Source: Vulcanimicrobiota bacterium (GTDB lineage: Bacteria; Vulcanimicrobiota; Xenobia; Xenobiales; QWHO01). Taken from it: DNA of 64,000 nucleotides. The DNA lies in the NCBI GenBank assembly GCA_039809865.1, contig JBDHVW010000011.1, positions 31,470-95,469 of the forward strand, written 5' to 3'. The position numbers and the translations under genes were made by a program. The first letter of the stretch is position 1. Each line of letters starts with the position of its first letter. Of the stretch, positions 1-64,000 are shown piece after piece. The notes below the pieces were generated by a model, which worked only from the letters and a program-made list of their open reading frames with translations, did not search any database and was not told the DNA's origin.

Positions 1-41
1 CGGGGCTCAATCGCGACGCCCGCCTTTTCCTGCTCGACGGC

Positions 42-2150
42 GTGGCCAGGACGCGCGAGCAACTGGGCGGCCTGGACGGCTGGACGAAAGCGATGGGCAC
101 CGTGCTGGGGGGAGCCAGGACGAGCCCGGGCGATCTGCTGGACGGCCACCAGAAGCTGCGCTCCGACCTGTCGGGCTACCTGGAGAGAGAGCTCGGCTCC
201 TTGCCCCCCGACCAGCTCGGGGAGCGCCTGAAGAATCCCGCGATTCGCGACTTCCTGCTGCCAGAGGCCGAAGCCGGAATGCTGAGCCGCCTGGCGCTGA
301 AAGGCGGCCTGGACCGCCAGCAGCTGGCGGCCGCCAATCGCCAGCTCGAGAAGGACTTTTCCATCAGCAAGCGACCCACCGTCGAGCGCCGCTTCCGCGA
401 GATGGTGGCCGAGGGCGCGCGCCTGCAGCCCAACGAGCTGGACGCCATCTTCCCGCCCGACAAGCGCACCTTCTCGGATCGAGCGGCCCTGCTGCAGAAG
501 GAAGTCCGCGGCCTGTCGGCGCTGGTCTCGGCCGCCTGGACGCGGCCCGTGGAGGACCAGCTGGCCACGGTGGATTACCTGATGGGTCGCCGCTCCGAGC
601 TGCCCGACTATCTGTCCGGCATGGAAGCCGACCTGGAAGGGAAATCCACCCGGGTCACCCTGACGCCTCTGATGGAGGAGGCGCGAGCCGCGATGCAGCG
701 AGCCGATCTGGGACTGCGCACGCTGGTCGCCGGCAGCTTCCTGGGGGGCCCGAACTCGTTCTTTGCTCGTCCCGAGGGGCGCGCGGAGCTGGTGGAGCAC
801 CTGATGGGCGATGTCCGCCCCGAGCGCCGCGATCTGGCCCGCGAGCTGGCCCATGCCCTGATCGAGGCCCACGGCACCAACGCCGCCGTGGCGGCCGGTT
901 TCGCCCTGGCTCAGCCTCCGGGCGAGAAGGGAAGCGAAGGCGAACTGCTCAGCAACCTGATGGACGCCTACGGGGTGCCGGGGGTCAAGTTCAAGCAATA
1001 CCTTGCGTTTACAAGCCAGATGCAAGAATACAGCCAGGTCTTCGAGGAGGCCCAGGACCACGCGCTACCGCTGAGCTATCTCGAGGGCGTGCGTCTGGCC
1101 GAGCACCACCTGGGCAAAGAGTGGCCCGCGCACTGGAAGCTCGAGGGAATCAAAGGCTCCGGCTCGGTGAACGTGGCGCTGCGCATCCTGGACGAGCGGG
1201 ACGGCAAGCACAAGATCCTGACCCTGCCCCGCGAGAATGTGGACCAGACGGCCGGCTACGACTTCATGCGGCTGCGCAATTTCCTCGAGACGTTGACGAA
1301 GACGCCCGAGAACCGGGAGCGCTATGGCTTCCTGCTCGGGCTGCTGCAAGTGATCGAGCCCTCGGTTGGATTGGAGTTCGACCGCCAGAACGCGGCCGAA
1401 ATGCAGAAAGCGGTCCAGCCGCTCTACAATCGCGAGGTCAACGGCTGGAAGGTGCGCACGGTGAGCGTGCTGGAGCAGCATGGAGACGCCATCCTGATGG
1501 ACGAGGCGCCGGGCAGCACCGCGCGCAAAGTGCTCGAGAGCGATCCGGCGACCTACCGTTCGGCCATGGGCGCCCTGGCCGAGGTCGAGCGGGACGTGCT
1601 GCTCGGCGTGGACCAGAGCGGGAAGGCACGCCCGGTGCCGCTGCACGCCAATCCCGATTTCCACGACGGCCAGGTCCTGATCGACCCGGTTACCAGGACC
1701 GTCACCCTGCTCGATTTCGGGCAGGCCGTGCCGATCTCCAACGAGCGGCGAGATTACGGCGTCGATCTGCTCTCCATCCTGTCGGGCGCCCGCAAACCCG
1801 AGGTGGCGGCCCGCATGCTGTCGGAGCGCTCCGGGGTGGCTATCAGGGCCGAGGAGGTCGCTCCCCTGATCGGTGGCCGGGAGCCGATGGACGGCTTCGT
1901 GCGCCTGCTCGGGATGATGAACGTGAAGGGGGCCCAGGTGCCCCAGGACGTCGTCCACTGGATCCTGGCGGTCAACCGCCAGCGCAAGCTGGGTGCCAAG
2001 ATGGGCCGCCCGGTGGACGGCGAGCTGCGCACCACCATCGTCGGCCGCAAACTGGGGGCCTCGCTCGAGACGACCAATCTCGTGGTACACGCCCAGCGGA
2101 GCCTGACGCAATTGACCCGCAGTCTGACCGGGTGGTGGCCGGACTTCTAG
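42..2150 (+). CDS. ABC1/UbiB-like atypical protein kinase domain protein (C-terminal domain). The N-terminal ~450 aa have no recognised function. The gene probably continues upstream of the window.
   Basis: Long ORF with coherent amino-acid composition. The C-terminal 'LHANPDFHDGQVLID...LLDFGQAVPI' matches the ABC1/AarF/UbiB kinase core (HADPHPGNILV...IDFG). The ORF is open to the window edge, and position 42 is a GTG. Confidence 0.5.
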   Translation: MARTREQLGGLDGWTKAMGTVLGGARTSPGDLLDGHQKLRSDLSGYLERELGSLPPDQLGERLKNPAIRDFLLPEAEAGMLSRLALKGGLDRQQLAAANRQLEKDFSISKRPTVERRFREMVAEGARLQPNELDAIFPPDKRTFSDRAALLQKEVRGLSALVSAAWTRPVEDQLATVDYLMGRRSELPDYLSGMEADLEGKSTRVTLTPLMEEARAAMQRADLGLRTLVAGSFLGGPNSFFARPEGRAELVEHLMGDVRPERRDLARELAHALIEAHGTNAAVAAGFALAQPPGEKGSEGELLSNLMDAYGVPGVKFKQYLAFTSQMQEYSQVFEEAQDHALPLSYLEGVRLAEHHLGKEWPAHWKLEGIKGSGSVNVALRILDERDGKHKILTLPRENVDQTAGYDFMRLRNFLETLTKTPENRERYGFLLGLLQVIEPSVGLEFDRQNAAEMQKAVQPLYNREVNGWKVRTVSVLEQHGDAILMDEAPGSTARKVLESDPATYRSAMGALAEVERDVLLGVDQSGKARPVPLHANPDFHDGQVLIDPVTRTVTLLDFGQAVPISNERRDYGVDLLSILSGARKPEVAARMLSERSGVAIRAEEVAPLIGGREPMDGFVRLLGMMNVKGAQVPQDVVHWILAVNRQRKLGAKMGRPVDGELRTTIVGRKLGASLETTNLVVHAQRSLTQLTRSLTGWWPDF

Positions 2151-2173
2151 CTTCGGTCGCGAACGGGGGGGTT

Positions 2174-3217
2174 ATGCGTCGACATCTCGTTCCCGTGCTC
2201 CTACTGCTCTGCCTGGGCGTGCTGATGAATCAGCCTCCGCGCAAGATCGGCGAAGTGGGAGAAGGCCTCACCCTGGCTTCGGTCTCGCCCGATGGCAAGT
2301 TGTGCGCGGGATTGCGCCAGGATGGCTCGTGGAGCTTCGTGGTCTTCGAAGTCGCCAGCGGTAAAGAGCGTTTCGGACAGAAGCTGCCCGACGGCCCGGC
2401 CTCGTTCAACCCGTTCGCCTGGTCGGCCGACAGCGCCACGCTGGTGGTGGGTACCGGCGAGCAAGTTCTGGTGCTGGACAAAAACTTCCAGCGCGTCCGC
2501 AAGCTCAAAGCCGACTGGATGGTGCGCGACGTGCGCTTCAGCGGCTCGGTCCTGATGGCCCGCTGCGACCACGCGGTGCTGCTTTACGAAATGCCCGGCG
2601 GCAAGATGTTCTATCGCCAGGCCCAGCAGCGGCTGCTGGCCGCGCGGCTGAGCCCCGACGCCCGCTACCTGGCGCTGGCCAGCTACGAGGAGCCGATCTT
2701 CGTCTTCGACGTGAAGGAGAAGCGGGTCGTACAGCAACTGAAAGCGGGTCCCGTGACGATCAACCTGGAGTTCTGCCGGAACTCCGAGTGGCTGGCCTGC
2801 GGCTTCCGCTTCCGCGACCAGCGCGACAAAGATCTGGCCCTGGTCTACGACTGGCGCAACGCCCGAATGGTGGGCGACTTCCTGGGTCAGCGCGGCATCA
2901 TGGGTTTTGCGGTGGCCCAGGACGGCTCACGGCTCCTGGCGCGAGGTCTTCAGGAGACCCGCGTCTGGGACGTGGCCACCAGCAAGCTGCTCTGCCTGCG
3001 CACCGTTGATTCGCAGGTGATGGATGCCCTGTCGGCCGACGGTCGAATGGCCGCCTCCGTGCCCGTTGGCCGGAACCAGGCCGTCGTCTGGCACACGGAC
3101 GACGGTCGGGACGGGTTTACCCTGGAAACCCGCACACCGCCGACCGGCGTCTCGTTCCCGGGCCCCGGCCTGGTGGGCGTGACCGCGGGCTCCCAGTCGG
3201 TCTACCAGCTGCCCTAG
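2174..3217 (+). CDS. Secreted beta-propeller (WD40/TolB-like) repeat protein
   Basis: ATG at 2174 after the stop of the upstream gene. N-terminal hydrophobic signal peptide (VPVLLLLCLGVL). Repeated 'DG-hydrophobic' strand motifs typical of beta-propeller blades. The upstream part of the 698-aa ORF in the track is RG-rich antisense noise. Confidence 0.5.
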   Translation: MRRHLVPVLLLLCLGVLMNQPPRKIGEVGEGLTLASVSPDGKLCAGLRQDGSWSFVVFEVASGKERFGQKLPDGPASFNPFAWSADSATLVVGTGEQVLVLDKNFQRVRKLKADWMVRDVRFSGSVLMARCDHAVLLYEMPGGKMFYRQAQQRLLAARLSPDARYLALASYEEPIFVFDVKEKRVVQQLKAGPVTINLEFCRNSEWLACGFRFRDQRDKDLALVYDWRNARMVGDFLGQRGIMGFAVAQDGSRLLARGLQETRVWDVATSKLLCLRTVDSQVMDALSADGRMAASVPVGRNQAVVWHTDDGRDGFTLETRTPPTGVSFPGPGLVGVTAGSQSVYQLP

Positions 3218-6200
3218 AATCCGCTCCAGGTGCGATTGTCCAGCCACATCTCGGTGATCTCCTCGGCCGGGACGGGCTCGCTGAAGTAGAAGCCCTGGGC
3301 GAGCTCGCAGCCTTTATCCAGGAAGAACGTGGCCTGCTCGGGGGTCTCCACGCCCTCGGCCACGGAGCGCACGCCCAGGTTGGAGCAGATGCCCAGGACG
3401 GCCACGCAGATGCTGGCGCCGTGCCGGCTGCCGACGTCGGAGACGAGCGTGCGGTCGAACTTGAGCATCTTGACCTGCGTCAGGCGCTTGAGCGACGAGA
3501 ACCCGACGCCGAAGTCGTCGATGGCGATCGACGCGCCCGTGCGCGCCAGCTCCTCGAGCGTCAGGTCGGTCCGCTCGGGGTCGACCAGGTTGGAGCCTTC
3601 GTTGATGTCCAGCACGATCGACTTGGGATCGGTGTTGGTGACTTCCAGAGCCTTCAAGAACGTCTTGGCCAGGTCGGCCTGCATGAGCTGGCGCGTGCCC
3701 ACGTTGATGGCCGTGAAGATCTCCAGCCCCTCGTCACGCCAGAGCGCCGCCTGACGGCAGCCCTGCATGATCGCCCAGGTACCGATGGGCACGATCAGGC
3801 CGGTCTCGTCGGCGGTCGGCAGGAAGTCGGCCGGGAGCAGCACCTTGTTCAGCTCGGGATGCCGCCAGCGAATCAGCGCTTCGGCCCCGGCCAGGCGACC
3901 GCTCGAGAGGTGGACGATCGGCTGATAAAGCAGCGTAAACTCGTCGTTCTCCAGCGCCTGCCGCAGCTGGCCGTCGAGCGACAGTTTGCGCTGGCGTCGT
4001 TGCTTGAGGTCGGCCGTGTAGAACTGCAGGTTGTTGCGACCGGCTTCCTTGGCGGCCACCATGGCAGTTTCGGCGTGCTCGATGAACTCCTCGGCGGTCT
4101 CCGCGTCCAGGCTGATGCTGGCTCCGATACTGGCGGTGACGTGCAGCTTCTGGTTTTGCACCGAGTACGGGGGCGCCAGGGCTGAGAGAATGCGGTTGGA
4201 CACCAGGGTGGCCATCTGCTTGCAGGCGTTCATCCAGTCTTCGGGCGTGCGCACCTCGGGCAAATCACCCTTCTCCAGCTCCGAGAGGAGGATGAGAAAC
4301 TCGTCGTCGCCCCGGCGCCCCAGCACGTCGGACTCGCGGGTCAGGGCCTTGAGGCGGTCGGCCACCTGGCGCAGCACCTCGTCGCCCGCGCGGAAGCCGA
4401 GCGTGTCGTTGATGACCTTGAAGCGATCGAGATCGATGCACAGCAAGGCGGCACCGCGCTTGTAACGATGGACCTGCTTGAACGTGTAGTCGATGTACTG
4501 CTGGAGAATGTTGAAGTTGGGCAGATTGGTGAGGCGGTCCTCGAACGCCATCCGCTCGGTCTCGGGATCGAGCTCGGCGCCCTCGCCCGATTTCAGGCGC
4601 TCCTCGGCCTCGTGATACTTGCGTTTGAGGTTGTCGATCTCGCGCTCGAGCTCGACCACCTTCTCCTCGGCCGTGCGCAGGCGCGCGCTGGCCTGCACCA
4701 TGCGCTGCTCGGACTGGAAGAGCCGATCGACCGACTCGCGCGCCTTCTGCTCGGCGGTCTTGGCGCGGGCCTCGGTGTCCTCGAGCTTCTTCTTGAGCTC
4801 GTCGAGCCCGGACTGGTCGGCCACGCTCCGGGCACTTTCCAGCGCCTGACGGGCCTGCTCGAGCTCCTCTTTGAGCTGGATCGTGTTGGCCTCGACCTCG
4901 CTGAACTTCTCCTCGAGCTCGGCGGCCCGCTCGTTCGCCTCGTGAGCTTCTTCCTCGAGCTCGGCCTGCTTGGCCTCCGCCAGCTCGGCGCGCTCCACCG
5001 CTTCCAGCTCGGTGCGCTCGGCGTTCTCCAGCTTCTCGCGCAAGGCCGTCATCTCGGCCGAGCTGGTTGACGGCGCCTCGGTCGGCGCGGCCGCGTCGGC
5101 GGTGGCGGCCGTGCGCCCGGTGGCGACTTCCAGCGAGCGCAGCTTGCGCTCGGCCTCGCGGGCGCGCTTCTCGGCCACATCGGCCCGCTCTTCGGCGGCC
5201 CGGGTGGCTTCGTCGGTCTCTTCGTAGATCTGCTTGATCTGCTCGAGGCGGAACTCGGTCTGCTTGAGCTTTTGCTCGAGCTCCTCGGTGGCCTGCGCGG
5301 CCGCCGTCATCTTCTCCTCGGCCTCCTGGGCCCGGGTCTGGGCCTGCTCGAAAGCGTCCTTCGAGGGCGCCGCGGCCAGCTTGTCCTCGGCCTCGAGCAG
5401 GTTGGCCTCGAGCATCTCGAGCATCTCCCGCAATTCGGCAGCCCGCGTCTCGGCGTCAGAGGAGCCCTTGACCTTCGTCTCCAGCTCGTCGATGCGGCCC
5501 TGGTGCTCGGCGGCCTCGGCCTGAGCCTGCTCCAGCTGAGCCTGCAGCTCTTCTCGCAGCTGCTGGGCCTCGGCGAGCTGGGCGTCAAACTCGGCTCGCG
5601 CCTTATCGACGGCCTCGGTATTGGTTTCCAGGGCTTTCTTCTGACGTTCGGCCTCGGCCAGCTTGTCCTCGGCCTCGAGCAGGCTGGCCTGCGCCGTCTG
5701 CAGCTGCTCCTCCATCTCGCCCAGGCGATTCTCGGCCTCGCGCTGCTTGGCCGTCAGGGTGGCGCTGTTGGCCTCGGCCTCTTTCAGCCGGGCCTCGAGC
5801 TCCTTCTGCTTCTCGTCGAGCTCCTCGCGCCGCGCCTGCTCTTCTCGCAGCTTGCTCTCGGCCTCTTCCAGCCGGGTCAGCTTGGTCTCGAACTCGCGCA
5901 GAGCCGCACCGTGGCTTTCATCGGCGTTGCGCAGGCGCTCCTCGAGCTCTTCGCGGGCGCGCTCGACCTCCGAGAGCTTCTCGGCCATGTCGTCCTCGCC
6001 CGCCAGGCGCTCCTCAAGCTCCTTGCGCGCGCGCTCGGCTTCGGAGAGCTGGTCGGCCATGCGTTGCCGGGCCTTGATCTCCTCCTCGTGCTTGAGGTCG
6101 AGGTCTTCGAGCTTGGTCTCCAGCTCGGAAAGGCTGCTCTTGAGGTCGTTCTTGTCGTCCTCCAGCACCAGGAGCTGTTTCTCCAGCACCTCGACCTGGC

Positions 6201-6585
6201 CGCGGGCCGCGGTATGGAGCTTCTCGAGCTCTTCCACGCGGGCCCGGCCCTCGGCTACGGCTTTTTGCTCGAGAACCAGCTTGTCTTCCAGCTCCTCGAC
6301 CTGGGCGTGGGGAAGCTCCATCGAGTCGCGCAGGCGGCGCGCCTTGATCTCGGTCTCGGCCAGGATGGCCCGCAGGTTGATGGCCATCTCTTCGAGCGAG
6401 GGCTCGGGGGTTTCGTCCTCTTCCTCCTCGGCCTCCGGTTCGGCTTCGGCTTCGGCTTCAGCTTCAGCCTCGAGCTCGGCTTCCTCTTCGGGTTTCTCCT
6501 CGGTCACCACCGGAGGATCGACCGCCGGCACCTTGATGGCCCCCGACTGCTTGTTCTTGCCGCCCTTGAACTTGTTCTTGCCCAT
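3214..6585 (-). CDS. Coiled-coil protein (~700 aa) fused to a degenerate GGDEF domain and an EAL c-di-GMP phosphodiesterase domain
   Basis: AAGGAAG RBS 5 bp upstream of the ATG at 6585. Long E/A/L/K/R heptad-like coiled-coil. GGDEF-fold region 'DLDRFKVINDTLG...RRGDDEFLILL' with signature GDDEF (not GGDEF) and an RESD (RxxD) site upstream. EAL motifs EALIRW, DDFGVGFSSL, EGVET and QGFYFS are present. Confidence 0.85.
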   Translation of the reverse strand: MGKNKFKGGKNKQSGAIKVPAVDPPVVTEEKPEEEAELEAEAEAEAEAEPEAEEEEDETPEPSLEEMAINLRAILAETEIKARRLRDSMELPHAQVEELEDKLVLEQKAVAEGRARVEELEKLHTAARGQVEVLEKQLLVLEDDKNDLKSSLSELETKLEDLDLKHEEEIKARQRMADQLSEAERARKELEERLAGEDDMAEKLSEVERAREELEERLRNADESHGAALREFETKLTRLEEAESKLREEQARREELDEKQKELEARLKEAEANSATLTAKQREAENRLGEMEEQLQTAQASLLEAEDKLAEAERQKKALETNTEAVDKARAEFDAQLAEAQQLREELQAQLEQAQAEAAEHQGRIDELETKVKGSSDAETRAAELREMLEMLEANLLEAEDKLAAAPSKDAFEQAQTRAQEAEEKMTAAAQATEELEQKLKQTEFRLEQIKQIYEETDEATRAAEERADVAEKRAREAERKLRSLEVATGRTAATADAAAPTEAPSTSSAEMTALREKLENAERTELEAVERAELAEAKQAELEEEAHEANERAAELEEKFSEVEANTIQLKEELEQARQALESARSVADQSGLDELKKKLEDTEARAKTAEQKARESVDRLFQSEQRMVQASARLRTAEEKVVELEREIDNLKRKYHEAEERLKSGEGAELDPETERMAFEDRLTNLPNFNILQQYIDYTFKQVHRYKRGAALLCIDLDRFKVINDTLGFRAGDEVLRQVADRLKALTRESDVLGRRGDDEFLILLSELEKGDLPEVRTPEDWMNACKQMATLVSNRILSALAPPYSVQNQKLHVTASIGASISLDAETAEEFIEHAETAMVAAKEAGRNNLQFYTADLKQRRQRKLSLDGQLRQALENDEFTLLYQPIVHLSSGRLAGAEALIRWRHPELNKVLLPADFLPTADETGLIVPIGTWAIMQGCRQAALWRDEGLEIFTAINVGTRQLMQADLAKTFLKALEVTNTDPKSIVLDINEGSNLVDPERTDLTLEELARTGASIAIDDFGVGFSSLKRLTQVKMLKFDRTLVSDVGSRHGASICVAVLGICSNLGVRSVAEGVETPEQATFFLDKGCELAQGFYFSEPVPAEEITEMWLDNRTWSGF

Positions 6586-6695
6586 GTGCTTCCTTACCGA
6601 GATTGCTGAAATTCGGCCGTTCGTTTCGAGCCGAGACCCCGCGCGCACCTGCCTGCGGGAAGGAATCTCCCCCCGTCGTGGGGGACTGCCCAGGG

Positions 6696-7946
6696 ATGGG
6701 CGAGGCTTCCGACGAGATGGACCGGGTTCTGGAGGCGCTGGGGCGCGGCGGCCGACACGAATCGGCCGGGTTCTTCACGATCGACGTGATGAAAGCTTTG
6801 CCCAAGCTGAGCCGGCACCAGCTGCCCATGCCTTCTTTCTATCTCCTCAAGTGGGTGCAGTGGGCGGTTGCCGCGCGGGCCCAGAATATCCGGGTGAAGA
6901 CCGGCTCGGGCAAGGTCAGCCTCGAGCATGACGGCGCGGCGCCCTCGGTGGAGCAAATGCAAGACCTGCTCCAGTTCGTTTTTCGCAGCCAGCGCGAGCC
7001 GCTGCATCATCTGGCGGTGGGTATGGCCACGGCGCTCACGCTCGCCCCGCGCGCCGTGCTGGAATGCTGGGATGGACAGGTGGGCCACCGCTGGATCGTC
7101 GAGCCCGGGGGAGTCCGGCTCGACGGAGCGCCCCGCCCCCGGGAGAAACCCTTCTGCCGCCTGACCTTGCCGCGCCAGCCCGACGTGGAAGAGCAGCTCC
7201 TGCGCAACTTCTGCCCCTTCTGCCCGGCCGCCCTGACGATCAATTCGTCGCGGGTGGACCGGCAGCTCTTCGGGGCGCCGGAGCGTCCCTGGCTGTTCCG
7301 CAACGTGCTGGAGAAGGTCCTGCCCGACAGCGAGGCGTTGGGTCGGCTCTATCGCCAGGCTATGCGCATGCCCGCGTCGTTCAGCGCGGGAGAGGAGCTC
7401 AAATCCAAGCTGCCCTGGTGGTTCCTCATCTTCCACATCGAGGAATACGTGCTGGGCTCGGTGCACCGTCATCACCACCTGCTGGAAGCCCAGTTGGTGC
7501 GTAACCTGCCCACCGATCGCGTGGGAGTGCCCCCCGACAGCCGCGCCAGCCTGCGCTGTCACATCGGCATGGAGGAGAGGGGGGCCGATTGCTGGGCCCT
7601 CATCGCCGTGGAGACCTCGCTGGAGGAGCAGGCCCGCGTTGCCTTCGTGCGCGACGGCGTGCTGATTCCCGCGCAGGCGCCGCCACTCCCTCTGCCGGGG
7701 CTGGTGATGGCCATCTCCAGCTATGGCCTGACGACGGACGCAAGCGAGTTCGCGCTGGTCGAGGATGACGCGCTGCGCACGGTGTGGGAGACCCTTCAGG
7801 AGCGCCTGAGCGAGCTGGCCGAGAAGCTGCTCAAAGCTTGCGAGGACAAGCAGATTCCGCTGGACTGGTATGTCCAGCCACGCTTGCAGAGCCACTATAG
7901 GGAAAACCGTTTGCGGCGCGAACGAGGGCGTTACTTCGGGACCTGA
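6696..7946 (+). CDS. Hypothetical protein. Its N-terminal region is paralogous to the CDS at 59369..60946.
   Basis: ORF with an ATG at 6696 (MGEASDEMDRVLEAL...). Shared motif G-FTID...KL..QL..P..Y.L..V..AV with the 59369 gene. No recognisable catalytic motifs. Confidence 0.5.
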   Translation: MGEASDEMDRVLEALGRGGRHESAGFFTIDVMKALPKLSRHQLPMPSFYLLKWVQWAVAARAQNIRVKTGSGKVSLEHDGAAPSVEQMQDLLQFVFRSQREPLHHLAVGMATALTLAPRAVLECWDGQVGHRWIVEPGGVRLDGAPRPREKPFCRLTLPRQPDVEEQLLRNFCPFCPAALTINSSRVDRQLFGAPERPWLFRNVLEKVLPDSEALGRLYRQAMRMPASFSAGEELKSKLPWWFLIFHIEEYVLGSVHRHHHLLEAQLVRNLPTDRVGVPPDSRASLRCHIGMEERGADCWALIAVETSLEEQARVAFVRDGVLIPAQAPPLPLPGLVMAISSYGLTTDASEFALVEDDALRTVWETLQERLSELAEKLLKACEDKQIPLDWYVQPRLQSHYRENRLRRERGRYFGT

Positions 7947-7977
7947 CGCGAAGGCAGGAGCGGCCGACGGAGGTAAA

Positions 7978-9174
7978 ATGCAGATTCAGGGCAGTGGCAA
8001 GGGCTGGGTGAAGCTCTTGATTCTCGGCGGTGCCGTGGTGATCGGCTTGCCGCTCGTCGTGGGCGGGCTCTACTTCTTGTTCGGCAACAAGGGGGAGAAA
8101 GAGTCGGCTCCCAAGCCCGAGGAGAAGCCGCCGCAAGACCGGCCGAGCCCCGAGAAAGCAATCGCGCAACCGATCGTTCCCCAGCCCGTAGGCACCAATG
8201 GCTCGTCGGCTCCGCCGCCGGTTGCGGAGGCTCCCCCGCCCAAAGAAGAGCCCCAGATGCTGGAAGAGGTCGTGCCGGTGGAGGAGTCGTTCGAGCGCAT
8301 CGAGGAGTCGGTGGAAGAGTCTTACGAGATCCCCGCCAGCCTGGAGACGCTGCCCGTGTCTTCGGAGGAGTCGCCCCGCGTGGTGCCGGCCGAGATCCAG
8401 GAGTTCCGCTCGGCCATGGTGGCCGCCATGCGTCTGCTCGAGGAGAAGGAGCCGCCCAAATGGCTGTCCTCGATGCTGGGCAACGTCAAATCGTTCGGGG
8501 TGGACAGCGAGAAGACGCCCGACCGGCGCCGCAGCATTCGCGTCCACAGCCAGCTGGCGCTCGACTTCAAGCTGGGCGACAAGACCGGTCAGGCGCAGGT
8601 GGTCAACATCGGCCTTGGCGGCCTGCACCTCTATCTCGATATCGAGCCCGAGCGGGGCGATACGATCGTGCTGCTCGACCCGGCCGTGGGCAAAGCCAGG
8701 CCCATCGGCATCAAATACCAGGTGCAGTGGGTGCGCAAGATGCCGCGCAGCACGCGCCTGCTGGTGGGCGTGAACTATGACGAGAAGCCCGAGACGCTGG
8801 CCAGGTCCCGCCTGGCGCAGCTGTTGTCCGAGCTCGGGTTTCTCGAGAAGCTCATCTACCGGCGTCGGCGCAGCCGCCGCGTCAAAGCGCGCATCGAGGT
8901 GGCCGTCAACAAGCAATATGACGGCACCGTGCTGAACATCGGCGTGGGAGGCGTGCTGCTCGAGTGCGCCGAGGAGCTGGCCGAGGGCGCCAACATCTCC
9001 CTCACCGTCGGTCCCCAGGGCCGACTGTACGCTCTGAACACCGCCGGGGAGATCCGCTATCGCCTGAAGACCGAAGAGGGATGGCATTACGGAATCCGAT
9101 TCTTGCACTTGAATCCGGATCAAGTCAAACTTCTGGGCAAATACGTGCTGGAGCAATTGAAGGAAGAGGCTTAG
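7978..9174 (+). CDS. Membrane-anchored tandem PilZ-domain protein (putative c-di-GMP receptor)
   Basis: GGAGG RBS 5 bp upstream of the ATG at 7978. N-terminal TM helix, then a Pro/Glu-rich linker. Two PilZ signatures: RRRSIR...DxxLGGLHL and RRRRSRR...NIGVGGVLL. Confidence 0.75.
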   Translation: MQIQGSGKGWVKLLILGGAVVIGLPLVVGGLYFLFGNKGEKESAPKPEEKPPQDRPSPEKAIAQPIVPQPVGTNGSSAPPPVAEAPPPKEEPQMLEEVVPVEESFERIEESVEESYEIPASLETLPVSSEESPRVVPAEIQEFRSAMVAAMRLLEEKEPPKWLSSMLGNVKSFGVDSEKTPDRRRSIRVHSQLALDFKLGDKTGQAQVVNIGLGGLHLYLDIEPERGDTIVLLDPAVGKARPIGIKYQVQWVRKMPRSTRLLVGVNYDEKPETLARSRLAQLLSELGFLEKLIYRRRRSRRVKARIEVAVNKQYDGTVLNIGVGGVLLECAEELAEGANISLTVGPQGRLYALNTAGEIRYRLKTEEGWHYGIRFLHLNPDQVKLLGKYVLEQLKEEA

Positions 9175-9215
9175 CGACCGGGAAATCCCTCAGGATTGGC
9201 TCGCCGGAGGTGGGG

Positions 9216-10810
<1,595 letters not shown>

Positions 10811-10814
<4 letters not shown>

Positions 10815-12241
10815 AGCGGTTGGGCCTGGTCCTGCTGCTGGGACTCGTCCTGGCAGCCGTCTACTTCTTCGTGCGAGGCGGCAGCGGCGTGGAGGTCACG
10901 ACCGCCGCCGTGGAGCGTGGCTCGGTCAGCGAGAACCTGGACGAGGACGGTATCGTCAAGAGCGATCTGGAAGCCGAGCTGGCCCCCCGCATCCAGGGCC
11001 GTCTGGCCCGGTTGCTGGTCAAAACGGGTCAGCACGTGCGCAAAGGGCAACTGCTGGCCTCGCTCGAGCAGGCCGACCTGGAGGCGGCGGTCGCCGCGGC
11101 CCGGGCCAACGAGCAGGCCGCCGCCGCCACGGTGGAGCAGGCGCGGGCCCAGGCCGAGCTACAGCGAGGCACGGTGGCCGCCGAGCTATCCCAGTCGCAG
11201 GCTGCGCGCGACGTGGCGGCGGCCAACCTCTCCAAGGTCGAGGAGGGGGCGCGTCCTCAGGACCGACTCACGGCGCAGCGCCGTTACGAGGCCGCCCGGG
11301 CCTCCGAGGAGGAGGCGCGAGCCAACTACAAGCGCAACAAGCAGTTGTTCGAACAGGGGTATGTCTCCGCCCAGCAGGTCGAGGCGACCCGCACCGCGCT
11401 CGGCACGGCCACCGCCAACCGCCAGGCGGCCCTGGCCGAGCTGAGCTCGCTGGACGCGCGCCGGCAGGACCTGGCGGCCTCGCGGGGCGAGTTGGAGCGG
11501 GCCGTGGCCTCCGAGCAGGGAGCGGCGGCCCGTCAGGGGCAGGTGACCGTCTCCGAGCGCGAGGTGGCCGCCGCCGAAGCCCGGCTGGAGAGCGCACGGG
11601 CCGGCCGGGAGCAGGCCCAGGCCAATCTGGCCATGGCCGAAATCCGGGCCCCGCGCGACGGGGAGATCGTGCTCGACGAGGTGGAGCCGGGCGAGGTGAT
11701 CGGACCGGCCAACCGCTTCGGCCGTTTGATCGACCCGTCCCACATCTGGGTGGAGATGCTGCTGGACGAGAACGACCGCGGCCGCGTGGAAGAAGGCCAG
11801 AAAGTGGTCATCACCACGGACGCCTACCCGGGCGTCGAGTTCGCCGGCACATTGGAGCGCATCGAATCGCTGGCACAGCTCAAGCGGCAGCTGCGCGGCA
11901 CGCCCACGCAGGATGAGGACCGCGTTTTTCGCAGCCGGGTGCGCCTGACTTCGGTCGAAGCGGACGGCAAACGCCTCTATCCGGGCATGTCGGTCTTCGC
12001 CGAAGTGGTCCTGCGCCAGCTCGAAGGGGTGTTGTTCGTGCCCCGCGAGGCGCTGGTGAGCCGCGAGGGCAAGTGGGTGGTGCTGGTGGTGGACGGCGCG
12101 CGTGTGAGCGAGCGCGTCATCAAGGCAGGCAGCCGCGACGCCAACCGGGTCGAGGTCCTGGAAGGTCTGCGCGAGGGCGATCGGGTGGTGCTCAACCCGG
12201 GCAACCTGCGCGACGGCGCGCGCGTGCGCGCACGGACGTGA
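10811..12241 (+). CDS. HlyD/MacA-family periplasmic adaptor (membrane fusion protein) of a tripartite efflux system
   Basis: TTG start overlapping the upstream stop. N-terminal TM anchor, long A/E/Q-rich coiled-coil hairpin, and a C-terminal beta-barrel region typical of HlyD/MFP proteins. Confidence 0.8.
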
Positions 12242-12930
12242 GCGACGTCGTTCTGGAGCTGCGCGGCGTCGAGCGCACCTTCTCCGGGCACGGGGATGTC
12301 GTGCCGGCGGTCCGCGGGGTGGATCTGAAACTCGAGCGGGGGGAATTCGTCTCGCTGGTCGGCCCCTCGGGCTGCGGCAAATCGACCCTGCTCAACATTC
12401 TCGGATGCCTCGATCGGCCCACGGCCGGTCAGGTCATTTTGAACGGGCGCGACGTGGCGCAATATTCCAGCGACCAGCTGGCGCACGTGCGCAACCGCGA
12501 GATCGGCTTCGTCTTCCAGAGCTACAACTTGCTGCGCCGGATGAGCGCCGTCAAGAATGTGGAGCTCCCGATGGTGTATGGCGGGGTGCCGCGCCCGGAG
12601 CGGATAGCGCGCGCTCGCGAGGGCCTTTCGCGCGTGCACCTGGAGCACCGCTTCGATCACGCTCCCAACCAGATGAGTGGCGGTGAATGCCAGCGGGTGG
12701 CCATCGCTCGCGCCCTGGTGATGCGCCCGGCGCTGATCCTGGCCGATGAGCCGACGGGGAACCTGGACACCCGCACCGGAGCCGAGATCATGGAGATCTT
12801 CCGCCGCCTGCACGGCGAGGGGATCACTTTGCTGATGGTCACCCACTCGCCCGAGATGGCCGAGCAAGCGGAGAGGCAGATTCGGATGCTCGACGGAAAG
12901 ATCGTGGCCAACGTGGGCCGGGCCTCCTGA
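12238..12930 (+). CDS. MacB/LolD-type ABC transporter ATP-binding protein
   Basis: Walker A GPSGCGKST, Q-loop, ABC signature 'MSGGECQRVAIARAL', Walker B 'LILADEPTGNLD' and an H-loop. The GTG start overlaps the adaptor stop codon. Confidence 0.9.
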   Translation: MSDVVLELRGVERTFSGHGDVVPAVRGVDLKLERGEFVSLVGPSGCGKSTLLNILGCLDRPTAGQVILNGRDVAQYSSDQLAHVRNREIGFVFQSYNLLRRMSAVKNVELPMVYGGVPRPERIARAREGLSRVHLEHRFDHAPNQMSGGECQRVAIARALVMRPALILADEPTGNLDTRTGAEIMEIFRRLHGEGITLLMVTHSPEMAEQAERQIRMLDGKIVANVGRAS

Positions 12931-14117
12931 TGGACCTCTGGGAGAGCTTTTCGTCCGCACTGGACTCTCTGCGCGCCAACAAGTTGCGTTCGCTGCTGAC
13001 GATGCTGGGGATCATCATCGGCGTGGGACTGGTGATCACGCTGGTCTCGCTCGGCGAGGCGGCCAAGCTCTACGTCAACCAGGAGGTCGGCGGGATGGGT
13101 TTTGGCTCGAACGCGCTGGTGGTCCACCCGGGCAAGATGGATCCGCCGATCGAGCCCTCGCGCCTCAGCTACGGCGATTCCCGGGAGATCCTGCGGCGCG
13201 TGACGGGCGTAAGCGATGTCGTGCCCGTGCTGATCGGCTCGGCGCAGGCGCGCATGGGCCGCCACGAGGACAAGATCGCGGTCTGGGGCCTGACCGAGAA
13301 CTGGCCGGCCCTGACGAACTACCGGGTGCTACAGGGCCAGTTCCTGACGGCAGCCGACATCGAGAAGCACCGCAAGGTCTGCGTGCTGGGCCCCGAGGTG
13401 GCCGAGAAGTTCTTTCCGGGGTCGTCCCCCGTGGGAGAGACGCTGCGCATCGGCGGCAAACGTTACCACGTCATCGGCGTGATGGAGCCCAAAGGCGAGA
13501 TGCTGGGCATGAACATGGACAACATGGCCATCCTGCCCGTCACCTCGGCTCAGGATCTGCTGGAGACGAGCCGGCTGACCGAGATCATCGTATGGGCCCG
13601 CGACGCCGAGCAGGTGCACGGCGTGCAGGCTCAGATCGAGATGTTCCTGCGCCACCGGCACCTCGACCAGGACGACTTCCACTTTCACACGCAGAGCGAG
13701 ATGCTCTCGATCCTGGGCAACATCACCGGCACTCTGACCCTTTTCGTGGCGGGCATCGCCGGGATCTCGCTGGTGGTCGGCAGCATCGGCATCATGAACA
13801 TCATGCTGGTCTCGGTGATGGAGCGAACCCGCGAGATCGGCATTCGGAAAGCCATCGGCGCGACCGACCGCGACCTGTTCCTGCAGTTCTTCACCGAGGC
13901 GCTGGTAATCAGCCTGGGAGGCGGGTTGCTGGGAATCCTCTCGGGCGCGCTCACGGCCGCCGCCGTCATGGCCATGAGCGGCCTGCCTCTGGGCGTCAGC
14001 AGCTGGGCCGTCCTGGCCGCCATCGCCTCGAGCGGCGTCGTCGGCCTGGCCTCCGGCGTCTACCCGGCGATGCGCGCGGCCCGCCAGGACCCCATCCAGG
14101 CCCTGCGCTACGAGTAG
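12930..14117 (+). CDS. ABC transporter permease, FtsX/MacB-like
   Basis: ATG overlaps the stop codon of the ATPase gene. N-terminal TM helix, a large periplasmic domain, and a C-terminal 3-TM FtsX-type bundle (GIAGISLVVGSIGIMNIMLVSV...). Confidence 0.85.
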   Translation: MDLWESFSSALDSLRANKLRSLLTMLGIIIGVGLVITLVSLGEAAKLYVNQEVGGMGFGSNALVVHPGKMDPPIEPSRLSYGDSREILRRVTGVSDVVPVLIGSAQARMGRHEDKIAVWGLTENWPALTNYRVLQGQFLTAADIEKHRKVCVLGPEVAEKFFPGSSPVGETLRIGGKRYHVIGVMEPKGEMLGMNMDNMAILPVTSAQDLLETSRLTEIIVWARDAEQVHGVQAQIEMFLRHRHLDQDDFHFHTQSEMLSILGNITGTLTLFVAGIAGISLVVGSIGIMNIMLVSVMERTREIGIRKAIGATDRDLFLQFFTEALVISLGGGLLGILSGALTAAAVMAMSGLPLGVSSWAVLAAIASSGVVGLASGVYPAMRAARQDPIQALRYE

Positions 14118-14123
14118 CGCACA

Positions 14124-14152
14124 GTAACGAGTTAAGAGTTAAGAGTTAAGAG
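14124..14152. repeat. Tandem heptamer repeat (GAGTTAA x3, then a degenerate copy) in an AT-rich intergenic island
   Basis: Directly visible: 'gagttaagagttaagagttaagagttcagag'. The local AT-richness contrasts with the ~70% GC background. Confidence 0.7.
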
Positions 14153-14231
14153 TTCAGAGTAGAAAGGAGTAAGGAGTACGGAGTTACGATGGAACTCCCT
14201 ACTCCCGTCTACCGTCTACCGTCTCACGCGT

Positions 14232-14609
14232 CTAGACGCGGGTCACGGTCGTGGTCGAGGTTCGGTCGCGGCCGGCGGCCATGGCGACCAGGCCGAGGAG
14301 CGCGGCGACGCCGATGATGCCGCCCAAAACGTAGGCCGTGGTATTGTCCGCGACCGGGGCCGTCGAGGTGCGGTCGATGACCGTCGTGTCACTCGTGGTG
14401 GTGGAGCTGGTGCTGGTGGCGGCCGGGGCCGGGGCGGTAACGTTCACGTTGACGGGGTCGGGAGCGGCCGGGGCCGTGGTCTCGGTGGTGACGTTGACGT
14501 TGGCCGTCGGGGCCGCGTCGGGCTGGGAGGGCTCCTGGGCGAAACCAACCCCACCCGCTCCAAGCATCAGCATTCCAGTCATCAGCGCGGTTACAATCTG
14601 CTTCTTCAT
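14232..14609 (-). CDS. Small secreted Ser/Thr/Pro-rich protein with a C-terminal hydrophobic anchor
   Basis: ATG at 14609 (MKKQIVTALMTGMLMLGAGGVGFA signal peptide). A T/S/P/A/N-rich middle region. C-terminal hydrophobic stretch 'VLGGIIGVAALLGLVAMAAG' followed by RDR. The upstream part of the 311-aa ORF looks non-coding. Confidence 0.4.
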   Translation of the reverse strand: MKKQIVTALMTGMLMLGAGGVGFAQEPSQPDAAPTANVNVTTETTAPAAPDPVNVNVTAPAPAATSTSSTTTSDTTVIDRTSTAPVADNTTAYVLGGIIGVAALLGLVAMAAGRDRTSTTTVTRV

Positions 14610-14747
14610 TGGTTTGGTCCCTTTCAAAACTGGTCGGAGGGTGAACGCCCTCTCGCTGCCCAGTATGCCGCACGGCCGGGCCCATGCAGAATGGTTTCTG
14701 GTGGGTACCGGACAGGACTTGGATACTCCGACAGACAATACTTTGTG

Positions 14748-15203
14748 ATGCAAAGTTGTCGAGCTTACCTCTCGGTCGTCATCTTCGGCTTGCTCGTGTC
14801 GGGCGTGACGGCCTTTCCGCTGCTCACGGAGGTCACCTGGCTGGCGCGCGTGACGGGCTCGCCCTGGATCGAGTCGGTGCTGGAGGCGCTGCGTTACAAC
14901 GACCAGCACTTTCCGTTCCTGGCCTACGGCACGGACTGGCTGGCCTTCGCCCATCTCGTGCTGGCACTGATGTTCGTCGGCGCGTGGCGAGACCCCGTCC
15001 GCAACGTCTGGATCATCGACGTGGGTTTGATGGCATGCGCGGGGGTCGTTGTGGTGGCGATGGTCTGCGGTCCAATCCGGCACATTCCCTGGCATTGGCG
15101 CTGGATCGACAGCTCCTTTGGCTTGTTCTGTGCCGTCCCGCTCTGGTTGGCGCGGCGAATTGTTCACAAGTCCACGGTAGCCCCGGGAGCCCCGTCCGCC
15201 TAA
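14748..15203 (+). CDS. Hypothetical integral membrane protein
   Basis: ORF with four predicted hydrophobic helices. No recognisable motif. Confidence 0.4.
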   Translation: MQSCRAYLSVVIFGLLVSGVTAFPLLTEVTWLARVTGSPWIESVLEALRYNDQHFPFLAYGTDWLAFAHLVLALMFVGAWRDPVRNVWIIDVGLMACAGVVVVAMVCGPIRHIPWHWRWIDSSFGLFCAVPLWLARRIVHKSTVAPGAPSA

Positions 15204-15243
15204 AGTAAAAAGAAAAAAAGGGTTTCTCTGGAGGATTCACACC

Positions 15244-15639
15244 ATGCAGGCCACTCTCGCCATGCCTTCCTATGCTCCGGCGCGCTCCGTGAGCACCCCC
15301 ACCCCCACCGTCACCCGCCGCTCGCAGGAAGAGCCGATCGACAAAGCGGAGCTGACCGGCAACATTCTGGGCGGCCTGGCTGGCGGCGCCGGCCTCGGCT
15401 ACCTCGGCCTCGAGCTGGGAATGCGCTGGGGGATGGAGTACGGGATGGGGCTGCTGGGCAGCCATCCGTTAGCTCAGGTTCTGGCCCTCTTCACGGTAGG
15501 AATCCAATATGGCGTGCTCGGTGGCATCGCCGCCGGGGCTATCGGCGCCGGTATCGGCGCCGGTCTCGGCTGCTGGCTGGGCGGCATGGCGGGCAAAGCC
15601 ATCGGCGGCCACCAGGAACAGCCGCCCCGGACGGCTTGA
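15244..15639 (+). CDS. Glycine-zipper (GxxxG-rich) small membrane protein
   Basis: GGAGG RBS 8 bp upstream of the ATG. The C-terminal half is dominated by GxxxGxxxG repeats (GGLAGGAGLGYLG...GIAAGAIGAGIGAGLG). Confidence 0.5.
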   Translation: MQATLAMPSYAPARSVSTPTPTVTRRSQEEPIDKAELTGNILGGLAGGAGLGYLGLELGMRWGMEYGMGLLGSHPLAQVLALFTVGIQYGVLGGIAAGAIGAGIGAGLGCWLGGMAGKAIGGHQEQPPRTA

Positions 15640-16121
15640 CCGACGACCTCACCCTGCGCGGCAAGTGGACCCTCCGGGCCCACGGCAAGACGCGCGTGTT
15701 CGTCAAGCGCTCGGTCGAGAGCGGGGCTCACGTCTTGATGAAGGCGCTCCTGTGGGCGCTCTATCTTCCTCAGTACCCGGACGTGGCGGTCGAGATCTCG
15801 ATCGGCCATCGCTATAAGCCCGACCTGATCGCCATGGTCGACGGCCAGCCGTGCTTCTGGGGCGAATGCGGCCATGTCGGGCTGCAAAAGCTGCGCACAC
15901 TCTTGACGAAATTCCGCCGCACCCACTTCGCCTTTGCCCGCTGGGCGACGCCCCTGCGGGCCCACGACGAAATGATCGCGCGGGCGATGGAGGGCGTGCG
16001 GCGCGAGGCACCGGTCGAGCTCTGGCGTTTTCCCGAGGACAGTGCCGAGCGCTTCGTGGATGCCCGAGGAAACATCCGCCTGGATTTCGCCCAGTTGGAA
16101 GGGCGGCGCTACGAGGGATAA
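15636..16121 (+). CDS. Hypothetical protein, possibly a PD-(D/E)XK nuclease-fold protein
   Basis: ORF translationally coupled (TTG) to the upstream gene. 'PDVAVEISIGHRYKPD' resembles the D...E-x-K core of PD-(D/E)XK enzymes. The start codon is uncertain. Confidence 0.35.
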   Translation: MTDDLTLRGKWTLRAHGKTRVFVKRSVESGAHVLMKALLWALYLPQYPDVAVEISIGHRYKPDLIAMVDGQPCFWGECGHVGLQKLRTLLTKFRRTHFAFARWATPLRAHDEMIARAMEGVRREAPVELWRFPEDSAERFVDARGNIRLDFAQLEGRRYEG

Positions 16122-16447
16122 GGCCTCGTCCGTACCTCCAGCTCCGTGAGCCGAACCAGCGCCTCCGCGTCCGTGCTCCCGCACATTTCCCGGGACGGCA
16201 TCAAAGACGAGCAGACCGCCGGCCTCTCGGGCTGGCCGAAAATCTTGCAGCGATTCGCGCTGTCGAGTTGCACGCAGCGCACGCCCGCGGGTTTGCCTTC
16301 GGGCATTCCGGGGATCGCCGAGCTGATCGAGGGGGCGATGCAGCAAGCGCCACAGCCGACACGACATTCCACCTCACCAGGGTAAGCGGTGCGCCCCGAG
16401 AAACGCAAGGCGATGGAGATCGAAGCCGCCCTTCGCCAACACGCCAA
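16109..16447 (-). CDS. YkgJ-family cysteine-cluster (Fe-S/Zn-binding) protein
   Basis: 'CRVGCGACC...C..........C' cysteine pattern characteristic of the YkgJ/UPF0153 family. The start codon is uncertain, and the 5' end overlaps the divergent neighbour. Confidence 0.5.
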   Translation of the reverse strand: MACWRRAASISIALRFSGRTAYPGEVECRVGCGACCIAPSISSAIPGMPEGKPAGVRCVQLDSANRCKIFGQPERPAVCSSLMPSREMCGSTDAEALVRLTELEVRTRPYPS

Positions 16448-17060
16448 TCCCGAGCGCGCGCACGGGATGAAAGCTTACATGCGCGATCAGTTCGAATATC
16501 TCGGCTTGCAGTCCACCGAGCGACGCCGTCTCTCCAGACCCCACCTCCAGGCGCTGCCTCCCGCGCAGCTGAAGAAAGCCATCCACCACCTCTACGCCCT
16601 GCCCGAGCGCGAGTTCCAGTACTTCGCCGTCGAACTGGCCGCGAAGTCCCACAGGCTCTGGGTGCCCGAGCAACTGGCGCTCTGGAAGTGGATGGTCGGG
16701 CACAAATCGTGGTGGGATACGGTCGATTGCCTCTCCACCAAAGTCGTGGGCGTCCACATGAAGAAATTTGGCGGCGACGTCGACAGCTGGATCGATGCGC
16801 CAGACTTCTGGCTGCAGCGCGTGGCCCTGCTCTATCAGCTCGACTACAAGAAGGACACCGACCCGGCCAAACTCTTTCACCACATCGACCGGGTCATCGA
16901 CTCGCAGGAGTTCTTCCTGCGCAAAGCTATCGGGTGGGCTCTGCGCCAGTATGCCCGAATCGCTCCCGACGAGGTCAGGAGGTTCGTGCAATCGCGCCCG
17001 CAGCTCTCCGGGTTGTCACGGAGGGAGGCGCTCAAACACTTGCAGAAGGAGCCGGCATGA
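16413..17060 (+). CDS. DNA alkylation repair enzyme (AlkC/AlkD-like HEAT-repeat glycosylase family)
   Basis: 'ANPERAHGMKAYMRDQFEYLGL', 'WWDTVD' and the helical-repeat composition match the DNA_alkylation (pfam08713) family. Start chosen at the ATG 'MEIEAAL'. A GTG at 16389 is an alternative. Confidence 0.7.
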   Translation: MEIEAALRQHANPERAHGMKAYMRDQFEYLGLQSTERRRLSRPHLQALPPAQLKKAIHHLYALPEREFQYFAVELAAKSHRLWVPEQLALWKWMVGHKSWWDTVDCLSTKVVGVHMKKFGGDVDSWIDAPDFWLQRVALLYQLDYKKDTDPAKLFHHIDRVIDSQEFFLRKAIGWALRQYARIAPDEVRRFVQSRPQLSGLSRREALKHLQKEPA

Positions 17061-18046
17061 GCTATGACGCCCTGCTGCTGGTAAGCTTCGGTGGTCCGGA
17101 AGGCCCCGACGATGTAATGCCCTTCCTCGAGAACGTCTTGCGCGGACGCAACGTCCCGCGCGAACGAATGCTGGAGGTCGCCGAGCACTATCAGCACTTT
17201 GGCGGCGTCAGCCCCATCAACGGGCAAAATCGAGCTCTGCTGGCGGCTCTGCAGGACGAGCTCGAGCGCCACCAGATCCCCCTCCGGCTCTACTGGGGCA
17301 ACCGCAACTGGCATCCTTACCTGCGCGATACGCTGCAGCACATGGCCGAGGACGGCGTGCAGAGAGCCCTGGCTTTCATGACCTCGGCCTACAGCTCTTA
17401 TTCGGGCTGCCGCCAGTACCGCGAGGATGTGGCCCGGGCCCGCGCCGAGGTGGAGGGCGCCCCCGAGGTCGACAAGCTGCGCGTCTTTTACAACCATCCC
17501 GGCTTCATCGGCACCCAGGCCGAGCTCCTGACCCGGACTCTGGCTGGGAATCCCGGTCCGGTGCTGTTCACCGCCCACAGCCTGCCGATGTCCATGGCCA
17601 ACAATTGTCGCTATGTCGAGCAGCTCGAGGAAGCCTGCCGCCTGGTTGCCGCCGAGACCGGCGTAACCGAGTGGAAGCTTTGCTGGCAGAGCCGCAGCGG
17701 TCCTCCCACTCAGCCCTGGCTAGAGCCCGACGTCTGCGACGTGATGCGCACGATGCAGGGAGCCGTGACGCTCTGTCCCATCGGCTTCATCTCGGACCAC
17801 CTCGAGGTGCTCTACGACCTCGATACCGAGGCACGGGAGCTGGCCGTCGAGTTGGGCCTGAAATTTGCTCGCTGCCCGACGGTGGGAACCCATCCCCGTT
17901 TCGTGGCCATGATCCGCGAGCTGATCCAGGAGCGCCTGCGCGGCGACGAGCGTCTGGCCGTGGGGCGCTTCGGCCCCAGCCACGATGTTTGCCCCCAAAG
18001 CTGCTGCCCGGCGGCGACCCGGCCGGTTACGGCTCCAGCATCTTGA
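17057..18046 (+). CDS. hemH: Ferrochelatase
   Basis: 'LLVSFGGPEG', 'SAYSSYSGCRQY', 'LFTAHSLP' and 'HLEVLYDLD' are canonical ferrochelatase motifs. The ATG overlaps the upstream stop. Confidence 0.9.
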   Translation: MSYDALLLVSFGGPEGPDDVMPFLENVLRGRNVPRERMLEVAEHYQHFGGVSPINGQNRALLAALQDELERHQIPLRLYWGNRNWHPYLRDTLQHMAEDGVQRALAFMTSAYSSYSGCRQYREDVARARAEVEGAPEVDKLRVFYNHPGFIGTQAELLTRTLAGNPGPVLFTAHSLPMSMANNCRYVEQLEEACRLVAAETGVTEWKLCWQSRSGPPTQPWLEPDVCDVMRTMQGAVTLCPIGFISDHLEVLYDLDTEARELAVELGLKFARCPTVGTHPRFVAMIRELIQERLRGDERLAVGRFGPSHDVCPQSCCPAATRPVTAPAS

Positions 18047-18638
18047 GGATGGTCTTCATGTTCTGCTCGCCCGGGTCGATCTTGCCATAAGGCTCGGGAT
18101 TGGTGCGGTCGAGCACCTCGGGCACCAGGGCGGTGTCCATCTGCGAGACCTCCTGGTGGGAGTAGACCTTGTCGATCGGAATGCTGAACTGCTCCATCAA
18201 CGAGCGGGTGAGCCAGGCGCACGTCTTGAGGGTCTTGGGACGCCGCGCCAGGTCGGAGGCGTCGGCCGCCACCATCTCGATGTTGATGGCCCGGTGATTG
18301 ATGCCGAAGGCTCCGCGTGAGCGCACGGTGGGCGGAACCAGCTCCCACACCTGGGCACCATCGATCACATAGTGACTCGCCAGGCCCGGCGCCTCCCCGG
18401 CGAAGGTGCCGGTGTTGACGAGGTTCCAGGGAAACGTCGTGCCGGCCGTGTAGTGCAACACGATGCAGGTCGGCTCGAGCTTCCAGGTGTCCTCGCCGTA
18501 GTGCCGCTTGGAATAGGCCTGAATCTGCTTCTTCCAGCTCTCCAGCTTGCGCGCGCGGCTCTTGTCGAGCTTGGGATCGCCCAGCGCCAGGGGAACGAGC
18601 AGCGCCAGCACCAGGGCGAAAAGCCGCTTACTTGCCAT
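18027..18638 (-). CDS. Secreted N-acetylmuramoyl-L-alanine amidase (Amidase_2/PGRP family)
   Basis: Signal peptide. 'IVLHYTAG' and 'GINHRAINIEMV' resemble the Amidase_2 zinc-binding and catalytic segments. Confidence 0.75.
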   Translation of the reverse strand: MASKRLFALVLALLVPLALGDPKLDKSRARKLESWKKQIQAYSKRHYGEDTWKLEPTCIVLHYTAGTTFPWNLVNTGTFAGEAPGLASHYVIDGAQVWELVPPTVRSRGAFGINHRAINIEMVAADASDLARRPKTLKTCAWLTRSLMEQFSIPIDKVYSHQEVSQMDTALVPEVLDRTNPEPYGKIDPGEQNMKTILKMLEP

Positions 18639-19668
18639 CTTCGAAGGGACCGGGGTCGAAGACCGGCTCCTCGATCGGGGGCACCTCGAGATCCTGGTCG
18701 ATGGTCATGCTCGGGGCCGTCGGCATCTCGGGCCGCGGCGGCGGCTGCGGCTTCTCGGGTTTGGGGGGAGGACCGTTGCCGCTGTCGGAGGAGACACGCA
18801 CGCGCGTGCCGTTCTTGTCCAGCACGACCTCCTTGCCGTTGATCGACTGCACGCGGTAGTTGCCGACGCTCTCGCCCTCGCGAACCTCGACGTACTGGCC
18901 GCCCTGGTTGATGATGGCCTTCTTGCCACCGTCGCCGTCCATCACGCCCATCAGGCGGAGATTCCCCGCGGAGCTCTGCTCGGGTTTGGTCCCGGCCGTC
19001 TTGGGCTCGGTTTTGTCCGTCTTGGGCTTCTTGGGGGCAAAGGCCGCCTTGGGAAGGTCGGCGTTGGTAATGGTGCTGGGGTCGCCGTCATCACGCCACT
19101 CTTGAGACGGCTCCTGGGGCGCCGACTGCGTCCGGGGAGTCGGCGTCGAGGCCGGCAGGTCGGCCACGGGGGTCACGGTCTCCTCGACCACGGGCTCGGT
19201 GCTGGCCAGGAAGGCCGGCGCCTGACTGTCCTTGCCCGGGGTCCAGGCTTCCAGCTCCTGGGCCAGCTTGTTATCCGGCACCGCCTGGCCGTTCTCGATG
19301 CGCCAGGCGAGCTCGAGGCTCTGCTGACCGTGTTTGAGCATCAGCTTGACCCGGCTGGAGGACTCCGGCACCCACTCGGGAGCGCTTTTGGCATCCCAGG
19401 AGGCCAGCAGCTCGGCCTTGGCGCCGTTGGAGATGGCTTTGCCCGTGTGAGCCTTCACCACCGGCATCGGATCGAAGGGAGTGGGCTCCCCCGCCGAGGC
19501 GACCGGCATCGGTACGGAGGCCACGGGTTGCGGGGCCTTCTCCGTCTTGGCATTCAAAAGGTAGAACATCCCCAGGCAGCTCAGCACCAGGACGGCGCAA
19601 ACAGCCACAAGAATGAGAACGGCGTTTCCGTGCCGAGAACGTGTCGTCGCTGATGGTGGGACATTCAT
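18628..19668 (-). CDS. Membrane-anchored Pro-rich hypothetical protein
   Basis: N-terminal TM helix (AVLILVAVCAVLVLSCLGMFYLL). Extended P/E/T-rich linker. Small C-terminal beta-rich domain. The 3' end overlaps the amidase start by 11 bp, suggesting an operon. Confidence 0.5.
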   Translation of the reverse strand: MNVPPSATTRSRHGNAVLILVAVCAVLVLSCLGMFYLLNAKTEKAPQPVASVPMPVASAGEPTPFDPMPVVKAHTGKAISNGAKAELLASWDAKSAPEWVPESSSRVKLMLKHGQQSLELAWRIENGQAVPDNKLAQELEAWTPGKDSQAPAFLASTEPVVEETVTPVADLPASTPTPRTQSAPQEPSQEWRDDGDPSTITNADLPKAAFAPKKPKTDKTEPKTAGTKPEQSSAGNLRLMGVMDGDGGKKAIINQGGQYVEVREGESVGNYRVQSINGKEVVLDKNGTRVRVSSDSGNGPPPKPEKPQPPPRPEMPTAPSMTIDQDLEVPPIEEPVFDPGPFEDGK

Positions 19669-19813
19669 GGCGCGCTTAGTTTCCGCAACGAAGCGGATCT
19701 CCCTGCACTCGCCACGACCCTCACCTCGAAGAAAATTCGAAAATCCGTTTGCTCATCAGCAGGCAACCCGGCTGTCTCAGCGAACTCCAAGCCCCTGGAG
19801 GTGCTCTGTTCAT

Positions 19814-20674
19814 ATGGCCACGGCCCCGCGCGCGCTGCAGATCGGTGATACCGTCTACCGGATGGACGAAATCAGCTGGGTCAAGTTTCAGCGCCTGACC
19901 AAATTCGAGCAGATCGCCCGCTGGAGCCTGCTGGCGGCTGGAATTTTGTTCTTCCTCGCGGTGGGCAACGGCAAGAACAACTTCGTCAATATCGAGGGAC
20001 TGATCGGGCTGTTCAGCCTCATCGCCGCCCTGCAGATCGCGGGCAACAACCGCATCGCCTCGAGCGGAGACCTGGAAGAGACCTACCACGACCACCGGAT
20101 TCGCACCACCGACAAGCTCGGGCCGCTGCTCAAAGAGCACAATCCCGACCTGCTCGAGCTGGCCAGCCCCCAGCATGGCTACCATTATTACATCCAGGCC
20201 TCGCGCATCGCGTGGTGCAGTCCCTGGTCCTCGATCAACTGGGGGCCCCTCTGGCTCTTGCTCATTTTCGGACTCTACTACGCCATTCTGAGCCTGCACA
20301 TTCACCTGCCCGACAGCCCGCCGTTCGATAAAGTGGACCTCTTCGTCTTCAAGTCCGGCCTGTCGGGCGTCAAGCTGCTGGCCATCGTGAACATGGTGCT
20401 GGCCCTGGCGGCCATCATCGCGTCGTTCAAGACCGGGCTGCGCCTGGCCGCGGTTGGCGGCGTCAGCGACGGTCTCCCGCTCACCCTGCTCGACCGCCAG
20501 AAGCTGGTGAACTACCTGATCAACTCCGGCGAGGGCAAGCGCGTCGAGGCGGCGCCGGCTGCTGCCGCGGTGGTGGTCAGCCAGCCGTCCGCCCCGCCGG
20601 TCGTCACCGCCCCGGCTCCCCCGCCCGAACCGGCGGCCCCGCCCGCCGAGCCTTCCGAGCCCGCCGCGATTTGA
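19814..20674 (+). CDS. Hypothetical integral membrane protein with a Pro/Ala-rich C-terminus
   Basis: ATG at 19814 (MATAPRAL). Several hydrophobic helices. C-terminal APAPPPEPAAPPAEPSEP tail. Confidence 0.45.
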   Translation: MATAPRALQIGDTVYRMDEISWVKFQRLTKFEQIARWSLLAAGILFFLAVGNGKNNFVNIEGLIGLFSLIAALQIAGNNRIASSGDLEETYHDHRIRTTDKLGPLLKEHNPDLLELASPQHGYHYYIQASRIAWCSPWSSINWGPLWLLLIFGLYYAILSLHIHLPDSPPFDKVDLFVFKSGLSGVKLLAIVNMVLALAAIIASFKTGLRLAAVGGVSDGLPLTLLDRQKLVNYLINSGEGKRVEAAPAAAAVVVSQPSAPPVVTAPAPPPEPAAPPAEPSEPAAI

Positions 20675-21024
20675 ATCGTTTTCCTGCGTAGGAAAGGCTC
20701 GCGCTCCTCAAGAATCTTCGCTCTATGGTACTGGGGTTGGCGATGATCTTCCTGGCAATCTGGGTTCTCGGTTGGCGCCTGGCCGCCACCCGACCCGAAG
20801 TCTGGGGTGAGGTGGGACGTGCCGGTCAGACCCAGGGCGTGCTGCCGCCACCGGCTCTGCCCATCCGCGAGCTTCCCGTTCCGCAGCTCGTCAACACCGG
20901 AGCCGGCCCTCTCTTGACCGGCACGCGCCACAGCGCCGGTTGGCAGGCTCCCGACGGTACGCGCCTCTCGCTGAACTGATCCTTTCAGGATCTTTTCAGG
21001 ATCTCGGGCTATTCTTCGGCCGTC

Positions 21025-21432
21025 ATGCCGCTGTCGGACATCAAGAAGCGGGCTGCTCTGGTGTGCAGCCGTGTTTTGCAGGGGGCGCTGGAGCTGCTGG
21101 CTCAAGATGGTCCGGAGCAAGAGCTTTCCGGAGTGATCCGCGCCCGGCACGCCGAGTTGCACTTCTCACCCAGCCGCATCCACCTGAACCCCTTCGGACC
21201 CCTGGGGAGTCAGCGCGCGCGCGGATTGTTCCACTACCACGCGGATCAGGGCCGCGAGATCCAGGCGCTCTCACGCGACGGTCATCTGGAGACCTACACC
21301 TTTTATCGGCGCTCCGAAGAGCAGGCCTCGTTCGTCTGCTGGTACCAGCAGGTGCGCATCAACCGCCAGACCGGCGAGGTCAGCTACCGCGAGAACGACG
21401 CCTGGTACGAATGGGCGCTCAAAGCCGGGTAA
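21025..21432 (+). CDS. Hypothetical protein
   Basis: ORF with a non-repetitive composition. No motif recognised. Confidence 0.35.
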   Translation: MPLSDIKKRAALVCSRVLQGALELLAQDGPEQELSGVIRARHAELHFSPSRIHLNPFGPLGSQRARGLFHYHADQGREIQALSRDGHLETYTFYRRSEEQASFVCWYQQVRINRQTGEVSYRENDAWYEWALKAG

Positions 21433-21666
21433 AGCGCCAGATCACGCGGGCTCGCATGCCCGACGGCCTGCCCACCAGCGACTCCCCGACCTCTTCGAAG
21501 ACGACGGGCCGCTCGCCCGAGCGCGGACCGAGCCGGTAGACGCCGCGCAGATCGGGGCCCAGACGGATCTCCGGTCCGTCCACCACCTGCAGGATCAAGC
21601 TCGTCCCTTCGAGGCGCGCTTCGGCGAGCTGATCCGGCTCGAAGCGCCAGCGGCCGACGAGCTCCT

Positions 21667-23505
21667 TCACGCCGTCATCTGCGTGGGAGCGGGGGCGTTT
21701 AGCTCGCTCCTGGCCACGAGGTCGCCCTCGGGCTTGGTGCGACACTTGATGCCGCCGAAAAGTCCCAGCGTCTCGGGCGTCAGGTCGCGGCCCATGAAAT
21801 GCACGCGCTGGATGCCGGTAGGCATCTCCAGCATCAGCTTGCGCGCCACGTACACCTCCGAGCGACTGTCCCCTCCCAGGCCCACGAAGAAGCGCTGTCC
21901 GTCGTCGTTCACGCCGTGGCGACCGTTGAGGTAGTTGAACATGTCCTCGCTCGGGCGGTTGGGGTTGACGAACACCCCCGCCAGGCGCAAGACGCTCATT
22001 CCGGCCGCCTGCAGATCGCGCGCCGACAGATCCTCGTAGAGGGCCCGCCGCTCGGCCTCCTGGCGAAGGGCCGCCTCCTGTCGCACCAGCGCCACCTCGC
22101 GGCGACGGTGGAAGAACAGCTTGCGGTGGTAATTCAAGCGCTGCCAGATCGAGCCATCCGGACCTGGATGGCGGGGTAGACTCGCCTGCAGGTCGTCCTT
22201 CAGCCAACCAATCTGCACCTCGGCCGCCGCGCGGGCGTCGTTGAGCACCACCTGGCCCGGGCCGATGCACATCATGCGCATGTCGAGGTGGAACTCGCCC
22301 GGCTGCTCGACCGGGAAGACATGGCTCGGCTTCAGGCCATGATCGCGGGCAATGCTGGCCAGAGCGGCCTTCTCTCCGACTTTCAGCAGGTCGCGGGTCA
22401 CGGCGACGCTGTCGCGTCCCACCAGGCCGTAGCCCTCGCCGTTGGGAAGCGTGCCGAACAGCGCGTTCCCGCCCTCGACGTGGCTCAGGCCCTCGCGCAT
22501 GGACTGTTTGGAAGCCTGCGCCAGCGCCAGCAAACCCCACTGCAGGTTGCCCGCGCTTACGGAGCCCTGGCACGAGAACGCCGCCAGAGGGTAGTCGCTG
22601 GCCGCCAGGCTTTCGTAATCGTCCGAGTCGGGAACGGGCTCGTTGGGATAGAAACGCCGGATGCGATCGCGGTGCACGGCCTGGGGCACCCGCTCGGCAT
22701 CGTCGATGAAGGCCGGCACCACGACCCCACCGGCGAGCGTCCGCTCGCCATAATCCTCGGTCCAGATCTCCCCCGCCATCGACAGCGGCAGCACGGAGAC
22801 GTTCTCGGCGACCTCCTCGAGCACGGTGGGAACCGCCTCCTTGGGAGCTTCGGCCACCACGTGGTAGCCCTCGATCTCGCCGATGAGGCTCATCTGGTTG
22901 ACAAAATCCACCGAGACCGGATCGGAGCCGTCGCAAAACATCGCGTAGCCGGTGGGGTTGAGCGAGGCGTCTTTAGGCACGACCCGGTCGCCGACCTCGC
23001 TCTGGCGGGCTTTGAGGGACGCCTGACGCCTGGCATGCACGCCGTTGACCGTCTTCTTCAGCGATTTGGCGCCGACGTAGCGGTAGCGCCGAGGAGGCTC
23101 CTGGGGGCCATCGCCCTGCTTGCGCAACTGCTCGAAATCGAGCAGGGCCATTTCGTTACCGGTCGTGACGGCGTACGTGTGAATACTCTGGTCGTCGAAC
23201 TCTTGATTGAAGACACGGTCGCCGGTGACCAGAACGCCCTCGACGTCAGGTGACTTGAACTGCTGGACGGGCTCGACCGGGACGGGAACGGGCGGGAGCT
23301 TGCTGCCCACGACCAGCAGGCGCCACAGCGAGCCGACCAGGCCCGCCGTCCATTCGGCGGTCCGCTCGGCGATGCCCTCGGGACGCACACTGGAGGGCGA
23401 GGAGAGCTCCACCGAGTCGGTTGGCTCAGGAGGGCGCGTGGCCACCTGAGGCCGCAGGGCGACAGGGCCGGGCCGCAACGAAACCGACATGGGCTGAACG
23501 TTCAC
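21667..23505 (-). CDS. Large hypothetical protein with a C-terminal guanidino-group-modifying-enzyme (pentein fold: arginine deiminase / amidinotransferase-like) domain
   Basis: The C-terminal region contains 'FHLDMRMMCIGPGQVVLND' (H-L-D motif) and a near-terminal 'GGIKCRTK' (catalytic-Cys-like G-G-x-x-C-x-T). This is the arrangement seen in ADI, DDAH and amidinotransferases. GTG start at 23505; an ATG at 23490 is an alternative. Confidence 0.5.
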   Translation of the reverse strand: MNVQPMSVSLRPGPVALRPQVATRPPEPTDSVELSSPSSVRPEGIAERTAEWTAGLVGSLWRLLVVGSKLPPVPVPVEPVQQFKSPDVEGVLVTGDRVFNQEFDDQSIHTYAVTTGNEMALLDFEQLRKQGDGPQEPPRRYRYVGAKSLKKTVNGVHARRQASLKARQSEVGDRVVPKDASLNPTGYAMFCDGSDPVSVDFVNQMSLIGEIEGYHVVAEAPKEAVPTVLEEVAENVSVLPLSMAGEIWTEDYGERTLAGGVVVPAFIDDAERVPQAVHRDRIRRFYPNEPVPDSDDYESLAASDYPLAAFSCQGSVSAGNLQWGLLALAQASKQSMREGLSHVEGGNALFGTLPNGEGYGLVGRDSVAVTRDLLKVGEKAALASIARDHGLKPSHVFPVEQPGEFHLDMRMMCIGPGQVVLNDARAAAEVQIGWLKDDLQASLPRHPGPDGSIWQRLNYHRKLFFHRRREVALVRQEAALRQEAERRALYEDLSARDLQAAGMSVLRLAGVFVNPNRPSEDMFNYLNGRHGVNDDGQRFFVGLGGDSRSEVYVARKLMLEMPTGIQRVHFMGRDLTPETLGLFGGIKCRTKPEGDLVARSELNAPAPTQMTA

Positions 23506-23539
23506 ATGGTCAGTTTACGCAACGGTAATGAAATCGAGC

Positions 23540-24052
23540 TTAAACGGGGCGCTGATCCATCAGGCCCAGCAGCTGGCGGGCGGCTTCCTCGGCCGGGAGC
23601 AAAAACTCGCGGGCGGCGGAGTTCTCTTCCAGCATGGGCAGCCCGAGATTGAGGTAGCACAGGAGAGCTGTCATCGAGTTGTTCAAATCGTGGGCCCAGC
23701 GCCGGCGAGCCGCAACCTCGGGGGTCACGTCGAGGTGCAGGACCACGACGCCGTCGGGGATGCGCCAGATCGTGGCCAGGAAATGGCGCCGCTCGACCTC
23801 TTCGAAACAACTGTATTCTTGAGTTCCACGTTCGGTGGTGCGGGTGAGCACGCTCTCGAGCAAGCTCGCCAGCGGGCCGCCCTCAGTCGCGACCAGATCG
23901 CGATAGTTCTCGCCCGGCGGCGGTCGCACGCCGAGACCCGCGGAACGTCCCTGGAAGCTTTTCCAGGCCTCGTTGACCGCCAGGATCCGTCCATTGTCGT
24001 CAAGGCAAACCGCTTGCCCCGGCAGTTCCTCCAGGTTCAATCCACCCTCCGG
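23540..24052 (-). CDS. PAS domain + HisKA-like dimerisation/phosphoacceptor segment, with no ATPase domain
   Basis: PAS-like 'LDDNGRILAVNEAWKSFQG...' followed by 'WAHDLNNSMTALLCYLNLG' (H-box-like). The protein ends ~50 aa later with no N/G1/G2 boxes. The start is uncertain (TTG near 24052, or the upstream ATG at 24238). Confidence 0.45.
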   Translation of the reverse strand, partial: PEGGLNLEELPGQAVCLDDNGRILAVNEAWKSFQGRSAGLGVRPPPGENYRDLVATEGGPLASLLESVLTRTTERGTQEYSCFEEVERRHFLATIWRIPDGVVVLHLDVTPEVAARRRWAHDLNNSMTALLCYLNLGLPMLEENSAAREFLLPAEEAARQLLGLMDQRPV

Positions 24053-24119
24053 TCCGTCAAGCTTCGACGAAGCGTTTCTCCGCTCGTTGGTCCGACCCCC
24101 CCAGTCCCGACCAGAAATC

Positions 24120-24470
24120 TCAGGCCACTGCCTTCTGCAACATGAGCTCCGTGTCCACCCAGACGGCGAGCTCCTCGGGGCAAACGGGAGACTCGAGCAC
24201 GATGGAGGCCCTGTCCATTCCCGGCTGTACTCCCTCACTGCCGGCCAGGCAGACCAGCGGCATCCAGGGCGCTACCCAGCTCAGCTCGCTGAGCATATGG
24301 TTGGCGTGGCGGCCCGAGGACACCACCAGCTCGATCGACTCGCGCACGATGAGTTCGGTGGCCGAAGTGATGTCGGCCGCTTCGTGAACCCTGTGGCCGG
24401 CGGCTTTCAGGACGTTGCTCCAGCGCCGGCGGTCCAGCACCGAGCTCTCAACAATCAAAACGTTCGCCAT
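24120..24470 (-). CDS. Pseudo-receiver (REC-like) domain protein
   Basis: REC-like beta-alpha pattern 'ANVLIVESS...' but the acidic pocket and phospho-acceptor Asp are not conserved (ESS, VVSSG). Confidence 0.45.
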   Translation of the reverse strand: MANVLIVESSVLDRRRWSNVLKAAGHRVHEAADITSATELIVRESIELVVSSGRHANHMLSELSWVAPWMPLVCLAGSEGVQPGMDRASIVLESPVCPEELAVWVDTELMLQKAVA

Positions 24471-24497
24471 CGTGTATTCCTCCAGCTGGCTTTTCTG

Positions 24498-24511
24498 CTA
24501 TTAGAATAGCG
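24498..24511. promoter_or_regulatory. Inverted repeat GCTATT-AG-AATAGC in a divergent promoter region, possibly an operator
   Basis: Visible palindrome 'gctattagaatagc' 28 bp upstream of the pseudo-receiver start. A second GCTATT half-site lies at ~24690, inside the start of the NarL-type regulator gene. Confidence 0.35.
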
Positions 24512-24683
24512 AATCCGGCCCGGGGCCCGCATCGGGCGTCTCCCTCTCCCAAGAAGGGGGATCCCCCTGCGCAAAGGTAGGGGAAACCCCCATCGTCAGC
24601 AGTTGCCTGCCAGCTTCCCAGGTGCTAAACTCTGGTTACTGTGAGGGGCGGGTCAGAGCGGTTCCAGCGCTGAGTTTCGGGTT

Positions 24684-25322
24684 TTGAAAGCTATTGCCTT
24701 GACAAAAGTCGCGCTTGTGGACGACCACGATCTTGTCCGGGGGGCATTCCGCTCGATCCTGGCTCAGGAGCCCGATCTCGAGATCGTGGCCGAGCTCAGT
24801 TCGGCCGATCAGCTCGGGCTCTTGGAGACTTCCAAGCCCGACGTCGTCACCCTGGATTTGATGTTGCCCGGGCCACTATCGGGCCGGGACCTGGCGGTTC
24901 GAATCCGCGAAATGTACCCGTCACTCCACATTCTGGTCGTATCGCAGCGAATCGAGTCGGTCGAGTTACAATACCTCGTTCGCGCGGGCGTCAAAGGCTT
25001 CTTGAGCAAACGCAGCGCTTTCGAGGAGTTTAGCCGGGCCATCCGCACCGTGGCGGCGGGACAATTCTACTTCTGCCCGGAGTCCTCCAGCGCGCTCGCC
25101 TCTTCGGTCGGGGTCACGAACGACTCCCCCCTGAGCGACCGCGAGGTGGAGATCCTCTCGCGGGCCGCGCGTGGGGCCACCGTCAAAGAGATCGCCGACG
25201 CCCTGTGCATCTCCCCCAAGACGGTGGAGAAGCACCGGGGGAGTATTCTGCGCAAACTCGAGAGCCGCAATATCCTCGAGGCCCTGCAACGGGCCCGAGA
25301 GCTCAAGCTGCTGTCGGACTAG
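24684..25322 (+). CDS. NarL/FixJ-family response regulator (REC + LuxR-type HTH)
   Basis: 'VALVDDHDLVRG', 'DVVTLDLMLPG' and the conserved K in 'KGFLSK'. C-terminal 'SDREVEILSRAARGATVKEIADALCISPKTVEKHRGSILRKL' is a GerE/LuxR helix-turn-helix. Confidence 0.85.
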   Translation: MKAIALTKVALVDDHDLVRGAFRSILAQEPDLEIVAELSSADQLGLLETSKPDVVTLDLMLPGPLSGRDLAVRIREMYPSLHILVVSQRIESVELQYLVRAGVKGFLSKRSAFEEFSRAIRTVAAGQFYFCPESSSALASSVGVTNDSPLSDREVEILSRAARGATVKEIADALCISPKTVEKHRGSILRKLESRNILEALQRARELKLLSD

Positions 25323-26376
25323 CCTGCGATGGGGCCGCGACGACCCCGAAAGTCAGCCGGATCTCCAGGATGCGCTGGAGGTTGGCCATGAACACCTCCA
25401 CCACCCGGGGATCGAAATGCTTGCCGCTGCTGCGGTTGATCTCGGCTACCGCCTCCTCCACCGGCCAGGCCTTCTTGTAGGGACGCTCCGAGGTGAGCGC
25501 ATCGAAGACGTCGCAAACCGCGACCAGCCGGCCCACTACCGGAATATCCTCCCCGCTGAGACCCTGCGGATAGCCGGAGCCGTCCCACTTCTCGTGGTGC
25601 GTGCGCGCGATGACCTCGGCCATCTGCAGCAGCTCGCTGCGAGCTCCCGACAGGATGCGCGCCCCGATCTCGGCGTGCGATTTCATGACCTCCCATTCCT
25701 CGGGAGTCAGCTTGCCGGGTTTGAGCAAGATGTGGTCCGGAATACCGATCTTTCCCACGTCGTGCATGGCGCTCGCGTGCCGCAGCAGCTCCACCTGACG
25801 CTCCTCCATTCCCCAGGCCTCGCCCAGGACCGAGCAGTATTCGCCGATGCGATGAATATGGTTGCCGGTGTCGTCATCGCGATACTCGGCGGCCAGCAAC
25901 AGCCGGCGCACCACCTCCAGGTGCGCGTCCTCGACCTCGCGCGCGAGGTTGCACCTGGCTTCCAGATTGCGGCGATGAACGACCCGGAGCTCGAGCAGGT
26001 TGGTGAGCTTGATGACGGCCTCCTGGGCCGTGAAGGGCTTCTGCAAGAAGTCCCGGGCGCCCATCCGCAAAGCGCGCAGCCGAACCTCATCGCCCAGGTC
26101 GCCGGTCAGGGCCAGCACGGGAACCCAGCTCTCGTCGCTCTCCACGGCACGCAGCTCCTCGAGGATCTCCCAGCCGCTTTTCCCCGGCAGCTTGAGATCG
26201 AGCACGACGGCGTCGGGCCGGTGCTCCATGTACAGTCGATAAACCTCCTGGGGGTCGGAGGTGGTGATGACTCGGGTGAAGCCCTCTCGCGCCAGAATCT
26301 TCTGCAGCAGCATGAGCACGTGGGGCTCATCGTCCACGATGAGAATGCGAGAGTGTTTCAGGCGCAGGCTGTCCAT
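25303..26376 (-). CDS. Response regulator with an HD-GYP c-di-GMP phosphodiesterase domain (RpfG-like)
   Basis: REC: 'ILIVDDEPHV', 'VVLDLKLPG', 'FLQKP'. HD-GYP: 'HD' in 'AMHDVGKIGIPD', 'HHEKWDGSGYPQGL' (GYP) and 'ERPYK'. Confidence 0.9.
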   Translation of the reverse strand: MDSLRLKHSRILIVDDEPHVLMLLQKILAREGFTRVITTSDPQEVYRLYMEHRPDAVVLDLKLPGKSGWEILEELRAVESDESWVPVLALTGDLGDEVRLRALRMGARDFLQKPFTAQEAVIKLTNLLELRVVHRRNLEARCNLAREVEDAHLEVVRRLLLAAEYRDDDTGNHIHRIGEYCSVLGEAWGMEERQVELLRHASAMHDVGKIGIPDHILLKPGKLTPEEWEVMKSHAEIGARILSGARSELLQMAEVIARTHHEKWDGSGYPQGLSGEDIPVVGRLVAVCDVFDALTSERPYKKAWPVEEAVAEINRSSGKHFDPRVVEVFMANLQRILEIRLTFGVVAAPSQASPTAA

Positions 26377-26491
26377 CGAGTCGTCCTCCGGGGATAATTA
26401 CCTGCTGGCTCTATCGGCGTGAAGGAAAGACTTTGAAGGGGGTTCGCGAAAACGAGGCGCCTGAAATCAGCAATGTCAGGAGCGCCAGCCC

Positions 26492-27400
26492 GTGTTGAAA
26501 TGGCCTGTAATCGTGAATCCGAGCTCGGGCGGCGGCAAGGGAAAAGCTGCCGAGGAAGTCTTGCAGGCATTCTGCGAGGCCCATGACGGCGAGCTCTTCT
26601 ACACCGAGCAAGAGGGACAGGGCACCGAGATCGCGCGCCGGGCCGTCGAGGCCGGCGTGGAGCGCATCGTGGTGGGGGGCGGAGATGACACCGTGCGGGA
26701 GATCCTGGCGGGAATGCTGCACGTCGAGAAGCCTCCCCAGCTCGGAATCTTGCCGCTGGGAACCTACAACAACTTTGCGCGCACGCTGGGTCTGCCCCTC
26801 GACCCGGCCCAGGCCATCGAGGTCGCGGTCAAAGGCCACAAGATGGGGGTCGACCTGGGTCAGGTCAACGGCGAGCGCGTTTTCACCGAGAGCGTGGGCG
26901 TCGGCTTTCAGGCCGACGCCTGGTCCCACAAGCCCGAAGTGGAGCCGGTGGGGATGCGGCGCCTGCTCGCGGGCGCCAGCATCGCGCTCGAGACCCTGGG
27001 CCACTACGAGCCGCACCTGTTCTATCTCACCATCGATGGGGCCGAGCAGGCGATTCGCGCCATGGATATCACCGTGGCCAACACCCCGGAGTTTGCCAAC
27101 GCGGTCACGGCCGCTCCCCTGGCCAGCGTGTCCGACGGCGTTCTCGACGTCTGCACGATCAAAGAGCTCTCCATGTTCGAGTTCCTGGCCGCCGTGCCCC
27201 TGATCTTCTCGGGACTGCATGCCTCCCTGATGTCCTCGGTCGACTACCACACAGGCAAGAAGGTGATCATCCGCGCGCCGGCCGAATCCCACCGCTGCCC
27301 CGTGCGCGTGGACAGCAGCATCGATCTGGCTCTGCCGGTCACCATCGAGGTCCTGCCCAGTCGCATCCAGGTGAGGGTTCCCCAGACGCAGTGGCCTTGA
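26492..27400 (+). CDS. DAGK_cat-family kinase (YegS/BmrU/diacylglycerol-kinase-like; same fold superfamily as NAD kinases)
   Basis: 'VIVNPSSGGGKG', 'VVGGGDDTV' (GGDG-like), 'LGILPLGTYNNFAR' (compare GTGNDFAR) and a C-terminal 'SVSDGVLDV'. GTG start. The stop overlaps the start of the downstream SIR2 gene by 10 bp. Confidence 0.8.
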   Translation: MLKWPVIVNPSSGGGKGKAAEEVLQAFCEAHDGELFYTEQEGQGTEIARRAVEAGVERIVVGGGDDTVREILAGMLHVEKPPQLGILPLGTYNNFARTLGLPLDPAQAIEVAVKGHKMGVDLGQVNGERVFTESVGVGFQADAWSHKPEVEPVGMRRLLAGASIALETLGHYEPHLFYLTIDGAEQAIRAMDITVANTPEFANAVTAAPLASVSDGVLDVCTIKELSMFEFLAAVPLIFSGLHASLMSSVDYHTGKKVIIRAPAESHRCPVRVDSSIDLALPVTIEVLPSRIQVRVPQTQWP

Positions 27401-28986
27401 CGGGGGGTCATCTCTTCATCCTGCGCGGCGACCTGAAGAGGCTGCAGTGCGATGCGTGGCTGCTCCCCGCGGGACGCTCGCTGCGGGTGGAGGACTACTG
27501 GCTGGACGCGCTTCCCTGGGCGGCGCGGGACGAACGCGGCCGGCTGGCGCTCGACAGCGTGCCGACCGCCTGGACCGAAGGTCATCTGCGCACTTTCCCG
27601 GTTGCGCGCGAGCCCCTGCCGGGCGAGGGTTGGCCGTGGCTCACCAATGTAGGCTACCGCGGCGAGCGCCACCGCCACGAAGGGATGACGCAGGGGATGG
27701 TCCAGTGGTTCACCGACGGCTTGCTGGCTTTTGTCAACGGCTGGCTGGCCGCGCCCACGCCACGCCGCACCGACCGCCCTCTGCCGCTCCTGGCCGTGCC
27801 GCTGGTCGGCACGGGACGGGGCGGGGGTCAGGCCTTCGAAGGCACGCTGGTCCACAGTCACGTGGCCGCGCTGCTCGAGCTGGTCCAAAGCCGGCCGGTG
27901 GACGTCGCGCTGGTCACCTACAGCGAGCAGGCCTTCACCGCCGCTCAAGAAGCCCGCAAAACCCTGTTGCGTCGCTCGGGCGATGGCTGGCCGCTGGCGC
28001 CCGACCAGCTTCTGCTGGCCACCGAGCTGGCCGAGAAGGCCATGCGGGGGGACCTGGTGCTGTTCCTGGGCGCCGGCGTCAGTCGCGGGGCCGGTTTGCC
28101 CGATTGGCAGGGTCTCTTGCGCGAGTTGATGGAGCAGGCGGGGATGTCGGCCCACGAGGCCAGTGCCACAGCCGACCTGAGCGTGCTGGACCAGGCGCGC
28201 ATCGTGCAGCGCCGATTGAAACGCCAGGGTCGCGAGCTGGGCTCCGCTCTGGTGGAGCGGTTCGGCGTGGAGCAGTATGGCCTGGTGCACGGCCAGCTGG
28301 CTTCGTTGAGCGTGCGCGAGACGGTGACCACCAATTATGATCCGCTCTTCGAGACGGCTTCGCGGGCCTGCGGCCACGAGGTGGCAGTGCTCCCCTACAG
28401 TCCCGTCTCGGGCTGCACGCGCTGGCTCTTGAAGCTGCACGGCTGCGTGCACCATCCCGAGGATATCGTCCTCACCCGCGAGGACTACCTGCGCTATTCC
28501 AACAACCGCGCGGCCCTGGCCGGGATCGTGCAGACCCTGTTGCTCACCAAGCACATGCTGTTCGTGGGCTTCAGCCTGCAAGACGACAACTTTCTGCGCA
28601 TCGTCGACGACGTCCGCAGGGCGCTGCGGCGGACCCCGACCGAGGAGTCGTTTGGCACCGCGCTGCTGCTGCGTTGCGATCCCATCTTGCGCGAGCTCTG
28701 GGAAGGCGAGTTGGAGCTGGCCAGCCTGGGCGAGTTGGACGAGGAGCACGGCCTGGTGGCGCGCCGCCTGGAGATCTTCCTGGACTTCCTGCTGTCGCAG
28801 GCCACCTCGCACACCGCCTACCTGCTGCGCCCCAACTTCGAGGGCGCCCTGACACCCTCGGAGCAGGCACTGCGCAAAGCCTTGCTGGAGTGGCTCGAGG
28901 AGCTGCCCGAAAAGGCCCGGGAGGCGCCCGCCTTCGAGCAGTTGGAGCGAGCTCTGGAAAGGCTCGGTTATCGTCCCGACAGGTGA
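27391..28986 (+). CDS. Macro-like N-terminal domain fused to a SIR2_2 (defence-type sirtuin-like NADase) domain
   Basis: N-terminus: 'LFILRGDLKRLQCDAWLLPAG' (compare macro GDIT...DAIVNAAN), 'LAVPLVGTGRGGG' (compare IAFPAISTGxxG) and a terminal 'VDVALVTYSE' strand. C-terminal half carries SIR2_2 signatures 'LFLGAGVSRGAGLPDWQGL', 'TTNYDPLFE', 'KLHGCVHHPEDIVLTREDY' and 'LFVGFSLQDDNF'. GTG start, translationally coupled to the upstream kinase. Confidence 0.75.
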   Translation: MALTGGHLFILRGDLKRLQCDAWLLPAGRSLRVEDYWLDALPWAARDERGRLALDSVPTAWTEGHLRTFPVAREPLPGEGWPWLTNVGYRGERHRHEGMTQGMVQWFTDGLLAFVNGWLAAPTPRRTDRPLPLLAVPLVGTGRGGGQAFEGTLVHSHVAALLELVQSRPVDVALVTYSEQAFTAAQEARKTLLRRSGDGWPLAPDQLLLATELAEKAMRGDLVLFLGAGVSRGAGLPDWQGLLRELMEQAGMSAHEASATADLSVLDQARIVQRRLKRQGRELGSALVERFGVEQYGLVHGQLASLSVRETVTTNYDPLFETASRACGHEVAVLPYSPVSGCTRWLLKLHGCVHHPEDIVLTREDYLRYSNNRAALAGIVQTLLLTKHMLFVGFSLQDDNFLRIVDDVRRALRRTPTEESFGTALLLRCDPILRELWEGELELASLGELDEEHGLVARRLEIFLDFLLSQATSHTAYLLRPNFEGALTPSEQALRKALLEWLEELPEKAREAPAFEQLERALERLGYRPDR

Positions 28987-29609
28987 GCGCCGAACCAGTC
29001 CAGAGTTCGCCGCCAGCCGTCTTCCCAGTCTTTGGGGCGCATGAAGTGGTCTGATTTCGGGTACTCTCGATAGGTCTGACCGATGGCGCGAGTAAACTCG
29101 CGGGCCGGACCGGGCGGAACGTTGACGTCCTGACCCGCGTTCCAGGCGAAGAGGGCGACCCCCTGGTAGGCTTCCGGCTCGAGATGGGGGCTGTCATCGG
29201 AGTCCGGCCAGACAGGCGACCCGAGAATCGGCACCACCGCCCGTACCCGGCGGGTGGCCCGAGGCGCCGCGAAGGCGATGTAGCCGCCCATCGAGATGCC
29301 CGTGACCCCGAAAGGCCCGGTATCCTCCATCTGGCTGAGCCGCTCGATGAGCATCGGCAGCTCGGCCACGGTTGGCCGGACCAGCTCCAAGAAGCCCTGA
29401 CCCTCGGTCTTTCTCTCGCCGTGACCATGGGCGTCGACACCGATGGCCAGGAAGCCGCGCTCGGCGATCTGGGTCAGCTCCTTGCGGTGGGTGGACTTGT
29501 CGGCTTTGAGTCCGTGGTAGAGAAGAACCGTGCCGGGATAAGGGCCATGCGGCTGCTCGGCCATGGCCAGCAGCGGGACCGCGTCGAGGAAGAAGCTGCG
29601 TGTGAACAT
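28968..29609 (-). CDS. Alpha/beta hydrolase (dienelactone-hydrolase/carboxylesterase-like)
   Basis: 'VLLYHG', nucleophile elbow 'GISMGG', and later Asp/His-containing segments. Convergent with the SIR2 gene, with 3' ends overlapping. Confidence 0.65.
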   Translation of the reverse strand: MFTRSFFLDAVPLLAMAEQPHGPYPGTVLLYHGLKADKSTHRKELTQIAERGFLAIGVDAHGHGERKTEGQGFLELVRPTVAELPMLIERLSQMEDTGPFGVTGISMGGYIAFAAPRATRRVRAVVPILGSPVWPDSDDSPHLEPEAYQGVALFAWNAGQDVNVPPGPAREFTRAIGQTYREYPKSDHFMRPKDWEDGWRRTLDWFGAHLSGR

Positions 29610-29659
29610 CGGAGCTTACTGTAACAGGGCGTTTACAAATTCCTATCGCCGCAGCGTGT

Positions 29660-30130
29660 ATGAAGGGTTCGATGATCACCAGCGTCGCCACTCCCCGCCT
29701 GGCCTTTCCGCGGCCTCCCGCCACCGTGCTGGTGGAGCCGCCGCCGGATGGCTATACGGGCAGCGTGGACAGCTATCGGGAGATCCGGCAGGCGATGGTG
29801 TTCGCGGCTGGACCCATCGCGGGGCTCATGCTGGGCGCCTACGCGGGCTTTGCCACCGGGGCGGGCGCCGGACTGTGCGGGGCGCTGGCGCTGGGCGCCG
29901 CCGGAGCAGCCGCGGGCTTCATGGCCGGGCAGTACAGCGATTTGCTGAACGGAATGGCCGGCCGCCACACGAACCACTACGCCTACGGGCTCATCGGAGG
30001 CGGCCTGGCGGGGCTGGCCGGCGGAGCCATCCTGGGCGCGTCTCTTTCCAGCCCCTGGCTGGCGGGCGGAATGGCCCTGGCTGGAGCGCTAGGGGGAACC
30101 TACTGGACGATGCTCGCGCTTGGCCACTAG
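29660..30130 (+). CDS. Glycine-zipper-rich membrane protein (similar in character to the CDS at 15244..15639)
   Basis: Long GxxxG/AxxxG-rich hydrophobic C-terminal region. The start is uncertain (ATG at 29660 or 29672). Confidence 0.4.
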   Translation: MKGSMITSVATPRLAFPRPPATVLVEPPPDGYTGSVDSYREIRQAMVFAAGPIAGLMLGAYAGFATGAGAGLCGALALGAAGAAAGFMAGQYSDLLNGMAGRHTNHYAYGLIGGGLAGLAGGAILGASLSSPWLAGGMALAGALGGTYWTMLALGH

Positions 30131-30755
30131 ACTGCTATTGGCTCTCCTGATTCTGTGCCTTCCAGCATTGGCGGGCGATCCGTTCGGCGAGGGTGAGAAT
30201 TTCCCGCAGCCGCCCGCCCCCCGCGAGACTCCTCGGGCCGAACCCAGTTTCAAGACTCGTCTGTTGGAGCGGTCCGCCCGCGACCAGCAGGCTCGCCTGG
30301 AGTGGCTGAAGGATCAGAGCGACGCGGCACTGGGCGAGAAAGTCCAGCAAATCGACCGGGAGAACACCGACTGGCTGCGTACCTGGCTCGACGACGGGCA
30401 CGGCTGGCCCCGCATCTCCGAGATCGGCACGGACGGAGCGCGGGCGGCCTTCCTCATCGTGCAACACTCGCCCGACAAAGCTTTTCAGCGGCGTTGCCTG
30501 GACATGATGACGCCCCTGGTGAAACAGCAAGAAGTCCAGGCGGTCGACTGGGCCTACTTGCTGGATCGCGTGCGACTGGCCGAGGGCCAGAAGCAGGTTT
30601 TCGGGTCTCAGGTCACCATGGGACCCGACGGCAAGCTCCAGATCGCCCCGCTCGAGGATCCAGAACACGTCGATGCCCGTCGTGCCGAGCTTGGAATGCC
30701 ACCCCTGGACGAATATCTCAAGCTCGTAGAAGACATGTACCAGGAGCGACCCTGA
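30120..30755 (+). CDS. Secreted hypothetical protein
   Basis: Signal peptide 'LLLALLILCLPALAG'. Hydrophilic body with no recognised catalytic motif. Confidence 0.45.
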   Translation: MATRLLLALLILCLPALAGDPFGEGENFPQPPAPRETPRAEPSFKTRLLERSARDQQARLEWLKDQSDAALGEKVQQIDRENTDWLRTWLDDGHGWPRISEIGTDGARAAFLIVQHSPDKAFQRRCLDMMTPLVKQQEVQAVDWAYLLDRVRLAEGQKQVFGSQVTMGPDGKLQIAPLEDPEHVDARRAELGMPPLDEYLKLVEDMYQERP

Positions 30756-30976
30756 CCCCCCTTGCCGACTTCTTGACGGAGGAGTATACTCCAGTTCGAG
30801 GTAGTTCGATGTAACCGGCGCCACAAAAGAAAAAGGCGCCCGAGAAACCTCCCGCTCCGAAGTAGACGCACGACCCCGTCAGGAGCGAACGTCGGGCCAA
30901 CATAGCGCCCAGATATTTTTCCGCCGAAGAACCCTCTGGGTGCTCCTTTACCCTTAAGCTTGAAAGGAGTTCTGTC

Positions 30977-33025
30977 ATGGGTCTGGCCGAGTTCTTTATG
31001 CAACACTACTTTGCGATAGGTGTTGTGGTGTTCGGGCTCTGGTTCGTCTTCAACTTTATCATCCGGATCATTCCCAACAACCGGGTAGGACTGGTGGAGC
31101 GTATCTGGAGCACGGGTAACCTGCGGGCCGGTCTCGTAGCCCTCAATGGCGAGGCTGGTTTCCAGCCGGACCTCCTGCGCGGTGGCGTGCACCTCTTGGT
31201 GCCGACCCGCGACCGGGTCCACATCACCACCCTGGTCACCATTCCGTCGGGAAAGATGGGCTACGTTTTCGCCCGTGACGGCCAGCCACTCGAGCCGACC
31301 CAGACTCTGGCCAAGCTCGTGGAGTGCCAACAGTTCGAAGACGTGCGCGCCTTCCTCTCCAATGGGGGCCAGCGCGGTCCGCAGCGCGCCATTCTGCGTG
31401 AAGGAACCTACGCCATCAACCTGGCTCAGTTCGTGGTCATCACCGAAGACACGTTGTACTACCACGCGCTGCGCCGGGAGGAAGAAGAGATCTTCCAGCG
31501 CATGGCGGCTCAAATCTCGGAGCGCAACGGCTTCAAGCCGGTGCTGATTACCGACGACACGCTGGGCGTGGTCACGGTTCACGACGGGCAGTCGCTCGAG
31601 CAGGGCGAGATCATCGCGCCCGACGTGGGCAACAGCCACAACAGCTTCCAGAATCCGGACCTCTTCTTGAAAGCCGGCGGTAAGCGCGGTCGCCAGCTGC
31701 CGGTGCTCACGGAGGGCACCTACTACATCAATCGCTTGTTCTGCACCGTGGAGCCGATTCCGAAGACCGTGGTCGAGGTCGGTACCGTGGGCGTGGTGGT
31801 CTCCTATACCGGTGACAAGGGCGCCGATCGCTCCGGCGAAACCTACCGTCACGGCGAGCTGGTCAACGAAGGCCATCGCGGTGTCTGGGAAAACGTCCTC
31901 AAGCCGGGTAAGTACGCCATCAACCTGTTCGCGATGAAAGTGATCATGGTTCCGACCACCAACTTCATCCTGAAGTGGGTGCGTCGTGAGGCCGGTGCTC
32001 ACAAGTTCGACGAGAACCTGTCCGAGGTCTCCCTCATCACCAAGGACGCGTTCGAGCCCTCGTTGCCTCTGAGCGTGGTGGTCCACATCGACTACCAGAA
32101 GGCTCCCCGAGTCATTCAGCGCTTCGGCGACATCAAGCGGCTGGTCGAGCAGACGCTCGACCCGATGGTCAGCGCCTACTTCAAGAACGTCGGTCAGACC
32201 CGCACTCTGATTCAGCTCTTGCAGCAACGCGCCGACATTCAGCGGATCGCTTCCACCGAGATGAAGGAGAAGTTCGTCCACTACGACCTCGAGTTGGAGG
32301 AGGTGCTCATCGGCACGCCGGCGTCGTCGGAAGGCGACACGCGGATCGAGGACATCCTCACCCAGCTGCGGATGCGGCAGATCGCCGAGGAGCAGATCGT
32401 GACCTACGACCAGCAGGAAAAGGCTGCGGTCAAGGAGCGCGACCTTCGCGAGGCTCAGGCCCGCGCGGTCCAGCAGCAGAAAATTACCGAGTCCGAGCTG
32501 GCCATCCAGGTCCAGACCAACGAAGGTAAGGCGCAGCACCAGCGCGCCCTGCAGCAGGCCGAGCAGATCAAGGCCCTGGCTGAAGCGGAAGCTTCCAAGG
32601 CCCGTTCGCTGGCCCAGGCCCAGGCCGATTCCAACCGGATGCTGGCCGAGGCCGAAGCCGCCCGTATCCGCACGGTCGGTGAGGCCGAGGCCGACAAGGC
32701 GGCCCGCGTAGGCGTGGCCGAGTCCATCGCCATCGAGGAGCAAGTCCGCGCTTACGGTGGCCCGAAGTTCCAGCTGACGCAGCAGGTGATGAACCGGTTT
32801 GCCGAGGCGGTCGAGCGCTCGGGTGTGGACCTGGTGCCCCGCATCGTGATGGGCGGCGACAAAGCCGGAAGCGGCAATGCCATCGAAGCCCTGATGGCGA
32901 TGATGCTCAATGAGCGCTTCGGCGACAGCGAGCTCAGCAAATCAACCGCGCCCCGCGACGCTCGCGTCGAGGCGATGCGGAAAGAGCTGAGCGAGCAAGC
33001 GGCCAACGGCAAGCCGGTCGCGTAG
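30977..33025 (+). CDS. Flotillin-family SPFH (band 7) domain protein
   Basis: AAAGGAG RBS. N-terminal TM helix, SPFH domain, and a long Ala/Glu/Gln-rich 'EA-repeat' coiled-coil (AEAEAARIRTVGEAEADKAARVG...) typical of flotillin/YqiK. Confidence 0.85.
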   Translation: MGLAEFFMQHYFAIGVVVFGLWFVFNFIIRIIPNNRVGLVERIWSTGNLRAGLVALNGEAGFQPDLLRGGVHLLVPTRDRVHITTLVTIPSGKMGYVFARDGQPLEPTQTLAKLVECQQFEDVRAFLSNGGQRGPQRAILREGTYAINLAQFVVITEDTLYYHALRREEEEIFQRMAAQISERNGFKPVLITDDTLGVVTVHDGQSLEQGEIIAPDVGNSHNSFQNPDLFLKAGGKRGRQLPVLTEGTYYINRLFCTVEPIPKTVVEVGTVGVVVSYTGDKGADRSGETYRHGELVNEGHRGVWENVLKPGKYAINLFAMKVIMVPTTNFILKWVRREAGAHKFDENLSEVSLITKDAFEPSLPLSVVVHIDYQKAPRVIQRFGDIKRLVEQTLDPMVSAYFKNVGQTRTLIQLLQQRADIQRIASTEMKEKFVHYDLELEEVLIGTPASSEGDTRIEDILTQLRMRQIAEEQIVTYDQQEKAAVKERDLREAQARAVQQQKITESELAIQVQTNEGKAQHQRALQQAEQIKALAEAEASKARSLAQAQADSNRMLAEAEAARIRTVGEAEADKAARVGVAESIAIEEQVRAYGGPKFQLTQQVMNRFAEAVERSGVDLVPRIVMGGDKAGSGNAIEALMAMMLNERFGDSELSKSTAPRDARVEAMRKELSEQAANGKPVA

Positions 33026-33065
33026 AATCGGGGCCCACCTCCGAGACGGGGGTGGGCCTTCTTCT

Positions 33066-33848
33066 ATGGATGAGACCATTCTCAGACTCACGGGACATAA
33101 AGCCGCCGTCCGGTCGCTGGCGTTCGACGATTCCGGCCGGCTGGTCAGCGGTTGCGAAGGGGGGCGGGTCATCGTGCAGGGCGGCCCCACCTGGGAGTGC
33201 GGCTCCTACATCATGGCCCTGGCCGCCTGCGGGCAGCACCTGGCGATCGGGCTGATGGACGGGCGCGTCGAGTTGAGACGGCAGCTGTCCCCGATCCTGT
33301 CGCTGCGCAACTCGACGGGCTGTATGGCGGTGGCCCTCTCCGAGCGCTGGCTGGCCGCCGGCTTCCAGGACGGCACGGTCGAGATCGTGGCGTTACACAA
33401 CCTCGAGCTCCGGCCCGGGTTTCGTTTGAAAGGCCACGTCACCGGCCTGGCCTTCCTGGCCGACGGCACTCTGGCCGCCTGCTCGCCCGCTCAGGATGGA
33501 GTGCAGCTCTGGCGCCAGGATGAAGAGGAGTGCTGCGGGTATCTCGACCTGGGGCCCCGGCGCTGTCTCGCGCCGCTGCCCGCCGGCGGGCTGGCGGCAT
33601 CCCTCGTCTGCGAAGTCGATTTCTGGCCCGCCGCGCCTCAGAAGATGGCCTCCAGCCCCATCCGGGCGCTGGCCGCCAACCCGCGGTGGGTCGCCGGAGG
33701 CTGTCTGAACGGCACGCTGCAGCTCTGGTCTCCGGAGGGGGATAGGGCTCTGACCGCCCACGGCGCCGAGATTCTCAGCCTCGCCTTCCAGGGCGACAGG
33801 CTGGCCAGCGGCGCTCTGGACGGCAGCCTGCACCTGCAGACCGTGTGA
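33066..33848 (+). CDS. WD40-like beta-propeller repeat protein
   Basis: Repeated 'GH...V.SLAF..DG..LASG..DG.V.LW' units. Confidence 0.6.
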   Translation: MDETILRLTGHKAAVRSLAFDDSGRLVSGCEGGRVIVQGGPTWECGSYIMALAACGQHLAIGLMDGRVELRRQLSPILSLRNSTGCMAVALSERWLAAGFQDGTVEIVALHNLELRPGFRLKGHVTGLAFLADGTLAACSPAQDGVQLWRQDEEECCGYLDLGPRRCLAPLPAGGLAASLVCEVDFWPAAPQKMASSPIRALAANPRWVAGGCLNGTLQLWSPEGDRALTAHGAEILSLAFQGDRLASGALDGSLHLQTV

Positions 33849-33919
33849 GTTTACACTTTCGCAACAAATACCGGGACGAAATTTACCGGCAATTCACTTC
33901 TGAAAGCTAAGCTGGCGTC

Positions 33920-35521
33920 ATGCAAACGAACAGCGTTCTCCTGGCCGCGACGACCCATTCCACGCGCCCGATGGCCAGTGCGGCTCCGGCGGTGCGAGAG
34001 ACGCCCGTCGCCGAGCCCGGCGAGAAGCTCACGCTGGGAGGTACGCCGGCTCCCGTTCCCACGCAGGCGGCCCAGGAGCCCGCGGCGAGGCCGAATTCGC
34101 TCCATGTGGCCATGCAGATCTCTCGGGCCACGCTGCCGACCCTGGCGGGTTGCACGCTCGCGCTCGTGAAGGAGAGCGAGGTCAAAAAGGGACAGTGGGT
34201 CGGCCACACGGCCGTGGCATTTCCGGAAATCAAGCACGCCGACATCGATCCCCTGGGTCGCGGAAAGGTCCTGACCCAGCTTCCCATGACCGATTGGGCC
34301 AAGGACCTCGCTCGCGATCCCTCCCTGACCAGCCACCTGGCCCAGCATCCCGATCAGTTCAACTATCTGACCCATCAGGGGGCCATCACGACCGGCCAGA
34401 CGCTGAGCGAGGCTCTCTCCGTGGTCCGGAAAGACGGGACGACTCCCGCCCAACTCGACCTGGCCATTCAGGTCCCTAGCGGCGTCTCGCTCGACGACCT
34501 GACGCTGGCTTTCATCCCGACCGCCGAGCTCGACGGTCGGGAGTGGCGTCGCGAGCCCGGGACCATCGCAGTGGCCCCCCAGATAAGCGCCTTCGAGACC
34601 AGCGGGTCCGGACTCTACGCGCCCCTGACCGACGCCAGCAACCCGGTGGCGGAACGGGCGAACTTCCAGGAGATCATGCCGAAGGTCATGCTTCACGCGG
34701 ACGCGGAGCAGCAGGCGGAGTGGGTGTTCAAGAACTCCGATGCGGCCGCTTTGCTGACCTCCCGCGGTTTCGACGTGGCCTCGGCCACGCGGGCGTTGCT
34801 CGAGTTTCCCCCTGACCGACGGCAGAAACTCACTCCCGAGCAGGTGGCTGACCCGGCGGTGCGCCAGAAGGCCGGCGCCAGCGAGCTGATTCTGGCCGTT
34901 CTGAGCGAGCACCACGCCGAGAACAAGCTGGGCAAACCGAAGGCCGACCAGGTTCGAGAGCTCCTCTCGAAAGAGGATTACGGGGCGCTGAGTCTCCCCA
35001 ACGGGTCGATCAAGCCCGAGTTGGAGCCGATGAGCCTGGCGGTGCAGTCGCGCCGCAATGCCGAGGCGCTGCTGACGGGCGGTTCCGGACCGGACCTCAA
35101 CCTGGCTTCGGTGGAATGGATGGCGAGCAACTTGCAGCTGCCGCCCGAGGGGTCGGTCGCCGCCAGGCTGGGCCTGAACCAGAGTGGATTCTTCTGGTCC
35201 GGCGATCCCTCTCGAGCGACCCTGGGAGCCACCGCCGAGCGGGTGGATTCGTTAGCTTCCCAGCAGACGGTCCGCAAATGGCGGAACATCGGGCTGAACG
35301 TGGCCGCAGCTGCCCTCGACGTGGCCCTGTGGGCTCATGGGTATCCCGTGGGGGCCATGCTCACTGGACTCGTCCTGAACGGCGCCTTCACCCGCCTGTC
35401 CATCTGGAATCATCAGGACTCGGCGAGGCGTCGGGAGGCCGCCGGGGCCCTGCGCCAGTTGGACGAGGTGGCCAAACAGGGCGACCTGGCCCTGGCGCGC
35501 CACCTGCAGACCGCCAGCTAG
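33920..35521 (+). CDS. Hypothetical protein (533 aa)
   Basis: Long ORF with a coherent, non-repetitive composition. No catalytic motif recognised. Confidence 0.45.
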   Translation: MQTNSVLLAATTHSTRPMASAAPAVRETPVAEPGEKLTLGGTPAPVPTQAAQEPAARPNSLHVAMQISRATLPTLAGCTLALVKESEVKKGQWVGHTAVAFPEIKHADIDPLGRGKVLTQLPMTDWAKDLARDPSLTSHLAQHPDQFNYLTHQGAITTGQTLSEALSVVRKDGTTPAQLDLAIQVPSGVSLDDLTLAFIPTAELDGREWRREPGTIAVAPQISAFETSGSGLYAPLTDASNPVAERANFQEIMPKVMLHADAEQQAEWVFKNSDAAALLTSRGFDVASATRALLEFPPDRRQKLTPEQVADPAVRQKAGASELILAVLSEHHAENKLGKPKADQVRELLSKEDYGALSLPNGSIKPELEPMSLAVQSRRNAEALLTGGSGPDLNLASVEWMASNLQLPPEGSVAARLGLNQSGFFWSGDPSRATLGATAERVDSLASQQTVRKWRNIGLNVAAAALDVALWAHGYPVGAMLTGLVLNGAFTRLSIWNHQDSARRREAAGALRQLDEVAKQGDLALARHLQTAS

Positions 35522-36954
35522 GTCGGCAGCGCGGGCAGCTCCGACTGGCGGACCCACTTGTCGAAGAACGGATTGAGGTCCTGGCCGCTCACCTCGCTGG
35601 CCACGGCGATGAAGTCCTCGGTGGAGGCATTGCCGTTGCGGAAGCGCTCGGTGTAGGTGCGCAGGGTGGTGAAGAACGCCTCGTCGCCCACCGTCTTGCG
35701 CAACGCGTGCATGGTCACGCCGCCGCGGATGTAGACGTTGTGGTCGAACAGGCCGGTGGCGCCGGGGTCGGCGATGGGCGGGGAGCCCTGCTGCCACTCC
35801 AGCGAGCGGTAGGCGCGTTGCACCTGGCGCTCGAGCGCGTCCGAGCCCTGGTTCTTCTCGGTCCAGAGCCACTGGGCGTAAGTCGCAAAGCCCTCGTTGA
35901 GCCAGATGTCCTTCCAGTTCTTGACGCTGACCGAGTCGCCAAACCACTGGTGGGCCAGCTCGTGCACGTAGACCGTCTCGACGCTGCGATCGCCGGTCAC
36001 CATTCCCCGCTCGAAGATGGGCATCGTCTGGGTCTCCAGCGCCGCGCCGCCCACCGAGGCGTCGATCACGGCGGCGCCGTAGCTCGAGAACGGATAGGGG
36101 CCGAACTTCTCCGAGAAGAAATCGATCATCTCGGCTGTGCGGCCGAAGTCGTAGGTGGCGTCGCGGGCCATGTCGACCGGGAAGTAGTTCTTGATCGGGA
36201 CGCCTGACTTGGAGCGGTCCTCGTTGGAGGTCAGCTCGCCGATCGTCACCGTGGCCAGGTAGGGCGCCATCGGCTCTCTGGTCTCGAAATGGAAGGTGCT
36301 CGTCTCCACGCCCTTCTCGGCGTCGAAGCCCGGCTTCGTCTCGACCAGCGTTCCGTTGGCCGCGGCGGTGTACGGCTTGGGCACGGTGATGTTGAAGCTG
36401 TAGGTCGCCTTATCGGTGGGGTGGTCGTTGACCGGAATCCAGCTCGAGGCCCCGTCCGGCTCGCTCAGCACGTAGGTGGAGTCGCCGCGGTGGTTCCAGC
36501 CCAGCGGGATGGGGGCGTGGGGCGAGTGGTAGGGCTTGGGACGGCCGTGGTAGTCGACGCCGACCTCGAACTTGGAGCCCGCGGCCAGGGGCGCCTCGGG
36601 CTGGATGACCAGCTCGCGGCCCTCGCGCTTGAACTTTGCCTGCGCGCCGTTGACCGTCACGTTGGTGATCTCGAAGCCCTGGAAGTCCAGGTTGAAGCTC
36701 GGCAGCTCCTGGGTCGCCACCGCCTCCATCTTGGTCTTCATGTCGATGTTGTTGTCCTGCACGTCCACCTTGGCATCGATGGTGTAGTGCTGGGCGTCGT
36801 AACCCGGATTCCCGAGGCCCGGAAAGTAGGGGTCCCCCACCCCGTCTTCCGCGCGGCCCGGCACGAAGTCCGGCGCGGGCTTCATGCCAGCCAGAGCGCG
36901 CCGGTGGAAGGAGCAGGCGTCTTGAGGCCTGGTTGCCAGGGAGGAGACGTTCAC
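35518..36954 (-). CDS. M1-family zinc aminopeptidase (aminopeptidase N-like)
   Basis: 'VHELAHQWFGD' (HEXXH) with the downstream 'WLNEGFATY' third-ligand Glu motif, and the exopeptidase motif 'GAALET' (GAMEN-like). Confidence 0.85.
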   Translation of the reverse strand: MNVSSLATRPQDACSFHRRALAGMKPAPDFVPGRAEDGVGDPYFPGLGNPGYDAQHYTIDAKVDVQDNNIDMKTKMEAVATQELPSFNLDFQGFEITNVTVNGAQAKFKREGRELVIQPEAPLAAGSKFEVGVDYHGRPKPYHSPHAPIPLGWNHRGDSTYVLSEPDGASSWIPVNDHPTDKATYSFNITVPKPYTAAANGTLVETKPGFDAEKGVETSTFHFETREPMAPYLATVTIGELTSNEDRSKSGVPIKNYFPVDMARDATYDFGRTAEMIDFFSEKFGPYPFSSYGAAVIDASVGGAALETQTMPIFERGMVTGDRSVETVYVHELAHQWFGDSVSVKNWKDIWLNEGFATYAQWLWTEKNQGSDALERQVQRAYRSLEWQQGSPPIADPGATGLFDHNVYIRGGVTMHALRKTVGDEAFFTTLRTYTERFRNGNASTEDFIAVASEVSGQDLNPFFDKWVRQSELPALPT

Positions 36955-37145
36955 GGGGGACCTCCGAGTTGTGATTGCCCGAGAACCTTACCCTGACGCC
37001 TTTGGTCATGGGTTGCCGATTTGTGAACCCGGAGTTAACCGCTCTGAAAGAAGCCTGAAAAGCTGGCGGGCAGGTTCGCCGGTCTTCACGCGCCGAATGG
37101 CCTGGTTTCGGAGACTGGTGGTCATTCTGGGGCTGGTGGGGGAGA

Positions 37146-37982
37146 ATGTCTCGCTTCGACGTTCAAAAGGCAATCGAAAAGCTCGACCCGGTGCGCGATC
37201 ACGAGCGCATCATGCAGCTCTCGACCTGCTACGACTTTCCCTGGGACACCACACGCGCGCTCGAGTTCGCGCTCTTTCGCACGTTTTGCGTCCCCTCGAT
37301 CAGCGAGCTGTTGCACCGGACCGGCGAGTTCACGAATCGCGCGCGGAAACGCTACGACGACACGGACCTGATCATCAGCGAGATGGTCGAGAACGGCTAC
37401 ACCTCGGAACGAGGTAAGCGCGCCCTGCGCCGGATGAACCAGCTGCACGGGCGCTTCGACATCTCCAACGACGACTTTCTCTACGTGCTGAGCACGTTCA
37501 TCTACGAGCCGATCCGCTGGAACGCGCGCTTCGGCTGGCGACCGCTCTCGGCCGTCGAGCGGCGCGCCTACTTCGAGTTCTGGCGCGAGGTCGGACGTCG
37601 GATGGCGATCAAGGACATCCCCGCCGACCCGGACGTTTTCGAGCGCTTCAACCGCGACTACGAGGCCCGGCACTACCGCTACACCGAGGCCAACCACCAG
37701 GTCGGCGTGGCCACCCGCGAGCTGTTCGTCAGCTGGTTTCCCTGGGCTCCGAAGTCGCTGGTGAGGACGTTGATTTACGCCATGATGGACGACCCGCTGC
37801 TCGACGCCTTCGGGTTCCCTCGCCCGCCGACGTGGCTACGCCGCGTCACCGAATTGGCTTTGAGGCTGAGGGGTTTGGCGCTTCGATTCTTCCCGACACG
37901 GAAGACGCCGCGTCGGCGCACGGAAATGCGGCGTCCGACTTACCCCGAGGGCTACGTAGTGGAGTCTTTGGGACCGCCCTGA
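37146..37982 (+). CDS. MpaB/DUF2236-family (ER-bound oxygenase / latex-clearing-protein-like) protein
   Basis: The overall sequence pattern ('LEFALFRTF', 'NQLHGRFDISNDDFLYVLSTFIYEPIRW', 'YFEFWREVGRRM') matches the DUF2236/MpaB family. Confidence 0.65.
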   Translation: MSRFDVQKAIEKLDPVRDHERIMQLSTCYDFPWDTTRALEFALFRTFCVPSISELLHRTGEFTNRARKRYDDTDLIISEMVENGYTSERGKRALRRMNQLHGRFDISNDDFLYVLSTFIYEPIRWNARFGWRPLSAVERRAYFEFWREVGRRMAIKDIPADPDVFERFNRDYEARHYRYTEANHQVGVATRELFVSWFPWAPKSLVRTLIYAMMDDPLLDAFGFPRPPTWLRRVTELALRLRGLALRFFPTRKTPRRRTEMRRPTYPEGYVVESLGPP

Positions 37983-39700
37983 ATCATCTTGAAGGCCAGC
38001 GCAGCCCCCGCCAGATAAGCTTCCTGGAACTCCTCGCCAGCGCGAGGCTTCCCGTGGGCCACCTCCTGACCCACCTCGCTCGCCTGGTACGACTGCGCGA
38101 TCGGCTCTAGCGTGGCGGCCTTCGCGAGTTGCTCATCCGCCGGACGGGCCTTCAGAACGTGCGCCAGCACCACGTCCACGCCTCCTGCCAGGATGCCGCA
38201 CTGCAGCATCTGCTGTGCCGTCTCCAGGCCGGTCTTGGCGGCCGCGGCCGCCCCCATCTGGCGCAACTGGTCCGAAGCTTTCAGCAGCTCGGTGCGGGAC
38301 GACTCCGGAGTTTCGCGGGCCATTTTGAGCGCGTTCTGAAGTTGGGTCTCGGCGCCGGCCAGTTGCGTGAGGTGGCCTTTCTCCAGCTCCGCGTTGACGC
38401 CGCCGAGCTGGTTGGCCACTTGCAGCATCTGATGAACGAGCCTGAAAAGGGTCGGGTCCGTTTCCTTCAGCTTGTCTCCCTGTAGGAAGTAGAAGGCCAT
38501 CCCCTCGGCCAGATATTCGCGCTCGTTGGCCTTGGCGTAATCGGTGATCGTATCGCGCTGACGACCGAGGTGCAAAGCCACTTGCAGCTCGTTCTTCCAG
38601 CCCTTGTACCAATCGGGCACTTTCTGCTCGAGCAAGAAGTCGAGCCCGTGCGCAAACTCATGGATGGCCGTGCGATCGCCATTGAGACAGCGGTCGCGAA
38701 TCAGGATGCGGTTGACGCCACCGTAAGGGAACAGCTCGCCGTTGGCTCCCATCGCATCGGGGTCGGCATGCCGGTCGACCACCTTACCGGTCTCGCCGTG
38801 CCAAATCTGCACCGCGTCGAAGTCGTAGCGGTCGAGCAGCTTGCGATCGCCCGGCTCACCGTAGTAGTAGAGCTCGGGCAAAAGGATGGTGTGCTTGAGC
38901 GGGTCGACCGGGATCTGGTCGGGGTGGGCGCCTTTGTCCGCCAGCAGCTTGTCGCGGTACTCGGGGAACGCCTCCAGGTTGGAGGCGATCTGGCTCATCG
39001 TGTCGGCCTGCGCGGCCTGCACGCGGTCGCCGTTGAGAGCCTGGATGAGCTCGATGAAGGTAGCTTTCTCCTCGGGTGTGCGGGCGCCGCGCGCGATGGC
39101 CATGCCCTCGAGCGTGACGGCATCCTGGTTGAGAAGCGAGTCGACGGGAGCGCCCGGGAACAGGATCTTGTGGGGATCGGGCTGGTAGGTCGACAGGGGC
39201 TTTTCGGTCTGGTGCAAGAGGTTGCTCAAGGCGATGCGGTAGCTCTTGCGGTCGGCCGCCAGCCCTTCGCGGGCCTGCGCCTGGTGCTCGTGCACGGCCG
39301 CGGTCAGCTTGGCCAGCTCGGGAATCTGCTCGCGGAAAGCGTTCAGGTCTTGATTGCGCAAAACCCTGGCGTCGTTGATGTCATCGCCCGGACGCACCAC
39401 CACGAAGAGCAGCCCTTCGTTGACCGCAAAGCGCAGGGCGCCGGTGTCCACGCGGGAGAGGTTGGCCGCCAGCCCGGTGCCCTCGGACTCGCCGATCGGC
39501 AGCTCGCCCGCAAACATCGCCCGGGCGCTCTTCATGCGGCTCAGTCCGACCACATCGTCGGGGACGCTGGCTTTGAACTGATCGGGAGGGCCGTTGAACG
39601 TGCCCTGCATACGGCCGCTCTGGGCCGAGAGAAGGTGGGGGCTACCGAGACTGTTGACAAAATCCACGGTCTGCATGAAATACGACGGGCCGACCGCCAT
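37952..39700 (-). CDS. Zincin-like metalloprotease with an anthrax-toxin-lethal-factor-like (ATLF/M34-like) catalytic domain
   Basis: 'TAIHEFAHGLDF' (HExxH) plus a downstream 'NEREYLAEGMAFYF' (compare LF NEFFAEAF third-ligand segment). No N-terminal signal peptide. Confidence 0.55.
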   Translation of the reverse strand: MAVGPSYFMQTVDFVNSLGSPHLLSAQSGRMQGTFNGPPDQFKASVPDDVVGLSRMKSARAMFAGELPIGESEGTGLAANLSRVDTGALRFAVNEGLLFVVVRPGDDINDARVLRNQDLNAFREQIPELAKLTAAVHEHQAQAREGLAADRKSYRIALSNLLHQTEKPLSTYQPDPHKILFPGAPVDSLLNQDAVTLEGMAIARGARTPEEKATFIELIQALNGDRVQAAQADTMSQIASNLEAFPEYRDKLLADKGAHPDQIPVDPLKHTILLPELYYYGEPGDRKLLDRYDFDAVQIWHGETGKVVDRHADPDAMGANGELFPYGGVNRILIRDRCLNGDRTAIHEFAHGLDFLLEQKVPDWYKGWKNELQVALHLGRQRDTITDYAKANEREYLAEGMAFYFLQGDKLKETDPTLFRLVHQMLQVANQLGGVNAELEKGHLTQLAGAETQLQNALKMARETPESSRTELLKASDQLRQMGAAAAAKTGLETAQQMLQCGILAGGVDVVLAHVLKARPADEQLAKAATLEPIAQSYQASEVGQEVAHGKPRAGEEFQEAYLAGAALAFKMIQGGPKDSTT

Positions 39701-39706
39701 TTCCCC

Positions 39707-40192
39707 CTACTGCGACGAGCGATCCCGGGCCAGGGCGTACTGTTTGGCCAGCCCCTTCAACAGGGTGACCATACCCATCAGGCCCTGGCCCTTACCCATG
39801 CTGAGGTCCTTGCCAAAGAACGTGAAGCAGATATCGGTGGGCACCTTCTCGGCCTCCTCAGGCGAGGCGCCCGATAACGCCTCGTCGAGGATGACGGCCA
39901 TCGCCCTGGCCGAGATCCCCTGGGGATTCTCGACCGCGAAGTGGTATTTCAGCCCCCCGTCGTCCTGCGGCTCGGCCCAGACATAGGCCTCCGACTCGCA
40001 GCGCTGCACCCGGTGCGACTCGGGAAACGGCCGCGTGGCGATGCGCTCCGGCACCTCCCGGAACTGGTCGGCCAGCTCGATGAGCAACTCGGCGCGCTCG
40101 CCCCGGTCCGAGATGCCCGAGAAGACCTCGAGCAGCTCCTCGAGTTTCTCGGTCACGGCTTCTCGATCGGGAGGCCCACGCCGTTGCCCCAC
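39707..40192 (-). CDS. SufE-family sulfur-acceptor protein
   Basis: 'KLEELLEVF' at the N-terminus, a conserved Cys in '[11 protein letters not shown]', and the general SufE pattern. In an operon with the rhodanese gene. Confidence 0.7.
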
Positions 40193-41037
40193 TCGGTCCA
40201 GCTGCCGTCGTAGTTGCGCACGGTGGGGTAGCCCAGCAACTCGGTCAATACGAGCCAGGTCAGGGAGCTGCGCTCGCCGATGCGGCAGTAGACCACCACG
40301 TCGTCGTTCTGGCTCAGGCCCTGCTCCTTCTCGTAAATGTCGCGCAGCTCGGCGGCCGTCTTGAAGGTGCCGTTCTCGGTGTTGACGGCGCGGGCCCAGG
40401 GCACGTTCTTGGCCCCCGGGATGTGGCCGCCGCGCAGGGCGCCTTCGTTGGGGTAGTCTTCCATGTGGAGGCGCTCGCCCGTGAACTCGGGGTTGGAGCG
40501 CACGTCCACCAGCTTCTTGCCGCTCTTGACGTGCTGCAGCACCTGGTCGCGAAAGGCGCGAATCCTGGTGTCATCGCGCCGGGGCACGGGGTAGTCGGCG
40601 GCCTCGTATTTGGGCACCTCGCGGGTCATCTCGCGGCCCTCCTTCTCCCACTTGAGCCGCCCGCCGTCCATCAGCCTGGCGTTCTGGTGGCCAAAGAGGC
40701 GGAAGACCCACAGGGCGTAGGAGGCCCACCAGTTGCTCTTGTCGCCGTAGAAGACCACCGTGGTCTCGGGCGTGATGCCGTTCTTCTGCATCAGGGCCGC
40801 GAACTGCTCACCGTCGATGTAATCGCGGTTGATCGGGTCGTTGAGATCGGCCGTCCAATCGATCTGCACCGCGCCCGGAATATGCCCGGAGGGATACAGC
40901 AGCATGTCCTCGTTGGACTCGACGATCCGGATCTTGGGATCTTTCAGGTGCTCGGCCACCCAGTCGGTGGAGACGAGAATCTCCGCATTCGCATAGCCGC
41001 GATCCTTGATGTCGACAACTGTTCCGGTCTGTGCCAT
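40153..41037 (-). CDS. Thiosulfate/3-mercaptopyruvate sulfurtransferase (tandem rhodanese domains)
   Basis: Two rhodanese modules. Active-site loop 'YCRIGERSS' (CRxGxR). Confidence 0.9.
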
Positions 41038-41142
41038 GGCCTGGTCCCTCCGTTTGTCTATGTCTCAGGCCGCATGTGCGCCGCCGCACCGCCACCATCC
41101 TGCCGGCAGGGGGAAGCCCGATCTGTTCAGAATCCTCAACAA

Positions 41143-41556
41143 ATGGGGGTTTACTCCAAGAAACTTGAATTTGACACAAACCGCAAGGGACTGCACGAGA
41201 TCACCCGTCAGGTACGCGAGGTCGTCTCGTCCAGCCCCGTGGGGGACGGGATGTGCAATGTCTTCATCTGCCACACCTCGGCCAGTCTGTGCATCCAGGA
41301 GAACGCCGATCCGACGGCGCGCCAGGATCTCGAGGCTTTCTTCGAGCGCCTGGTGCCCCCCGATCAACCCTATTTCCGGCACACCGCCGAGGGTCCCGAT
41401 GACATGCCCAGCCACATCAAGAGCGCCCTCACCGAGGTGAGCCTGAACGTCCCGGTGCAGAGCGGCAAGCTGGCCCTGGGCACCTGGCAGGGAATCTACC
41501 TCTTCGAGCACCGTGAGCAGCCGCACCGGCGCAAGCTGGTCGTAAGCGTCTGGTAA
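41143..41556 (+). CDS. YjbQ/UPF0047-family protein (secondary thiamine-phosphate synthase-like)
   Basis: 'HEITRQVREVV', 'GMCNVFICHTSASLCIQENADP' and 'DMPSHIKSALTEVSLNVPV' are hallmark YjbQ segments. Confidence 0.85.
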   Translation: MGVYSKKLEFDTNRKGLHEITRQVREVVSSSPVGDGMCNVFICHTSASLCIQENADPTARQDLEAFFERLVPPDQPYFRHTAEGPDDMPSHIKSALTEVSLNVPVQSGKLALGTWQGIYLFEHREQPHRRKLVVSVW

Positions 41557-42281
41557 TGCTGAGCTGGCTCGGCCTCAAGAAAGGCCCCGGCACGGACGAG
41601 CGGCGACAGATCGTCCGCCGCAAGGTCTATCTCGACGTGGTCTGCCACCTGCCGGTCAAAGACCAGCTCGACCGCGACTTCAAGGCGGTCATCACCGACA
41701 TCGGTCCCGGGGGGCTCAAGCTGCGGAGCTATGAGAACCTGACCAGAGGCGCGAGGTTCTTCGTGGAGTATCCGGGCGAGCTGCCCGGCGTGCCCTGGAT
41801 GCGCGTGAAAGTCGTCGTCATCTGGGCCGTCAAGAGCAAGAAGACCTTCGAGACCACCGTGGGCCTCAACTACGACGAGCCTCCCCAGAACATGGCCAAG
41901 TCGTGGGTCAAATTCGTGCTCGAAGATGCCGGCTTCACCCCTGACAGCCTCAAGGAAAGGCGCCAGAGCATCCGCGTGCAGGTGGCCACGCCCGGCCTTT
42001 TGCTGGCCGAGGACATGCAGGCTTCCGGAAAGGTCGTGGGCGTCTCCATGGGGGGTGCCCAGATCGAGACCGGCGACCCCATCATGAAAGGCCGCGAGAT
42101 CAAGCTGATCTTCCAGGGCGCCGAGTTCAAGGGACTGAGCTTCCAGGGGAAGGTCCTGAGCGTCATACCGGTCGAGAAGCGGTTCTTGCACTCCGTGTCC
42201 TTTTACGCGGTGGCTCCCGATCAGCGCAAAGTGCTGGCCGGCTACCTGCAACGCTATATGCGCGAGGTCGCTCCTAAGTAG
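41556..42281 (+). CDS. Tandem PilZ-domain protein, paralogous to the CDS at 7978..9174 (putative c-di-GMP receptor)
   Basis: 'RRQIVRRKV...DIGPGGLKL' and 'RRQSIRVQV...GVSMGGAQIE'. Shared 'VGLNYDE.P' segment with the 7978 gene. Confidence 0.75.
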   Translation: MLSWLGLKKGPGTDERRQIVRRKVYLDVVCHLPVKDQLDRDFKAVITDIGPGGLKLRSYENLTRGARFFVEYPGELPGVPWMRVKVVVIWAVKSKKTFETTVGLNYDEPPQNMAKSWVKFVLEDAGFTPDSLKERRQSIRVQVATPGLLLAEDMQASGKVVGVSMGGAQIETGDPIMKGREIKLIFQGAEFKGLSFQGKVLSVIPVEKRFLHSVSFYAVAPDQRKVLAGYLQRYMREVAPK

Positions 42282-42656
42282 CCCGGTTGCGGTGCTCCAC
42301 CATCAGGCAGCGGTCCTGGACCACGCCGATGCCGTTTTGCTCGAGCTCGCGCGCGGTCTCGTCGTGGCGTATGCCGGACTGGAGCCAGACGTAGCGGGGG
42401 CGGACCTGCAGCAGCTCGGCCTTGTGCCCGGGCACGTCCTCGCTGCGGCGGAAGACCAGCACCAGGTCCGGTGGGGGCTGCACCTCGCCCAGCGTCGCCA
42501 CCACGCCAGGTTGGCCCTCGAGGCGGGGATTGACGCCCACGAGCTCGTATCCGTGCGATTGCATGTAGGCAGGTACGTAGTGTCCGGCGCGCTCGGGACG
42601 ATCGGAGTAACCGATCACCGCGATACGCCGAGTGTTCTTCAAGATCTCATCGATCA
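42274..42656 (-). CDS. CoA-binding domain protein (YccU/CoA_binding_2 family)
   Basis: 'RRIAVIGYSDRPERAGHYV' (Rossmann GxS), 'ELVGVNP' and 'DLVLVFR'. Only the 3' ~380 bp of the 1063-aa reverse ORF looks coding. Confidence 0.75.
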
Positions 42657-42684
42657 TCCTCCGAGTTGGTTCGGTCCCGCGTGC

Positions 42685-42690
42685 TATAAT
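42685..42690 (+). promoter_or_regulatory. Candidate -10 element TATAAT immediately upstream of the hybrid kinase ATG
   Basis: 'gtgcTATAATccatctATG'. The hexamer ends 6 bp before the ATG, implying a leaderless or very short-leader transcript if it is used. Confidence 0.3.
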
Positions 42691-42696
42691 CCATCT

Positions 42697-45033
42697 ATGC
42701 GCCAATTGCTGCTTGCGATGTTGGAAGCCCATCCCGAGCCCCAGGCCCTGGTCGATCACGAGGGCCACATCCAGGTGGCCAATACGGCCTGGAAGAGCCG
42801 TTTCGGAGAGCGCATCCCACCCACGCCCGGCCTCCAGATGATGGACATGGGCGAAGGCACGCGCCTGGCCATCTGGAAGCCCGAGGTCACCCAGGTGCCA
42901 GGGTTCGTGTTGTCGCTCGACCGCCAGGGCAAGATCTTGTTCTGCAACTTGCTCCTGCCGGGCTATACCCGCGAGCAGGTCCTGGAGCACTCGGTGCTCG
43001 ACTTCGTGGGCGCGGCCTACCACGAGATGTTTCTGGGCAAGCTGGCCCAGGTCTTCGAGCAGTCGGAGTGGGTCTGCTACGAAGCCGAGGGCGTGGGGGC
43101 GCGGGGCTCGACCGCCTGGTATCAGGGCACGATCGGTCCGGTCCTCCGTGACGGCGAGGTCATCATGGCCAACCTGCTGGCCGTGGACGTCACCCACACG
43201 CGGGCCACCGGCGAGCGCCTGACCCTGTTCGAGCAGATCTACCACAACTCCAACGACGCCATCGCGGTGATCGATCTGGAGGGGAAATACCTCATGCAGA
43301 ATCACGCCCACGCGCAGTTGCTCGGCTACTCGGATCGCGAGCTGGACGGGCAAACGCCGTCCATCCACCTGGGCGACGAGGCCTTCGGGCAGATCGGCAG
43401 CGAGCTGGCGGCCCACGGAACCTGCCGCACGACCGCGATGAGCCGGGCCAAGGACGGCACCACTCGGCCGCTGGAGCTGTCCGCCTTCACGGTCTACGAT
43501 GCCGAGTGCAAGCCGGTCTGCTTCGTGGGCATCAAGCGTGACATGACCCAGCGGGAAACCATTCTGGCCGAGCTGTCCCGCGCCCGCGACGCGGCCTTGC
43601 ACTCGGCCCGGCAAAAGTCGGAGTTCCTGCGCAACATGAGTCACGAGATCCGCACCCCGATGAACGGCGTCATCGCCATGACCGAGCTTCTGATGGAGAC
43701 CGAGCTCGACGAGGACCAGCGCCGGCTGGCGGGCACGGTGCACTCCAGCGCCGAGTCGCTGCTGACGATCCTGGACGACATCCTGGACTTCTCCAAGATC
43801 GAGGCCGGATTGTTGAGCTTCCAATCCATCGAGTTCGACCTCGAGCAGACGCTGGAGGCCGTCCTGGCGCTCCTCCAGGGGCAGGCGCTGACCCGCGGGC
43901 TCGAGCTCTCGGGCCGGCTGGCCGAGGACGTTCCGCGGAAGGTGGTGGGCGATCCCGGGCGCCTGCGCCAGGTGTTGACGAACCTCATTGGCAACGCGCT
44001 CAAGTTTACCCGCCAGGGGTGGGTGCGCGTGCTGGTCACGCGCGCCGACGACAAGCTCTGCTTCGAGGTCTCCGACACGGGTCCGGGGATCTCGCGCGAA
44101 GACCAGGGCCAGCTCTTCTCTCCCTTCTTCCAGACCCAGGAGGGTCAGCGGGCCGGCGGCACCGGGCTGGGACTTGCGATCTCCCTGCAACTCGTCCGGC
44201 TGATGGACGGCGACCTCTGGGTCGAAAGCGAGCCGGGCCACGGGGCGACGTTCCGTTTCACGGCCCGCCTGGCTCCCTCGGCCACGACGGCCCCGCAGGC
44301 GGTGGCGCCCATTCTCGTGGTCGAGGACAACCAGGCCCAGCGTGACATCCTGTTGCAGAAGCTGCAGCACCTCGGCTGCGAGGCGGTCGGGACGGGCGAC
44401 CTCGACCCGGCGAGCCTGACCGATGCGGTCGAGCTCGTCTTGCTGGATCGCTCCCTGCCCGAGCGCGATGGGCTCGAGGCCTGTCGCGGCCTGACCGGCC
44501 GCGCCCGCTGGGTCCTGCTCTTGCCGGCCGGGCAAGCGGCCCCGTCCGAGGCCGAGCTGGCCGCGGCCGGGATCGCGGAGTGCCTGAGCAAACCGGTGGA
44601 CGAGACCGCCCTGGCCGCCTGTCTGACGCGGGCCGGGTTGCACCCCGACCAGTTGCCGACCGACCTGCGGGTGCTGGTGGTGGAGGACAACGCCATGAAT
44701 TCGGCGGTGATCCAGCGGCAGCTCGAGCGCCTGGGATTGCATCCGGAGCTGGCGGCCCACGGCGAGGAGGCGCTGGCCAAGGAAGGCCCCTTCGACATCG
44801 TCTTGATGGACTGCGAGATGCCCCAGATGGACGGCTACGAGGCCTCCGCCGAGCTCCGTCGCCGACTCGGCGACCGCGGGCCGGTCATCATCGCCATGAC
44901 CGCTCACTGCCTGCAGGGAGACCGCGAGCGGTGCCTGGAAGCGAGCATGAACGACTACCTGAGCAAGCCGGTGAAGACGGAGCAACTGCGCGAGATGCTC
45001 GAGCGCTGGTCGCGCACGCTGTCGAGGATCTAA
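42697..45033 (+). CDS. Hybrid sensor histidine kinase (multiple PAS - HisKA - HATPase_c - two REC domains), paralogous to the CDS at 9216..10814
   Basis: H-box '[10 protein letters not shown]'. 'LIGNALKFT', 'DTGPGIS', 'GGTGLGL'. Receivers: 'ILVVEDNQAQR...' and 'VLVVEDNAMN...IVLMDCEMPQMDG...YLSKP'. Confidence 0.85.
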   Translation: MRQLLLAMLEAHPEPQALVDHEGHIQVANTAWKSRFGERIPPTPGLQMMDMGEGTRLAIWKPEVTQVPGFVLSLDRQGKILFCNLLLPGYTREQVLEHSVLDFVGAAYHEMFLGKLAQVFEQSEWVCYEAEGVGARGSTAWYQGTIGPVLRDGEVIMANLLAVDVTHTRATGERLTLFEQIYHNSNDAIAVIDLEGKYLMQNHAHAQLLGYSDRELDGQTPSIHLGDEAFGQIGSELAAHGTCRTTAMSRAKDGTTRPLELSAFTVYDAECKPVCFVGIKRDMTQRETILAELSRARDAALHSARQKSEFLRNMSHEIRTPMNGVIAMTELLMETELDEDQRRLAGTVHSSAESLLTILDDILDFSKIEAGLLSFQSIEFDLEQTLEAVLALLQGQALTRGLELSGRLAEDVPRKVVGDPGRLRQVLTNLIGNALKFTRQGWVRVLVTRADDKLCFEVSDTGPGISREDQGQLFSPFFQTQEGQRAGGTGLGLAISLQLVRLMDGDLWVESEPGHGATFRFTARLAPSATTAPQAVAPILVVEDNQAQRDILLQKLQHLGCEAVGTGDLDPASLTDAVELVLLDRSLPERDGLEACRGLTGRARWVLLLPAGQAAPSEAELAAAGIAECLSKPVDETALAACLTRAGLHPDQLPTDLRVLVVEDNAMNSAVIQRQLERLGLHPELAAHGEEALAKEGPFDIVLMDCEMPQMDGYEASAELRRRLGDRGPVIIAMTAHCLQGDRERCLEASMNDYLSKPVKTEQLREMLERWSRTLSRI

Positions 45034-45548
45034 GCCGGCGCCACGCTGGGCTCTTCCAGCGGCATCAGGATGGGGTTCAGAGGAATGTTGAGGTAGCGGA
45101 TGATGCGCACCTCGGCCTGGGACTCGAGCTTCTCGAACTCGCCCCGCATCAGCTCCAGAGCCCGCTCCTCGGTAAAGCCGCCCGCGCCCGAGCCGAGCAC
45201 CGGGAACGCGACGGACTGAAAACCGTGCTGGTCGACCAGGGCCATGGCGTTGTGAATGCTGTCGGTGATGGAGCGCTCGCTGGCACGCCACAAAAGGTTG
45301 ATGCCGGCGACGTGGATGATGCCCCGGTAGGGCAGTTTCCCCGCGCCGGTCAGCACCGCCCCTCCCAGAGGGATGGGTCCGTGTTTGCCTACCTCGCGGA
45401 AGGGCTCGGTGCCCGCCTCGCGCTTGATGGCGCCGGCCACGCCCTGCGGTAACAAGAGCCACCATGGCAGAACATTCCGGTTCCAGGCGTTGACAATCAC
45501 CTCGACCGGCTGGTGAACAAGGTCTCCGTGGACGATCAGCACTTCCAT
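45030..45548 (-). CDS. Stand-alone macro domain protein (ADP-ribose-binding / O-acetyl-ADP-ribose-deacetylase-like)
   Basis: 'LIVHGDLVHQPVEVIVNAWN' (GD-x-x-x-x-D-x-I-V-N-A-x-N), 'GGAVLTGAGKL', 'IIHVAG' and 'VAFPVLGSGAGG' are canonical macro motifs. Confidence 0.8.
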   Translation of the reverse strand: MEVLIVHGDLVHQPVEVIVNAWNRNVLPWWLLLPQGVAGAIKREAGTEPFREVGKHGPIPLGGAVLTGAGKLPYRGIIHVAGINLLWRASERSITDSIHNAMALVDQHGFQSVAFPVLGSGAGGFTEERALELMRGEFEKLESQAEVRIIRYLNIPLNPILMPLEEPSVAPA

Positions 45549-45638
45549 AAGCTTGTTAACAAACATTTCATCTAACCCGCTGGTCCCCCCTCTATCCTCT
45601 GGGCGTACAGAAATACCCAGATTTTGAGGAGTCTCGTC

Positions 45639-46796
45639 GTGAACGTAACCGCCGCCACCCTGCCCGTGGTCCCGCAGGAGAAGAAGAAATGGACCATCCT
45701 GCAGTATTCGGCTGCCGATAACAACCTGCAGAGCTTCATGCTCGACGACATCGACGAGATGGAGAAGGTCGGGTCGGACGAAAACACCAATCTGGTCGTC
45801 CAGGTGGATACCGGCCGGCAAATGCGCCGCATCCTGCTCCAGCCCGACGCCAACAAGGGCATCGCCTCGCCCTCGGTCGAAGAGGGCGGCGAAATCAACA
45901 TGTCCGACCCCAAGACGCTGACCGACTTCATCGAGTGGGGCGTCAAGAACTATCCGGCCGAGCACTACATGCTGGTCATCTCCGACCACGGCGACGGCTA
46001 CAAGGGTGCCTGCCAGGACGTGAGCGCCGGCGGCTGGATGAGCCTCAAGGAGATTCACAAAGGCCTGGCCGACGCCGAAGCCAGGACCGGCGTCAAGCTG
46101 GACATCCTCGGCTTCGACGCCTGCAACATGGCCGGTACCGAAGTGGCCTACGAGCTCAAGGACCGCGCCAACTACCTGATCGCCTCGCAGAAAACCGAGG
46201 GCGGCGCCGGCTGGACCTACGACCAGTGGCTCGGCGGCAAGCATTCCTGGCTCGCCAAGGGCGGCGCGGCCGACGTCCAGAAGCGCCTCAGCCTGCGTGT
46301 CGACTGCTCGCCCGAGGAGTTGGCGCGCGGCATCGTGGCCGGCACGGCCGCCTACGACGACTGCATCCAGACCCTGTCGGCCACCGACCTCACCCGGATG
46401 GGTCAGGTCAAGAACTCGCTCGAGGAGTTCAGCAAGGCCATCCTGGCCACCGACACGTCGGTCTGGAAGCTCAAGAAGGTCACCTGGGGCACCCAGAGCT
46501 TCGAGGGCCACAAAGACGCCTATGACTGGGCGGAGCGCATCGCCGGGCACGAAGGCATTCAGGACCAGCGCCTGAAGTCGGCCGCCACCGGCCTGATGCA
46601 GTCGATCGACGACGCCGTCATCGAGGAGCACCACCACGCGTCGCACACCGGCGCGCACGGCCTGACCCTGGAGATCCCGGCCTTCTGGGCGCCGGGCGGC
46701 GAGTACAAAGAGCTCGCGCTGCAGAAGGACACGCACTGGGCCGACGCCCAGCGTCAGCTCACGCGCTGGTGGACGAAACCCCGCCCTATCGACTAG
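45639..46796 (+). CDS. Peptidase C11 (clostripain-family) cysteine protease
   Basis: GAGGAG RBS before the GTG. Catalytic His '[12 protein letters not shown]' and Cys '[13 protein letters not shown]'. Confidence 0.8.
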
Positions 46797-47274
46797 CCTC
46801 GAACTTCAGGCAGGCCGAGTTGATGCAATAGCGCAGGTTGGTTGGCGCCGGGCCGTCCGGAAAGACGTGCCCCAGGTGCCCGCCGCAGTTGGCGCACAGC
46901 ACCTCCGTGCGGGTCATCCCCCAGCCGGTGTCGGACTCCTCGGCCACGCTGCCGAGGCGGAACGGCTGCCAGAAGCTGGGCCAACCCGTCCCCGAATCGA
47001 ACTTGTGCTGGCTGTCGAACAGCACCTGCCCGCAGGCGACGCACAGGTAGCGACCCTCGTCGTGGTTGTTGTAGTACTTGCCCGTGAAGGCGCGCTCGGT
47101 GCCCCGCTGACGCAGGATGTGGAACTGCTGGGCGGAGAGCTGCTTCTTCCACTCCTCGTCGGACTTCTGGACCGGGAAGGTCGTCGTGCGCTCCTGCGCC
47201 TTGAGGTTGGCGTGGCGCTGCCACAGGAGAAACAGCCCGACGATGGCGATGACGATGCCGATTCTGATAAGCAT
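46786..47274 (-). CDS. msrB: Peptide-methionine (R)-S-oxide reductase with an N-terminal membrane anchor
   Basis: Two CxxC pairs ('CVACGQ' and '[12 protein letters not shown]') and 'GWPSF'. Classic MsrB (SelR) motifs. Confidence 0.9.
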
Positions 47275-47314
47275 GATAACAGCTTAACAGCTCGAAGAGA
47301 CGATTGGTTCCCGC

Positions 47315-50300
47315 CTACTCGGGGGGCTTGGGTCCCTGGCGATCCGGGTCGGCTTTGGTCAAGATCGGGCGGCGCCCCGTGCCGAAAGGCGTGGTGGGCG
47401 CTCCCTTCTGGCCTTCGCCGCTGTCGGGGGCGGGGAACTCGGTGCGCGGAGCGGCCCCGAACTCGGTGCGCGTGGAGCGGGCCGGGGTGGGAGCTTCCTC
47501 CTCGGTGTTGGGCACGCCCACGCCGCCGACCTCGTCCTCGAAGGAAACGGGTGGAGCGTCCTCAACCGGCTCGGAGCTGGGCGGCGGTGCACCCGGAGGC
47601 GTGGAAGCGCCGGTGCCGGGTCGCACGTTGGGCAGGGTGGGAGGCTTGCCGGGCAAGGAGCTCAAGGGCTTGTTGCCGCCGATGGTGGCTGCCGGAGGCT
47701 TGTTGCCGGTGGGCAGCCCGCCCAGCGGCTTGTTGCTAAAAGAGCTCAACGACGACGGCGGCTTGGGGCCACCGGGCGGAGTGCTGCTCAAGGGCTTGTT
47801 GACCGCCGACGTCAGGGGAGACGTCGCGGGAGTCGTGGGCGGCTTGACGGTCGGCGGAGTGACCGGGGCCGTGGGCGGCTTGACCAGCGGAGACGGCAGC
47901 CGGGTGGTCTCCACCAGGCCCGAGCTGGGCGGCTTGACCGAGCCGGACGGCGGCGGCGCGAACGACGGCGTCTTCACCGCCGGACCGACCGACGAGGGCG
48001 GGCCCGCCTCGAACGAGGGGGCGCCGGGGACCTCGATGGACGGCTCCACCGCGTGCTCGGGCATGGCGAACGCCGGGGTCTCGGAGGCGGCGTGCGCCCC
48101 CTCCTCTTCCTCGTGCGCGATGGGACCCTTGATCTGGGAGGTCAGCTCCATCGACGACGTGTCGGGAACCTGACCGCCCCACTGGTTGCGCAGCTTCTTG
48201 GCCAGCGAGGTGACGCGCTCGAGCAGGTTGCGGCCCGCCTCGGCCCGCTCCTCGCCGGGAGCCTCATCCAGCTCGAACGGATCCACGCCCAGGTCCTCGA
48301 GCTTCTTGAAGACCGAGGCCATCTCGGCCTTGGGATCGAGGAAGTAGAGCGAGCCGCGCAGGCGGATGAAACGCCAGCCCATGCGGGTCAGCACCACCTC
48401 GCGGTAAATGTCGGCCGGCAGCTTCTCGGGCGGATACTCGCTCTCGCCGTAGCACTTGATGGCCACGCGGCCACCTTTGCCCTCCACGATGAGATCGAGC
48501 TGGTAGGAGCCGACTGGCTGGTGGATGTTGACCCGATAGCCGGCCTTCCGCAGCCACTCGCCGACCTTCTGATGGAACTCGTAATCGCTCTTGGGACCGC
48601 CCACCACCCGCTCGCGCTCGAGGTCGGGCGAGGGCGGGGCCAGCGTCGACGGGTCCCGGGCGAAGCGGATCAGCATCTCGCGCAGGTCGCCCTGCTTGAG
48701 GTGCTTCATCGGATCGAGCGAGTGGACCACCCACATCTGGTCGCGGGCGCGGCTGGCGGCCACGTTGAAGCGCTTCACGAAGACGTCGGAGCGACGGATG
48801 GCCACGGGGCCCTCGCCCTCGGGCGCGTCCACCATCGACAGGAAGATCACGTCGCGCTCGTCGCCCTGGAACTGGGCGGCGTTACCGCACACGATGCGAC
48901 GCCGGCGATACTCGGTGAGCGGCAGATGCTGCACCAGCAGTCGATCGATCAGTTTGGCCTGGTCGTCGCCCACCAGCGTCACCACGCCCATCGTGCAGTG
49001 GGCATATTCCGGCTGCATGGTGGCCGCCACGAGCAGCGAGGCCACTTCGAGCGCCTCGGGCTCGTTGACTTTGCGGTCGGAGCTGGCTTCTTGCAGGTAA
49101 TGGCTGACCGTGGGCGGCGTGACCTTGACCCCGTAGCCCTCGCGCAGCGGCAACACCTCGTAGTCGTAGCAGAGCGCGTTCGAGAACGCGATGATCTCGG
49201 GCACCGAGCGGAAGTGCTCCAGCAGGCGCAGCGAGCCGCCAAAGGACTGACGCGCCAGGTCGTAGACGCTGGTGGTGCCGTCGTAAAGCTCGCGGTTGGG
49301 GATGTCGGAGAGGAACTCGTCCGACAGCGCCTTGGCGAAGTGTTGGGCCTGCCCCACGCCCTCGGGCGATACCTGCTGGTGGTCGCCCACGACCAGGACC
49401 TGCTTGCCCAGAGCCAGCGCCGTCAAACCGCGCAGGTCGCACTGGGAGGCCTCGTCCAGGATGACCACGTCGAAGGCCGACTGGCCCGGCTGGAAGCTTT
49501 CGGCCACGCGCGAGAGCGGCATGATCCAGACCGGCACCGACTCGCGGCACTCGGCCAGCGACTCGCGGGCGGTCGCGCGCAGCTCGGCGGCGCGCTTGCC
49601 GGTGCCCGCGCCGACTTTGCGCATCAGGTCGAGCCAGCCGACCAGGGCCTGCTGCTGGCGCACGCCGGTGCGTCGCAGCTGGGCGGCCCAGGCCTGGTTC
49701 TCGACGTAGCGCACCGAGGTCTCTTGCAACGCGTCGCGCAGGCGGGTGCACTCCTTGTGCAACTCGTCGAGGTCTTCCTGACCGATCGCTTTGAGGGCGA
49801 GCTCCCAGCTCTTGTGTTTCCAGGCGCGCAGTGGATCGCCCGGAGGCTTGCCCTGGTCGTGCGGCGGGATGCGGGTCTGCAGCGCCGCCGCCCAATCGGG
49901 GGCGGCCACGCGCAGGCGCTCCAAGAGGTCGCGCCGGCGCTCGTACTTCTCGACGTGGCGGGTGAGGTCGGCCACGCGGTTCCAGGCCGCCGAATAGGCC
50001 TGGGCGTCGCGATCGTTGGCCGCCTTCTTGATCTTGTAGCCCAGCGTGGTGGGATTCTGGGTGGACGGATTCTCGTTGAGATAGTCCAGCATCATCTGGA
50101 AGCGCGCAAAGAGCGGACGCCATTCCAGCTGGTCCATGCGGCGGTTGATGCCGGGTTCGACCACCTGCGCCAGCGCGGTTTTGATGCGCAAGAGCTCGCC
50201 GCCCTGCTCGGCGCTGGGCGCCACGGCCTCGAGCACCTTGTCCCAGGCCACCGAGCACTTCTTGAGAGCTTTCTCGATGGGACCGAAGAACTCGACCAGC

Positions 50301-52453
50301 CAGTTCAGCGCCAGGCGAATCTGGCGGGCGTACTGCTGGCACACGGCCTCGGGGTGCTCGCCCAGCTGATCCGACGAAGGCACGCCGCGGCCCGTCATCT
50401 GGCGGTCCCAGCGACGGCGCAGGCCTTCGCGGCGAATGCGCAACTGCAGTAAGGCGTGCAGGGCCTGGAAGTGGTCCAGCGTGCTGGGGCGCGCGCCGTC
50501 CACCCGGGCCGAGTCGAGGAACTTCTTCCAGTTGGGCTTGAGCAGCGTCTGCTGCCACCCGACCGAGCGCCCCGACTCGACCAGCGCGATCAGCGCGGTG
50601 CAAATCTTCTCGGCCTCGGCGTCGGGCATGTCGGTGTTGAGCACCGGCCCGGCCTGGAACACGCGCCGCTCGAGCGAAGCGGTCTCGGCCACGACCTTCT
50701 CGATGTAGTCGGCCAGGTCTTCCCACGACTGGCGGTACTCCTCGCCCACGCGCACCGACCAGGCGCAGTCGAGGAACCACGGCTCGGCGCCCGACAACGA
50801 CTCCAGCGCGGCCCGGGTGACCTTGAGCAGCGACTGCAAATCTTCGGGGTCTTGCTGGTCGTTGGCCCAGATGACGCCCGGATCGCTCGGGTTGGGGCCC
50901 AGGCGACCCTCCAGCTCCAGCATGTGGCGCAGCCGGTTCTCGGAGACGATGCGATCGAGCGGCGGCAGGTTGCCGGCCAGCTCCTTCTCGTCGATGGTGG
51001 TGAACTGGTCGTGGAAGCCGTACAGCTCGGCGATCTCCTCCACGCTGAGCGGAAGCGGCGCGCCGCCTTCGACCGAGCCGGGAATCCAGTCGTGGGCTCC
51101 CCGCCCCTCGGCCACCGCGCGAGCCGCGTTGACCGGGTGGATGGCCTCGCTGCCGAGCAGCCCTGCCGTGCTGTACTCCTGGCGGCACGAGTCGAGCAAG
51201 CGCTGCTCGGCCTGGCGGAGGCGGTCCTTGAGCTCGGTGCGCCGCCGCTCGTAGCTGTCGGCCAGCTTGGTCATCTCCTCGGGGTCGCTGTGGGTGAAGC
51301 GGTCCACGATGCCTTTGACCGAGATCTCCAGCTGCTCGCGGCTCTCCTGGTCGTTGTCGAGCACGCTGACGCAAAGCGGGCGGAGAGCGGGCGAAACCAT
51401 GCCGCGCAGCACGCGCAGGGCCTTGGTCGTGTGCGAGGTGACCAGCACGGTCTTTCCCTCGGCCAGCAGGTGGCCGATCAGGTTGGCGATGGTGTGCGTC
51501 TTGCCGGTTCCGGGCGGTCCCTGGACCAGCACGCAACCCATCTTGTCCAGACGTTCGCCGACGCGCTCTTGCTCGGGGTTGGATGGCAGCGTGTAGAGCA
51601 GCTCGAAGGGCCGGTCGGTCTGGCGACCCGGAGCCCGGTCCTCGATGCCGACGATCCGCACCAGAGCGGGCGGGAGCTCTTTCAGGTTGGGCAGGATCTC
51701 GAGGAAGCCCTCGATGGCTTGCGTCAGGCCCAGATGGCGCTGCCCCAGGTAAACCACGGCCTCGGACGCCAGCCAGGGGCGACCCTGGGGAGGCGTGGCC
51801 AGACCGCCAGGGCCGACGTAGTTGATGCCCAGGATCTTGGCGAGCCCCTCGAGCAGCACCTGAGAGCCCGCCTCGTAGGTGTGCGCCTCGAGGAAGCGTC
51901 GGCAGCTGCCGATGCGATTGCCGTCGACGCCGGACCAGTGCAGCACGGCGCTGTATAGCTCGGCGCCCCGGTCGGCCTCGCGCAGAGTGAACTCGGGGAT
52001 CTCGGGGTTGAAGTCGATCGACAGGCTCCAGACCGCGAGGGGATGGTAAACGGTTCCTTTGCCCGAGGTCCAGGCGAGCACGGCCTGGCCGAACATCAGC
52101 TCATAACGATCCGATTCGCGCTCGAGCAGGCGCCAGACTTCGAGCAGCCGGTCGAAGAGCTGACGGGCGCCGCGATCAGCCGGAGTGGCCGCTTCGGGCC
52201 GGGCCGGGGGAGTGGGACGGCGGACCTTGAGAACAAAATCGCTGGAAGGATCGTCTATACCCGGTGTGGGGACCGGGATGCGGCCGACCACGAGACAGGG
52301 GTGCTTGGGCAAGTCGGAAATGCGCAGCCCCCACGGGTGATCCTTGAGGTGGATCCTCGGTGGATGAGCTGCCTGCTGCAATCCGGACAAAAAGCGGAAT
52401 AGCCGGAAGATCCGGTCCCGCGCCAGGGCCTGTTCTTCGTGCGAGAGTGCCAT
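47315..52453 (-). CDS. Giant DUF4011-type protein: an Upf1-like superfamily-1 helicase (AAA_11/AAA_12) fused to a DUF559 (Vsr/PD-(D/E)XK-like) endonuclease domain, with a ~280-aa Pro/Thr-rich C-terminal tail
   Basis: Walker A 'VQGPPGTGKTHTI'. Helicase motifs 'VVILDEASQ', 'VVGDHQQVSP' and 'RIVCGNAAQFQGDERDVIFLSMV'. C-terminal 'VNIHQPVGSYQLDLIVE...VAIKCYGESEYP' is DUF559-like. A low-complexity KPP/TPP tail follows. Confidence 0.85.
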   Translation of the reverse strand: MALSHEEQALARDRIFRLFRFLSGLQQAAHPPRIHLKDHPWGLRISDLPKHPCLVVGRIPVPTPGIDDPSSDFVLKVRRPTPPARPEAATPADRGARQLFDRLLEVWRLLERESDRYELMFGQAVLAWTSGKGTVYHPLAVWSLSIDFNPEIPEFTLREADRGAELYSAVLHWSGVDGNRIGSCRRFLEAHTYEAGSQVLLEGLAKILGINYVGPGGLATPPQGRPWLASEAVVYLGQRHLGLTQAIEGFLEILPNLKELPPALVRIVGIEDRAPGRQTDRPFELLYTLPSNPEQERVGERLDKMGCVLVQGPPGTGKTHTIANLIGHLLAEGKTVLVTSHTTKALRVLRGMVSPALRPLCVSVLDNDQESREQLEISVKGIVDRFTHSDPEEMTKLADSYERRRTELKDRLRQAEQRLLDSCRQEYSTAGLLGSEAIHPVNAARAVAEGRGAHDWIPGSVEGGAPLPLSVEEIAELYGFHDQFTTIDEKELAGNLPPLDRIVSENRLRHMLELEGRLGPNPSDPGVIWANDQQDPEDLQSLLKVTRAALESLSGAEPWFLDCAWSVRVGEEYRQSWEDLADYIEKVVAETASLERRVFQAGPVLNTDMPDAEAEKICTALIALVESGRSVGWQQTLLKPNWKKFLDSARVDGARPSTLDHFQALHALLQLRIRREGLRRRWDRQMTGRGVPSSDQLGEHPEAVCQQYARQIRLALNWLVEFFGPIEKALKKCSVAWDKVLEAVAPSAEQGGELLRIKTALAQVVEPGINRRMDQLEWRPLFARFQMMLDYLNENPSTQNPTTLGYKIKKAANDRDAQAYSAAWNRVADLTRHVEKYERRRDLLERLRVAAPDWAAALQTRIPPHDQGKPPGDPLRAWKHKSWELALKAIGQEDLDELHKECTRLRDALQETSVRYVENQAWAAQLRRTGVRQQQALVGWLDLMRKVGAGTGKRAAELRATARESLAECRESVPVWIMPLSRVAESFQPGQSAFDVVILDEASQCDLRGLTALALGKQVLVVGDHQQVSPEGVGQAQHFAKALSDEFLSDIPNRELYDGTTSVYDLARQSFGGSLRLLEHFRSVPEIIAFSNALCYDYEVLPLREGYGVKVTPPTVSHYLQEASSDRKVNEPEALEVASLLVAATMQPEYAHCTMGVVTLVGDDQAKLIDRLLVQHLPLTEYRRRRIVCGNAAQFQGDERDVIFLSMVDAPEGEGPVAIRRSDVFVKRFNVAASRARDQMWVVHSLDPMKHLKQGDLREMLIRFARDPSTLAPPSPDLERERVVGGPKSDYEFHQKVGEWLRKAGYRVNIHQPVGSYQLDLIVEGKGGRVAIKCYGESEYPPEKLPADIYREVVLTRMGWRFIRLRGSLYFLDPKAEMASVFKKLEDLGVDPFELDEAPGEERAEAGRNLLERVTSLAKKLRNQWGGQVPDTSSMELTSQIKGPIAHEEEEGAHAASETPAFAMPEHAVEPSIEVPGAPSFEAGPPSSVGPAVKTPSFAPPPSGSVKPPSSGLVETTRLPSPLVKPPTAPVTPPTVKPPTTPATSPLTSAVNKPLSSTPPGGPKPPSSLSSFSNKPLGGLPTGNKPPAATIGGNKPLSSLPGKPPTLPNVRPGTGASTPPGAPPPSSEPVEDAPPVSFEDEVGGVGVPNTEEEAPTPARSTRTEFGAAPRTEFPAPDSGEGQKGAPTTPFGTGRRPILTKADPDRQGPKPPE

Positions 52454-52563
52454 CGGCTAGCAGTGAATATTCTTCGTTTGTTGCAGGTACACCTTTGCCC
52501 TATCGCCAGTTCGGCGATTCTTACCCGGTAACCTGCGAGGACAAACAAGAATTGTCACGCCAT

Positions 52564-54810
52564 TCACGCACTCGCAGGCGATGGAGAGGTCCGTGGATAG
52601 TCTCGTCCTGATCCAAGAAAGCCCTTATTGATCGCATCCACGCGGTTTCGGGGCTCGTAGCGCACCCCGTGGATCGAATCCAGCAGGCGCACCTGCGTGC
52701 CCGGATTCTCGCGAAAAAACCGCGCCAGGTCGCCGCGGGTGATCTGGTAGAGCTGACAGCTCTCCTCGGCTCGCGCTCCGAACTGGTGCCGCTCGACTTT
52801 CAGGAAGCGATCGGGCTCTCCGACCAGGCCGCCCCGCCCCACCAGCATGGAGTGCCCGTCGGGCGACAGTAAGCGCACGTGGCCCTGATCGACCAGAAAG
52901 TAGCGCGTCACGGGGTCGCCCGGCTTGAAAAGCCAGGCGCCGGCGGCGGCCTCGTCGTGGTTGAGCAAGATCGTGAGCTGGTTCTTCTGCAGAGCGGTCA
53001 TCTGGCGCAGCACGCGGTTGGCGTCGAACAGCTGCCAGGAGCCCAGCACGCGGTTATCCGCCAGGCGCCGGAAAAGGTCGGGAATCTTGGTGTCGCGGAT
53101 GAAGCCCAGGAAATCGCGCCGGTCCATCCAGAGAAGCTCCACGTCGGTGCGCGCCACCAGGTCGGCGGCGCGGGGCTCCTGGAGAATGAGAGCCCGCTCA
53201 CCGAAGTAGTCGTAACGACCAAAAATGTAGCGGTGCTCTGAATCGGGGGTGATCTCCACCTCGCCCGACATCACCATGTAGAAACGATCGCCTCGCTCCC
53301 CTTTGCGAAAGAGCACGTCGCCCGCATCCAGCTCCTGGTAGTGCGTCACCTGCAGGAACTCGTGGGCGCGCTCGAGCGGCATGCTGCGGAACATGTCGAT
53401 GTGCGCCAGCACGTCCAGCATCTTCTGAGCCAGGCTGGTCTGGGGAGGCTCCACCGGGATCTCGATGGTGCGCTCGGGCCCGGGCGGAGCCAGGCGCAGG
53501 CCCTGGTCGGTGGGGATGGCCGACTCGGAGACGTGCATCAGGTAGAGCCGCGCCTTGACCTCCTCGGGCAGCGCCGCCAGGACTTCGATGGGCGTGTGGA
53601 TGGGCGGGACGCCGGCTTCGTGGAACAGCACGTCCAGGTGCCAGGGGAAATCGAGCAGAGCCTGCTTGCGCTCCTGGCTGAGATAGCCCTGGGTGTGCAG
53701 GTCGCCCAGGCGCACCGGGTCATAGAGCGTGTCGCAGCTGTAGGCGAAGCCCTTGCCCTGGTACTCCACATGGAATCCCAGCGTGGGGATGGGATGGAAC
53801 GTGTAGTGGAACGTGAACATCGCGCCGCCGATGCGCAGCGGTTGCCCGATGATCACCGGCCGGAAAGCAAAAAGGCTGCGCAACTCGGCCCGGGTAAAAT
53901 CGGTCAGAGCGGAATACTTGGTGAGGAAGCTCTGCATCACGGTCTCGGTCGTGTGCAGCCGCACGCGCCCTTCTTCCAGGAGCTTCTGCATCGTGCCGGA
54001 GTCGTGGTCGGCGTGGCAGTGGGTCAGCACCACGTCCTGGATAAGCCGATTGTTGATTCCATTGGCTTTCAGCCAGGCCGTGGCGTTGACCGGAGGGTCC
54101 ACCATGACCCCCTTCTGGTCTACCCACAGGATGAAGCCCGAGGTGGAGGTGGCGGCGTCGAAGCCGTGGCCGCTGCCGATCACGGTGATGCCGAACACGG
54201 GCGGCATCCAGAGCGGGTGGGCACATTCCTCCTCCGCGCGTGGCCGGGCGGAGCGGTAGCCGAACACCACCTCCTGGGTTTGCTCCCCCGACTGCACGCG
54301 GTAGGAGCTGGCCGCGACGCGCTCGATGACGTGCCCGTCGACCGCGATCCGGTCGTTCTCGTCGAACGTCTGGACCTTCAGGAAATGCTTCAGGCGCAGC
54401 TTGCCGAGCACCGGATCCTTCTTGAAGAACGACATCTCGCGCTCGAGGTCGGGAAATCCGGCCGATTGGCGGCCGTCGGGGAACTCGCGCTCGAGCTCGA
54501 GGCGGCGGGGTCCGAACAGTGCCTCGCAAAGCACCCTCAGAATGCGGCGCACCTGGCCCTTGCGGCACAACAGGCGCAACTTGCGGCGCTGCACGTAAAA
54601 GTTGTAGTAGAGCGGAAACTCGAGCTCGGCGGCACTGACCCCGGCCTCGGTGTCGAAGAGCAGATCGGGCAGCAGATACAGGTCTGGCACGCCCTCGGCC
54701 AGCTGCATGGTGTCCTTGATGGTCTCCGGATAGGCCCCCACCTGCATCCTGAGCCCTGGACCCGTAACCAGCAATCCTCCCCGGGGCAGCTCCTCGAGCT
54801 TAAGGAACAT
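52564..54810 (-). CDS. MBL-fold metallo-hydrolase fused to two cyclic-nucleotide-binding (cNMP/CAP-like) domains
   Basis: 'LTHCHADHDSG' (HxHxDH). Two cNMP-binding-like segments near the C-terminus: 'GDVLFRKGERGDRFYMVMSGEV' and 'GAWLFKPGDPVTRYFLVDQGHV'. Confidence 0.75.
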   Translation of the reverse strand: MFLKLEELPRGGLLVTGPGLRMQVGAYPETIKDTMQLAEGVPDLYLLPDLLFDTEAGVSAAELEFPLYYNFYVQRRKLRLLCRKGQVRRILRVLCEALFGPRRLELEREFPDGRQSAGFPDLEREMSFFKKDPVLGKLRLKHFLKVQTFDENDRIAVDGHVIERVAASSYRVQSGEQTQEVVFGYRSARPRAEEECAHPLWMPPVFGITVIGSGHGFDAATSTSGFILWVDQKGVMVDPPVNATAWLKANGINNRLIQDVVLTHCHADHDSGTMQKLLEEGRVRLHTTETVMQSFLTKYSALTDFTRAELRSLFAFRPVIIGQPLRIGGAMFTFHYTFHPIPTLGFHVEYQGKGFAYSCDTLYDPVRLGDLHTQGYLSQERKQALLDFPWHLDVLFHEAGVPPIHTPIEVLAALPEEVKARLYLMHVSESAIPTDQGLRLAPPGPERTIEIPVEPPQTSLAQKMLDVLAHIDMFRSMPLERAHEFLQVTHYQELDAGDVLFRKGERGDRFYMVMSGEVEITPDSEHRYIFGRYDYFGERALILQEPRAADLVARTDVELLWMDRRDFLGFIRDTKIPDLFRRLADNRVLGSWQLFDANRVLRQMTALQKNQLTILLNHDEAAAGAWLFKPGDPVTRYFLVDQGHVRLLSPDGHSMLVGRGGLVGEPDRFLKVERHQFGARAEESCQLYQITRGDLARFFRENPGTQVRLLDSIHGVRYEPRNRVDAINKGFLGSGRDYPRTSPSPASA

Positions 54811-55711
54811 TGCCCGCTACCTTCTGGGTGGACAAAAGGAGTTCCCCCACCCGTCGCACGGCCTGTTGAAGGCGTTGCTCGAAGTCTCCCCGGATGAGAG
54901 CGGGCCGCCGGGAAGCATACTCGGCCTGGAACAGCGCCAGGAACTCCTCACGCCGATGAGGCTGGTCGCGCTGCGGATCGGGCACCCAGGGCACGTCCAC
55001 ATCGCAAAGCAGCGTCAGGGCATAGTTTTGCTCGGGCAGCTCGGGTGCCTGGCCGAAGAAATGGCGACTCCAGATGCGTGTCGTCGTCAGATCGCTATCG
55101 CAGAAGAGAAGGCGGTTGGCCTGGCCGGCCAGGGCCTCCTCGCTGGCCCGCTGACCGAGAGCGATGAGCGGGATGTCCTCGACCAGGCAAATCGCACTGT
55201 TCTCGCGCCGAGCGTTCCGCCAGTCCAGAAAGCCGCGGGCATATTCAGGCACCCACAGGGTTTCGAAATGCTCGGCCAGCTGGCGCGCCAGCGTGGTCTT
55301 GCCGGTCGACTCCGGACCCACGATCGCCACGCGCAGGCAGTAGTGCCGGCGCACGCAAGGCGGCAGGAATTGCCAGTGACCGTAAGGGTCGTCGCGGACG
55401 GCCGTGCCCGAGACGGCGAAACGCTCGCGGCCCGGATCGACCGGGACGTGCCTCGCCCCCAGGCGGCGGGCGAGCTCCTCGCCGTAATCCTCCGAGGTAA
55501 AGACCAGGTCGAGCGGCTCGGGCACCAGGCGTCGGAGGCTGGCCTGCCAGAGCTCCCAGAAATCGGGGTGCTCGTGGGGGTAGCTGGGGTTCTCCTCGGT
55601 GTGGTGGCGCACATCGGCGTAGGGAGCCAGCTCGCGAACCCAGGCGTGGCGAAGGTCGCCGGTGAGGGGCTCGCCCGGCAGGCTGGCCACCACGACGATC
55701 AGCTCGTCCAC
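54800..55711 (-). CDS. NadR-like protein: a degenerate nucleotidyltransferase N-domain plus a P-loop nicotinamide-riboside-kinase-like C-domain
   Basis: P-loop 'IVGPESTGKTTLARQLAEHF' (compare NadR GGESSGKST). An upstream 'VSGTAVRDD' resembles the ISSTxIR motif, but no HxGH is present. Confidence 0.55.
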   Translation of the reverse strand: MDELIVVVASLPGEPLTGDLRHAWVRELAPYADVRHHTEENPSYPHEHPDFWELWQASLRRLVPEPLDLVFTSEDYGEELARRLGARHVPVDPGRERFAVSGTAVRDDPYGHWQFLPPCVRRHYCLRVAIVGPESTGKTTLARQLAEHFETLWVPEYARGFLDWRNARRENSAICLVEDIPLIALGQRASEEALAGQANRLLFCDSDLTTTRIWSRHFFGQAPELPEQNYALTLLCDVDVPWVPDPQRDQPHRREEFLALFQAEYASRRPALIRGDFEQRLQQAVRRVGELLLSTQKVAGNVP

Positions 55712-55876
55712 GCCCGCCCGTGCGAACTGCAGCAGGTAGTCGTGCCCCAGATGGGGGGGCAGGAATTTCCCCAGAATGAGGCCGCGCGTGCGGGCTGGCG
55801 GCGAAAGGCTGGGTGGGAACAGACGGCCTCCTCGATGGATGGTCAGGCTTTCGTCTGGCAGGGCCGGGAACCTTCG

Positions 55877-56732
55877 GGTGGAATGGGCCGCGCTGATGGA
55901 ACGCTTTGCGCTCTTCCACTTACTGCGGTTTCCGCCCGTGTTGCGGCGTTTGTGGTTGCCACTGGTGGGTCTGGGCCTCTATACCGCCCTCACGCTTTAC
56001 ATCGAGCAGCACCTGCTCAGACACGACATCGAGTTTCCTACCGGAGTCCACGCCCTGATCGGGGTCGTGCTGGGGTTTCTGCTGGTGTTCCGCACGAACA
56101 CCTCTTACGAGCGGTGGTGGGAGGCTCGCAAGCTCTGGGGCCAGCTGATGAACGACTCGCGCACCCTGGCGCTCCGCGTGCACCAGCTCGCGCCGCCCGG
56201 GGAGGGACCCGTCATCGGGGTCTATCTGGCCGCGTTTGCCGCGGCCCTGCGCGACCACCTGCGCGGCGAAGCGAGCGTGGACAAGCTCCCGATTCCCGCC
56301 CCGGCCACCCCGGTGACGCACGTGCCGCTCTACGTGGCCAACCTCATCTACACGCGCATTCAGAGCTGGAAGCTCGAAACTACCGCCTGGCTCTTCCTCG
56401 ACCGGTCGCTGGCCGCGCTGATGGACGTGCTGGGTGGGTGCGAGCGCATCCGCAACACCCCGGTCACCCGCTCGCACGAAACGTTCATCCGAAGCTGTAT
56501 CCTGTTCTACCTGCTGGTGCTGCCCATCGGGCTCGATTACGGCCCCTGGATCTTCCCGGCGGTGCTGATCGTCGGCTATTTCTTGCTGGGCATCGAGCAG
56601 GTGGCCGAGGACATCCAGGAGCCGTTCGGCAAGGAGCCGGACGACCTGCCGCTGGATCGCATTTGTCAGACTCTGGCCGACTCGATGAAGGCCGTATTAC
56701 CAAAGGAGGCCGAAAATGCAGAAGTTCGTTGA
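55877..56732 (+). CDS. Bestrophin/UPF0187-family ion channel
   Basis: 'FRTNTSYERWWEARKLWGQL' and the flanking TM topology are characteristic of bacterial bestrophin homologues (YneE). Confidence 0.75.
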
Positions 56733-57399
56733 GGGAGTTCGCAAGTTCCAGAACGAGATCTGGCCGTCGCAGCGCCAATACCTCGAGGGGCTGGCCTCCG
56801 GTCAGCATCCCCAGGCGCTGTTCATCACCTGCTCCGATTCGCGCGTGAGCCCCGACATGATGACCCAGGTGCTGCCGGGCGAGCTGTTCGTGGTGCGCAA
56901 CGCGGGCAACCTGGTGCCGCCCCACGGAGCCGCCGGAGGCGGGGTGGGGGCCAGCGTGGAGTATGCCGTGGCGGCCCTGAAAGTGCCCCACATCATCGTC
57001 TGCGGCCACTCCGATTGCGGCGTGATGAAGGCCACCCTCCAGCCCGAGAACGTCAAAGCCTTGCCGGCGGTGGCCCAGTGGCTCGAGGTCACCGACCCGA
57101 CCCACCGGATCCTGCGCGACAACTTTCCCGATCTCAAAGGCCAGGAGCTGCTGGACAAAGCGGTCGAGAACAACGTGCTGATGCAGATCCAGAATCTGCA
57201 GACCCATCCGTCGGTCGCCTCGGCCTTGATCGCCGGCACGGTGCAGCTGCACGCCTGGAATTACCGAGTGGAGAGCGGTCGCGTGCTGGCCTTCGACTCC
57301 AAGAGCCGCAAGTTCATTCCGCTCGAGGAGCTGTGGGCCGAGACCGCTGGCGCCGCCAGCGAGGTGGGTCGCAGCGGCGTCTTCAAGCGTCCTTCTTGA
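56716..57399 (+). CDS. Beta-class carbonic anhydrase
   Basis: AAGGAGG RBS. Zinc ligands in 'CSDSRV' and 'HSDCG'. Overall CynT/Can-family pattern. Confidence 0.9.
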   Translation: MQKFVEGVRKFQNEIWPSQRQYLEGLASGQHPQALFITCSDSRVSPDMMTQVLPGELFVVRNAGNLVPPHGAAGGGVGASVEYAVAALKVPHIIVCGHSDCGVMKATLQPENVKALPAVAQWLEVTDPTHRILRDNFPDLKGQELLDKAVENNVLMQIQNLQTHPSVASALIAGTVQLHAWNYRVESGRVLAFDSKSRKFIPLEELWAETAGAASEVGRSGVFKRPS

Positions 57400-58240
57400 G
57401 GGTCCGGGCATTCAGCAGACCCAACCAGGCGAAGCCCAGGGCGTTCAGCGTGCTGTGATAGCGTAGCATGGGCGCTAAATCACCGTGGCCCAGGTATTCC
57501 GCTCGAGCGTAGACCACGGCCAGGGCCATCCCGCCGAGCAAACACAGGCTCGAGAGGACGCCTGACGGTCGCCCCTCGCGGAGCTGCAGCAGCGCCACGC
57601 TGACGGCGGCGGCGGCCATGAACCAGGCACCCAGCCATTCCAACAGCGGCGAGAAGGTGATGCCGGCCGCCACCAGGGGCATACCGGCCAGCACGGCCAG
57701 GGCGGCGGCGCGCGTGGCCCGGGTCGGGCGTCGCTCGGCCAGCTTTCCGGCGATGGTCGAGAGCGCCCAACCTGCGTAGTGAAAGTGGGCGGCGGTCAGC
57801 ACCACGATGATCCCGGCGAAGCCGAACAGGGGATAGCCGCCTCGCCAGGCCGTGAGCCAGAGCGCTCCGACGGCCAGGTAGACGGGCGCCGCCGTGGCGC
57901 TGAGCTTCTCGGCCGGCCAGAGCTCACGGCGCAGGAGCGTTTCCAGTGCCAGGGCGGCGCAAAACACCAGCCAGATCGCGGCCAGACCCGCGGCGAGCGG
58001 GCCCTGGTAGGCATACAGGCTGAGCCCGACGGCCAGTGCCGCCAGCGGCTGGAGCCGCTTCATTCGGGATGTCCCGGGCATTCCCAGCGGCACCAGCACC
58101 TGGGCTGCGAACCAGACCAGCGCCGCCGGCCAATCGGGCCGCAGCCAGAGTATCCCGACCAGCCACAGCACGGCCATTCTCACGCGCCTGACTTCGCTTC
58201 TCCAGGCATTTTCTCCGGCCAGGGCGAATCGGCCGCGCAT
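57383..58240 (-). CDS. Hypothetical polytopic membrane protein
   Basis: Multiple hydrophobic helices. The start is uncertain. The ATG at 58240 overlaps the divergent lipoprotein start, so an internal start (MAVLWLV, ~58170) is plausible. Confidence 0.45.
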   Translation of the reverse strand: MRGRFALAGENAWRSEVRRVRMAVLWLVGILWLRPDWPAALVWFAAQVLVPLGMPGTSRMKRLQPLAALAVGLSLYAYQGPLAAGLAAIWLVFCAALALETLLRRELWPAEKLSATAAPVYLAVGALWLTAWRGGYPLFGFAGIIVVLTAAHFHYAGWALSTIAGKLAERRPTRATRAAALAVLAGMPLVAAGITFSPLLEWLGAWFMAAAAVSVALLQLREGRPSGVLSSLCLLGGMALAVVYARAEYLGHGDLAPMLRYHSTLNALGFAWLGLLNARTLKKDA

Positions 58241-58928
58241 GAAGACGCCTTTTCTGGTCCTCCTGGCGCTTGCCAGCCTCGCGAGCGGCTGCGGCGCCCC
58301 TCCCGCGACCCCCACCTCTCCCTCGCCCCTCGCCAGTGCGACGCAAGCAATCCAGCCCGGCGGCCTGGTGGGACGGTGGGAGCATGCGGGCGGTGTCCCC
58401 CGCGGATACCTCGAGCTCACCACCAACGGCAACGTTGGCTTCTACACCGACCAGGACGGAAAACCAGCCTTCCGGGGAGGGACGTGGAGCGAGCCCAAGC
58501 CCGGCAAGCTGGAGTTGACCTACCCCGCCGGCAAAGGGAAAAAGGAAACCCAGTCCTTGGCCTACGAGATCACGGCCAAAGACGAGCTCGTCTTGCGCGA
58601 GAAGAACGAGCCCGAGCGGAAGTTCACGCGGATGGGCCCGTCCGGGTCGGGCATGCTTGGCCTCATCGGCGTTTGGGACGTGACCGATACCAGGGAGCCG
58701 AAGGTCATGTTCGAGTTCACCGACCGCGGCACGATTTACTGGTTCTCGCAATCCAAAGATGGAACCAGCGCCGCCATGCTGGCCACCTACACGGCGACCC
58801 CGGACGAGCTGGTCATGATGGCCCCGGGCCAGCCGCCCGCGCCCGCTAAACTCGAGTTGGAGGGCGACAAGCTAACCCTCTCCGGTGGTAAAGCCAATCA
58901 GGTCATCCACCTGGCTCGGCGTAAGTAG
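58239..58928 (+). CDS. Lipoprotein, hypothetical
   Basis: 'MKTPFLVLLALASLASGCG' has a lipobox (LASGC). Confidence 0.6.
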   Translation: MKTPFLVLLALASLASGCGAPPATPTSPSPLASATQAIQPGGLVGRWEHAGGVPRGYLELTTNGNVGFYTDQDGKPAFRGGTWSEPKPGKLELTYPAGKGKKETQSLAYEITAKDELVLREKNEPERKFTRMGPSGSGMLGLIGVWDVTDTREPKVMFEFTDRGTIYWFSQSKDGTSAAMLATYTATPDELVMMAPGQPPAPAKLELEGDKLTLSGGKANQVIHLARRK

Positions 58929-58960
58929 GCTTCGGCGGCGGGCTCAGCGAAGCTCCCGGC

Positions 58961-59350
58961 ATGGCCGGAGACTCTCCCTACTTTTTGTTGAGCCACCTGA
59001 TCGCGCGCTTTCGCAGCGGCGACGTGCCGCTGGAAGATTTCGAGCTCCGGCTGGATGAATGCGAGAGCAAGCTCGAAGACTGGTTCGAGGACCTCGAGGC
59101 CAACCCGCCCCCGTGGGATTTCCCCGAGGGCAAGGAGCTGGTCGAGGTGACCCAGATGGGGCTCTACCTCTTCTTGCAGTCCATCGAGGCCCTGCGCGAG
59201 TTCGCCAAGGGTGGCTCGGACGAGCTGATCGCCAACTCGCTGCAGCTCGCCCTGGCCGCCCACGAGCGTATCGTGGCGATGCACGAGGCCAGCAACGACT
59301 ATCTCGAGCAACTGGCCGAGATCGAAGAAGAAGAGGCTCTGCCGGACTAG
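58961..59350 (+). CDS. Hypothetical acidic protein
   Basis: ORF with an acidic C-terminus (EIEEEEALPD). No motif. Confidence 0.4.
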   Translation: MAGDSPYFLLSHLIARFRSGDVPLEDFELRLDECESKLEDWFEDLEANPPPWDFPEGKELVEVTQMGLYLFLQSIEALREFAKGGSDELIANSLQLALAAHERIVAMHEASNDYLEQLAEIEEEEALPD

Positions 59351-59368
59351 AGACCGAACTTTTCCGGA

Positions 59369-60946
59369 ATGGCTCGCCCCCATCCGGAGCTCGAAAATTT
59401 GCTCGAAGGCCTGCGGGCCGAGGGCACTTTTGTCTCCCAGGGGAACTTCACCATCGACCTCGTGCAGGCGCGCGAGAAGCTCAAGAAGTTCCAACTGCTC
59501 GACCCCTACCATTACGTGTTGCCGCTGGTGAGCGCGGCCGTCCTGGGGGGCGGGAGCCGTATGCTCTGCCGGGTCGAGCCGGCGCGATTCTCGATGGAGT
59601 TCGATGGTCTCGCTTTCACCCCCGAGGAGCTCGAGGGCATGTTCAGCGCGCTCCTGATCTCGTCCACGGTCCTGGGCCGCCGTCGCGTGGCCGAGCTGGC
59701 GGTGGGGATCAACGCCGCCCTGGCGCTCTCGCCCCGCGAGATCAAGCTGGACAGCCATGATGGCGAGCGCCGCGTGCTGGCTCTCTTTACCGCCCGCAAG
59801 CAGAAGGTCGAGGTCAGCGACCCGCCCGAGAGCACCCAGCCCTGGACCACCATCACCGTGCAGCACGCCCCCATGCGAGCGCTCTGGCGCAAGACCCAGC
59901 GCGATGCGCCCGAGGTGCAGGCCCTGCACGCGCGCTGTCGCCTGGCCCATCTGGAGCTTTCCATCAACGATACCCCGTTGCCGCGCACGATCGGCTGGGA
60001 GACCTCCCGTTGCCTGGTGGCCAGCTACCTGAAAGCGGGGGAGCCTCGCGCCGGTTGCGAGATCACCCTGGGCAAACTGCGGTCGCGCTTGTCACGCCTG
60101 GGGGATACGCGCGGCCCGTATGCGGCCGTGGTGTCGTTGGGCGGTGACGCCGCGCAAGAGGTGGTCTTCGTGCACCACGGATTGCTTTTCCGCCGGCCCG
60201 ATCTCAGTCTGGGCCCGGGGGCTCGCGCGGTCGTGTGGGCCCCCGAGCTCAAGCGCGACCTCTCGCAGAGCGGCGTCATCGAGGACGAAACGTTCCACTT
60301 GCTGCTCGAGCAACTGCAGCTCGAGGTCTTCGCCATGCTCAACCTGCTCGAGGGCAAGCTGGGCCAGCTCTCCGAGTGGTCCGACGCCGAGCGCCGCGAG
60401 GCCCTCGATCAACTCGAGCGCCTGGTCGGCTTCCGGGTGCGCCACGGCGACCATCCCGGCGCCCTCAAGCTCGCCCGCCGCCTGGTGGATGCGCGCGACC
60501 CCGACACGCTGGGCTACCAGTTCGGCGACTACATCCAGGCACTGCTCGAGGCGCGCGACCCGCGCAATTCTCCGGACGCCATCTCCCGGCGCTTCAGCGA
60601 GGTCCTGGGACCTCTGGCCAAGACCCACGGCGTGGAGGTGCGCCGGAACGTCATCGGCGCCCGCGACGACTCGGTCGTCTCCCAGTTCGCCTTCAAAGGC
60701 GCCTTCGCCCGGTGCGAAACCCTGCTGAACCGGCTTCTGGCCGTCGAAGAGCAGCTCTTCGGGCGACAGGACCCGCTGGTTCTGAGCCGGATGCAAAAGA
60801 TGGCCGAAGACTTCAAATTCAAGCGCCCCGCCCGGGCGCGCGAGTTGAACGAGGCGCTCGTACAGGCTCAAAAGCCGATGGAGATCGCTCTCGCCGAGCA
60901 GGCGCGCTATGTCGGCAAGCAGGTCAGCAAGGTCTCGCTGCGCTAG
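59369..60946 (+). CDS. Hypothetical protein whose N-terminal region is paralogous to the CDS at 6696..7946
   Basis: 'GNFTIDLVQAREKLKKFQLLDPYHYVLPLVSAAV' aligns with 'GFFTIDVMKALPKLSRHQLPMPSFYLLKWVQWAV'. Confidence 0.5.
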   Translation: MARPHPELENLLEGLRAEGTFVSQGNFTIDLVQAREKLKKFQLLDPYHYVLPLVSAAVLGGGSRMLCRVEPARFSMEFDGLAFTPEELEGMFSALLISSTVLGRRRVAELAVGINAALALSPREIKLDSHDGERRVLALFTARKQKVEVSDPPESTQPWTTITVQHAPMRALWRKTQRDAPEVQALHARCRLAHLELSINDTPLPRTIGWETSRCLVASYLKAGEPRAGCEITLGKLRSRLSRLGDTRGPYAAVVSLGGDAAQEVVFVHHGLLFRRPDLSLGPGARAVVWAPELKRDLSQSGVIEDETFHLLLEQLQLEVFAMLNLLEGKLGQLSEWSDAERREALDQLERLVGFRVRHGDHPGALKLARRLVDARDPDTLGYQFGDYIQALLEARDPRNSPDAISRRFSEVLGPLAKTHGVEVRRNVIGARDDSVVSQFAFKGAFARCETLLNRLLAVEEQLFGRQDPLVLSRMQKMAEDFKFKRPARARELNEALVQAQKPMEIALAEQARYVGKQVSKVSLR

Positions 60947-61563
60947 GCGCGCGAGACCAGCAGGGCGATGAGCACGAACCAGGCGAACAACGACAGCGTC
61001 CAGGCCACGTAGACCCGCTCCCCCAGGGGGGTCTGGCCGGTCCCGGCAGGCTCCTGGAATTCGCAGCCGATCCGCTCCGCCAGCTGGAGCGCCTTCACCC
61101 GCGCCAGTCCGTCTTTCAGGCTGAAGTCACCCACGCGCAAAACCTGTCCCGCGCGGGTCAGCAGGCACGGAGCCGACAGGCGGCCGGTCGTCAAGAGCGA
61201 CGCGGCCACGATCTCCTCGAACGGAAACGGCTGCTCGCGCCGCACCGTAAAAAACCGCGAGCAATAGAGCAGGCGTCGCTGACCCAGGTCCAGCACGTAA
61301 AGCTCGCTCAGGCCCCAGGCCAGCAAGCTCAACGACAGGGCCAGGCCCGCCGTGGCCGCCAGCGCGCCACCCAGCGCCAGGCGAGGAAACGCGCCCCACA
61401 CCGCGGCCATGACCAGCAGGGCCGCCCAGCCGAGCCGCGCCATGGCCCTTAACAGCAGCTCGGAACGGGTGTCCAGCTCCAGCTCGATGCGCTCGCTCAC
61501 AGGCCGGGCACGGACGAGTTGGAGGGTCCGCCTTCCTCCAGGATGCCGCTGGTCAGGCGCCAC
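60943..61563 (-). CDS. Hypothetical membrane protein
   Basis: Several TM helices. No motif. Confidence 0.4.
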   Translation of the reverse strand: MAPDQRHPGGRRTLQLVRARPVSERIELELDTRSELLLRAMARLGWAALLVMAAVWGAFPRLALGGALAATAGLALSLSLLAWGLSELYVLDLGQRRLLYCSRFFTVRREQPFPFEEIVAASLLTTGRLSAPCLLTRAGQVLRVGDFSLKDGLARVKALQLAERIGCEFQEPAGTGQTPLGERVYVAWTLSLFAWFVLIALLVSRA

Positions 61564-62390
61564 TCGATGGGATGGTACTGCAACTCATAGGTGCCCGAGA
61601 AGCGGCGCGGACGCGCCTCCTCGTCGGCCTCGATGATGACATGCTGGCGAATCGTCAGGGGCGACATCACCTCGGTCTCGCCCATCTGAACGTCCAGGCT
61701 GCGAACCTGTTTGAACCCTTTTTGGAAGTCGGTGAAGGACAGCTCCGCTTTCCACTCGTCCGAGAGCCGCGCGTAAGCGGCGGCGTAATTGTGGCTCTTG
61801 ACCTCCTCGTAGAAGTCGGTGAGCGTCTGGCGGCCCTCCTCGGGGGTCGGCTTCTCGGCGAAGGACGGCTCTTCGTAGACCAGATTCTTCTTCTCGACCC
61901 AGCCCTCGCGACCGCCATACAGCTTGATGCGGGTCCAGTTCTGGTAATCCTCGGCCCAGAGCAGCCGCGTGCCGGCATTCAGGGTGGCCACCACCGGCGC
62001 GTTCAGCCCGTGCTTGCTAAAGACCTGAACTTTGTCGCCCCGGGTCCAGGCGGTCGCGGCTTCGACAGGCGCGGCGCTGGGGCTGGTATCGGGCCGCGGG
62101 GTGGGCCCGTCGGGGCTGGGGGTGCGCTGCACCACGGCCAGCGGCTTGGCCGGGGCCACGAACCCCAGCGGATCGTTGCTCTCGGGCACGTCGCCTTGAA
62201 TGGAGGGGCGCGCGCTGGGCGCCGAGGCCAGCGGGGTGCCGGCGGGCTTGGGCTTCTTCGTGGGCCAGAGCGCGATGATGAAAACCAGCAGAATGAAGAA
62301 CACCACGCCCCCGACCGCTGCGAACAGCTTGAGACGCTTCGCGTCGACGACCTCACCCGGATCGTCGGTCGGGAGGACGATGGTGGACAT
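61497..62390 (-). CDS. Membrane-anchored protein with a bacterial SH3 (SH3_3) domain
   Basis: ATG at 62390 (MSTIVL). TM helix 'FAAVGGVVFFILLVFIIAL'. Pro-rich linker. SH3-like 'GDKVQVFSKHGLNAPVVATLNAGTRLLWAEDYQNWTRIKLYGGREGWV'. Confidence 0.5.
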   Translation of the reverse strand: MSTIVLPTDDPGEVVDAKRLKLFAAVGGVVFFILLVFIIALWPTKKPKPAGTPLASAPSARPSIQGDVPESNDPLGFVAPAKPLAVVQRTPSPDGPTPRPDTSPSAAPVEAATAWTRGDKVQVFSKHGLNAPVVATLNAGTRLLWAEDYQNWTRIKLYGGREGWVEKKNLVYEEPSFAEKPTPEEGRQTLTDFYEEVKSHNYAAAYARLSDEWKAELSFTDFQKGFKQVRSLDVQMGETEVMSPLTIRQHVIIEADEEARPRRFSGTYELQYHPIEWRLTSGILEEGGPSNSSVPGL

Positions 62391-62395
62391 CTTCG

Positions 62396-62740
62396 TCACA
62401 GGCGTTCCCACTCCGGCCTGGACAGCAGGAAGCGCGTGGGACTGCCCTCCACGCCGGCGCTGATGGGGCCTTTGGGATCGACCACGGGCATGTCGTCGCG
62501 GCTGATCACCACGCCCGTGACCCGGACGCGGGTGCCGGCGGGCCAGTCGGAGGGCCACCCCTCCAGGCCGTCCACGAAGATGGTCAGGTTCTTGAGCTGG
62601 ACCATCGCGCCCAGCTTGGCGTTGACGGCGGTGCCGTCAACCGTGATGCGCTCGCCCAGGAAGGGGGTCCAGTGTTGCTGGGAGAGCGCGGGGAGCAGCA
62701 AACACAACGCCAGGCTTAGAGTGCAGAGAGCCATACGCAT
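62396..62740 (-). CDS. Small secreted hypothetical protein
   Basis: Signal peptide 'MRMALCTLSLALCLLLPALS'. Tightly spaced with the downstream gene. Confidence 0.4.
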   Translation of the reverse strand: MRMALCTLSLALCLLLPALSQQHWTPFLGERITVDGTAVNAKLGAMVQLKNLTIFVDGLEGWPSDWPAGTRVRVTGVVISRDDMPVVDPKGPISAGVEGSPTRFLLSRPEWERL

Positions 62741-62832
62741 GCGAAGACGTTCGCTACGGTCGCCTTCGGCTCCCTGCGCGCTCCGCTTGCCCTTTGCAGG
62801 TTCGCCTTCCCACGCCTGCGAAGCCGTGCTGC

Positions 62833-64000
62833 ATGGCCACTTTGCTCATTCACAACGCCGCCACCCTGGCGACCTTCGACGACGCCTATTCACGGCTCCA
62901 GAACGCCAGCATCCTCGTGCGCGACAACCGCATCGAGTGGATCGGCCCGGCCGCGGACGCCCCCCGAGACGCCGACCGCACCGTCGACGCCACCGGAATG
63001 CTGGTGATGCCAGGCATGGTGAACTGCCATCACCACATGTACCAGACTCTGACGCGCAATATCCCGCGCGTCCAGGAGGCGGAGCTCTTTCCCTGGCTGG
63101 TCTACCTCTACGAGATCTGGCGTGAGCTCACCCCCGAGGCGCTCTACTACGGCACGCTGGTCGGGCTGGGCGAGCTGCTGCTGACCGGTTGCACGACCAC
63201 CACGGACCATTTCTACGTTTTCCCCAAAGGCTGCCCCGAGAATCTCTTCGACGAGCAGATCCGGGCCGCGCGCGAGGTGGGCATCCGCTTTCAGCCGACC
63301 CGCGGCTCGATGTCGCGCGGCAAGTCCCACGGCGGGCTCCCGCCCGACGAGGTGGTGCAGACCGAAGAGCAAATCCTGAAGGATTCCGAGCGGGTGATCC
63401 ACACCTTCCATGACAAGGACCCGCTGGGGATGATCAAGATCGCGCTCGCCCCCTGCTCGCCCTTCTCGGTTACCCCCGAGATTCTACGCGACACCGCCGT
63501 GCTGGCGCGCCAGTATGGCGTGCGCTGCCACACCCACCTGGCCGAGACGAAGGACGAGGACGCCTACTGCCTGGATATCTACGGCCAGCGCCCCTACGAC
63601 CTGATGGAGAGCCTGGGGTGGGTGGGCGACGACATCTGGTATGCCCACTGTGTCTACCTCAACCAGAACGAGATCGAGCGCGCCGCGCAGACGCAGACCG
63701 GCGTGGCCCATTGCCCGGCGTCCAACATGCGGCTGGGCTCGGGCACCGCGCCCATCCCCGAGATGGTGCAGGCTGGAGTGCCGGTGGGCCTGGGCGTGGA
63801 CGGCTCGGCCTCCAACGATTCCTCCGACATGCTCGGCGAGGTGCGCAATTGCATGCTGGTCCACCGCCTGCGCACGGGCGTGGCCAGCATGACGGCCGAG
63901 CGCGCGCTGATGCTGGCGACCCGGGGCGGCGCGCGGGTGCTGGGCTACTCGGATCTGGGTCAACTCTCCGTCGGCAAGGGCGCGGACCTGATCGGCATCT
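62833..64000 (+). CDS. Amidohydrolase-superfamily deaminase (8-oxoguanine / SAH-MTA / guanine deaminase-like). 3' end runs past the window edge.
   Basis: 'MPGMVNCHHHMYQT' (HxH metal site), 'CHTHLAET', 'AHCVYL' and 'GLGVDGSASNDS' (metal-binding Asp). The ORF is open to the end of the window. Confidence 0.85.
   Translation, partial: MATLLIHNAATLATFDDAYSRLQNASILVRDNRIEWIGPAADAPRDADRTVDATGMLVMPGMVNCHHHMYQTLTRNIPRVQEAELFPWLVYLYEIWRELTPEALYYGTLVGLGELLLTGCTTTTDHFYVFPKGCPENLFDEQIRAAREVGIRFQPTRGSMSRGKSHGGLPPDEVVQTEEQILKDSERVIHTFHDKDPLGMIKIALAPCSPFSVTPEILRDTAVLARQYGVRCHTHLAETKDEDAYCLDIYGQRPYDLMESLGWVGDDIWYAHCVYLNQNEIERAAQTQTGVAHCPASNMRLGSGTAPIPEMVQAGVPVGLGVDGSASNDSSDMLGEVRNCMLVHRLRTGVASMTAERALMLATRGGARVLGYSDLGQLSVGKGADLIGI

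Follow-up and report, generated by a model that had tools for sequence, protein, structure and literature searches.

A GGDEF-EAL protein with a long acidic coiled coil and a GDDEF signature in a Vulcanimicrobiota bacterium

GGDEF-EAL proteins are among the commonest signalling enzymes of bacteria, and how single enzymes reach local, specific signalling is a question of the c-di-GMP field that is touched by the protein described here. We analysed a stretch of 64,000 nucleotides from a Vulcanimicrobiota bacterium (the window), in which a 1123-aa protein carries a GGDEF-EAL tandem behind a long N-terminal coiled coil. A previous reading of the sequence alone had called this architecture unusual, and the comparison bore this out: a coiled-coil-like N-terminal stretch of at least 200 aa occurred in 0 of 80 ordinary GGDEF-EAL proteins, taken as baseline from a contig scan with the family alignment, versus 421-657 aa in the family itself. 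The architecture represents an uncommon, novel arrangement of a familiar enzyme class and does not amount to a system of a new kind. What, then, might a GGDEF-EAL protein do with such a stalk? With slightly better than even confidence, we propose that the protein is a PdeA/CC3396-type c-di-GMP phosphodiesterase of the cytoplasm, in which the EAL domain would be controlled by a cyclase-dead, nucleotide-binding GGDEF domain and would be dimerised and spaced by the stalk.

The gene and its neighbourhood

The gene is located on the minus strand, between a convergent and several divergent genes:

2174..3217, plus strand: WD40/beta-propeller gene, convergent, its 3' end overlapping the coding sequence of the 1123-aa protein by 4 bp
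3214..6585, minus strand: complete coding sequence of the 1123-aa protein, stop codon at 3214-3216 (ORF list, translation, ribosome-binding site)
6696..7946, plus strand: 416-aa ORF, divergent, with a gene call on the source contig
7978..9174, plus strand: tandem-PilZ protein, 398 aa, one TM helix (Pfam PilZ, two stretches, E 7e-22)
9216..10814, plus strand: PAS-HisKA-HATPase-REC hybrid histidine kinase (Pfam; start inferred at ATG 9216)
10811..12241, plus strand: HlyD/MacA-type membrane-fusion protein (Pfam HlyD_3, HlyD_D23), next in the PilZ-kinase operon

The coding sequence comprises 1123 codons plus stop, its ATG at 6585 is preceded by AAGGAAG, and a public collection holds an identical protein of 1123 aa (P0001). 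An upstream GTG at 6648 was considered as an alternative start and ruled out because the homologues begin with MGKNKF or MAKNKF, which matches ATG 6585. Antisense ORFs within the gene (e.g. 5272-6609 and 5663-6931 on the plus strand) were taken as shadows of the coding strand, which is rich in GAG, GCC and CTG, in DNA with a GC content of 67%; where tested, these ORFs yielded no family matches. A promoter and terminator scan of positions 3000-7100 gave nothing beyond shuffle expectation, and tRNA and Rfam searches of the window returned no matches. Among ferrochelatase relatives that carry a name, the unclassified 'bacterium CPR1' ranked first (77%), with Planctomycetota next at about 65%.

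Adjacency to a tandem-PilZ receptor and a hybrid kinase had been pointed out before. Both genes are indeed nearby, but the 416-aa ORF lies in between, transcription is divergent and the genes do not share an operon with the gene of the 1123-aa protein. The 416-aa ORF has no match in Pfam, NCBIfam or PDB sequences and is missing from the same position in relatives. The tandem-PilZ protein displays the motifs RRSIR/RRSRR plus NIGxGG, and its gene occupies the same position in the relatives L082 and L087, where it is followed by orthologues of the hybrid kinase (526-530 aa) and, again in the same order, by the HlyD/MacA-type gene; in L082, genes for an ABC ATPase and an FtsX permease come next. 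The link to the PilZ and kinase genes is one of adjacency, and the divergent PilZ/kinase/MacA-like arrangement is kept only in the closest relatives, with 71-79% identity.

An acidic coiled-coil stalk

From the N- to the C-terminus, the protein consists of a basic N-terminus, an acidic tract, a heptad coiled coil, a Gly/Pro hinge, a GGDEF domain (with GDDEF) and an EAL domain. The parts preceding the two enzyme-type domains are:

6526..6585, minus strand: basic N-terminal tail, residues 1-20 (MGKNKFKGGKNKQSGAIKVP), net charge +6, AlphaFold pLDDT <50
6397..6525, minus strand: acidic low-complexity tract, residues 21-63 (EAEAEAEAE...), net charge −20, predicted disordered
4591..6396, minus strand: heptad coiled coil, residues 64-665, six long helices, net charge −62
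4540..4590, minus strand: hinge and short pre-GGDEF helix, residues 666-682 (SGEGAELDPETERMAFE), pLDDT <50 at residues 665-676

The heptad pattern of the N-terminal region exceeds chance. In total, 54% of the 28-residue windows lie above the 95th percentile of composition-matched shuffles, and at a period of 3.5 the Fourier power of hydrophobicity exceeds that of shuffles by 5-16 SD for five of the six helices predicted (z up to 16.5) and by 2.6 SD for the 41-residue helix, the signal being specific to 3.5 and not to 3.6. AlphaFold2, supplied with an alignment of 19 sequences, predicts helices at residues 64-193, 198-350, 364-404, 409-496, 508-587 and 591-665, separated in its secondary structure by short breaks (194-197, 351-363, 405-408, 497-507 and 588-590); the monomer model has a pTM of 0.38. 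Residues 91-675 contain 22.6% E, 16.8% A and 12% L, with 0.9% P and 1.9% G, such that the general marks of a heptad coiled coil, namely long alpha-helices, 3.5 periodicity and little Pro or Gly, are found together. The sequence-only reading was thus right in assigning a heptad coiled coil and overestimated its extent: about 600 aa (64-665) instead of about 700. Its description as 'SMC-like' did not survive. Composition and heptad periodicity do resemble SMC proteins and tropomyosin, but the matches are weak (Tropomyosin E 1.9e-4; NCBIfam SMC models 45-46 bits versus cut-offs of 567-729), far under the family cut-offs and confined to coiled-coil segments, in the case of SMC to the arm region (approximately residues 239-490). 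There is no Pfam match to SMC_N or to the SMC hinge, no ATPase head and no actin-binding periodicity.

Within its clade, the stalk is conserved in length, with 5-9 gapped positions in 602. The acidic tract, which stems from a 6/12/24-nt tandem repeat in the DNA (6420-6503), is weakly conserved (37-57% identity, with indels), and K/R-rich N-termini resembling residues 1-20 recur in P0002-4, P0006, P0013-P0016 and P0028. Self-BLAST of the stalk revealed two short motifs that occur twice, LLEAEDKLA (positions 302, 396) and ERAR.ELEERL (positions 184, 208), and no extended internal repeats. A PDB sequence search with the stalk gave nothing significant (best E 0.037). When the coiled coil alone was searched with phmmer against 1.84 billion representatives, it matched the cluster to which it belongs, a single PAS-coiled-coil-GEDEF-EAL protein and a single short coiled-coil protein; no relatives were detected outside the family, and the composition correction of HMMER may hide others.

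What could such a stalk be good for? EAL phosphodiesterases function as dimers, and hence dimerisation of the GGDEF-EAL module, presumably in parallel orientation, appears to be its most likely role. In addition, it may act as a spacer or scaffold that fixes the enzyme at a defined place: fully extended, it would measure approximately 90 nm (602 residues × ~0.15 nm), and the conserved basic tail is a candidate anchor. We regard such a scaffold or localisation role as plausible. A related reading goes further and sees a filament-forming cytoskeletal protein in the manner of crescentin, FilP or Scy, with the phosphodiesterase as cargo that creates a local c-di-GMP sink along the filament or at the pole. 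A long uninterrupted heptad coiled coil of tropomyosin-like composition, the lack of a sensor domain and of any TM segment, and a basic tail that could serve as an anchor would suit this idea. We nevertheless consider it unlikely, given that the known cytoskeletal families show no sequence similarity, the coiled coil having matched its own clade and one family member in the above search, and that a net charge of −62 disfavours lateral self-association in the absence of counter-ions or partners.

Another possibility is that the coiled coil is an extremely long signalling helix, through which an N-terminal sensor would transmit a conformational change or a register shift to the GGDEF-EAL module. 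In the Rec/PAS/LOV-GGDEF cyclases DgcR, PadC and WspR, a parallel coiled coil runs into a DxLT wide turn (PMC8041772); the same motif is present here as D683-R-L-T686, and the coiled coil heads towards it as in regulated cyclases. Sister clades moreover show a weak N-terminal PAS-like match (E 6e-4 to 2e-3, under the Pfam cut-off; 22.9 bits in P0028). However, linkers of the DgcR/PadC/WspR type span tens of residues, are discretised and continue up to DxLT, whereas the linker of our protein comprises about 600 residues and is interrupted by a Gly/Pro hinge before DxLT, a hinge that is also found in the PAS-bearing clade. The stalk contains five further helix breaks, family members have N-terminal regions of anywhere between 467 and 991 residues with no evident discretisation, and the 1123-aa protein itself has no Pfam PAS match and, in place of an N-terminal sensor, a disordered tail only. 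Taken together, we judge the signalling-helix reading very improbable. At least two Gly/Pro residues in the last 30 residues before (D/E)(P/R)ETxRLAFxDxLT were counted in 10 of 20 family sequences (the 19 of alignment A1 plus P0028). Because pLDDT falls below 50 at residues 665-676 and Gly/Pro residues occur here in half of the family, we interpret the stalk as a tether, linked to the enzyme module by a putatively flexible hinge, and not as a rigid signalling helix. In the phosphodiesterase reading that we favour, the place of a PAS, GAF or TM sensor is taken by some 600 residues of acidic heptad coiled coil.

A degenerate GGDEF domain next to an EAL domain

The C-terminal part of the protein carries the following features:

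4030..4545, minus strand: GGDEF domain with degenerate A-site, residues 681-852 (Pfam PF00990, E 2.4e-35)
4327..4338, minus strand: RESD, RxxD I-site motif, residues 750-753, five residues (VLGRR) before the signature
4297..4311, minus strand: GDDEF replacing GG(D/E)EF, residues 759-763 (motif read in the sequence)
3274..3969, minus strand: EAL domain, residues 873-1104 (Pfam PF00563, E 1.8e-59)
3598..3609, minus strand: DINE, equivalent of ExxE, residues 993-996 (aligned to MorA ELTE; spacing per PMC2952852)

The GGDEF domain scores 122 bits against a cut-off of 23.8 and aligns to the GGDEF domains of MorA and PA0575. Both the non-canonical signature and the retained RxxD upstream of it had been noted before and were recovered here. 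The signature is a family trait: among 19 aligned members, 13 carry GEDEF, four GDDEF, one GEDDF and one CEDQF, with none being canonical, and the second Gly is replaced by Asp or Glu in all 19. RxxD is present in 15 of the 19. D718/D720, N726, D735, R757, D761, K846 and R850 are invariant, and the residues contacting guanine and phosphate do not vary at all among these members. The domain hence combines an acidic residue at position 2 with intact GTP-binding residues, as in a PdeA-type A-site.

The earlier proposal of allosteric control by c-di-GMP or GTP bound at the RxxD motif holds in part. Control by a nucleotide is plausible in view of the acidic position 2 in 19 of 19 members and the invariant contact residues. 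GTP is not a ligand of the I-site, which binds c-di-GMP, the site for GTP being the A-site. In the mechanism we favour, GTP would occupy the degenerate A-site, c-di-GMP possibly the RxxD I-site, and the cyclase-dead GGDEF domain would control catalysis by the adjacent EAL domain. N726 and D735 correspond to the guanine-binding residues N182 and D191 of DgcR (PMC8041772). A precedent is CC3396, whose GEDEF domain, as far as the account of Christen et al. (2005) in PMC4823724 goes, is reported to be cyclase-inactive, to bind GTP and to activate the adjacent EAL domain. Might GDDEF still synthesise c-di-GMP and render the enzyme bifunctional? Apart from the second Gly, the substrate- and metal-binding residues are intact, and the coiled coil could pair two GGDEF domains. 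We think this highly unlikely, as the kindred motif of CC3396 is inactive according to the same account and reversion to GG(D/E)EF is seen in 0 of 19 members. On account of its signature, the 1123-aa protein is not to be classed as an active cyclase.

The EAL domain scores 201 bits (cut-off 31.3) and covers positions 3-236 of the 236 in the profile. Its motifs are EAL (902-904), N961, DINE (993-996), DDFG (1023-1026), K1042, EGVE (1077-1080) and Q1097; E902, R906, N961, E996, D1023, D1024, K1042, E1077, E1080 and Q1097 are present in the site, including the substrate-recognition residues R906 (EALxR), D1024 (DDFG) and Q1097 (QG). Loop 6 reads DFGVGFSS, with V for T/A and F for Y compared to DFG(T/A)GYSS, a consensus that reportedly stems from work by Rao and colleagues in 2009. 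A strict set of Mg-site residues is defined by E175, N233, E265, E268, D295, K316 and E352 of RocR (PMC2952852). Six of these seven are identical here (E902, N961, E996, D1023, K1042 and E1077), and the equivalent of the metal-binding Glu E265 is D993, a conservative change. The claim that all EAL motifs are intact therefore has to be narrowed: the domain looks competent, with Asp in the place of Glu at one metal ligand. Across the family, Asp and Glu alternate at position 993 and a carboxylate is kept in all members, suggesting that the metal site is kept. On the level of the sequence, the deviation of D993 from the strict set of PMC2952852, by which the site would not pass as intact, and loop 6 would nonetheless count against the phosphodiesterase reading.

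The EAL domain of the model superposes on EAL structures with an rmsd of 1.5-2 Å and a TM score of about 0.9, the latter also for those of PdeA (3u2e, 3s83 and 4hjf), and the tandem superposes best on GTP-bound PA0575 (5m3c_B; TM 0.83, rmsd 3.6 Å), in which GTP is bound to the GGDEF domain. MorA (PA4601) and PA0575/RmcA of Pseudomonas aeruginosa are the best matches in sequence (residues ~680-1120; 276 and 263 bits) and in structure (Foldseek E 1e-42 and 3e-41, 34% identity); unlike the 1123-aa protein, they have a canonical GGDEF signature, TM/PAS sensor regions and no long coiled coil. PdeA (CC3396) of Caulobacter crescentus shares the GGDEF-EAL tandem, the acidic residue in place of the second Gly and the GTP-contacting residues. 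Where PdeA carries a PAS sensor and lacks a long coiled coil, our protein has a coiled coil of 600 residues and a disordered charged tail; an Asp as EAL metal ligand also sets our protein apart from PdeA, and its activation by GTP is putative. A coiled coil before an EAL domain is further known from Caulobacter TipF (TM - coiled coil - degenerate EAL), a c-di-GMP-dependent polar flagellar assembly factor that functions by localisation and partner binding (PMC3792480). TipF differs in being membrane-anchored, in its short coiled coil, in lacking GGDEF and in its non-catalytic EAL receptor domain; the homology shown is that of the EAL fold.

Selection across the family and its meaning

The layout is common to about 20 related protein clusters, the named members belonging to Eremiobacterota/Vulcanimicrobiota and Phycisphaerales; the family is small and was seen in a few uncultured lineages only. 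A contig scan with the family alignment, in which the query was back-translated to generic GGDEF motifs, found ordinary GGDEF-EAL loci only and no family member, and a profile search with hinge plus GGDEF (A2) found only generic GGDEF proteins of <360 aa and the family fragment P0150.

Within the protein, the tightest constraint falls on the GGDEF domain: compared with relatives, its dN/dS values are 0.025-0.036, those of EAL 0.125-0.184 and those of the coiled coil 0.25-0.30, and it is more conserved than the EAL domain in 164 of 171 family pairs. Being under the strongest purifying selection, it is therefore functional and not decaying. A sister clade (P0006, P0012-15 and P0028) has kept coiled coil and GEDEF and lost two EAL metal ligands (DRFG/DNFG and VGVE), from which it follows that phosphodiesterase activity is not what the family conserves.

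But, why should an enzyme guard its dead domain more closely than its live one? One answer is that the protein is not primarily an enzyme: coiled coil and GEDEF core would form a nucleotide-sensing scaffold or effector, in which GTP and/or c-di-GMP, the latter at the RxxD I-site, would bind to the GEDEF domain and alter partners or assembly, and the EAL domain would be weak or itself sensing. Degenerate GGDEF receptors such as PopA and 'trigger' phosphodiesterases are precedents. The constraint on GGDEF, the RxxD motif in 15 of 19 members, the degenerate EAL ligands of the sister clade and the Asp for Glu at the metal ligand in the clade of our protein all point in this direction, and with respect to the constraint pattern, a sensor or effector fits at least as well as an enzyme. 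On the other hand, all other catalytic and substrate residues of EAL are present in the 1123-aa protein, its EAL domain is under purifying selection as well (dN/dS 0.13-0.18) and the carboxylate at position 993 is kept family-wide. We assign the sensing scaffold a fairly low probability. Rather unlikely in our estimate is a more structural variant, in which coiled coil and GEDEF would be a nucleotide-regulated element (ruler, tether or filament), its assembly or recruitment of partners governed by GTP and/or c-di-GMP at the degenerate GGDEF domain, and EAL, depending on the clade (in that of our protein, the former), a local c-di-GMP sink or a second receptor. If true, poorly studied phyla would possess a c-di-GMP device akin to a cytoskeleton, which might act on the adjacent module of membrane-anchored tandem-PilZ protein, kinase and MacAB-like genes.

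For a small family from uncultured lineages, the immediate impact is modest. Constraint is much tighter on the dead GGDEF domain than on the live EAL domain, and in sister clades the EAL site has decayed; the nucleotide-sensing domain therefore looks central to the family, and not the catalytic one. If the favoured phosphodiesterase reading applies, a stalk of about 90 nm in extended form with a candidate anchor tail would be a natural way of spacing the enzyme for local signalling.

Layout of the protein and its coiled-coil stalk

The target protein is encoded by a single long open reading frame (ORF) of an uncultured bacterium with about 67% GC. Its start ATG at 6585, preceded by AAGGAAG, lines up with the homologue N-termini MGKNKF/MAKNKF and thus gives a length of 1123 aa. 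An identical protein in the public collection (P0001) is found on a 134 kb NCBI contig and an ENA metagenome scaffold. Overall, the observation made in the sequence-only reading was confirmed with minor corrections: ORF and Pfam analyses returned the same coordinates, strand and domain order, and its EAEAEAEAE acidic run is present within residues 21-63.

3214-6585 (-): target gene
Residues 1-20: basic tail, net charge +6
Residues 21-63: acidic EA/E-rich tract, net charge -20
Residues 64-193, 198-350, 364-404, 409-496, 508-587 and 591-665: stalk helices predicted by AlphaFold2
Residues 681-852: GGDEF domain (Pfam E 2.4e-35)
Residues 873-1104: EAL domain (Pfam E 1.8e-59)
6420-6503: tandem repeat built on a hexanucleotide (periods 6, 12 and 24), coding for the EAEAEA acidic tract

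Length and sequence of the acidic tract vary between close homologues, which is consistent with repeat slippage.

Three independent measures identify residues 64-665 as a coiled coil, and the N-terminal coiled coil proposed earlier was recovered in composition, heptad score, Fourier analysis and AlphaFold2 prediction. The stalk is rich in E (22.6%), A (16.8%), L (12%), R (8.5%) and K (7.5%), poor in Pro (0.9%) and Gly (1.9%), and strongly acidic (net charge -62). More than half of its 28-residue windows (54%) exceeded the 95th percentile of composition-matched shuffles in heptad fit. Compared with shuffles, hydrophobic Fourier power at period 3.5 was raised by 2.6 SD in the 41-residue helix and by 5-16 SD in each of the other five, while no excess power was found at period 3.6. 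The AlphaFold2 model, built with a 19-sequence alignment, contains six stalk helices of 41-153 residues, a disordered N-terminus (residues 1-63) and a low-confidence hinge (residues 665-676), with pLDDT mostly between 60 and 85. From its 602 helical residues, we infer that the stalk would span about 90 nm if fully extended.

The description of this region as SMC-like holds for composition, but not beyond: NCBIfam SMC models, which have cut-offs of 567-729, reached 45-46 bits and matched only the arm-like part (about 239-490), and neither ATPase head nor SMC hinge was found in the target with Pfam or NCBIfam. Pfam returned nothing on the N-terminal 680 residues beyond a sub-threshold Tropomyosin match.

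The stalk enters the wide turn of the GGDEF domain through a segment common to the family, (D/E)(P/R)ETxRLAFxDxLT. At least two Gly/Pro residues occur in the last 30 residues ahead of it in 10 of 20 family sequences inspected, and also in the target (SGEGAELDP). The N-terminal region differs in length among family members (467-991 residues). No sensor domain was found in the target; in sister clades, the N-terminus carries a weak PAS-like domain, which scored below threshold in four sequences and 22.9 bits in the family member P0028. Taken together, these features speak against signalling by register shift through a rigid helix, as in DgcR/PadC, and we favour a dimerising tether or scaffold; filament formation is possible.

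A rare architecture

About 19 clusters sharing the target's layout, with lengths of 880-1420 aa, were retrieved in a full-length search and aligned (A1). The stalk-only search among 1.84 billion representatives returned only the target's own cluster, P0028 as a further member of the family, and a single short protein with a coiled coil. None of 80 ordinary GGDEF-EAL loci of species-representative genomes encoded a coiled-coil-like N-terminal stretch of at least 200 aa (maximum 173), compared to 421-651 in family loci and 657 in the target, which bears out the architecture as unusual. No description of a long coiled-coil GGDEF-EAL protein was found in the literature; the nearest described case of coiled coil plus EAL is TipF, which is membrane-anchored and non-catalytic, with a short coiled coil and without GGDEF. 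Named family members stem from Eremiobacterota/Vulcanimicrobiota MAGs (P0012/13), and P0150, from a Phycisphaerales MAG, is a fragment of the P0017 clade. The family member of the Vulcanimicrobiota relative is overlapped by another, convergent GGDEF-EAL gene that is shorter (548 aa; L085 11131-12777, L086 5433-7079).

Gene neighbourhood

2174-3217 (+): WD40 gene, convergent with the target gene, 4-bp overlap
6696-7946 (+): 416-aa ORF, divergent from the target gene, before the PilZ gene
7978-9174 (+): two-PilZ protein with one TM helix, second in the divergent series
About 9216-10814 (+): PAS-HisKA-HATPase-REC hybrid kinase, third
10811-12241 (+): MacA/HlyD-type membrane-fusion protein, fourth
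15851-18046 (+): 731-aa maximal ORF, ferrochelatase domain at residues 406-695
47315-52453 (-): 1712-aa ORF, superfamily-1 helicase-like AAA_11/AAA_12/AAA_30 and MTES_1575 restriction-endonuclease-like domain
52564-54810 (-): 748-aa ORF, metallo-beta-lactamase fold and two cyclic-nucleotide-binding domains

A tandem-PilZ protein and a hybrid kinase had been described as adjoining the target; both are near, but on the divergent strand and with the 416-aa ORF in between. Order and divergent position of the PilZ, kinase and membrane-fusion genes are kept in two relatives (L082, 1751-7857; L087, 181-4495), are only loosely echoed in L089, where PilZ genes lie nearby, and are absent from the more distant family loci L084, L085 and L090. 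Since the arrangement is limited to the closest relatives, the adjacency is of shallow evolutionary depth; it is adjacency, not evidence for a functional unit. The conserved order, together with the ABC ATPase and FtsX permease genes following next in L082, suggests a c-di-GMP-responsive MacAB-like export module.

Gene calling on the source contig includes the 416-aa ORF, for which searches of Pfam, NCBIfam and PDB sequences gave no match. Its absence from the corresponding position in L082 and L087 suggests an insertion specific to this lineage. On visual inspection, its N-terminal sequence (…LLKWVQWAVAARAQNIRV…) is reminiscent of motif I of GHKL ATPases in a degenerate form. The PilZ protein comprises an N-terminal TM helix, a Pro/Glu-rich linker and two PilZ domains, both with RxxxR (RRSIR, RRSRR) and with NIGxGG in place of the usual (D/N)xSxxG; it scored 41.6 bits against the TIGR02266 paralog-domain model (cut-off 68.7). 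As the database protein has 329 aa, the long N-terminal extension of the ferrochelatase ORF probably reflects frames that stay open in high-GC DNA and not real coding sequence. This ferrochelatase is closest to that of the unclassified "bacterium CPR1" (77%), then to Planctomycetota (about 65%), and one is also found near the target's orthologue in L087.

GGDEF and EAL domains and proposed function

The EAL domain carries E902, R906, N961, E996, D1023, D1024, K1042, E1077, E1080 and Q1097, with loop 6 reading DFGVGFSS. Compared to the RocR metal site (E175, N233, E265, E268, D295, K316, E352; PMC2952852), the earlier statement that all catalytic motifs are intact applies to nearly all of them: the E265 equivalent is D993 (ELTE in MorA, DINE in the target; RocR-site spacing), so that the target departs from a strict RocR definition of an intact site. 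This is a conservative change. Family members carry either Asp or Glu here, so a carboxylate is retained throughout. A sister clade (P0006, P0012-15, P0028) retains stalk and GEDEF, carries a weak PAS-like domain at its N-terminus and has lost two EAL metal ligands; its EAL domain is predicted to be catalytically dead because of DRFG/DNFG and VGVE.

The GGDEF signature was correctly read as GDDEF (759-763), and exactly five residues separate it from RESD (750-753) on its upstream side. Its second position is acidic in every family member (GEDEF 13, GDDEF 4, GEDDF 1, CEDQF 1), and canonical GG(D/E)EF does not occur among those aligned. The family-invariant residues D718/D720, N726, D735, R757, D761, K846 and R850 are those holding substrate in active cyclases; N726/D735 correspond to the guanine-binding N182/D191 of DgcR (PMC8041772). 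In codon alignments with the two closest relatives for which DNA was available, P0002 (L087, 79% identity) and P0003 (L082, 71%), constraint differed along the protein.

dN/dS by region
GGDEF domain: 0.025-0.036
EAL domain: 0.125-0.184
Coiled coil: 0.25-0.30
Disordered tail: about 0.4

Family-wide, mean identity was 55% for GGDEF vs 45% for EAL, and GGDEF was the more conserved of the two in 164 of 171 pairs. Constraint on the target is thus strongest in the 'dead' GGDEF domain, which is a working module rather than a relic. This distribution of constraint, together with the sister clade whose EAL domain has degenerated, speaks for the main rival explanation, which we regard as rather unlikely: a scaffold or effector that senses nucleotides and for which catalysis is of secondary importance.

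The GGDEF-EAL tandem of the model superposed best on GTP-bound PA0575 (5m3c_B, TM 0.83) and MorA. Caulobacter CC3396/PdeA, as summarised in PMC4823724 from Christen et al. 2005, carries GEDEF, the commonest signature in the family, whereas the target itself has GDDEF; according to that summary, its GGDEF domain has no cyclase activity, binds GTP and activates the adjacent EAL domain. We thus lean slightly towards a PdeA-like, GTP-gated c-di-GMP phosphodiesterase, in which a long acidic coiled-coil stalk replaces the sensor and would dimerise the GGDEF-EAL module and space or tether the enzyme. The enzyme class itself is very well known; what is new, and of moderate interest, is the architectural variant.

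What the first reader, a model, noticed from the sequence alone, without database searches (positions are those of the whole stretch)
26492..28986. Translationally coupled two-gene operon: DAGK_cat-family kinase + macro-like/SIR2_2 fusion. Candidate undescribed NAD+-depleting defence or signalling system.
The SIR2 gene's GTG start (27391) lies 10 bp inside the 3' end of a YegS/DAGK_cat-family kinase gene, so the two are co-transcribed and probably translationally coupled. SIR2_2 domains of this type (GAGxS...TTNYD...KLHG) are the NADase effectors of Thoeris ThsA, DSR, SIR2-HerA and pAgo-SIR2 systems. DAGK_cat kinases share a fold superfamily with NAD kinases. A kinase/macro-SIR2 pairing does not match any described defence system that I know of. 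One hypothesis is that the kinase makes or modifies a phosphorylated small molecule (lipid or nucleotide) that the macro-like domain reads out, and this gates NAD+ hydrolysis. The locus sits among unrelated housekeeping and signalling genes, convergent with an alpha/beta hydrolase.
Basis: partly seen in the sequence, partly recalled or inferred. Interest (0 to 1): 0.85.

Follow-up and report, generated by a model that had tools for sequence, protein, structure and literature searches.

The report
Macrodomain–SIR2 enzyme beside a lipid kinase
The two overlapping genes are real, but the kinase is only a lineage-specific neighbour of a widespread, uncharacterised enzyme that fuses an ADP-ribose-binding-type macrodomain to an NAD-cleaving-type SIR2 domain and usually occurs alone or next to ADP-ribose-processing genes.

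Summary

The interpretation as a two-gene kinase + SIR2 system is not supported. Among 160 family loci from reference genomes and metagenomes, the kinase is adjacent only in the four closest relatives (71-72% identity), which belong to one Xenobia/Eremiobacterota clade. Look-ups of other clade members that share the flanking synteny, plus one 55%-identical relative with an orphan gene inserted between the two, also show the link. Kinase relatives at 59% and 41% identity lack SIR2.

The macro-SIR2 protein belongs to a large family (more than 1,270 clusters at 90% identity; at least 297 species). It is normally a stand-alone gene. In 26 of 160 loci it lies within 8 kb of an NrtR-type Nudix regulator, an ADP-ribosylglycohydrolase-phosphatase fusion or ARPP-1, the "ARG-centric" ADP-ribose conflict system.

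Most likely it is a self-contained, ADP-ribose-ligand-gated NADase. That makes it a new variant of a known kind, of moderate interest.

The parts
26492..27400 (+). YegS/Rv2252/BmrU-family lipid kinase gene (302 aa; DAGK_cat + YegS_C). It is the upstream operon neighbour and not a conserved partner of the SIR2 family.
   Evidence: It is adjacent to the SIR2 gene only in one clade. A 41% relative is instead coupled to a HAD/PGP-phosphatase-like gene.
27391..27400 (+). Overlap between the kinase 3' end (stop TGA 27398-27400) and the SIR2 start (GTG 27391; alternative TTG 27397). It implies co-transcription and possibly translational coupling.
   Evidence: Relatives show an overlap, a 4-nt gap or abutting genes.
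27391..28986 (+). Macro-SIR2 gene (531 aa plus stop), a member of a widespread full-length-conserved family.
   Evidence: The full-length AF2 model has pLDDT 94.4 and pTM 0.94.
27391..27981 (+). N-terminal macrodomain (aa 1-197). Conserved motifs are GHLF..GDL..CDAWLLP (D21 and W23 invariant) and PLVGTGxGG (P137 and G144 invariant; T141, G142 and G145 nearly invariant in the 65-sequence alignment). The canonical glycine-rich loop 1 is not evident.
27997..28983 (+). SIR2_2 (ThsA/DSR2/KomC-type) domain with its C-terminal helical extension (aa ~203-531).
   Evidence: Pfam SIR2_2. PADLOC ThsA1 and Dsr models. Foldseek to BcThsA at 2e-14, then DSR2 and KomBC. phmmer to DSR2 and ThsA. No conserved four-Cys Zn module.
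28069..28083 (+). GAGVS NAD-binding glycine motif (aa 227-231).
   Evidence: G227 and G229 are invariant in 65 family members. The motif aligns to DSR2 GAGVS.
28327..28341 (+). TTNYD motif (aa 313-317) with the catalytic-type Asn315.
   Evidence: T313, N315 and D317 are invariant. The motif aligns to DSR2 ITTNYD, residues 130-135.
28438..28440 (+). Codon for His350 (in KLHG), the equivalent of DSR2 H171.
   Evidence: Invariant in the family. It aligns to DSR2 H171, the residue mutated in the inactive H171A structures.
28968..29609 (-). Convergent alpha/beta hydrolase (context only). Its 3' end overlaps the SIR2 3' end by 19 nt, so the operon ends here.
   Evidence: The gene is syntenic in close relatives.

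Best explanation
The locus is a two-gene operon in one Xenobia/Eremiobacterota clade. An ordinary YegS/BmrU-family lipid kinase gene lies upstream of, and is co-transcribed with, a member of a widespread stand-alone family of macrodomain-SIR2_2 fusion proteins. The functional unit is the fusion protein alone. Its N-terminal macrodomain most likely binds ADP-ribose or an ADP-ribose derivative (inferred). Through its tight packing against the ThsA/DSR2-type SIR2 domain, it would then control NAD+ cleavage by that domain (inferred from the conserved Asn315/His350 and the lack of a Zn module). That is the logic of Thoeris ThsA, with a macro sensor in place of SLOG and no TIR partner. In other lineages the same gene is placed under or next to an NrtR-type ADP-ribose-responsive regulator and the ARG/phosphatase/ARPP 'ARG-centric' system. 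This puts the family in ADP-ribose/NAD+ conflict or homeostasis. The kinase has no conserved functional link to it.
Against: No biochemical data exist for any family member, so NADase activity, the ligand and the gating are all inferred. Canonical macro loop 1 (GGG) is not evident, so the ligand may not be plain ADP-ribose. The family is well conserved (42-50% identity between phyla). Most loci, including this one, sit among housekeeping genes and not in defence islands. No phage-borne copies were found. These points fit a regulatory or metabolic role as well as a defence role. The kinase-SIR2 overlap persists in about six species-level lineages, and in L092 at 55% identity despite an inserted gene, so a clade-specific functional link is not excluded.
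Confidence: 0.5

Rival explanations
1. A fused writer/eraser or product-processing enzyme. The SIR2 domain ADP-ribosylates (or deacylates) a macromolecular target, and the macrodomain removes the ADP-ribose mark or hydrolyses O-acyl-ADP-ribose. This is the logic of the SirTM-macrodomain pairs and fusions. It would serve endogenous regulation or NAD/ADP-ribose homeostasis, not abortive infection.
Against: The SIR2 domain groups with the NADases ThsA, DSR2 and KomC and not with SirTM or canonical deacylases. The MacroD catalytic loop 1 is not evident, and the best sequence match is the non-catalytic binder macroH2A1.1. No GcvH-L/LplA-type target genes are nearby.
Confidence: 0.28
2. The kinase and macro-SIR2 form a dedicated two-gene defence or signalling system. 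The kinase makes a phosphorylated small molecule that the macrodomain reads, and this gates NAD+ hydrolysis.
For: The start/stop overlap is conserved in the clade. The linkage survives in L092 at 55% SIR2 and 67% kinase identity despite an inserted gene. The remodelled macro pocket could take a non-canonical ligand. DAGK_cat shares a fold with NAD kinases, although the NAD_kinase match is far below threshold (E 0.078).
Against: The kinase is absent from 156 of 160 family loci. It is absent at 50% SIR2 identity. Kinase relatives at 59% and 41% identity lack SIR2. Close relatives share the whole synteny block, so their adjacency carries no extra information. The kinase is a generic TIGR00147 lipid kinase with no PADLOC hit. 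The locus is not a defence island. No such system is described in the searched literature.
Confidence: 0.08
3. A TIR-independent or trans-acting Thoeris-like effector. The macro-SIR2 protein is activated by an ADP-ribose-derived signal made by an unlinked enzyme, either a TIR or ART encoded elsewhere or a phage ADP-ribosyltransferase.
For: Its domain logic is a hybrid of the two known ThsA types. The ARG-centric neighbours are proposed to respond to viral ADP-ribosylation.
Against: No TIR family appeared among the listed neighbour families. Only the top 25 families per census are listed, so single occurrences could be hidden. An unlinked partner cannot be tested with contig-level data.
Confidence: 0.14

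Closest known systems
Type I Thoeris effector ThsA (SIR2-SLOG)
   Same: The SIR2_2-type NADase domain is the best match by PADLOC (1.4e-32) and Foldseek (2e-14). The catalytic Asn and His are conserved. There is no Zn module. One polypeptide joins a nucleotide-binding-type domain to SIR2.
   Different: The sensor domain is an N-terminal macrodomain, not a C-terminal SLOG. No ThsB/TIR gene is adjacent. The ThsA profile matches only over its SIR2 part (positions 11-216 of 478).
Type II Thoeris effector ThsA (TM-macro)
   Different: The effector is SIR2 and not a transmembrane module. There is no TIR partner. Other macrodomains (MacroD, PARP9/14, Af1521) are structurally closer.
SirTM-macrodomain systems and the fused Mfs1 (Rack et al. 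2015; PDB 8rsn)
   Different: The sirtuin here is SIR2_2/ThsA-like and not class M. There are no GcvH-L/LplA2 neighbours. The domain order and family are different.
DSR2 / DSR1 defence-associated sirtuins
   Same: The N-terminal SIR2 NADase domain is homologous (phmmer 1.1e-17), and H350 equals DSR2 H171.
   Different: DSR proteins are about 1,000-1,250 aa with a large C-terminal phage-protein sensor. This protein is 531 aa with a macro N-terminus. Its NCBIfam Dsr2 score is 46 bits against a 1,400-bit cutoff.
ARG-centric ADP-ribose conflict systems (Iyer et al. 2022, PMC9503650 section 3.8)
   Same: In 26 of 160 family loci the macro-SIR2 gene lies within 8 kb of the NrtR-type Nudix transcription factor, the ARG-phosphatase fusion or ARPP-1; TY-Chap2 also occurs among immediate neighbours.
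   Different: Those systems were defined by the absence of a coupled sirtuin, and only 'Macro' and 'NADAR' are listed as accessories. The window itself contains none of these genes.
YegS / BmrU / DgkB soluble lipid kinases (DAGK_cat)
   Same: The kinase matches DAGK_cat + YegS_C and passes the TIGR00147 subfamily cutoff.
   Different: It is below every equivalog cutoff (YegS, DgkB, MamU), so its substrate is unknown. A link to SIR2 is not a feature of the family.

Membership tests
SIR2_2 / ThsA-DSR-type (NADase-type) sirtuins | Match to Pfam SIR2_2 above the gathering score | tested here: met
   93.7 bits against a 24.5 cutoff
SIR2_2 / ThsA-DSR-type (NADase-type) sirtuins | Conserved catalytic Asn and His (DSR2 N133/H171 equivalents) | tested here: met
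   N315 and H350 are invariant in 65 members. They align to DSR2 TTNYD and H171.
SIR2_2 / ThsA-DSR-type (NADase-type) sirtuins | No Zn-binding four-Cys module (unlike canonical deacylase sirtuins) | tested here: met
   No conserved Cys quartet: only C20 and C352 columns are 30% Cys or more within domains. The feature is described for this subfamily in PMC12700824.
SIR2_2 / ThsA-DSR-type (NADase-type) sirtuins | NAD+ glycohydrolase activity | not testable with these tools
   Needs an enzyme assay
Thoeris (type I) | C-terminal SLOG domain in ThsA | tested here: not met
   The ThsA1 profile is matched only at positions 11-216 of 478. The C-terminus is a short helical extension.
Thoeris (types I and II) | Adjacent ThsB TIR-domain gene | tested here: not met
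   Window neighbours are response regulators, a hydrolase, DUF6624 and Band_7. No TIR family is listed in the censuses of 72 and 73 neighbours, although only the top 25 families are shown.
DSR1/DSR2 | Protein of about 1,000-1,250 aa with a C-terminal sensor region; NCBIfam equivalog score | tested here: not met
   531 aa. Dsr2 46.2 bits and Dsr1 42.8 bits against 1,400-bit cutoffs.
Macrodomain superfamily | Macro fold | tested here: met
Macrodomain superfamily | Sequence-level membership (a Pfam Macro family hit) | tested here: not met
   No Pfam hit at E<=10. There is only a marginal profile match to the macroH2A1.1 macrodomain, E 0.0044.
Macrodomain superfamily | ADP-ribose binding, with or without hydrolysis | not testable with these tools
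   The loop-2-like GTGxGG motif and D21 are conserved, but the canonical GGG loop 1 is not evident.
SirTM-macrodomain system | Class-M sirtuin with GcvH-L/LplA2 operon partners | tested here: not met
   The sirtuin's best matches are ThsA, DSR2 and KomC. No such neighbours were found.
YegS/Rv2252/BmrU lipid kinase family | DAGK_cat + YegS_C domains and the TIGR00147 cutoff | tested here: met
   (153.5 bits against 118.65)
Two-gene kinase + SIR2 system (as proposed) | Adjacency conserved across distantly related carriers of either gene | tested here: not met
   4 of 160 SIR2-family loci, all at 71-72% identity. Kinase relatives at 59% and 41% identity have no SIR2 neighbour. Exception: L092, with SIR2 at 55% identity.
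Two-gene kinase + SIR2 system (as proposed) | Location in defence islands | tested here: not met
   No meaningful PADLOC hit in seven flanking window genes. Enrichment across genomes was not tested.
ARG-centric ADP-ribose system (Iyer 2022) | ARG, phosphatase, ARPP, or Nudix/WYL transcription factor genes adjacent | tested here: not met
   None in the 64-kb window. At least one of NrtR, ARG or ARPP-1 is within 8 kb in 26 of 160 loci of other family members.

The most novel reading that the evidence does not exclude
In this Xenobia clade the YegS-like kinase has been recruited as a signal generator. It would phosphorylate a small molecule, a lipid head-group or an ADP-ribose/NAD-related nucleotide, that fits the remodelled macro pocket (which lacks the canonical GGG loop) and switches on the SIR2 NADase. 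That would be a kinase-triggered NAD+-depletion system with no TIR or cyclase. The conserved start/stop overlap and the survival of the linkage in L092 are the only support.
Probability: 0.07. Interest if true: 0.8.

Novelty: new variant of a known kind. Interest (0 to 1): 0.4.

Why it matters
The proposed kinase-SIR2 'system' should not be pursued as a general defence system. The useful product of this check is the macro-SIR2_2 family itself. It is large, spans several phyla and is uncharacterised. Databases call it only 'SIR2 family protein', because Pfam does not detect its macrodomain. It joins the sensor type of one Thoeris class to the effector type of the other, without a TIR partner. 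It is also repeatedly wired to NrtR-type regulators and to the ARG/phosphatase/ARPP system, which was defined as lacking a sirtuin. If it is an ADP-ribose-gated NADase, it could be the missing effector arm of those predicted anti-ADP-ribosylation systems, and a simple single-protein model for ligand-gated SIR2 activation.

Tried and rejected
1. A STAND-type Ser/Thr kinase (Pkinase-AAA_16-TPR) as a recurrent partner. It was found in 11 + 6 loci, but at variable distance (0.1-5.6 kb) and orientation, and mostly in Polyangium synteny. Rejected as background.
2. A TIR/ThsB partner. None was listed in the neighbour censuses.
3. The 432-aa middle gene of L092 as a third component. It has no Pfam or PADLOC hit. 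Its only relative (35% identity over 43% of the query) sits in an ABC-transporter context with no kinase or SIR2 nearby. Rejected.
4. A metagenome scan with the kinase alone returned no relatives.
5. A DAGK-like gene 1.1 kb downstream of a 37% family member (L080) is a single case. I roughly estimate about 0.16 such cases by chance, so it was not taken as support.
6. Phage carriage. One weak hit covering only the SIR2 domain in IMG/VR.
7. The promoter/terminator scan found nothing, and may not apply to this phylum.
8. GC composition shows no island signature.
9. The macro subtype fused to other effectors. The longer proteins are tandem macro-SIR2 units or carry extensions with no Pfam match.
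11. My heuristic gene caller mis-called at least one neighbour (L012 downstream), so the censuses give lower bounds.
Full report
OBSERVATION. The window carries two co-directional ORFs at the stated coordinates: 26492-27400 (302 aa) and 27391-28986 (531 aa). The kinase stop TGA is at 27398-27400. The second ORF can begin at GTG 27391 (10-nt overlap) or at the in-frame TTG 27397 (a TTGA 4-nt overlap). GTG-GCC, giving Met-Ala, matches the N-termini of relatives (MAGHLF, MAMKGHLF), so GTG is the more likely start. The first protein has DAGK_cat (3.6e-31) and YegS_C (1.4e-22). It passes the NCBIfam TIGR00147 YegS/Rv2252/BmrU lipid-kinase cutoff (153.5 against 118.65 bits) but no equivalog cutoff. 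The second has Pfam SIR2_2 (1.4e-26, aa 310-430) and matches PADLOC ThsA1 and Dsr models over aa ~211-416 only. The convergent gene 28968-29609 is an alpha/beta hydrolase whose 3' end overlaps the SIR2 3' end by 19 nt.

ANATOMY OF THE SIR2 PROTEIN. Residues 1-200 and 431-531 have no Pfam match even at E<=10. An AlphaFold2 model built on 65 homologues is very confident (pLDDT 94.4, pTM 0.94), which indicates one rigid two-domain body. Foldseek against the PDB gives BcThsA (2e-14), DSR2, KomBC/HAM-SIR2 and SeThsA, at about 22% identity over about 290 columns. phmmer aligns the window's TTNYD with DSR2 ITTNYD, and His350 with DSR2 H171, the residue mutated in the inactive H171A structures. The GAG motif at 227-229, N315, D317 and H350 are invariant in the family. 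No four-Cys Zn module is conserved.

IS THE KINASE A CONSERVED PARTNER? The SIR2 protein belongs to a large family conserved over its full length. More than 1,270 clusters at 90% identity passed E<=1e-5, with 42-50% identity and 98-99% coverage in Chloroflexota, Planctomycetota and other phyla. At least 297 species genomes carry it, including Myxococcota, Actinomycetota and Vulcanimicrobiota.

Five distant members on long contigs have no kinase next to them: P0012, P0034, P0066 and P0105 (42-46% identity), and P0008 (50%). Close relatives (72-78%: P0003, P0004, P0005) do have the kinase directly upstream. They also share the whole downstream block of alpha/beta hydrolase and DUF6624, and most also Band_7, so their adjacency is inherited synteny.

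I then tested this systematically. tblastn with the kinase against 80 genome loci found it adjacent only in L012 and L013 (71-72% SIR2 identity), whose kinases are 96% identical to each other. One partial DAGK-like match lies 1.1 kb downstream in L080. In a second, independent set of 80 metagenome loci, the kinase was adjacent only in the two 71% relatives, L096 and L097. A Pfam census of the immediate neighbours gave DAGK_cat in 2 of 72 upstream genes. Three other loci of the same phylum (L017, L049, L063; 41-44% identity) lack it.

From the kinase side, the 59% relative (L093) and a 41% relative (L094) have no SIR2 neighbour. L094 is instead coupled by a 4-nt overlap to a HAD/PGP-phosphatase-like gene, a lipid-metabolism-like context.

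There is one informative exception. In L092, a Candidatus Eremiobacterota MAG, the 67% kinase is followed by a 432-aa gene and then by a macro-SIR2 that is 55% identical over 238 aa (E 8e-75) and cut off by the contig end. All three abut or overlap. The middle gene has coding-type codon GC. It has no Pfam or PADLOC hit. Its only relative, in a 5.8-billion-protein collection, sits in an ABC-transporter context with no kinase or SIR2.

So the linkage characterises one clade: about six species-level lineages, with SIR2 identity of 55% or more and kinase identity of 67% or more. It is absent everywhere else. A clade-specific functional link remains possible but unproven. No paper in the searched library links a DAGK/YegS kinase with SIR2 or phage defence.

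WHAT DOES RECUR NEXT TO THE FAMILY? Clustering of neighbouring ORFs revealed three recurrent proteins. Pfam identified them as an NrtR-type Nudix + winged-helix regulator, an ADP-ribosylglycohydrolase fused to a DSP-type phosphatase, and ARPP-1. At least one of them lies within 8 kb in 17 of 80 genome loci and 9 of 80 metagenome loci. I roughly estimate that chance would give fewer than one locus. Arrangements include NrtR(-)/ARPP(+)/ARG-DSP(+)/SIR2(+) with gaps of 84-112 nt (L064, L088). Others have only an NrtR gene beside the SIR2 gene: divergent and 82-205 nt upstream in delta-proteobacterial L051 and metagenome contig L101, or convergent and 176-216 nt downstream in L104 and in Pseudomonadota MAG L018. 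The census also found TY-Chap2.

This is the 'ARG-centric' system of Iyer et al. 2022, which they proposed to counter viral ADP-ribosylation and to be regulated by ADP-ribose-sensing Nudix or WYL factors. Those authors selected for the absence of a coupled sirtuin and list only Macro and NADAR as accessories (PMC9503650). The window itself has no such genes. Its flanks are a LuxR-type response regulator, an HD-GYP-type response regulator, the hydrolase, DUF6624 and Band_7, with no meaningful PADLOC hits and no GC anomaly.

The macro subtype is found in 1,496 clusters at 50% identity. All eight of the longer proteins I checked carry SIR2_2, as tandem two- and three-unit fusions or with extensions that have no Pfam match, and none carries another effector domain. 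The two domains therefore form a dedicated unit, and head-to-tail assembly may matter. The family is essentially absent from viral contigs.

MECHANISM. Best supported (confidence about 0.5): the macro-SIR2 protein is a self-contained unit in which the macrodomain binds ADP-ribose or a derivative and controls NAD+ cleavage by the SIR2 domain. This is ThsA-like logic with a macro sensor, as in TM-macro ThsA (PMC11204291), in place of SLOG and with no TIR partner. The shown steps are the folds, the catalytic residues, the rigid two-domain packing, the family-wide architecture and the genomic links to ADP-ribose systems. The inferred steps are ligand identity, gating, NADase activity and biological role.

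Rivals:
- A fused writer/eraser or product-processing enzyme like SirTM-macro (0.28). High conservation and housekeeping contexts favour it. The ThsA/DSR-type SIR2 and the missing MacroD loop count against it.
- A trans-activated Thoeris-like effector (0.14).

COMPARISON AND NOVELTY. The protein is a member of SIR2_2 and of the macrodomain fold superfamily. It is not a member of Thoeris (no SLOG, no TIR), DSR1/2 (size and NCBIfam scores) or SirTM systems. SIR2_2 proteins carrying a Macro label appear in a published tree (PMC12700824), so the architecture has been glimpsed but not characterised. I rate it a new variant of a known kind. The kinase is an ordinary family member.

VERDICT. Interest is 0.4. 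That score rests on the uncharacterised macro-SIR2 family and its unreported wiring to NrtR/ARG-centric systems, not on the kinase pairing.

Noticed in passing
L092:131-3042 (NCBI GCA_040755595.1, JBFMAR010000978.1): A three-gene operon: kinase (67% identity), an orphan 432-aa gene, then macro-SIR2 (55% identity, cut by the contig end), with overlapping or abutting starts. The middle gene has coding-type codon GC but only one distant relative in 5.8 billion proteins, and that relative sits in an ABC-transporter locus (L177).
   Followed up: yes
L060, L064, L067, L074, L077, L078, L083, L086, L088 (Arthrobacter, Microbacterium, Agrococcus, Herbiconiux etc.); also L018, L051, L084, L101, L104, L133, L143, L150: The macro-SIR2 gene is embedded in or adjacent to an NrtR-type regulator, an ARG-DSPc fusion and ARPP-1 (TY-Chap2 also appears in the upstream-neighbour census). 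This is the ARG-centric system that Iyer et al. 2022 defined as lacking a coupled sirtuin. Some non-actinobacterial loci have only an NrtR + macro-SIR2 pair.
   Followed up: partly
P0241 (1693 aa), P0242 (1112 aa), P0265 (1170 aa), P0329 (1028 aa): Natural tandem fusions of two or three macro-SIR2 units in one polypeptide. This hints that the protein works as a head-to-tail oligomer.
   Followed up: partly
L013 (CAZWUN010000122.1): This contig is labelled 'uncultured Burkholderiales bacterium', yet it carries a kinase 96% identical to that of the Candidatus Xenobia MAG contig L012, and the same kinase-SIR2 pair. It is probably mis-binned. L044, labelled a Bifidobacterium breve MAG, also carries a 39% family member, which looks out of place.
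   Followed up: no
L010:5563-7134 (GCA_013328935.1): The SIR2 homologue P0005 is annotated as only 377 aa, starting at 6001. tblastn homology begins at 5563 and overlaps the kinase end. The start is probably mis-called, or there is a frameshift.
   Followed up: no
window 28968-28986: The 3' ends of the SIR2 gene and the convergent alpha/beta hydrolase gene overlap by 19 nt. No terminator-like hairpin was found anywhere in 26300-29700.
   Followed up: partly
window 24120-26376: A cluster of three regulator genes lies directly upstream: a 116-aa ORF whose L008 orthologue is a receiver-only response regulator, a LuxR/GerE-type regulator, and an HD-GYP-type (HD_5) response regulator divergent from the kinase gene. 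In the close relative L008 the cluster is syntenic and sits next to a PAS hybrid histidine kinase.
   Followed up: no
L094/L095:4459-5921: Kinase relatives at about 41% identity overlap by 4 nt with an upstream HAD/PGP-phosphatase-like gene. This suggests that the ancestral context of this kinase subfamily is lipid or phosphatidylglycerol-phosphate metabolism.
   Followed up: no
L080:10495-11442: A DAGK_cat-like gene lies about 1 kb downstream, on the same strand, of a 37%-identical family member in a Nanopelagicales MAG. It is the only kinase case outside the Xenobia clade and is compatible with chance.
   Followed up: partly
L001:1-13614 (Chloroflexota MAG): Here the family member sits near ParA/ParB, an HTH_3 protein, several genes with no Pfam hit and an AAA_11/AAA_12 helicase. 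This looks like a mobile-element or defence-island context, unlike most other loci.
   Followed up: no

Follow-up and report, generated by a model that had tools for sequence, protein, structure and literature searches.

The Macro-SIR2 gene lies in the 64-kb window, the whole stretch of DNA that was analysed, and its product combines an N-terminal macro-like domain, a SIR2_2 domain and a C-terminal helical extension (Table 1). An identical protein is present in a public protein collection (P0001). A YegS/DAGK_cat-type kinase gene overlaps the start of Macro-SIR2, and the two are arranged as a translationally coupled pair. The same arrangement is found at L005/L008, L006 and L009 and is absent in distant homologues, with the exception of one distant locus in which a DAGK gene lies 1 kb downstream. 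As the linkage is confined to relatives of 71-78% identity that have the whole neighbourhood in common, the kinase gene was rejected as a conserved partner, and its linkage most likely represents lineage synteny. The surrounding genes are of two-component, c-di-GMP and housekeeping types, and synteny around Macro-SIR2 is stable among relatives of the window. No island signatures (tRNA genes or GC deviation) were found in the window, and neither tblastn nor the Pfam census revealed NrtR, ARG or ARPP genes there.

Table 1. Features of the Macro-SIR2 locus (positions in the window)
Feature	Position	Strand	Remarks
YegS/DAGK_cat-type kinase gene, upstream of Macro-SIR2	26492..27400	+	DAGK_cat Pfam 3.6e-31, with YegS_C
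Macro-SIR2 ORF, complete, 531 aa + stop	27391..28986	+	GTG start 27391; alternative TTG 27397
Predicted N-terminal divergent macro domain, aa 1-~197	27391..27981	+	Flanking helices around a 6-stranded beta-sheet
GDL...CDAWLLP motif, aa 14-26	27430..27468	+	Aligned to YmdB and macroH2A motifs
D21 codon, within GDL...CDAWLLP motif	27451-27453	+	Equivalent of the adenine-N6-binding Asp of macro domains
Family-specific segment in place of macro catalytic/ribose loop 1, aa 28-67	27472..27591	+	
Loop 2 equivalent (phosphate-binding), LAVPLVGTGRGGG, aa 133-145, and G151 in next helix (H146-167)	27787..27843	+	
SIR2_2/SIRim domain (predicted NADase), aa ~204-470	28000..28800	+	
Asn315 of TTNYD, predicted catalytic	28333..28335	+	Invariant, n=50 homologues
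His350 of KLHG, predicted catalytic	28438..28440	+	Invariant, n=50 homologues
C-terminal helical extension, aa ~471-531	28801..28983	+	Helices H481-524 in model

A preliminary description of this DNA had proposed that one polypeptide unites a macro-like fold with an intact SIR2_2 NADase core, and this is confirmed by fold, Pfam match and residue conservation. In the predicted structure, the N-terminal domain adopts the three-layer alpha/beta/alpha macro fold expected of it. The hallmarks assigned to it, GDL...CDAWLLPAG and a phosphate-binding loop 2, are also borne out. D21, W23 and P26 of the first motif are invariant among Macro-SIR2 homologues, and D21, which aligns with the Asp of VDVIVNAAN in YmdB and of CDAVVHPTN in macroH2A, supplies the adenine-coordinating Asp of the strand equivalent to DxxxxNAAN. 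The loop 2 equivalent has the diphosphate-binding pattern xFPxISxGxxG and aligns with IAFPSIGSG of macroH2A; L133, P137 and G151 are invariant in this region, and conservation reaches 90% or more at G142, G144 and G145.

The canonical GGGV loop 1, reported as missing in the preliminary description, is indeed absent, and the domain is divergent as stated there. The N-domain contains none of the loop 1 or catalytic motifs listed for macro domains (GGGxDx3H, HGGG, GxGxC, Zn-loop with Dx3H; PMC11490716). Residues 27 to 80 lack any conserved Gly, His or Cys, the only conserved positions being V33, W37, P58, W61 and R67. Residues 1-200 gave no match to Pfam, and the Pfam Macro models (PF01661 and relatives) were reached by none of 27 family N-domains, even at E<=10. 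As the macro domain is invisible to these models, family members are annotated just as 'SIR2 family protein' or hypothetical. An hhalign comparison with a YmdB profile, which is shallow and composed of homologues too similar to one another, aligned just the first 30 columns (probability 21-25%), and the sole sequence-level support for macro homology is the match of the A2 profile to macroH2A1.1 (7ny6; E=7.6e-4). The structural model suggests that the N-terminal region is most likely a very divergent, non-catalytic macro domain.

In canonical macro domains, loop 1 contacts the distal ribose and the diphosphate, so that its absence here could mean that nucleotide binding has been lost. The domain would then be a degenerate structural module, serving as an autoinhibitory cap, as a base for oligomerization or as the place where a trigger protein, such as one from a phage, docks in the manner of DSR2-type direct sensing. 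The failure of all 27 members to reach the Pfam models and the short span of the YmdB alignment are compatible with this, and single-chain SIR2 effectors such as DSR2, which is among the best sequence matches of Macro-SIR2, sense proteins and not nucleotides. Self-association is suggested by whole-unit tandem duplication. Against such a module, the residues held invariant are the adenine Asp, a Gly-rich loop at a helix N terminus, three Trp and two or three Arg, a pattern expected of a nucleotide pocket and not of a scaffold, and the recurrence of ADPR-related neighbours (see below) fits a nucleotide ligand. A degenerate module is considered distinctly unlikely.

The SIR2_2 core was described as intact, with the Asn of TTNYD and the His of KLHG in place, and this is upheld by a PF13289 match of 93.7 bits (gathering cut-off 24.5, E=1.4e-26) and by the invariance of both residues. 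When aligned with DSR2, the block containing Asn315 pairs with TTNYD and that containing His350 with KVHG; entries for DSR2 H171A have lower scores. The SIR2 half lacks the four Zn-binding Cys typical of classical sirtuins; it has no CxxC pair, and C352 is its only partly conserved Cys (68%). SIRim NADases without this tetrad have been described (bioRxiv 2024.09.18.613514). By sequence, the SIR2_2 (SIRim) domain is a putative ThsA/KomC/DSR-type NAD+ glycohydrolase. The C-terminal extension, for which a family search gave no match, has conserved residues at L487, E491, L498 and G526 and possibly has a role in oligomerization.

A ThsA-like logic with a different sensor had also been proposed, together with the absence of any TIR-domain gene from the window. 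The absence of TIR genes is supported. None was found among the 10 genes nearest to Macro-SIR2, there is no TIR family among the 25 listed Pfam families that each match at least two of the 135 immediate neighbours of Macro-SIR2 genes, and all-against-all clustering of neighbours yielded no TIR cluster. Window-wide, PADLOC returned 'PycTIR/Effector TIR' matches at about 1e-8. The candidate most likely to account for them is the 748-aa product of 52567-54810 (- strand), 24 kb from Macro-SIR2, which contains several cNMP-binding domains and is the only protein found in the window to do so. No TIR similarity was found in this product, and since solved structures match it through the cNMP-binding domains alone, the PADLOC matches are read as a shared module and not as TIR; the candidate was rejected. 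The interpretation as a ThsA-like logic is partly supported: the macro fold and the SIR2_2 core stand, and membership of Thoeris was rejected. Macro-SIR2 has no C-terminal SLOG domain and no N-terminal transmembrane helices (the maximum 19-residue Kyte-Doolittle mean, 1.56, falls in a segment of the SIR2 core), and no TIR gene occurs in about 85 Macro-SIR2 loci, which indicates that this is not a Thoeris system.

Macro-SIR2 proteins form a widespread, uncharacterized family. The two-domain architecture comprises about 1,100 clusters at 50% identity from many phyla; it is sparsely and patchily distributed (at least 259 species of about 185,000), and cultured carriers include strains of Arthrobacter, Microbacterium, Polyangium, Gemmata and Mycobacterium. 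Whole-unit tandem duplications occur in the family. Searches with the N-domain also gave stand-alone matches of ~180-250 aa, which may be true single-domain genes or fragments at contig ends. The full-length protein had no match among PLSDB plasmids, and the macro domain had none among phage records.

The neighbourhoods are varied, with 144 Pfam families represented in the 135 immediate neighbours. An NrtR-type regulator is the commonest of these, and ADP-ribosylglycohydrolase genes recur. NrtR regulator and/or ARG-phosphatase/ARPP genes lie near Macro-SIR2 at 19 of 84 homologous loci (about 23%), and a further locus, L093, has an ARG-centric neighbour set; the Macro-SIR2 gene is situated within or beside such sets in several gene orders. 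Three quarters of the loci have no ADPR-related neighbour. Because the ARG-centric link is present at these loci and absent in the window, it is a property of the family and not of this locus. Some loci adjoin NERD/UvrD or PLD-helicase genes, or REase-ARP or ParAB-type mobile contexts, and known defence genes are found nearby only occasionally. In four Polyangium genomes the gene directly upstream is a Ser/Thr kinase-AAA_16 gene, and in one Planctomycetota MAG an upstream gene encodes a Pkinase-FGE-sulfatase protein. The phyla concerned are kinase-rich, so that this is weak evidence, and the kinase was rejected as a partner.

An alternative is that Macro-SIR2 is a regulated NADase or other NAD-consuming enzyme of NAD+/ADPR homeostasis, which is under feedback control through detection of its product ADPR by the macro domain and which in some lineages belongs to an NrtR regulon balancing NAD synthesis against consumption. 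NrtR-type regulators are classic ADPR-responsive regulators of NAD metabolism (PMC9503650), and they are the most frequent immediate neighbour of Macro-SIR2. The gene in the window is carried on the chromosome, has a native composition and keeps its synteny with non-defence genes; its coupled YegS/DAGK neighbour has the NAD-kinase fold, and the lack of plasmid and phage matches is also in keeping with a housekeeping role. The patchy distribution, the highly variable neighbourhoods and the mobile or helicase-containing contexts of some loci do not favour homeostasis. Moreover, the SIR2 domain falls within the SIRim clade, bacterial members of which are 12-fold enriched near defence systems (bioRxiv 2024.09.18.613514), and the NrtR genes concerned are located in ARG-centric operons, themselves predicted conflict systems. 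A homeostatic role is considered unlikely.

Direct support exists for the folds of the domains, for the conserved catalytic and ligand-contact residues, for the size of the family, for the absence of TIR genes and for the recurrent NrtR/ARG/ARPP neighbourhood. For the protein, we infer that it binds a ligand, which ligand this is and in which direction it regulates, that the SIR2 domain is active as an NADase, and that the protein has a part in immunity. The favoured reading, with roughly even chances of being correct, is that Macro-SIR2 is a soluble sensor-effector with an NADase gated by an ADPR-type ligand. It is probably a self-contained, ligand-switched NAD+ depletion device that dispenses with a TIR signalling partner. 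The macro domain would bind an ADP-ribose-containing ligand, with D21 holding the adenine and the Gly-rich loop 2 holding the diphosphate, while a family-specific Trp/Arg pocket standing in for loop 1 would read the distal ribose or its substituent. The signal may then pass through a rigid macro-SIR2 interface, probably by altering how the protein oligomerizes, as happens in ThsA, switching on NAD+ hydrolysis and causing collapse of cellular NAD+. As no TIR cyclase is linked to Macro-SIR2, the trigger would most likely be free ADPR or ADPR freed from ADP-ribosylated macromolecules, for example following phage ADP-ribosyltransferase activity and processing by the ARG hydrolases that are often its neighbours. 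The SIR2 reaction yields ADPR, which also induces the neighbouring NrtR repressors, and the circuit could thus be self-amplifying.

Ligand-gated SIR2 NADases, of which ThsA is an example, are a central paradigm in abortive-infection immunity, and in eukaryotes their relatives (FAM118/SIRanc, sirims) are only now being tied to innate immunity. An extension of the ADPR-gated reading, speculative and on present evidence improbable, is that Macro-SIR2 works on its own as an immune sensor of ADP-ribosylation and is the effector arm of ARG-centric systems. The remodelled macro pocket would recognize ADPR or a conjugate generated by a phage ADP-ribosyltransferase or another NAD-consuming attack, and binding would lead to filamentous activation of the SIR2 NADase. 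ADPR would feed back on both the macro domain and the neighbouring NrtR repressor, making NAD+ loss autocatalytic and all-or-none, and the collapse would also deprive the viral transferase of substrate. If this is the case, Macro-SIR2 would be the first SIR2 defence to be gated by ADPR independently of TIR, it would supply the effector arm that 'ARG-centric' systems have been missing, and it may be the bacterial ancestor of eukaryotic SIRim-Macro proteins.

The family would add macro, as a third sensor type, to the SIRim effector repertoire, one that current annotation overlooks because no sequence model picks up the macro domain. The lack of a TIR partner and the recurrent linkage to NrtR and ADP-ribosylglycohydrolase genes make it a tractable single-gene system, in which it could be asked whether ADP-ribose or ADP-ribosylation itself is a bacterial danger signal, and what the predicted 'ARG-centric' anti-ADP-ribosylation systems actually do.

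Comparison with type I Thoeris ThsA (SIR2-SLOG) shows that the sensor is an N-terminal macro domain in Macro-SIR2 and a C-terminal SLOG domain in ThsA. The match of Macro-SIR2 to the ThsA model, which has 478 positions, is restricted to positions 11-216, and neither the window nor any of about 85 homologous loci has a ThsB/TIR gene linked to Macro-SIR2. The likeness to type II ThsA (TM-Macro; EcThsA, PDB 8v6q) lies in the macro domain, which acts there as receptor of an ADPR-derived signal; its reported ligands are ADPR and imidazole adenine dinucleotide (PMC11204291) and, in preprints, His-ADPR. KomC, of the KomBC complex (PDB 9v0g, 8zsf), differs in being a stand-alone SIR2 protein of ~264-278 aa, with a separate partner, KomB, and no macro domain. 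The ARG-centric systems of Iyer et al. (2022; PMC9503650) consist of an NrtR/WYL regulator, ARG-phosphatase, ARPP and variable Macro/NADAR/REase modules, and Macro-SIR2 fits the description of the variable 'Macro' accessory or effector module. Those systems were chosen for the absence of a coupled ART or sirtuin, and the section describing them mentions no SIR2 fusion.

Macro and sirtuin domains form an established ADP-ribosylation pair, as in SirTM/Zn-Macro and fungal Mfs1 (PDB 8rsn). By analogy, the SIR2 domain of Macro-SIR2 could ADP-ribosylate a protein or nucleic-acid target, with the macro domain reading or removing the mark and the ARG neighbours serving as additional erasers. The recurrence of ADP-ribosylglycohydrolase genes is consistent with such a writer-eraser module, and Mfs1, at 532 aa of near-equal length (about 530 aa), likewise has an N-terminal macro domain, a C-terminal sirtuin fold and a place in NAD/ADP-ribose biology. 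However, structural similarity to Mfs1 is confined to the macro half. SirTM belongs to another sirtuin class, in which Gln replaces the catalytic His and the activity is that of an ADP-ribosyltransferase, whereas His350 is invariant in Macro-SIR2; the SirTM/Zn-Macro macro domain is a catalytic Zn-dependent eraser, whereas that of Macro-SIR2 has neither Zn-loop nor Dx3H. A writer-eraser function is therefore very unlikely.

The eukaryotic SIRim-Macro proteins join the same two superfamilies in one polypeptide, and the literature mentions them as architectures only. SIRim clade C is reported to branch with ThsA-like bacterial sirims (bioRxiv 2024.09.18.613514; PMC12700824, Extended Data Fig. 2 legend). 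The SIR2-macro combination has thus already been noted in these eukaryotic fusions.

The Macro-SIR2 reading frame is a genuine gene; its GC3 is 0.87, and its codon-position GC is coding-like for a window of 66% GC. A protein in the public collection, P0001, is identical to its product, in which all the motifs quoted in the preliminary description were found in place. Both possible starts, GTG and TTG, overlap the TGA (27398-27400) that ends the upstream kinase gene, and the two genes are therefore translationally coupled. This pair is retained in Xenobia-like relatives (L005/L008, L006 and L009). The L009 contig (CAZWUN010000122.1) is labelled 'uncultured Burkholderiales', yet its homologue shares 71% identity with the window protein and is abutted on the upstream side by a DAGK gene, as in the window; the contig's binning or label may be wrong. 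A Nanopelagicales MAG (L065) also has a DAGK_cat/YegS gene, 1 kb downstream of its homologue.

Coordinates of features in the window and at homologous loci (L numbers)
Feature	Position	Strand	Remarks
Signalling gene	24684-25322	+	
Signalling gene	25303-26376	-	
YegS/DAGK_cat-type kinase	26492-27400	+	NAD-kinase-like fold; coupled to Macro-SIR2, junction 27391-27400
Macro-SIR2	27391-28986	+	531 codons, GTG start; alternative TTG start at 27397
Upf1/Sen1-like SF1 helicase	47318-52453	-	1,712 aa; adjoins the 748-aa cNMP-binding protein
cNMP-binding protein	52567-54810	-	748 aa; two or three cNMP-binding domains and a ~440-aa N-terminal part without assigned family
EEP gene	L093:7125-7943		Beside or near homologue
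EEP gene	L004:5178-6023		Beside or near homologue
NERD helicase	L081:1183-2817	+	6-nt overlap with Macro-SIR2 start
DUF4127 protein	L090:8520-10157		After Macro-SIR2
DUF4127 protein	L092:9617-11239		12 nt downstream of Macro-SIR2

By its C-terminal half, Macro-SIR2 belongs to the SIR2_2/SIRim family. Residues 310-430 match Pfam SIR2_2 (PF13289; E=1.4e-26; 93.7 bits vs a cut-off of 24.5), and PADLOC ranks the SIR2 portion of ThsA1 first (E=1.4e-32; positions 11-216 of the 478 in the model), then PDC-S25, Dsr2, LmuA and Dsr1. The solved structures matching aa ~205-431/464 are DSR2, SeThsA, BcThsA and KomC. When the protein is aligned with DSR2, its TTNYD and KLHG blocks fall on TTNYD and KVHG, and DSR2 H171A entries score lower than wild-type DSR2. 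The invariance of His350, a fold class that is SIRim and not SirTM, and the lack of a Zn-loop all argue against a SirTM-like writer or eraser of ADP-ribosylation, a role that is very unlikely.

The macro domain in the N-terminal half is cryptic to sequence models. As a single sequence, aa 1-200 gave no match in Pfam, PADLOC, NCBIfam or PDB sequences, and none of 27 family N-domains matched the Pfam Macro models even at E<=10. A profile of 27 N-domains gave one marginal match in the PDB, to the Capsaspora macroH2A1.1 macrodomain (7ny6, E=7.6e-4), pairing 'vFivrgdLtklacDaWLlPtd' with 'LYVVNGDLTEVRCDAVVHPTN' and 'lalPlvgtGk' with 'IAFPSIGSGN'. Alignment by hhalign to E. coli YmdB, or to a shallow YmdB profile, covered the first 30 columns only (GHLFILRGDLKRLQCDAWLLPAG / TRIHVVQGDITKLAVDVIVNAAN). 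The isolated domain was modelled with a pLDDT of 91.7. With Foldseek, YmdB (E=3.5e-8) was followed by macroH2A, PARP14, OiMacroD and MacroD1/2 (probability 1.00 for all). Because the top matches of both structure searches are exclusively macro domains, the predicted fold places the N-domain in the macro superfamily, as the preliminary description had it, and excludes for this model the SLOG fold with which a comparison had been proposed.

Invariant or near-invariant residues of the N-domain are G6, H7, F9, D14, L15, C20, D21, W23, L24, P26, W37, W61, R67, F114, R129, L133, P137, G142, G144, G145, G151, D171, V175, A184, A185, Q186 and R189. D21 stands where macro domains have their adenine-binding Asp, and P137...G142-x-G144-G145, with G151 in the next helix, is the counterpart of diphosphate-binding loop 2. 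In the loop-1 equivalent (aa 27-80), no Gly, His or Cys is conserved among homologues; the sole conserved residues are V33, W37, P58, W61 and R67. The catalytic loop-1 motifs of macro hydrolases (GGGxDx3H, HGGG, GxGxC, or a Zn-loop with Dx3H; PMC11490716) are all missing. We infer that this macro is of the non-catalytic, binding type and that Trp and Arg residues have remodelled the distal-ribose site of its pocket, which could then take a ligand unlike plain ADPR at that end. Alternatively, the domain could be a degenerate macro acting as a scaffold or protein-docking module, but this is quite unlikely.

The full-length search returned >1,270 homologues. Nearly all of the best 120 have 93-100% query coverage and ~500-590 aa (two are shorter, with 72% and 80% coverage), and all are annotated as 'SIR2 family protein' or hypothetical. 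The N-domain HMM, searched in 1.84 billion representative proteins, matched 1,510 clusters with E<=1e-3, of which 1,111 had E<=1e-10. The 150 matches listed are mostly ~500-580 aa, and the shorter ones may be fragments; SIR2_2 is present in all ten longest, and the N-domain appears obligatorily coupled to it. P0121 (1,693 aa), P0122 (1,112 aa) and P0216 (1,028 aa) each have two or three N-domain and two SIR2_2 matches and seem to repeat the whole unit two or three times in tandem. Such tandem copies in one polypeptide suggest that the unit is normally oligomeric, and it probably self-associates. Macro-SIR2 occurs in at least 259 genomes of GTDB species representatives, from phyla including Eremiobacterota (Xenobia, Vulcanimicrobiota), Myxococcota (Polyangium, Bradymonadia), Planctomycetota (Gemmata), Chloroflexota, Acidobacteriota and Actinomycetota (Arthrobacter, Microbacterium, Agrococcus, Actinomycetospora, Mycobacterium kyorinense). 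The nearest relatives, in Candidatus Xenobia MAGs, are 72-78% identical. No full-length homologue was found in 72,556 plasmids, and no N-domain match in 50,697 phage records.

In the window, Macro-SIR2 is surrounded by genes for a LuxR-type response regulator, an RR-HD_5 protein, the coupled kinase, a convergent alpha/beta hydrolase, DUF6624, a 682-aa Band_7 protein and a WD40 protein, an arrangement kept in close relatives and absent from distant homologues. Neither a tRNA nor a GC anomaly was found in the window, which also lacks NrtR, ARG and ARPP genes. It holds many signalling genes (four response-regulator receiver domains, two PAS histidine kinases, the HD-GYP-like RR-HD_5, EAL, GGDEF and two PilZ), and the setting is therefore a c-di-GMP/two-component neighbourhood and not a defence island. 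PADLOC matches of MkoA/Hhe type probably arise from the SF1 helicase. The sole TIR-flavoured matches (PycTIR/Effector-TIR, about 1e-8) most likely represent the 748-aa cNMP-binding protein, 24 kb from Macro-SIR2, in which no TIR similarity was found. This protein and the helicase could form a cyclic-nucleotide-responsive, defence-like pair. Further window proteins match PDC-S37 (one protein, E=1.7e-47), a PADLOC candidate system, and MkoC, mad3/mad8 and AriA.

All flanking ORFs of ~85 loci were clustered, and 135 immediate neighbours, matching 144 different Pfam families, were surveyed with Pfam and PADLOC. No TIR family is among the 25 listed families that match at least two of these neighbours. 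The commonest are NrtR (NUDIX + NrtR_WHD; six), UvrD-type helicases (four) and ADP_ribosyl_GH + DSPc (three). By tblastn of full flanks, ADPR-related genes occur in 19 of 84 loci (NrtR-like in 17, ARG-DSPc in 12, ARPP-1 in eight), in at least four arrangements. NrtR stands alone, divergent or convergent, beside Macro-SIR2 in proteobacterial, Gaiellales and Arthrobacter contigs; in a further, metagenomic locus (L093), an EEP phosphatase, an HTH regulator, ARPP-1 and REase-ARP surround the homologue. EEP genes accompany homologues at two or more unrelated loci, and the family appears twice in the census.

Other neighbours are sporadic, and include NERD/UvrD helicases, PLD-ResIII-DUF3427 helicases and a ParAB/HTH/helicase/M78-UvrD-PDDEXK setting. 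A NERD-domain/AAA helicase (~545-600 aa) recurs in Actinomycetota (L070, L072, L086, L087 and L081, a Bifidobacterium MAG contig), and a DUF4127 protein (~540 aa) follows Macro-SIR2 at two loci. In Polyangium (L012, L015, L020 and L050), a 1,290-1,350-aa fusion of a Ser/Thr kinase and an AAA_16 (STAND-like) ATPase lies directly upstream in the same orientation, either 3 nt away or overlapping by 9 nt; in L048 (Planctomycetota), a 1,148-aa kinase-FGE-sulfatase fusion lies 43 nt upstream. Such genes could encode a kinase/STAND sensor that partners the NADase, or could lie there by chance, as these phyla are rich in kinases.

The best-supported reading, with an even chance of being correct, is that Macro-SIR2 is a ligand-gated NADase. 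A binding-type macro and an intact SIRim catalytic core would form one rigid two-domain body, arranged on the same principle as ThsA, with another kind of sensor and no signal synthase dedicated to it. Given the lack of a TIR partner, the ADPR-type affinity of the macro fold and the recurrent NrtR/ARG/ARPP neighbours, the most economical candidate ligand is ADPR, either free or set loose from ADP-ribosylated macromolecules. Since ADPR is both the SIR2 product and the NrtR inducer, a self-amplifying switch is conceivable. A rival reading, a housekeeping role in NAD/ADPR homeostasis, is unlikely.

No description or characterization of the bacterial family was found in the literature, Burroughs et al. 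(2015) lying outside that search. The family is plainly real and widespread, lacks annotation and lends itself to experiments; its mechanism is inferred. Membership of SirTM/Mfs1 is ruled out. Macro-SIR2 was rejected as Thoeris type I, having neither SLOG nor ThsB, and as type II, having no TM segment, a distant macro and no ThsB. The neighbouring NrtR, ARG-DSPc, ARPP-1 and REase-ARP genes correspond to the ARG-centric gene set, for which Iyer et al. (2022; PMC9503650) predicted a role against viral ADP-ribosylation; its NrtR/WYL repressors sense ADPR, and its 'Macro/NADAR' and nuclease modules vary. In the FAM118 paper (PMC12700824), some members of the SIR2_2 tree are labelled 'Macro'; the idea of SIRim and Macro within one protein is already known, and the Macro-SIR2 architecture is therefore partly precedented.
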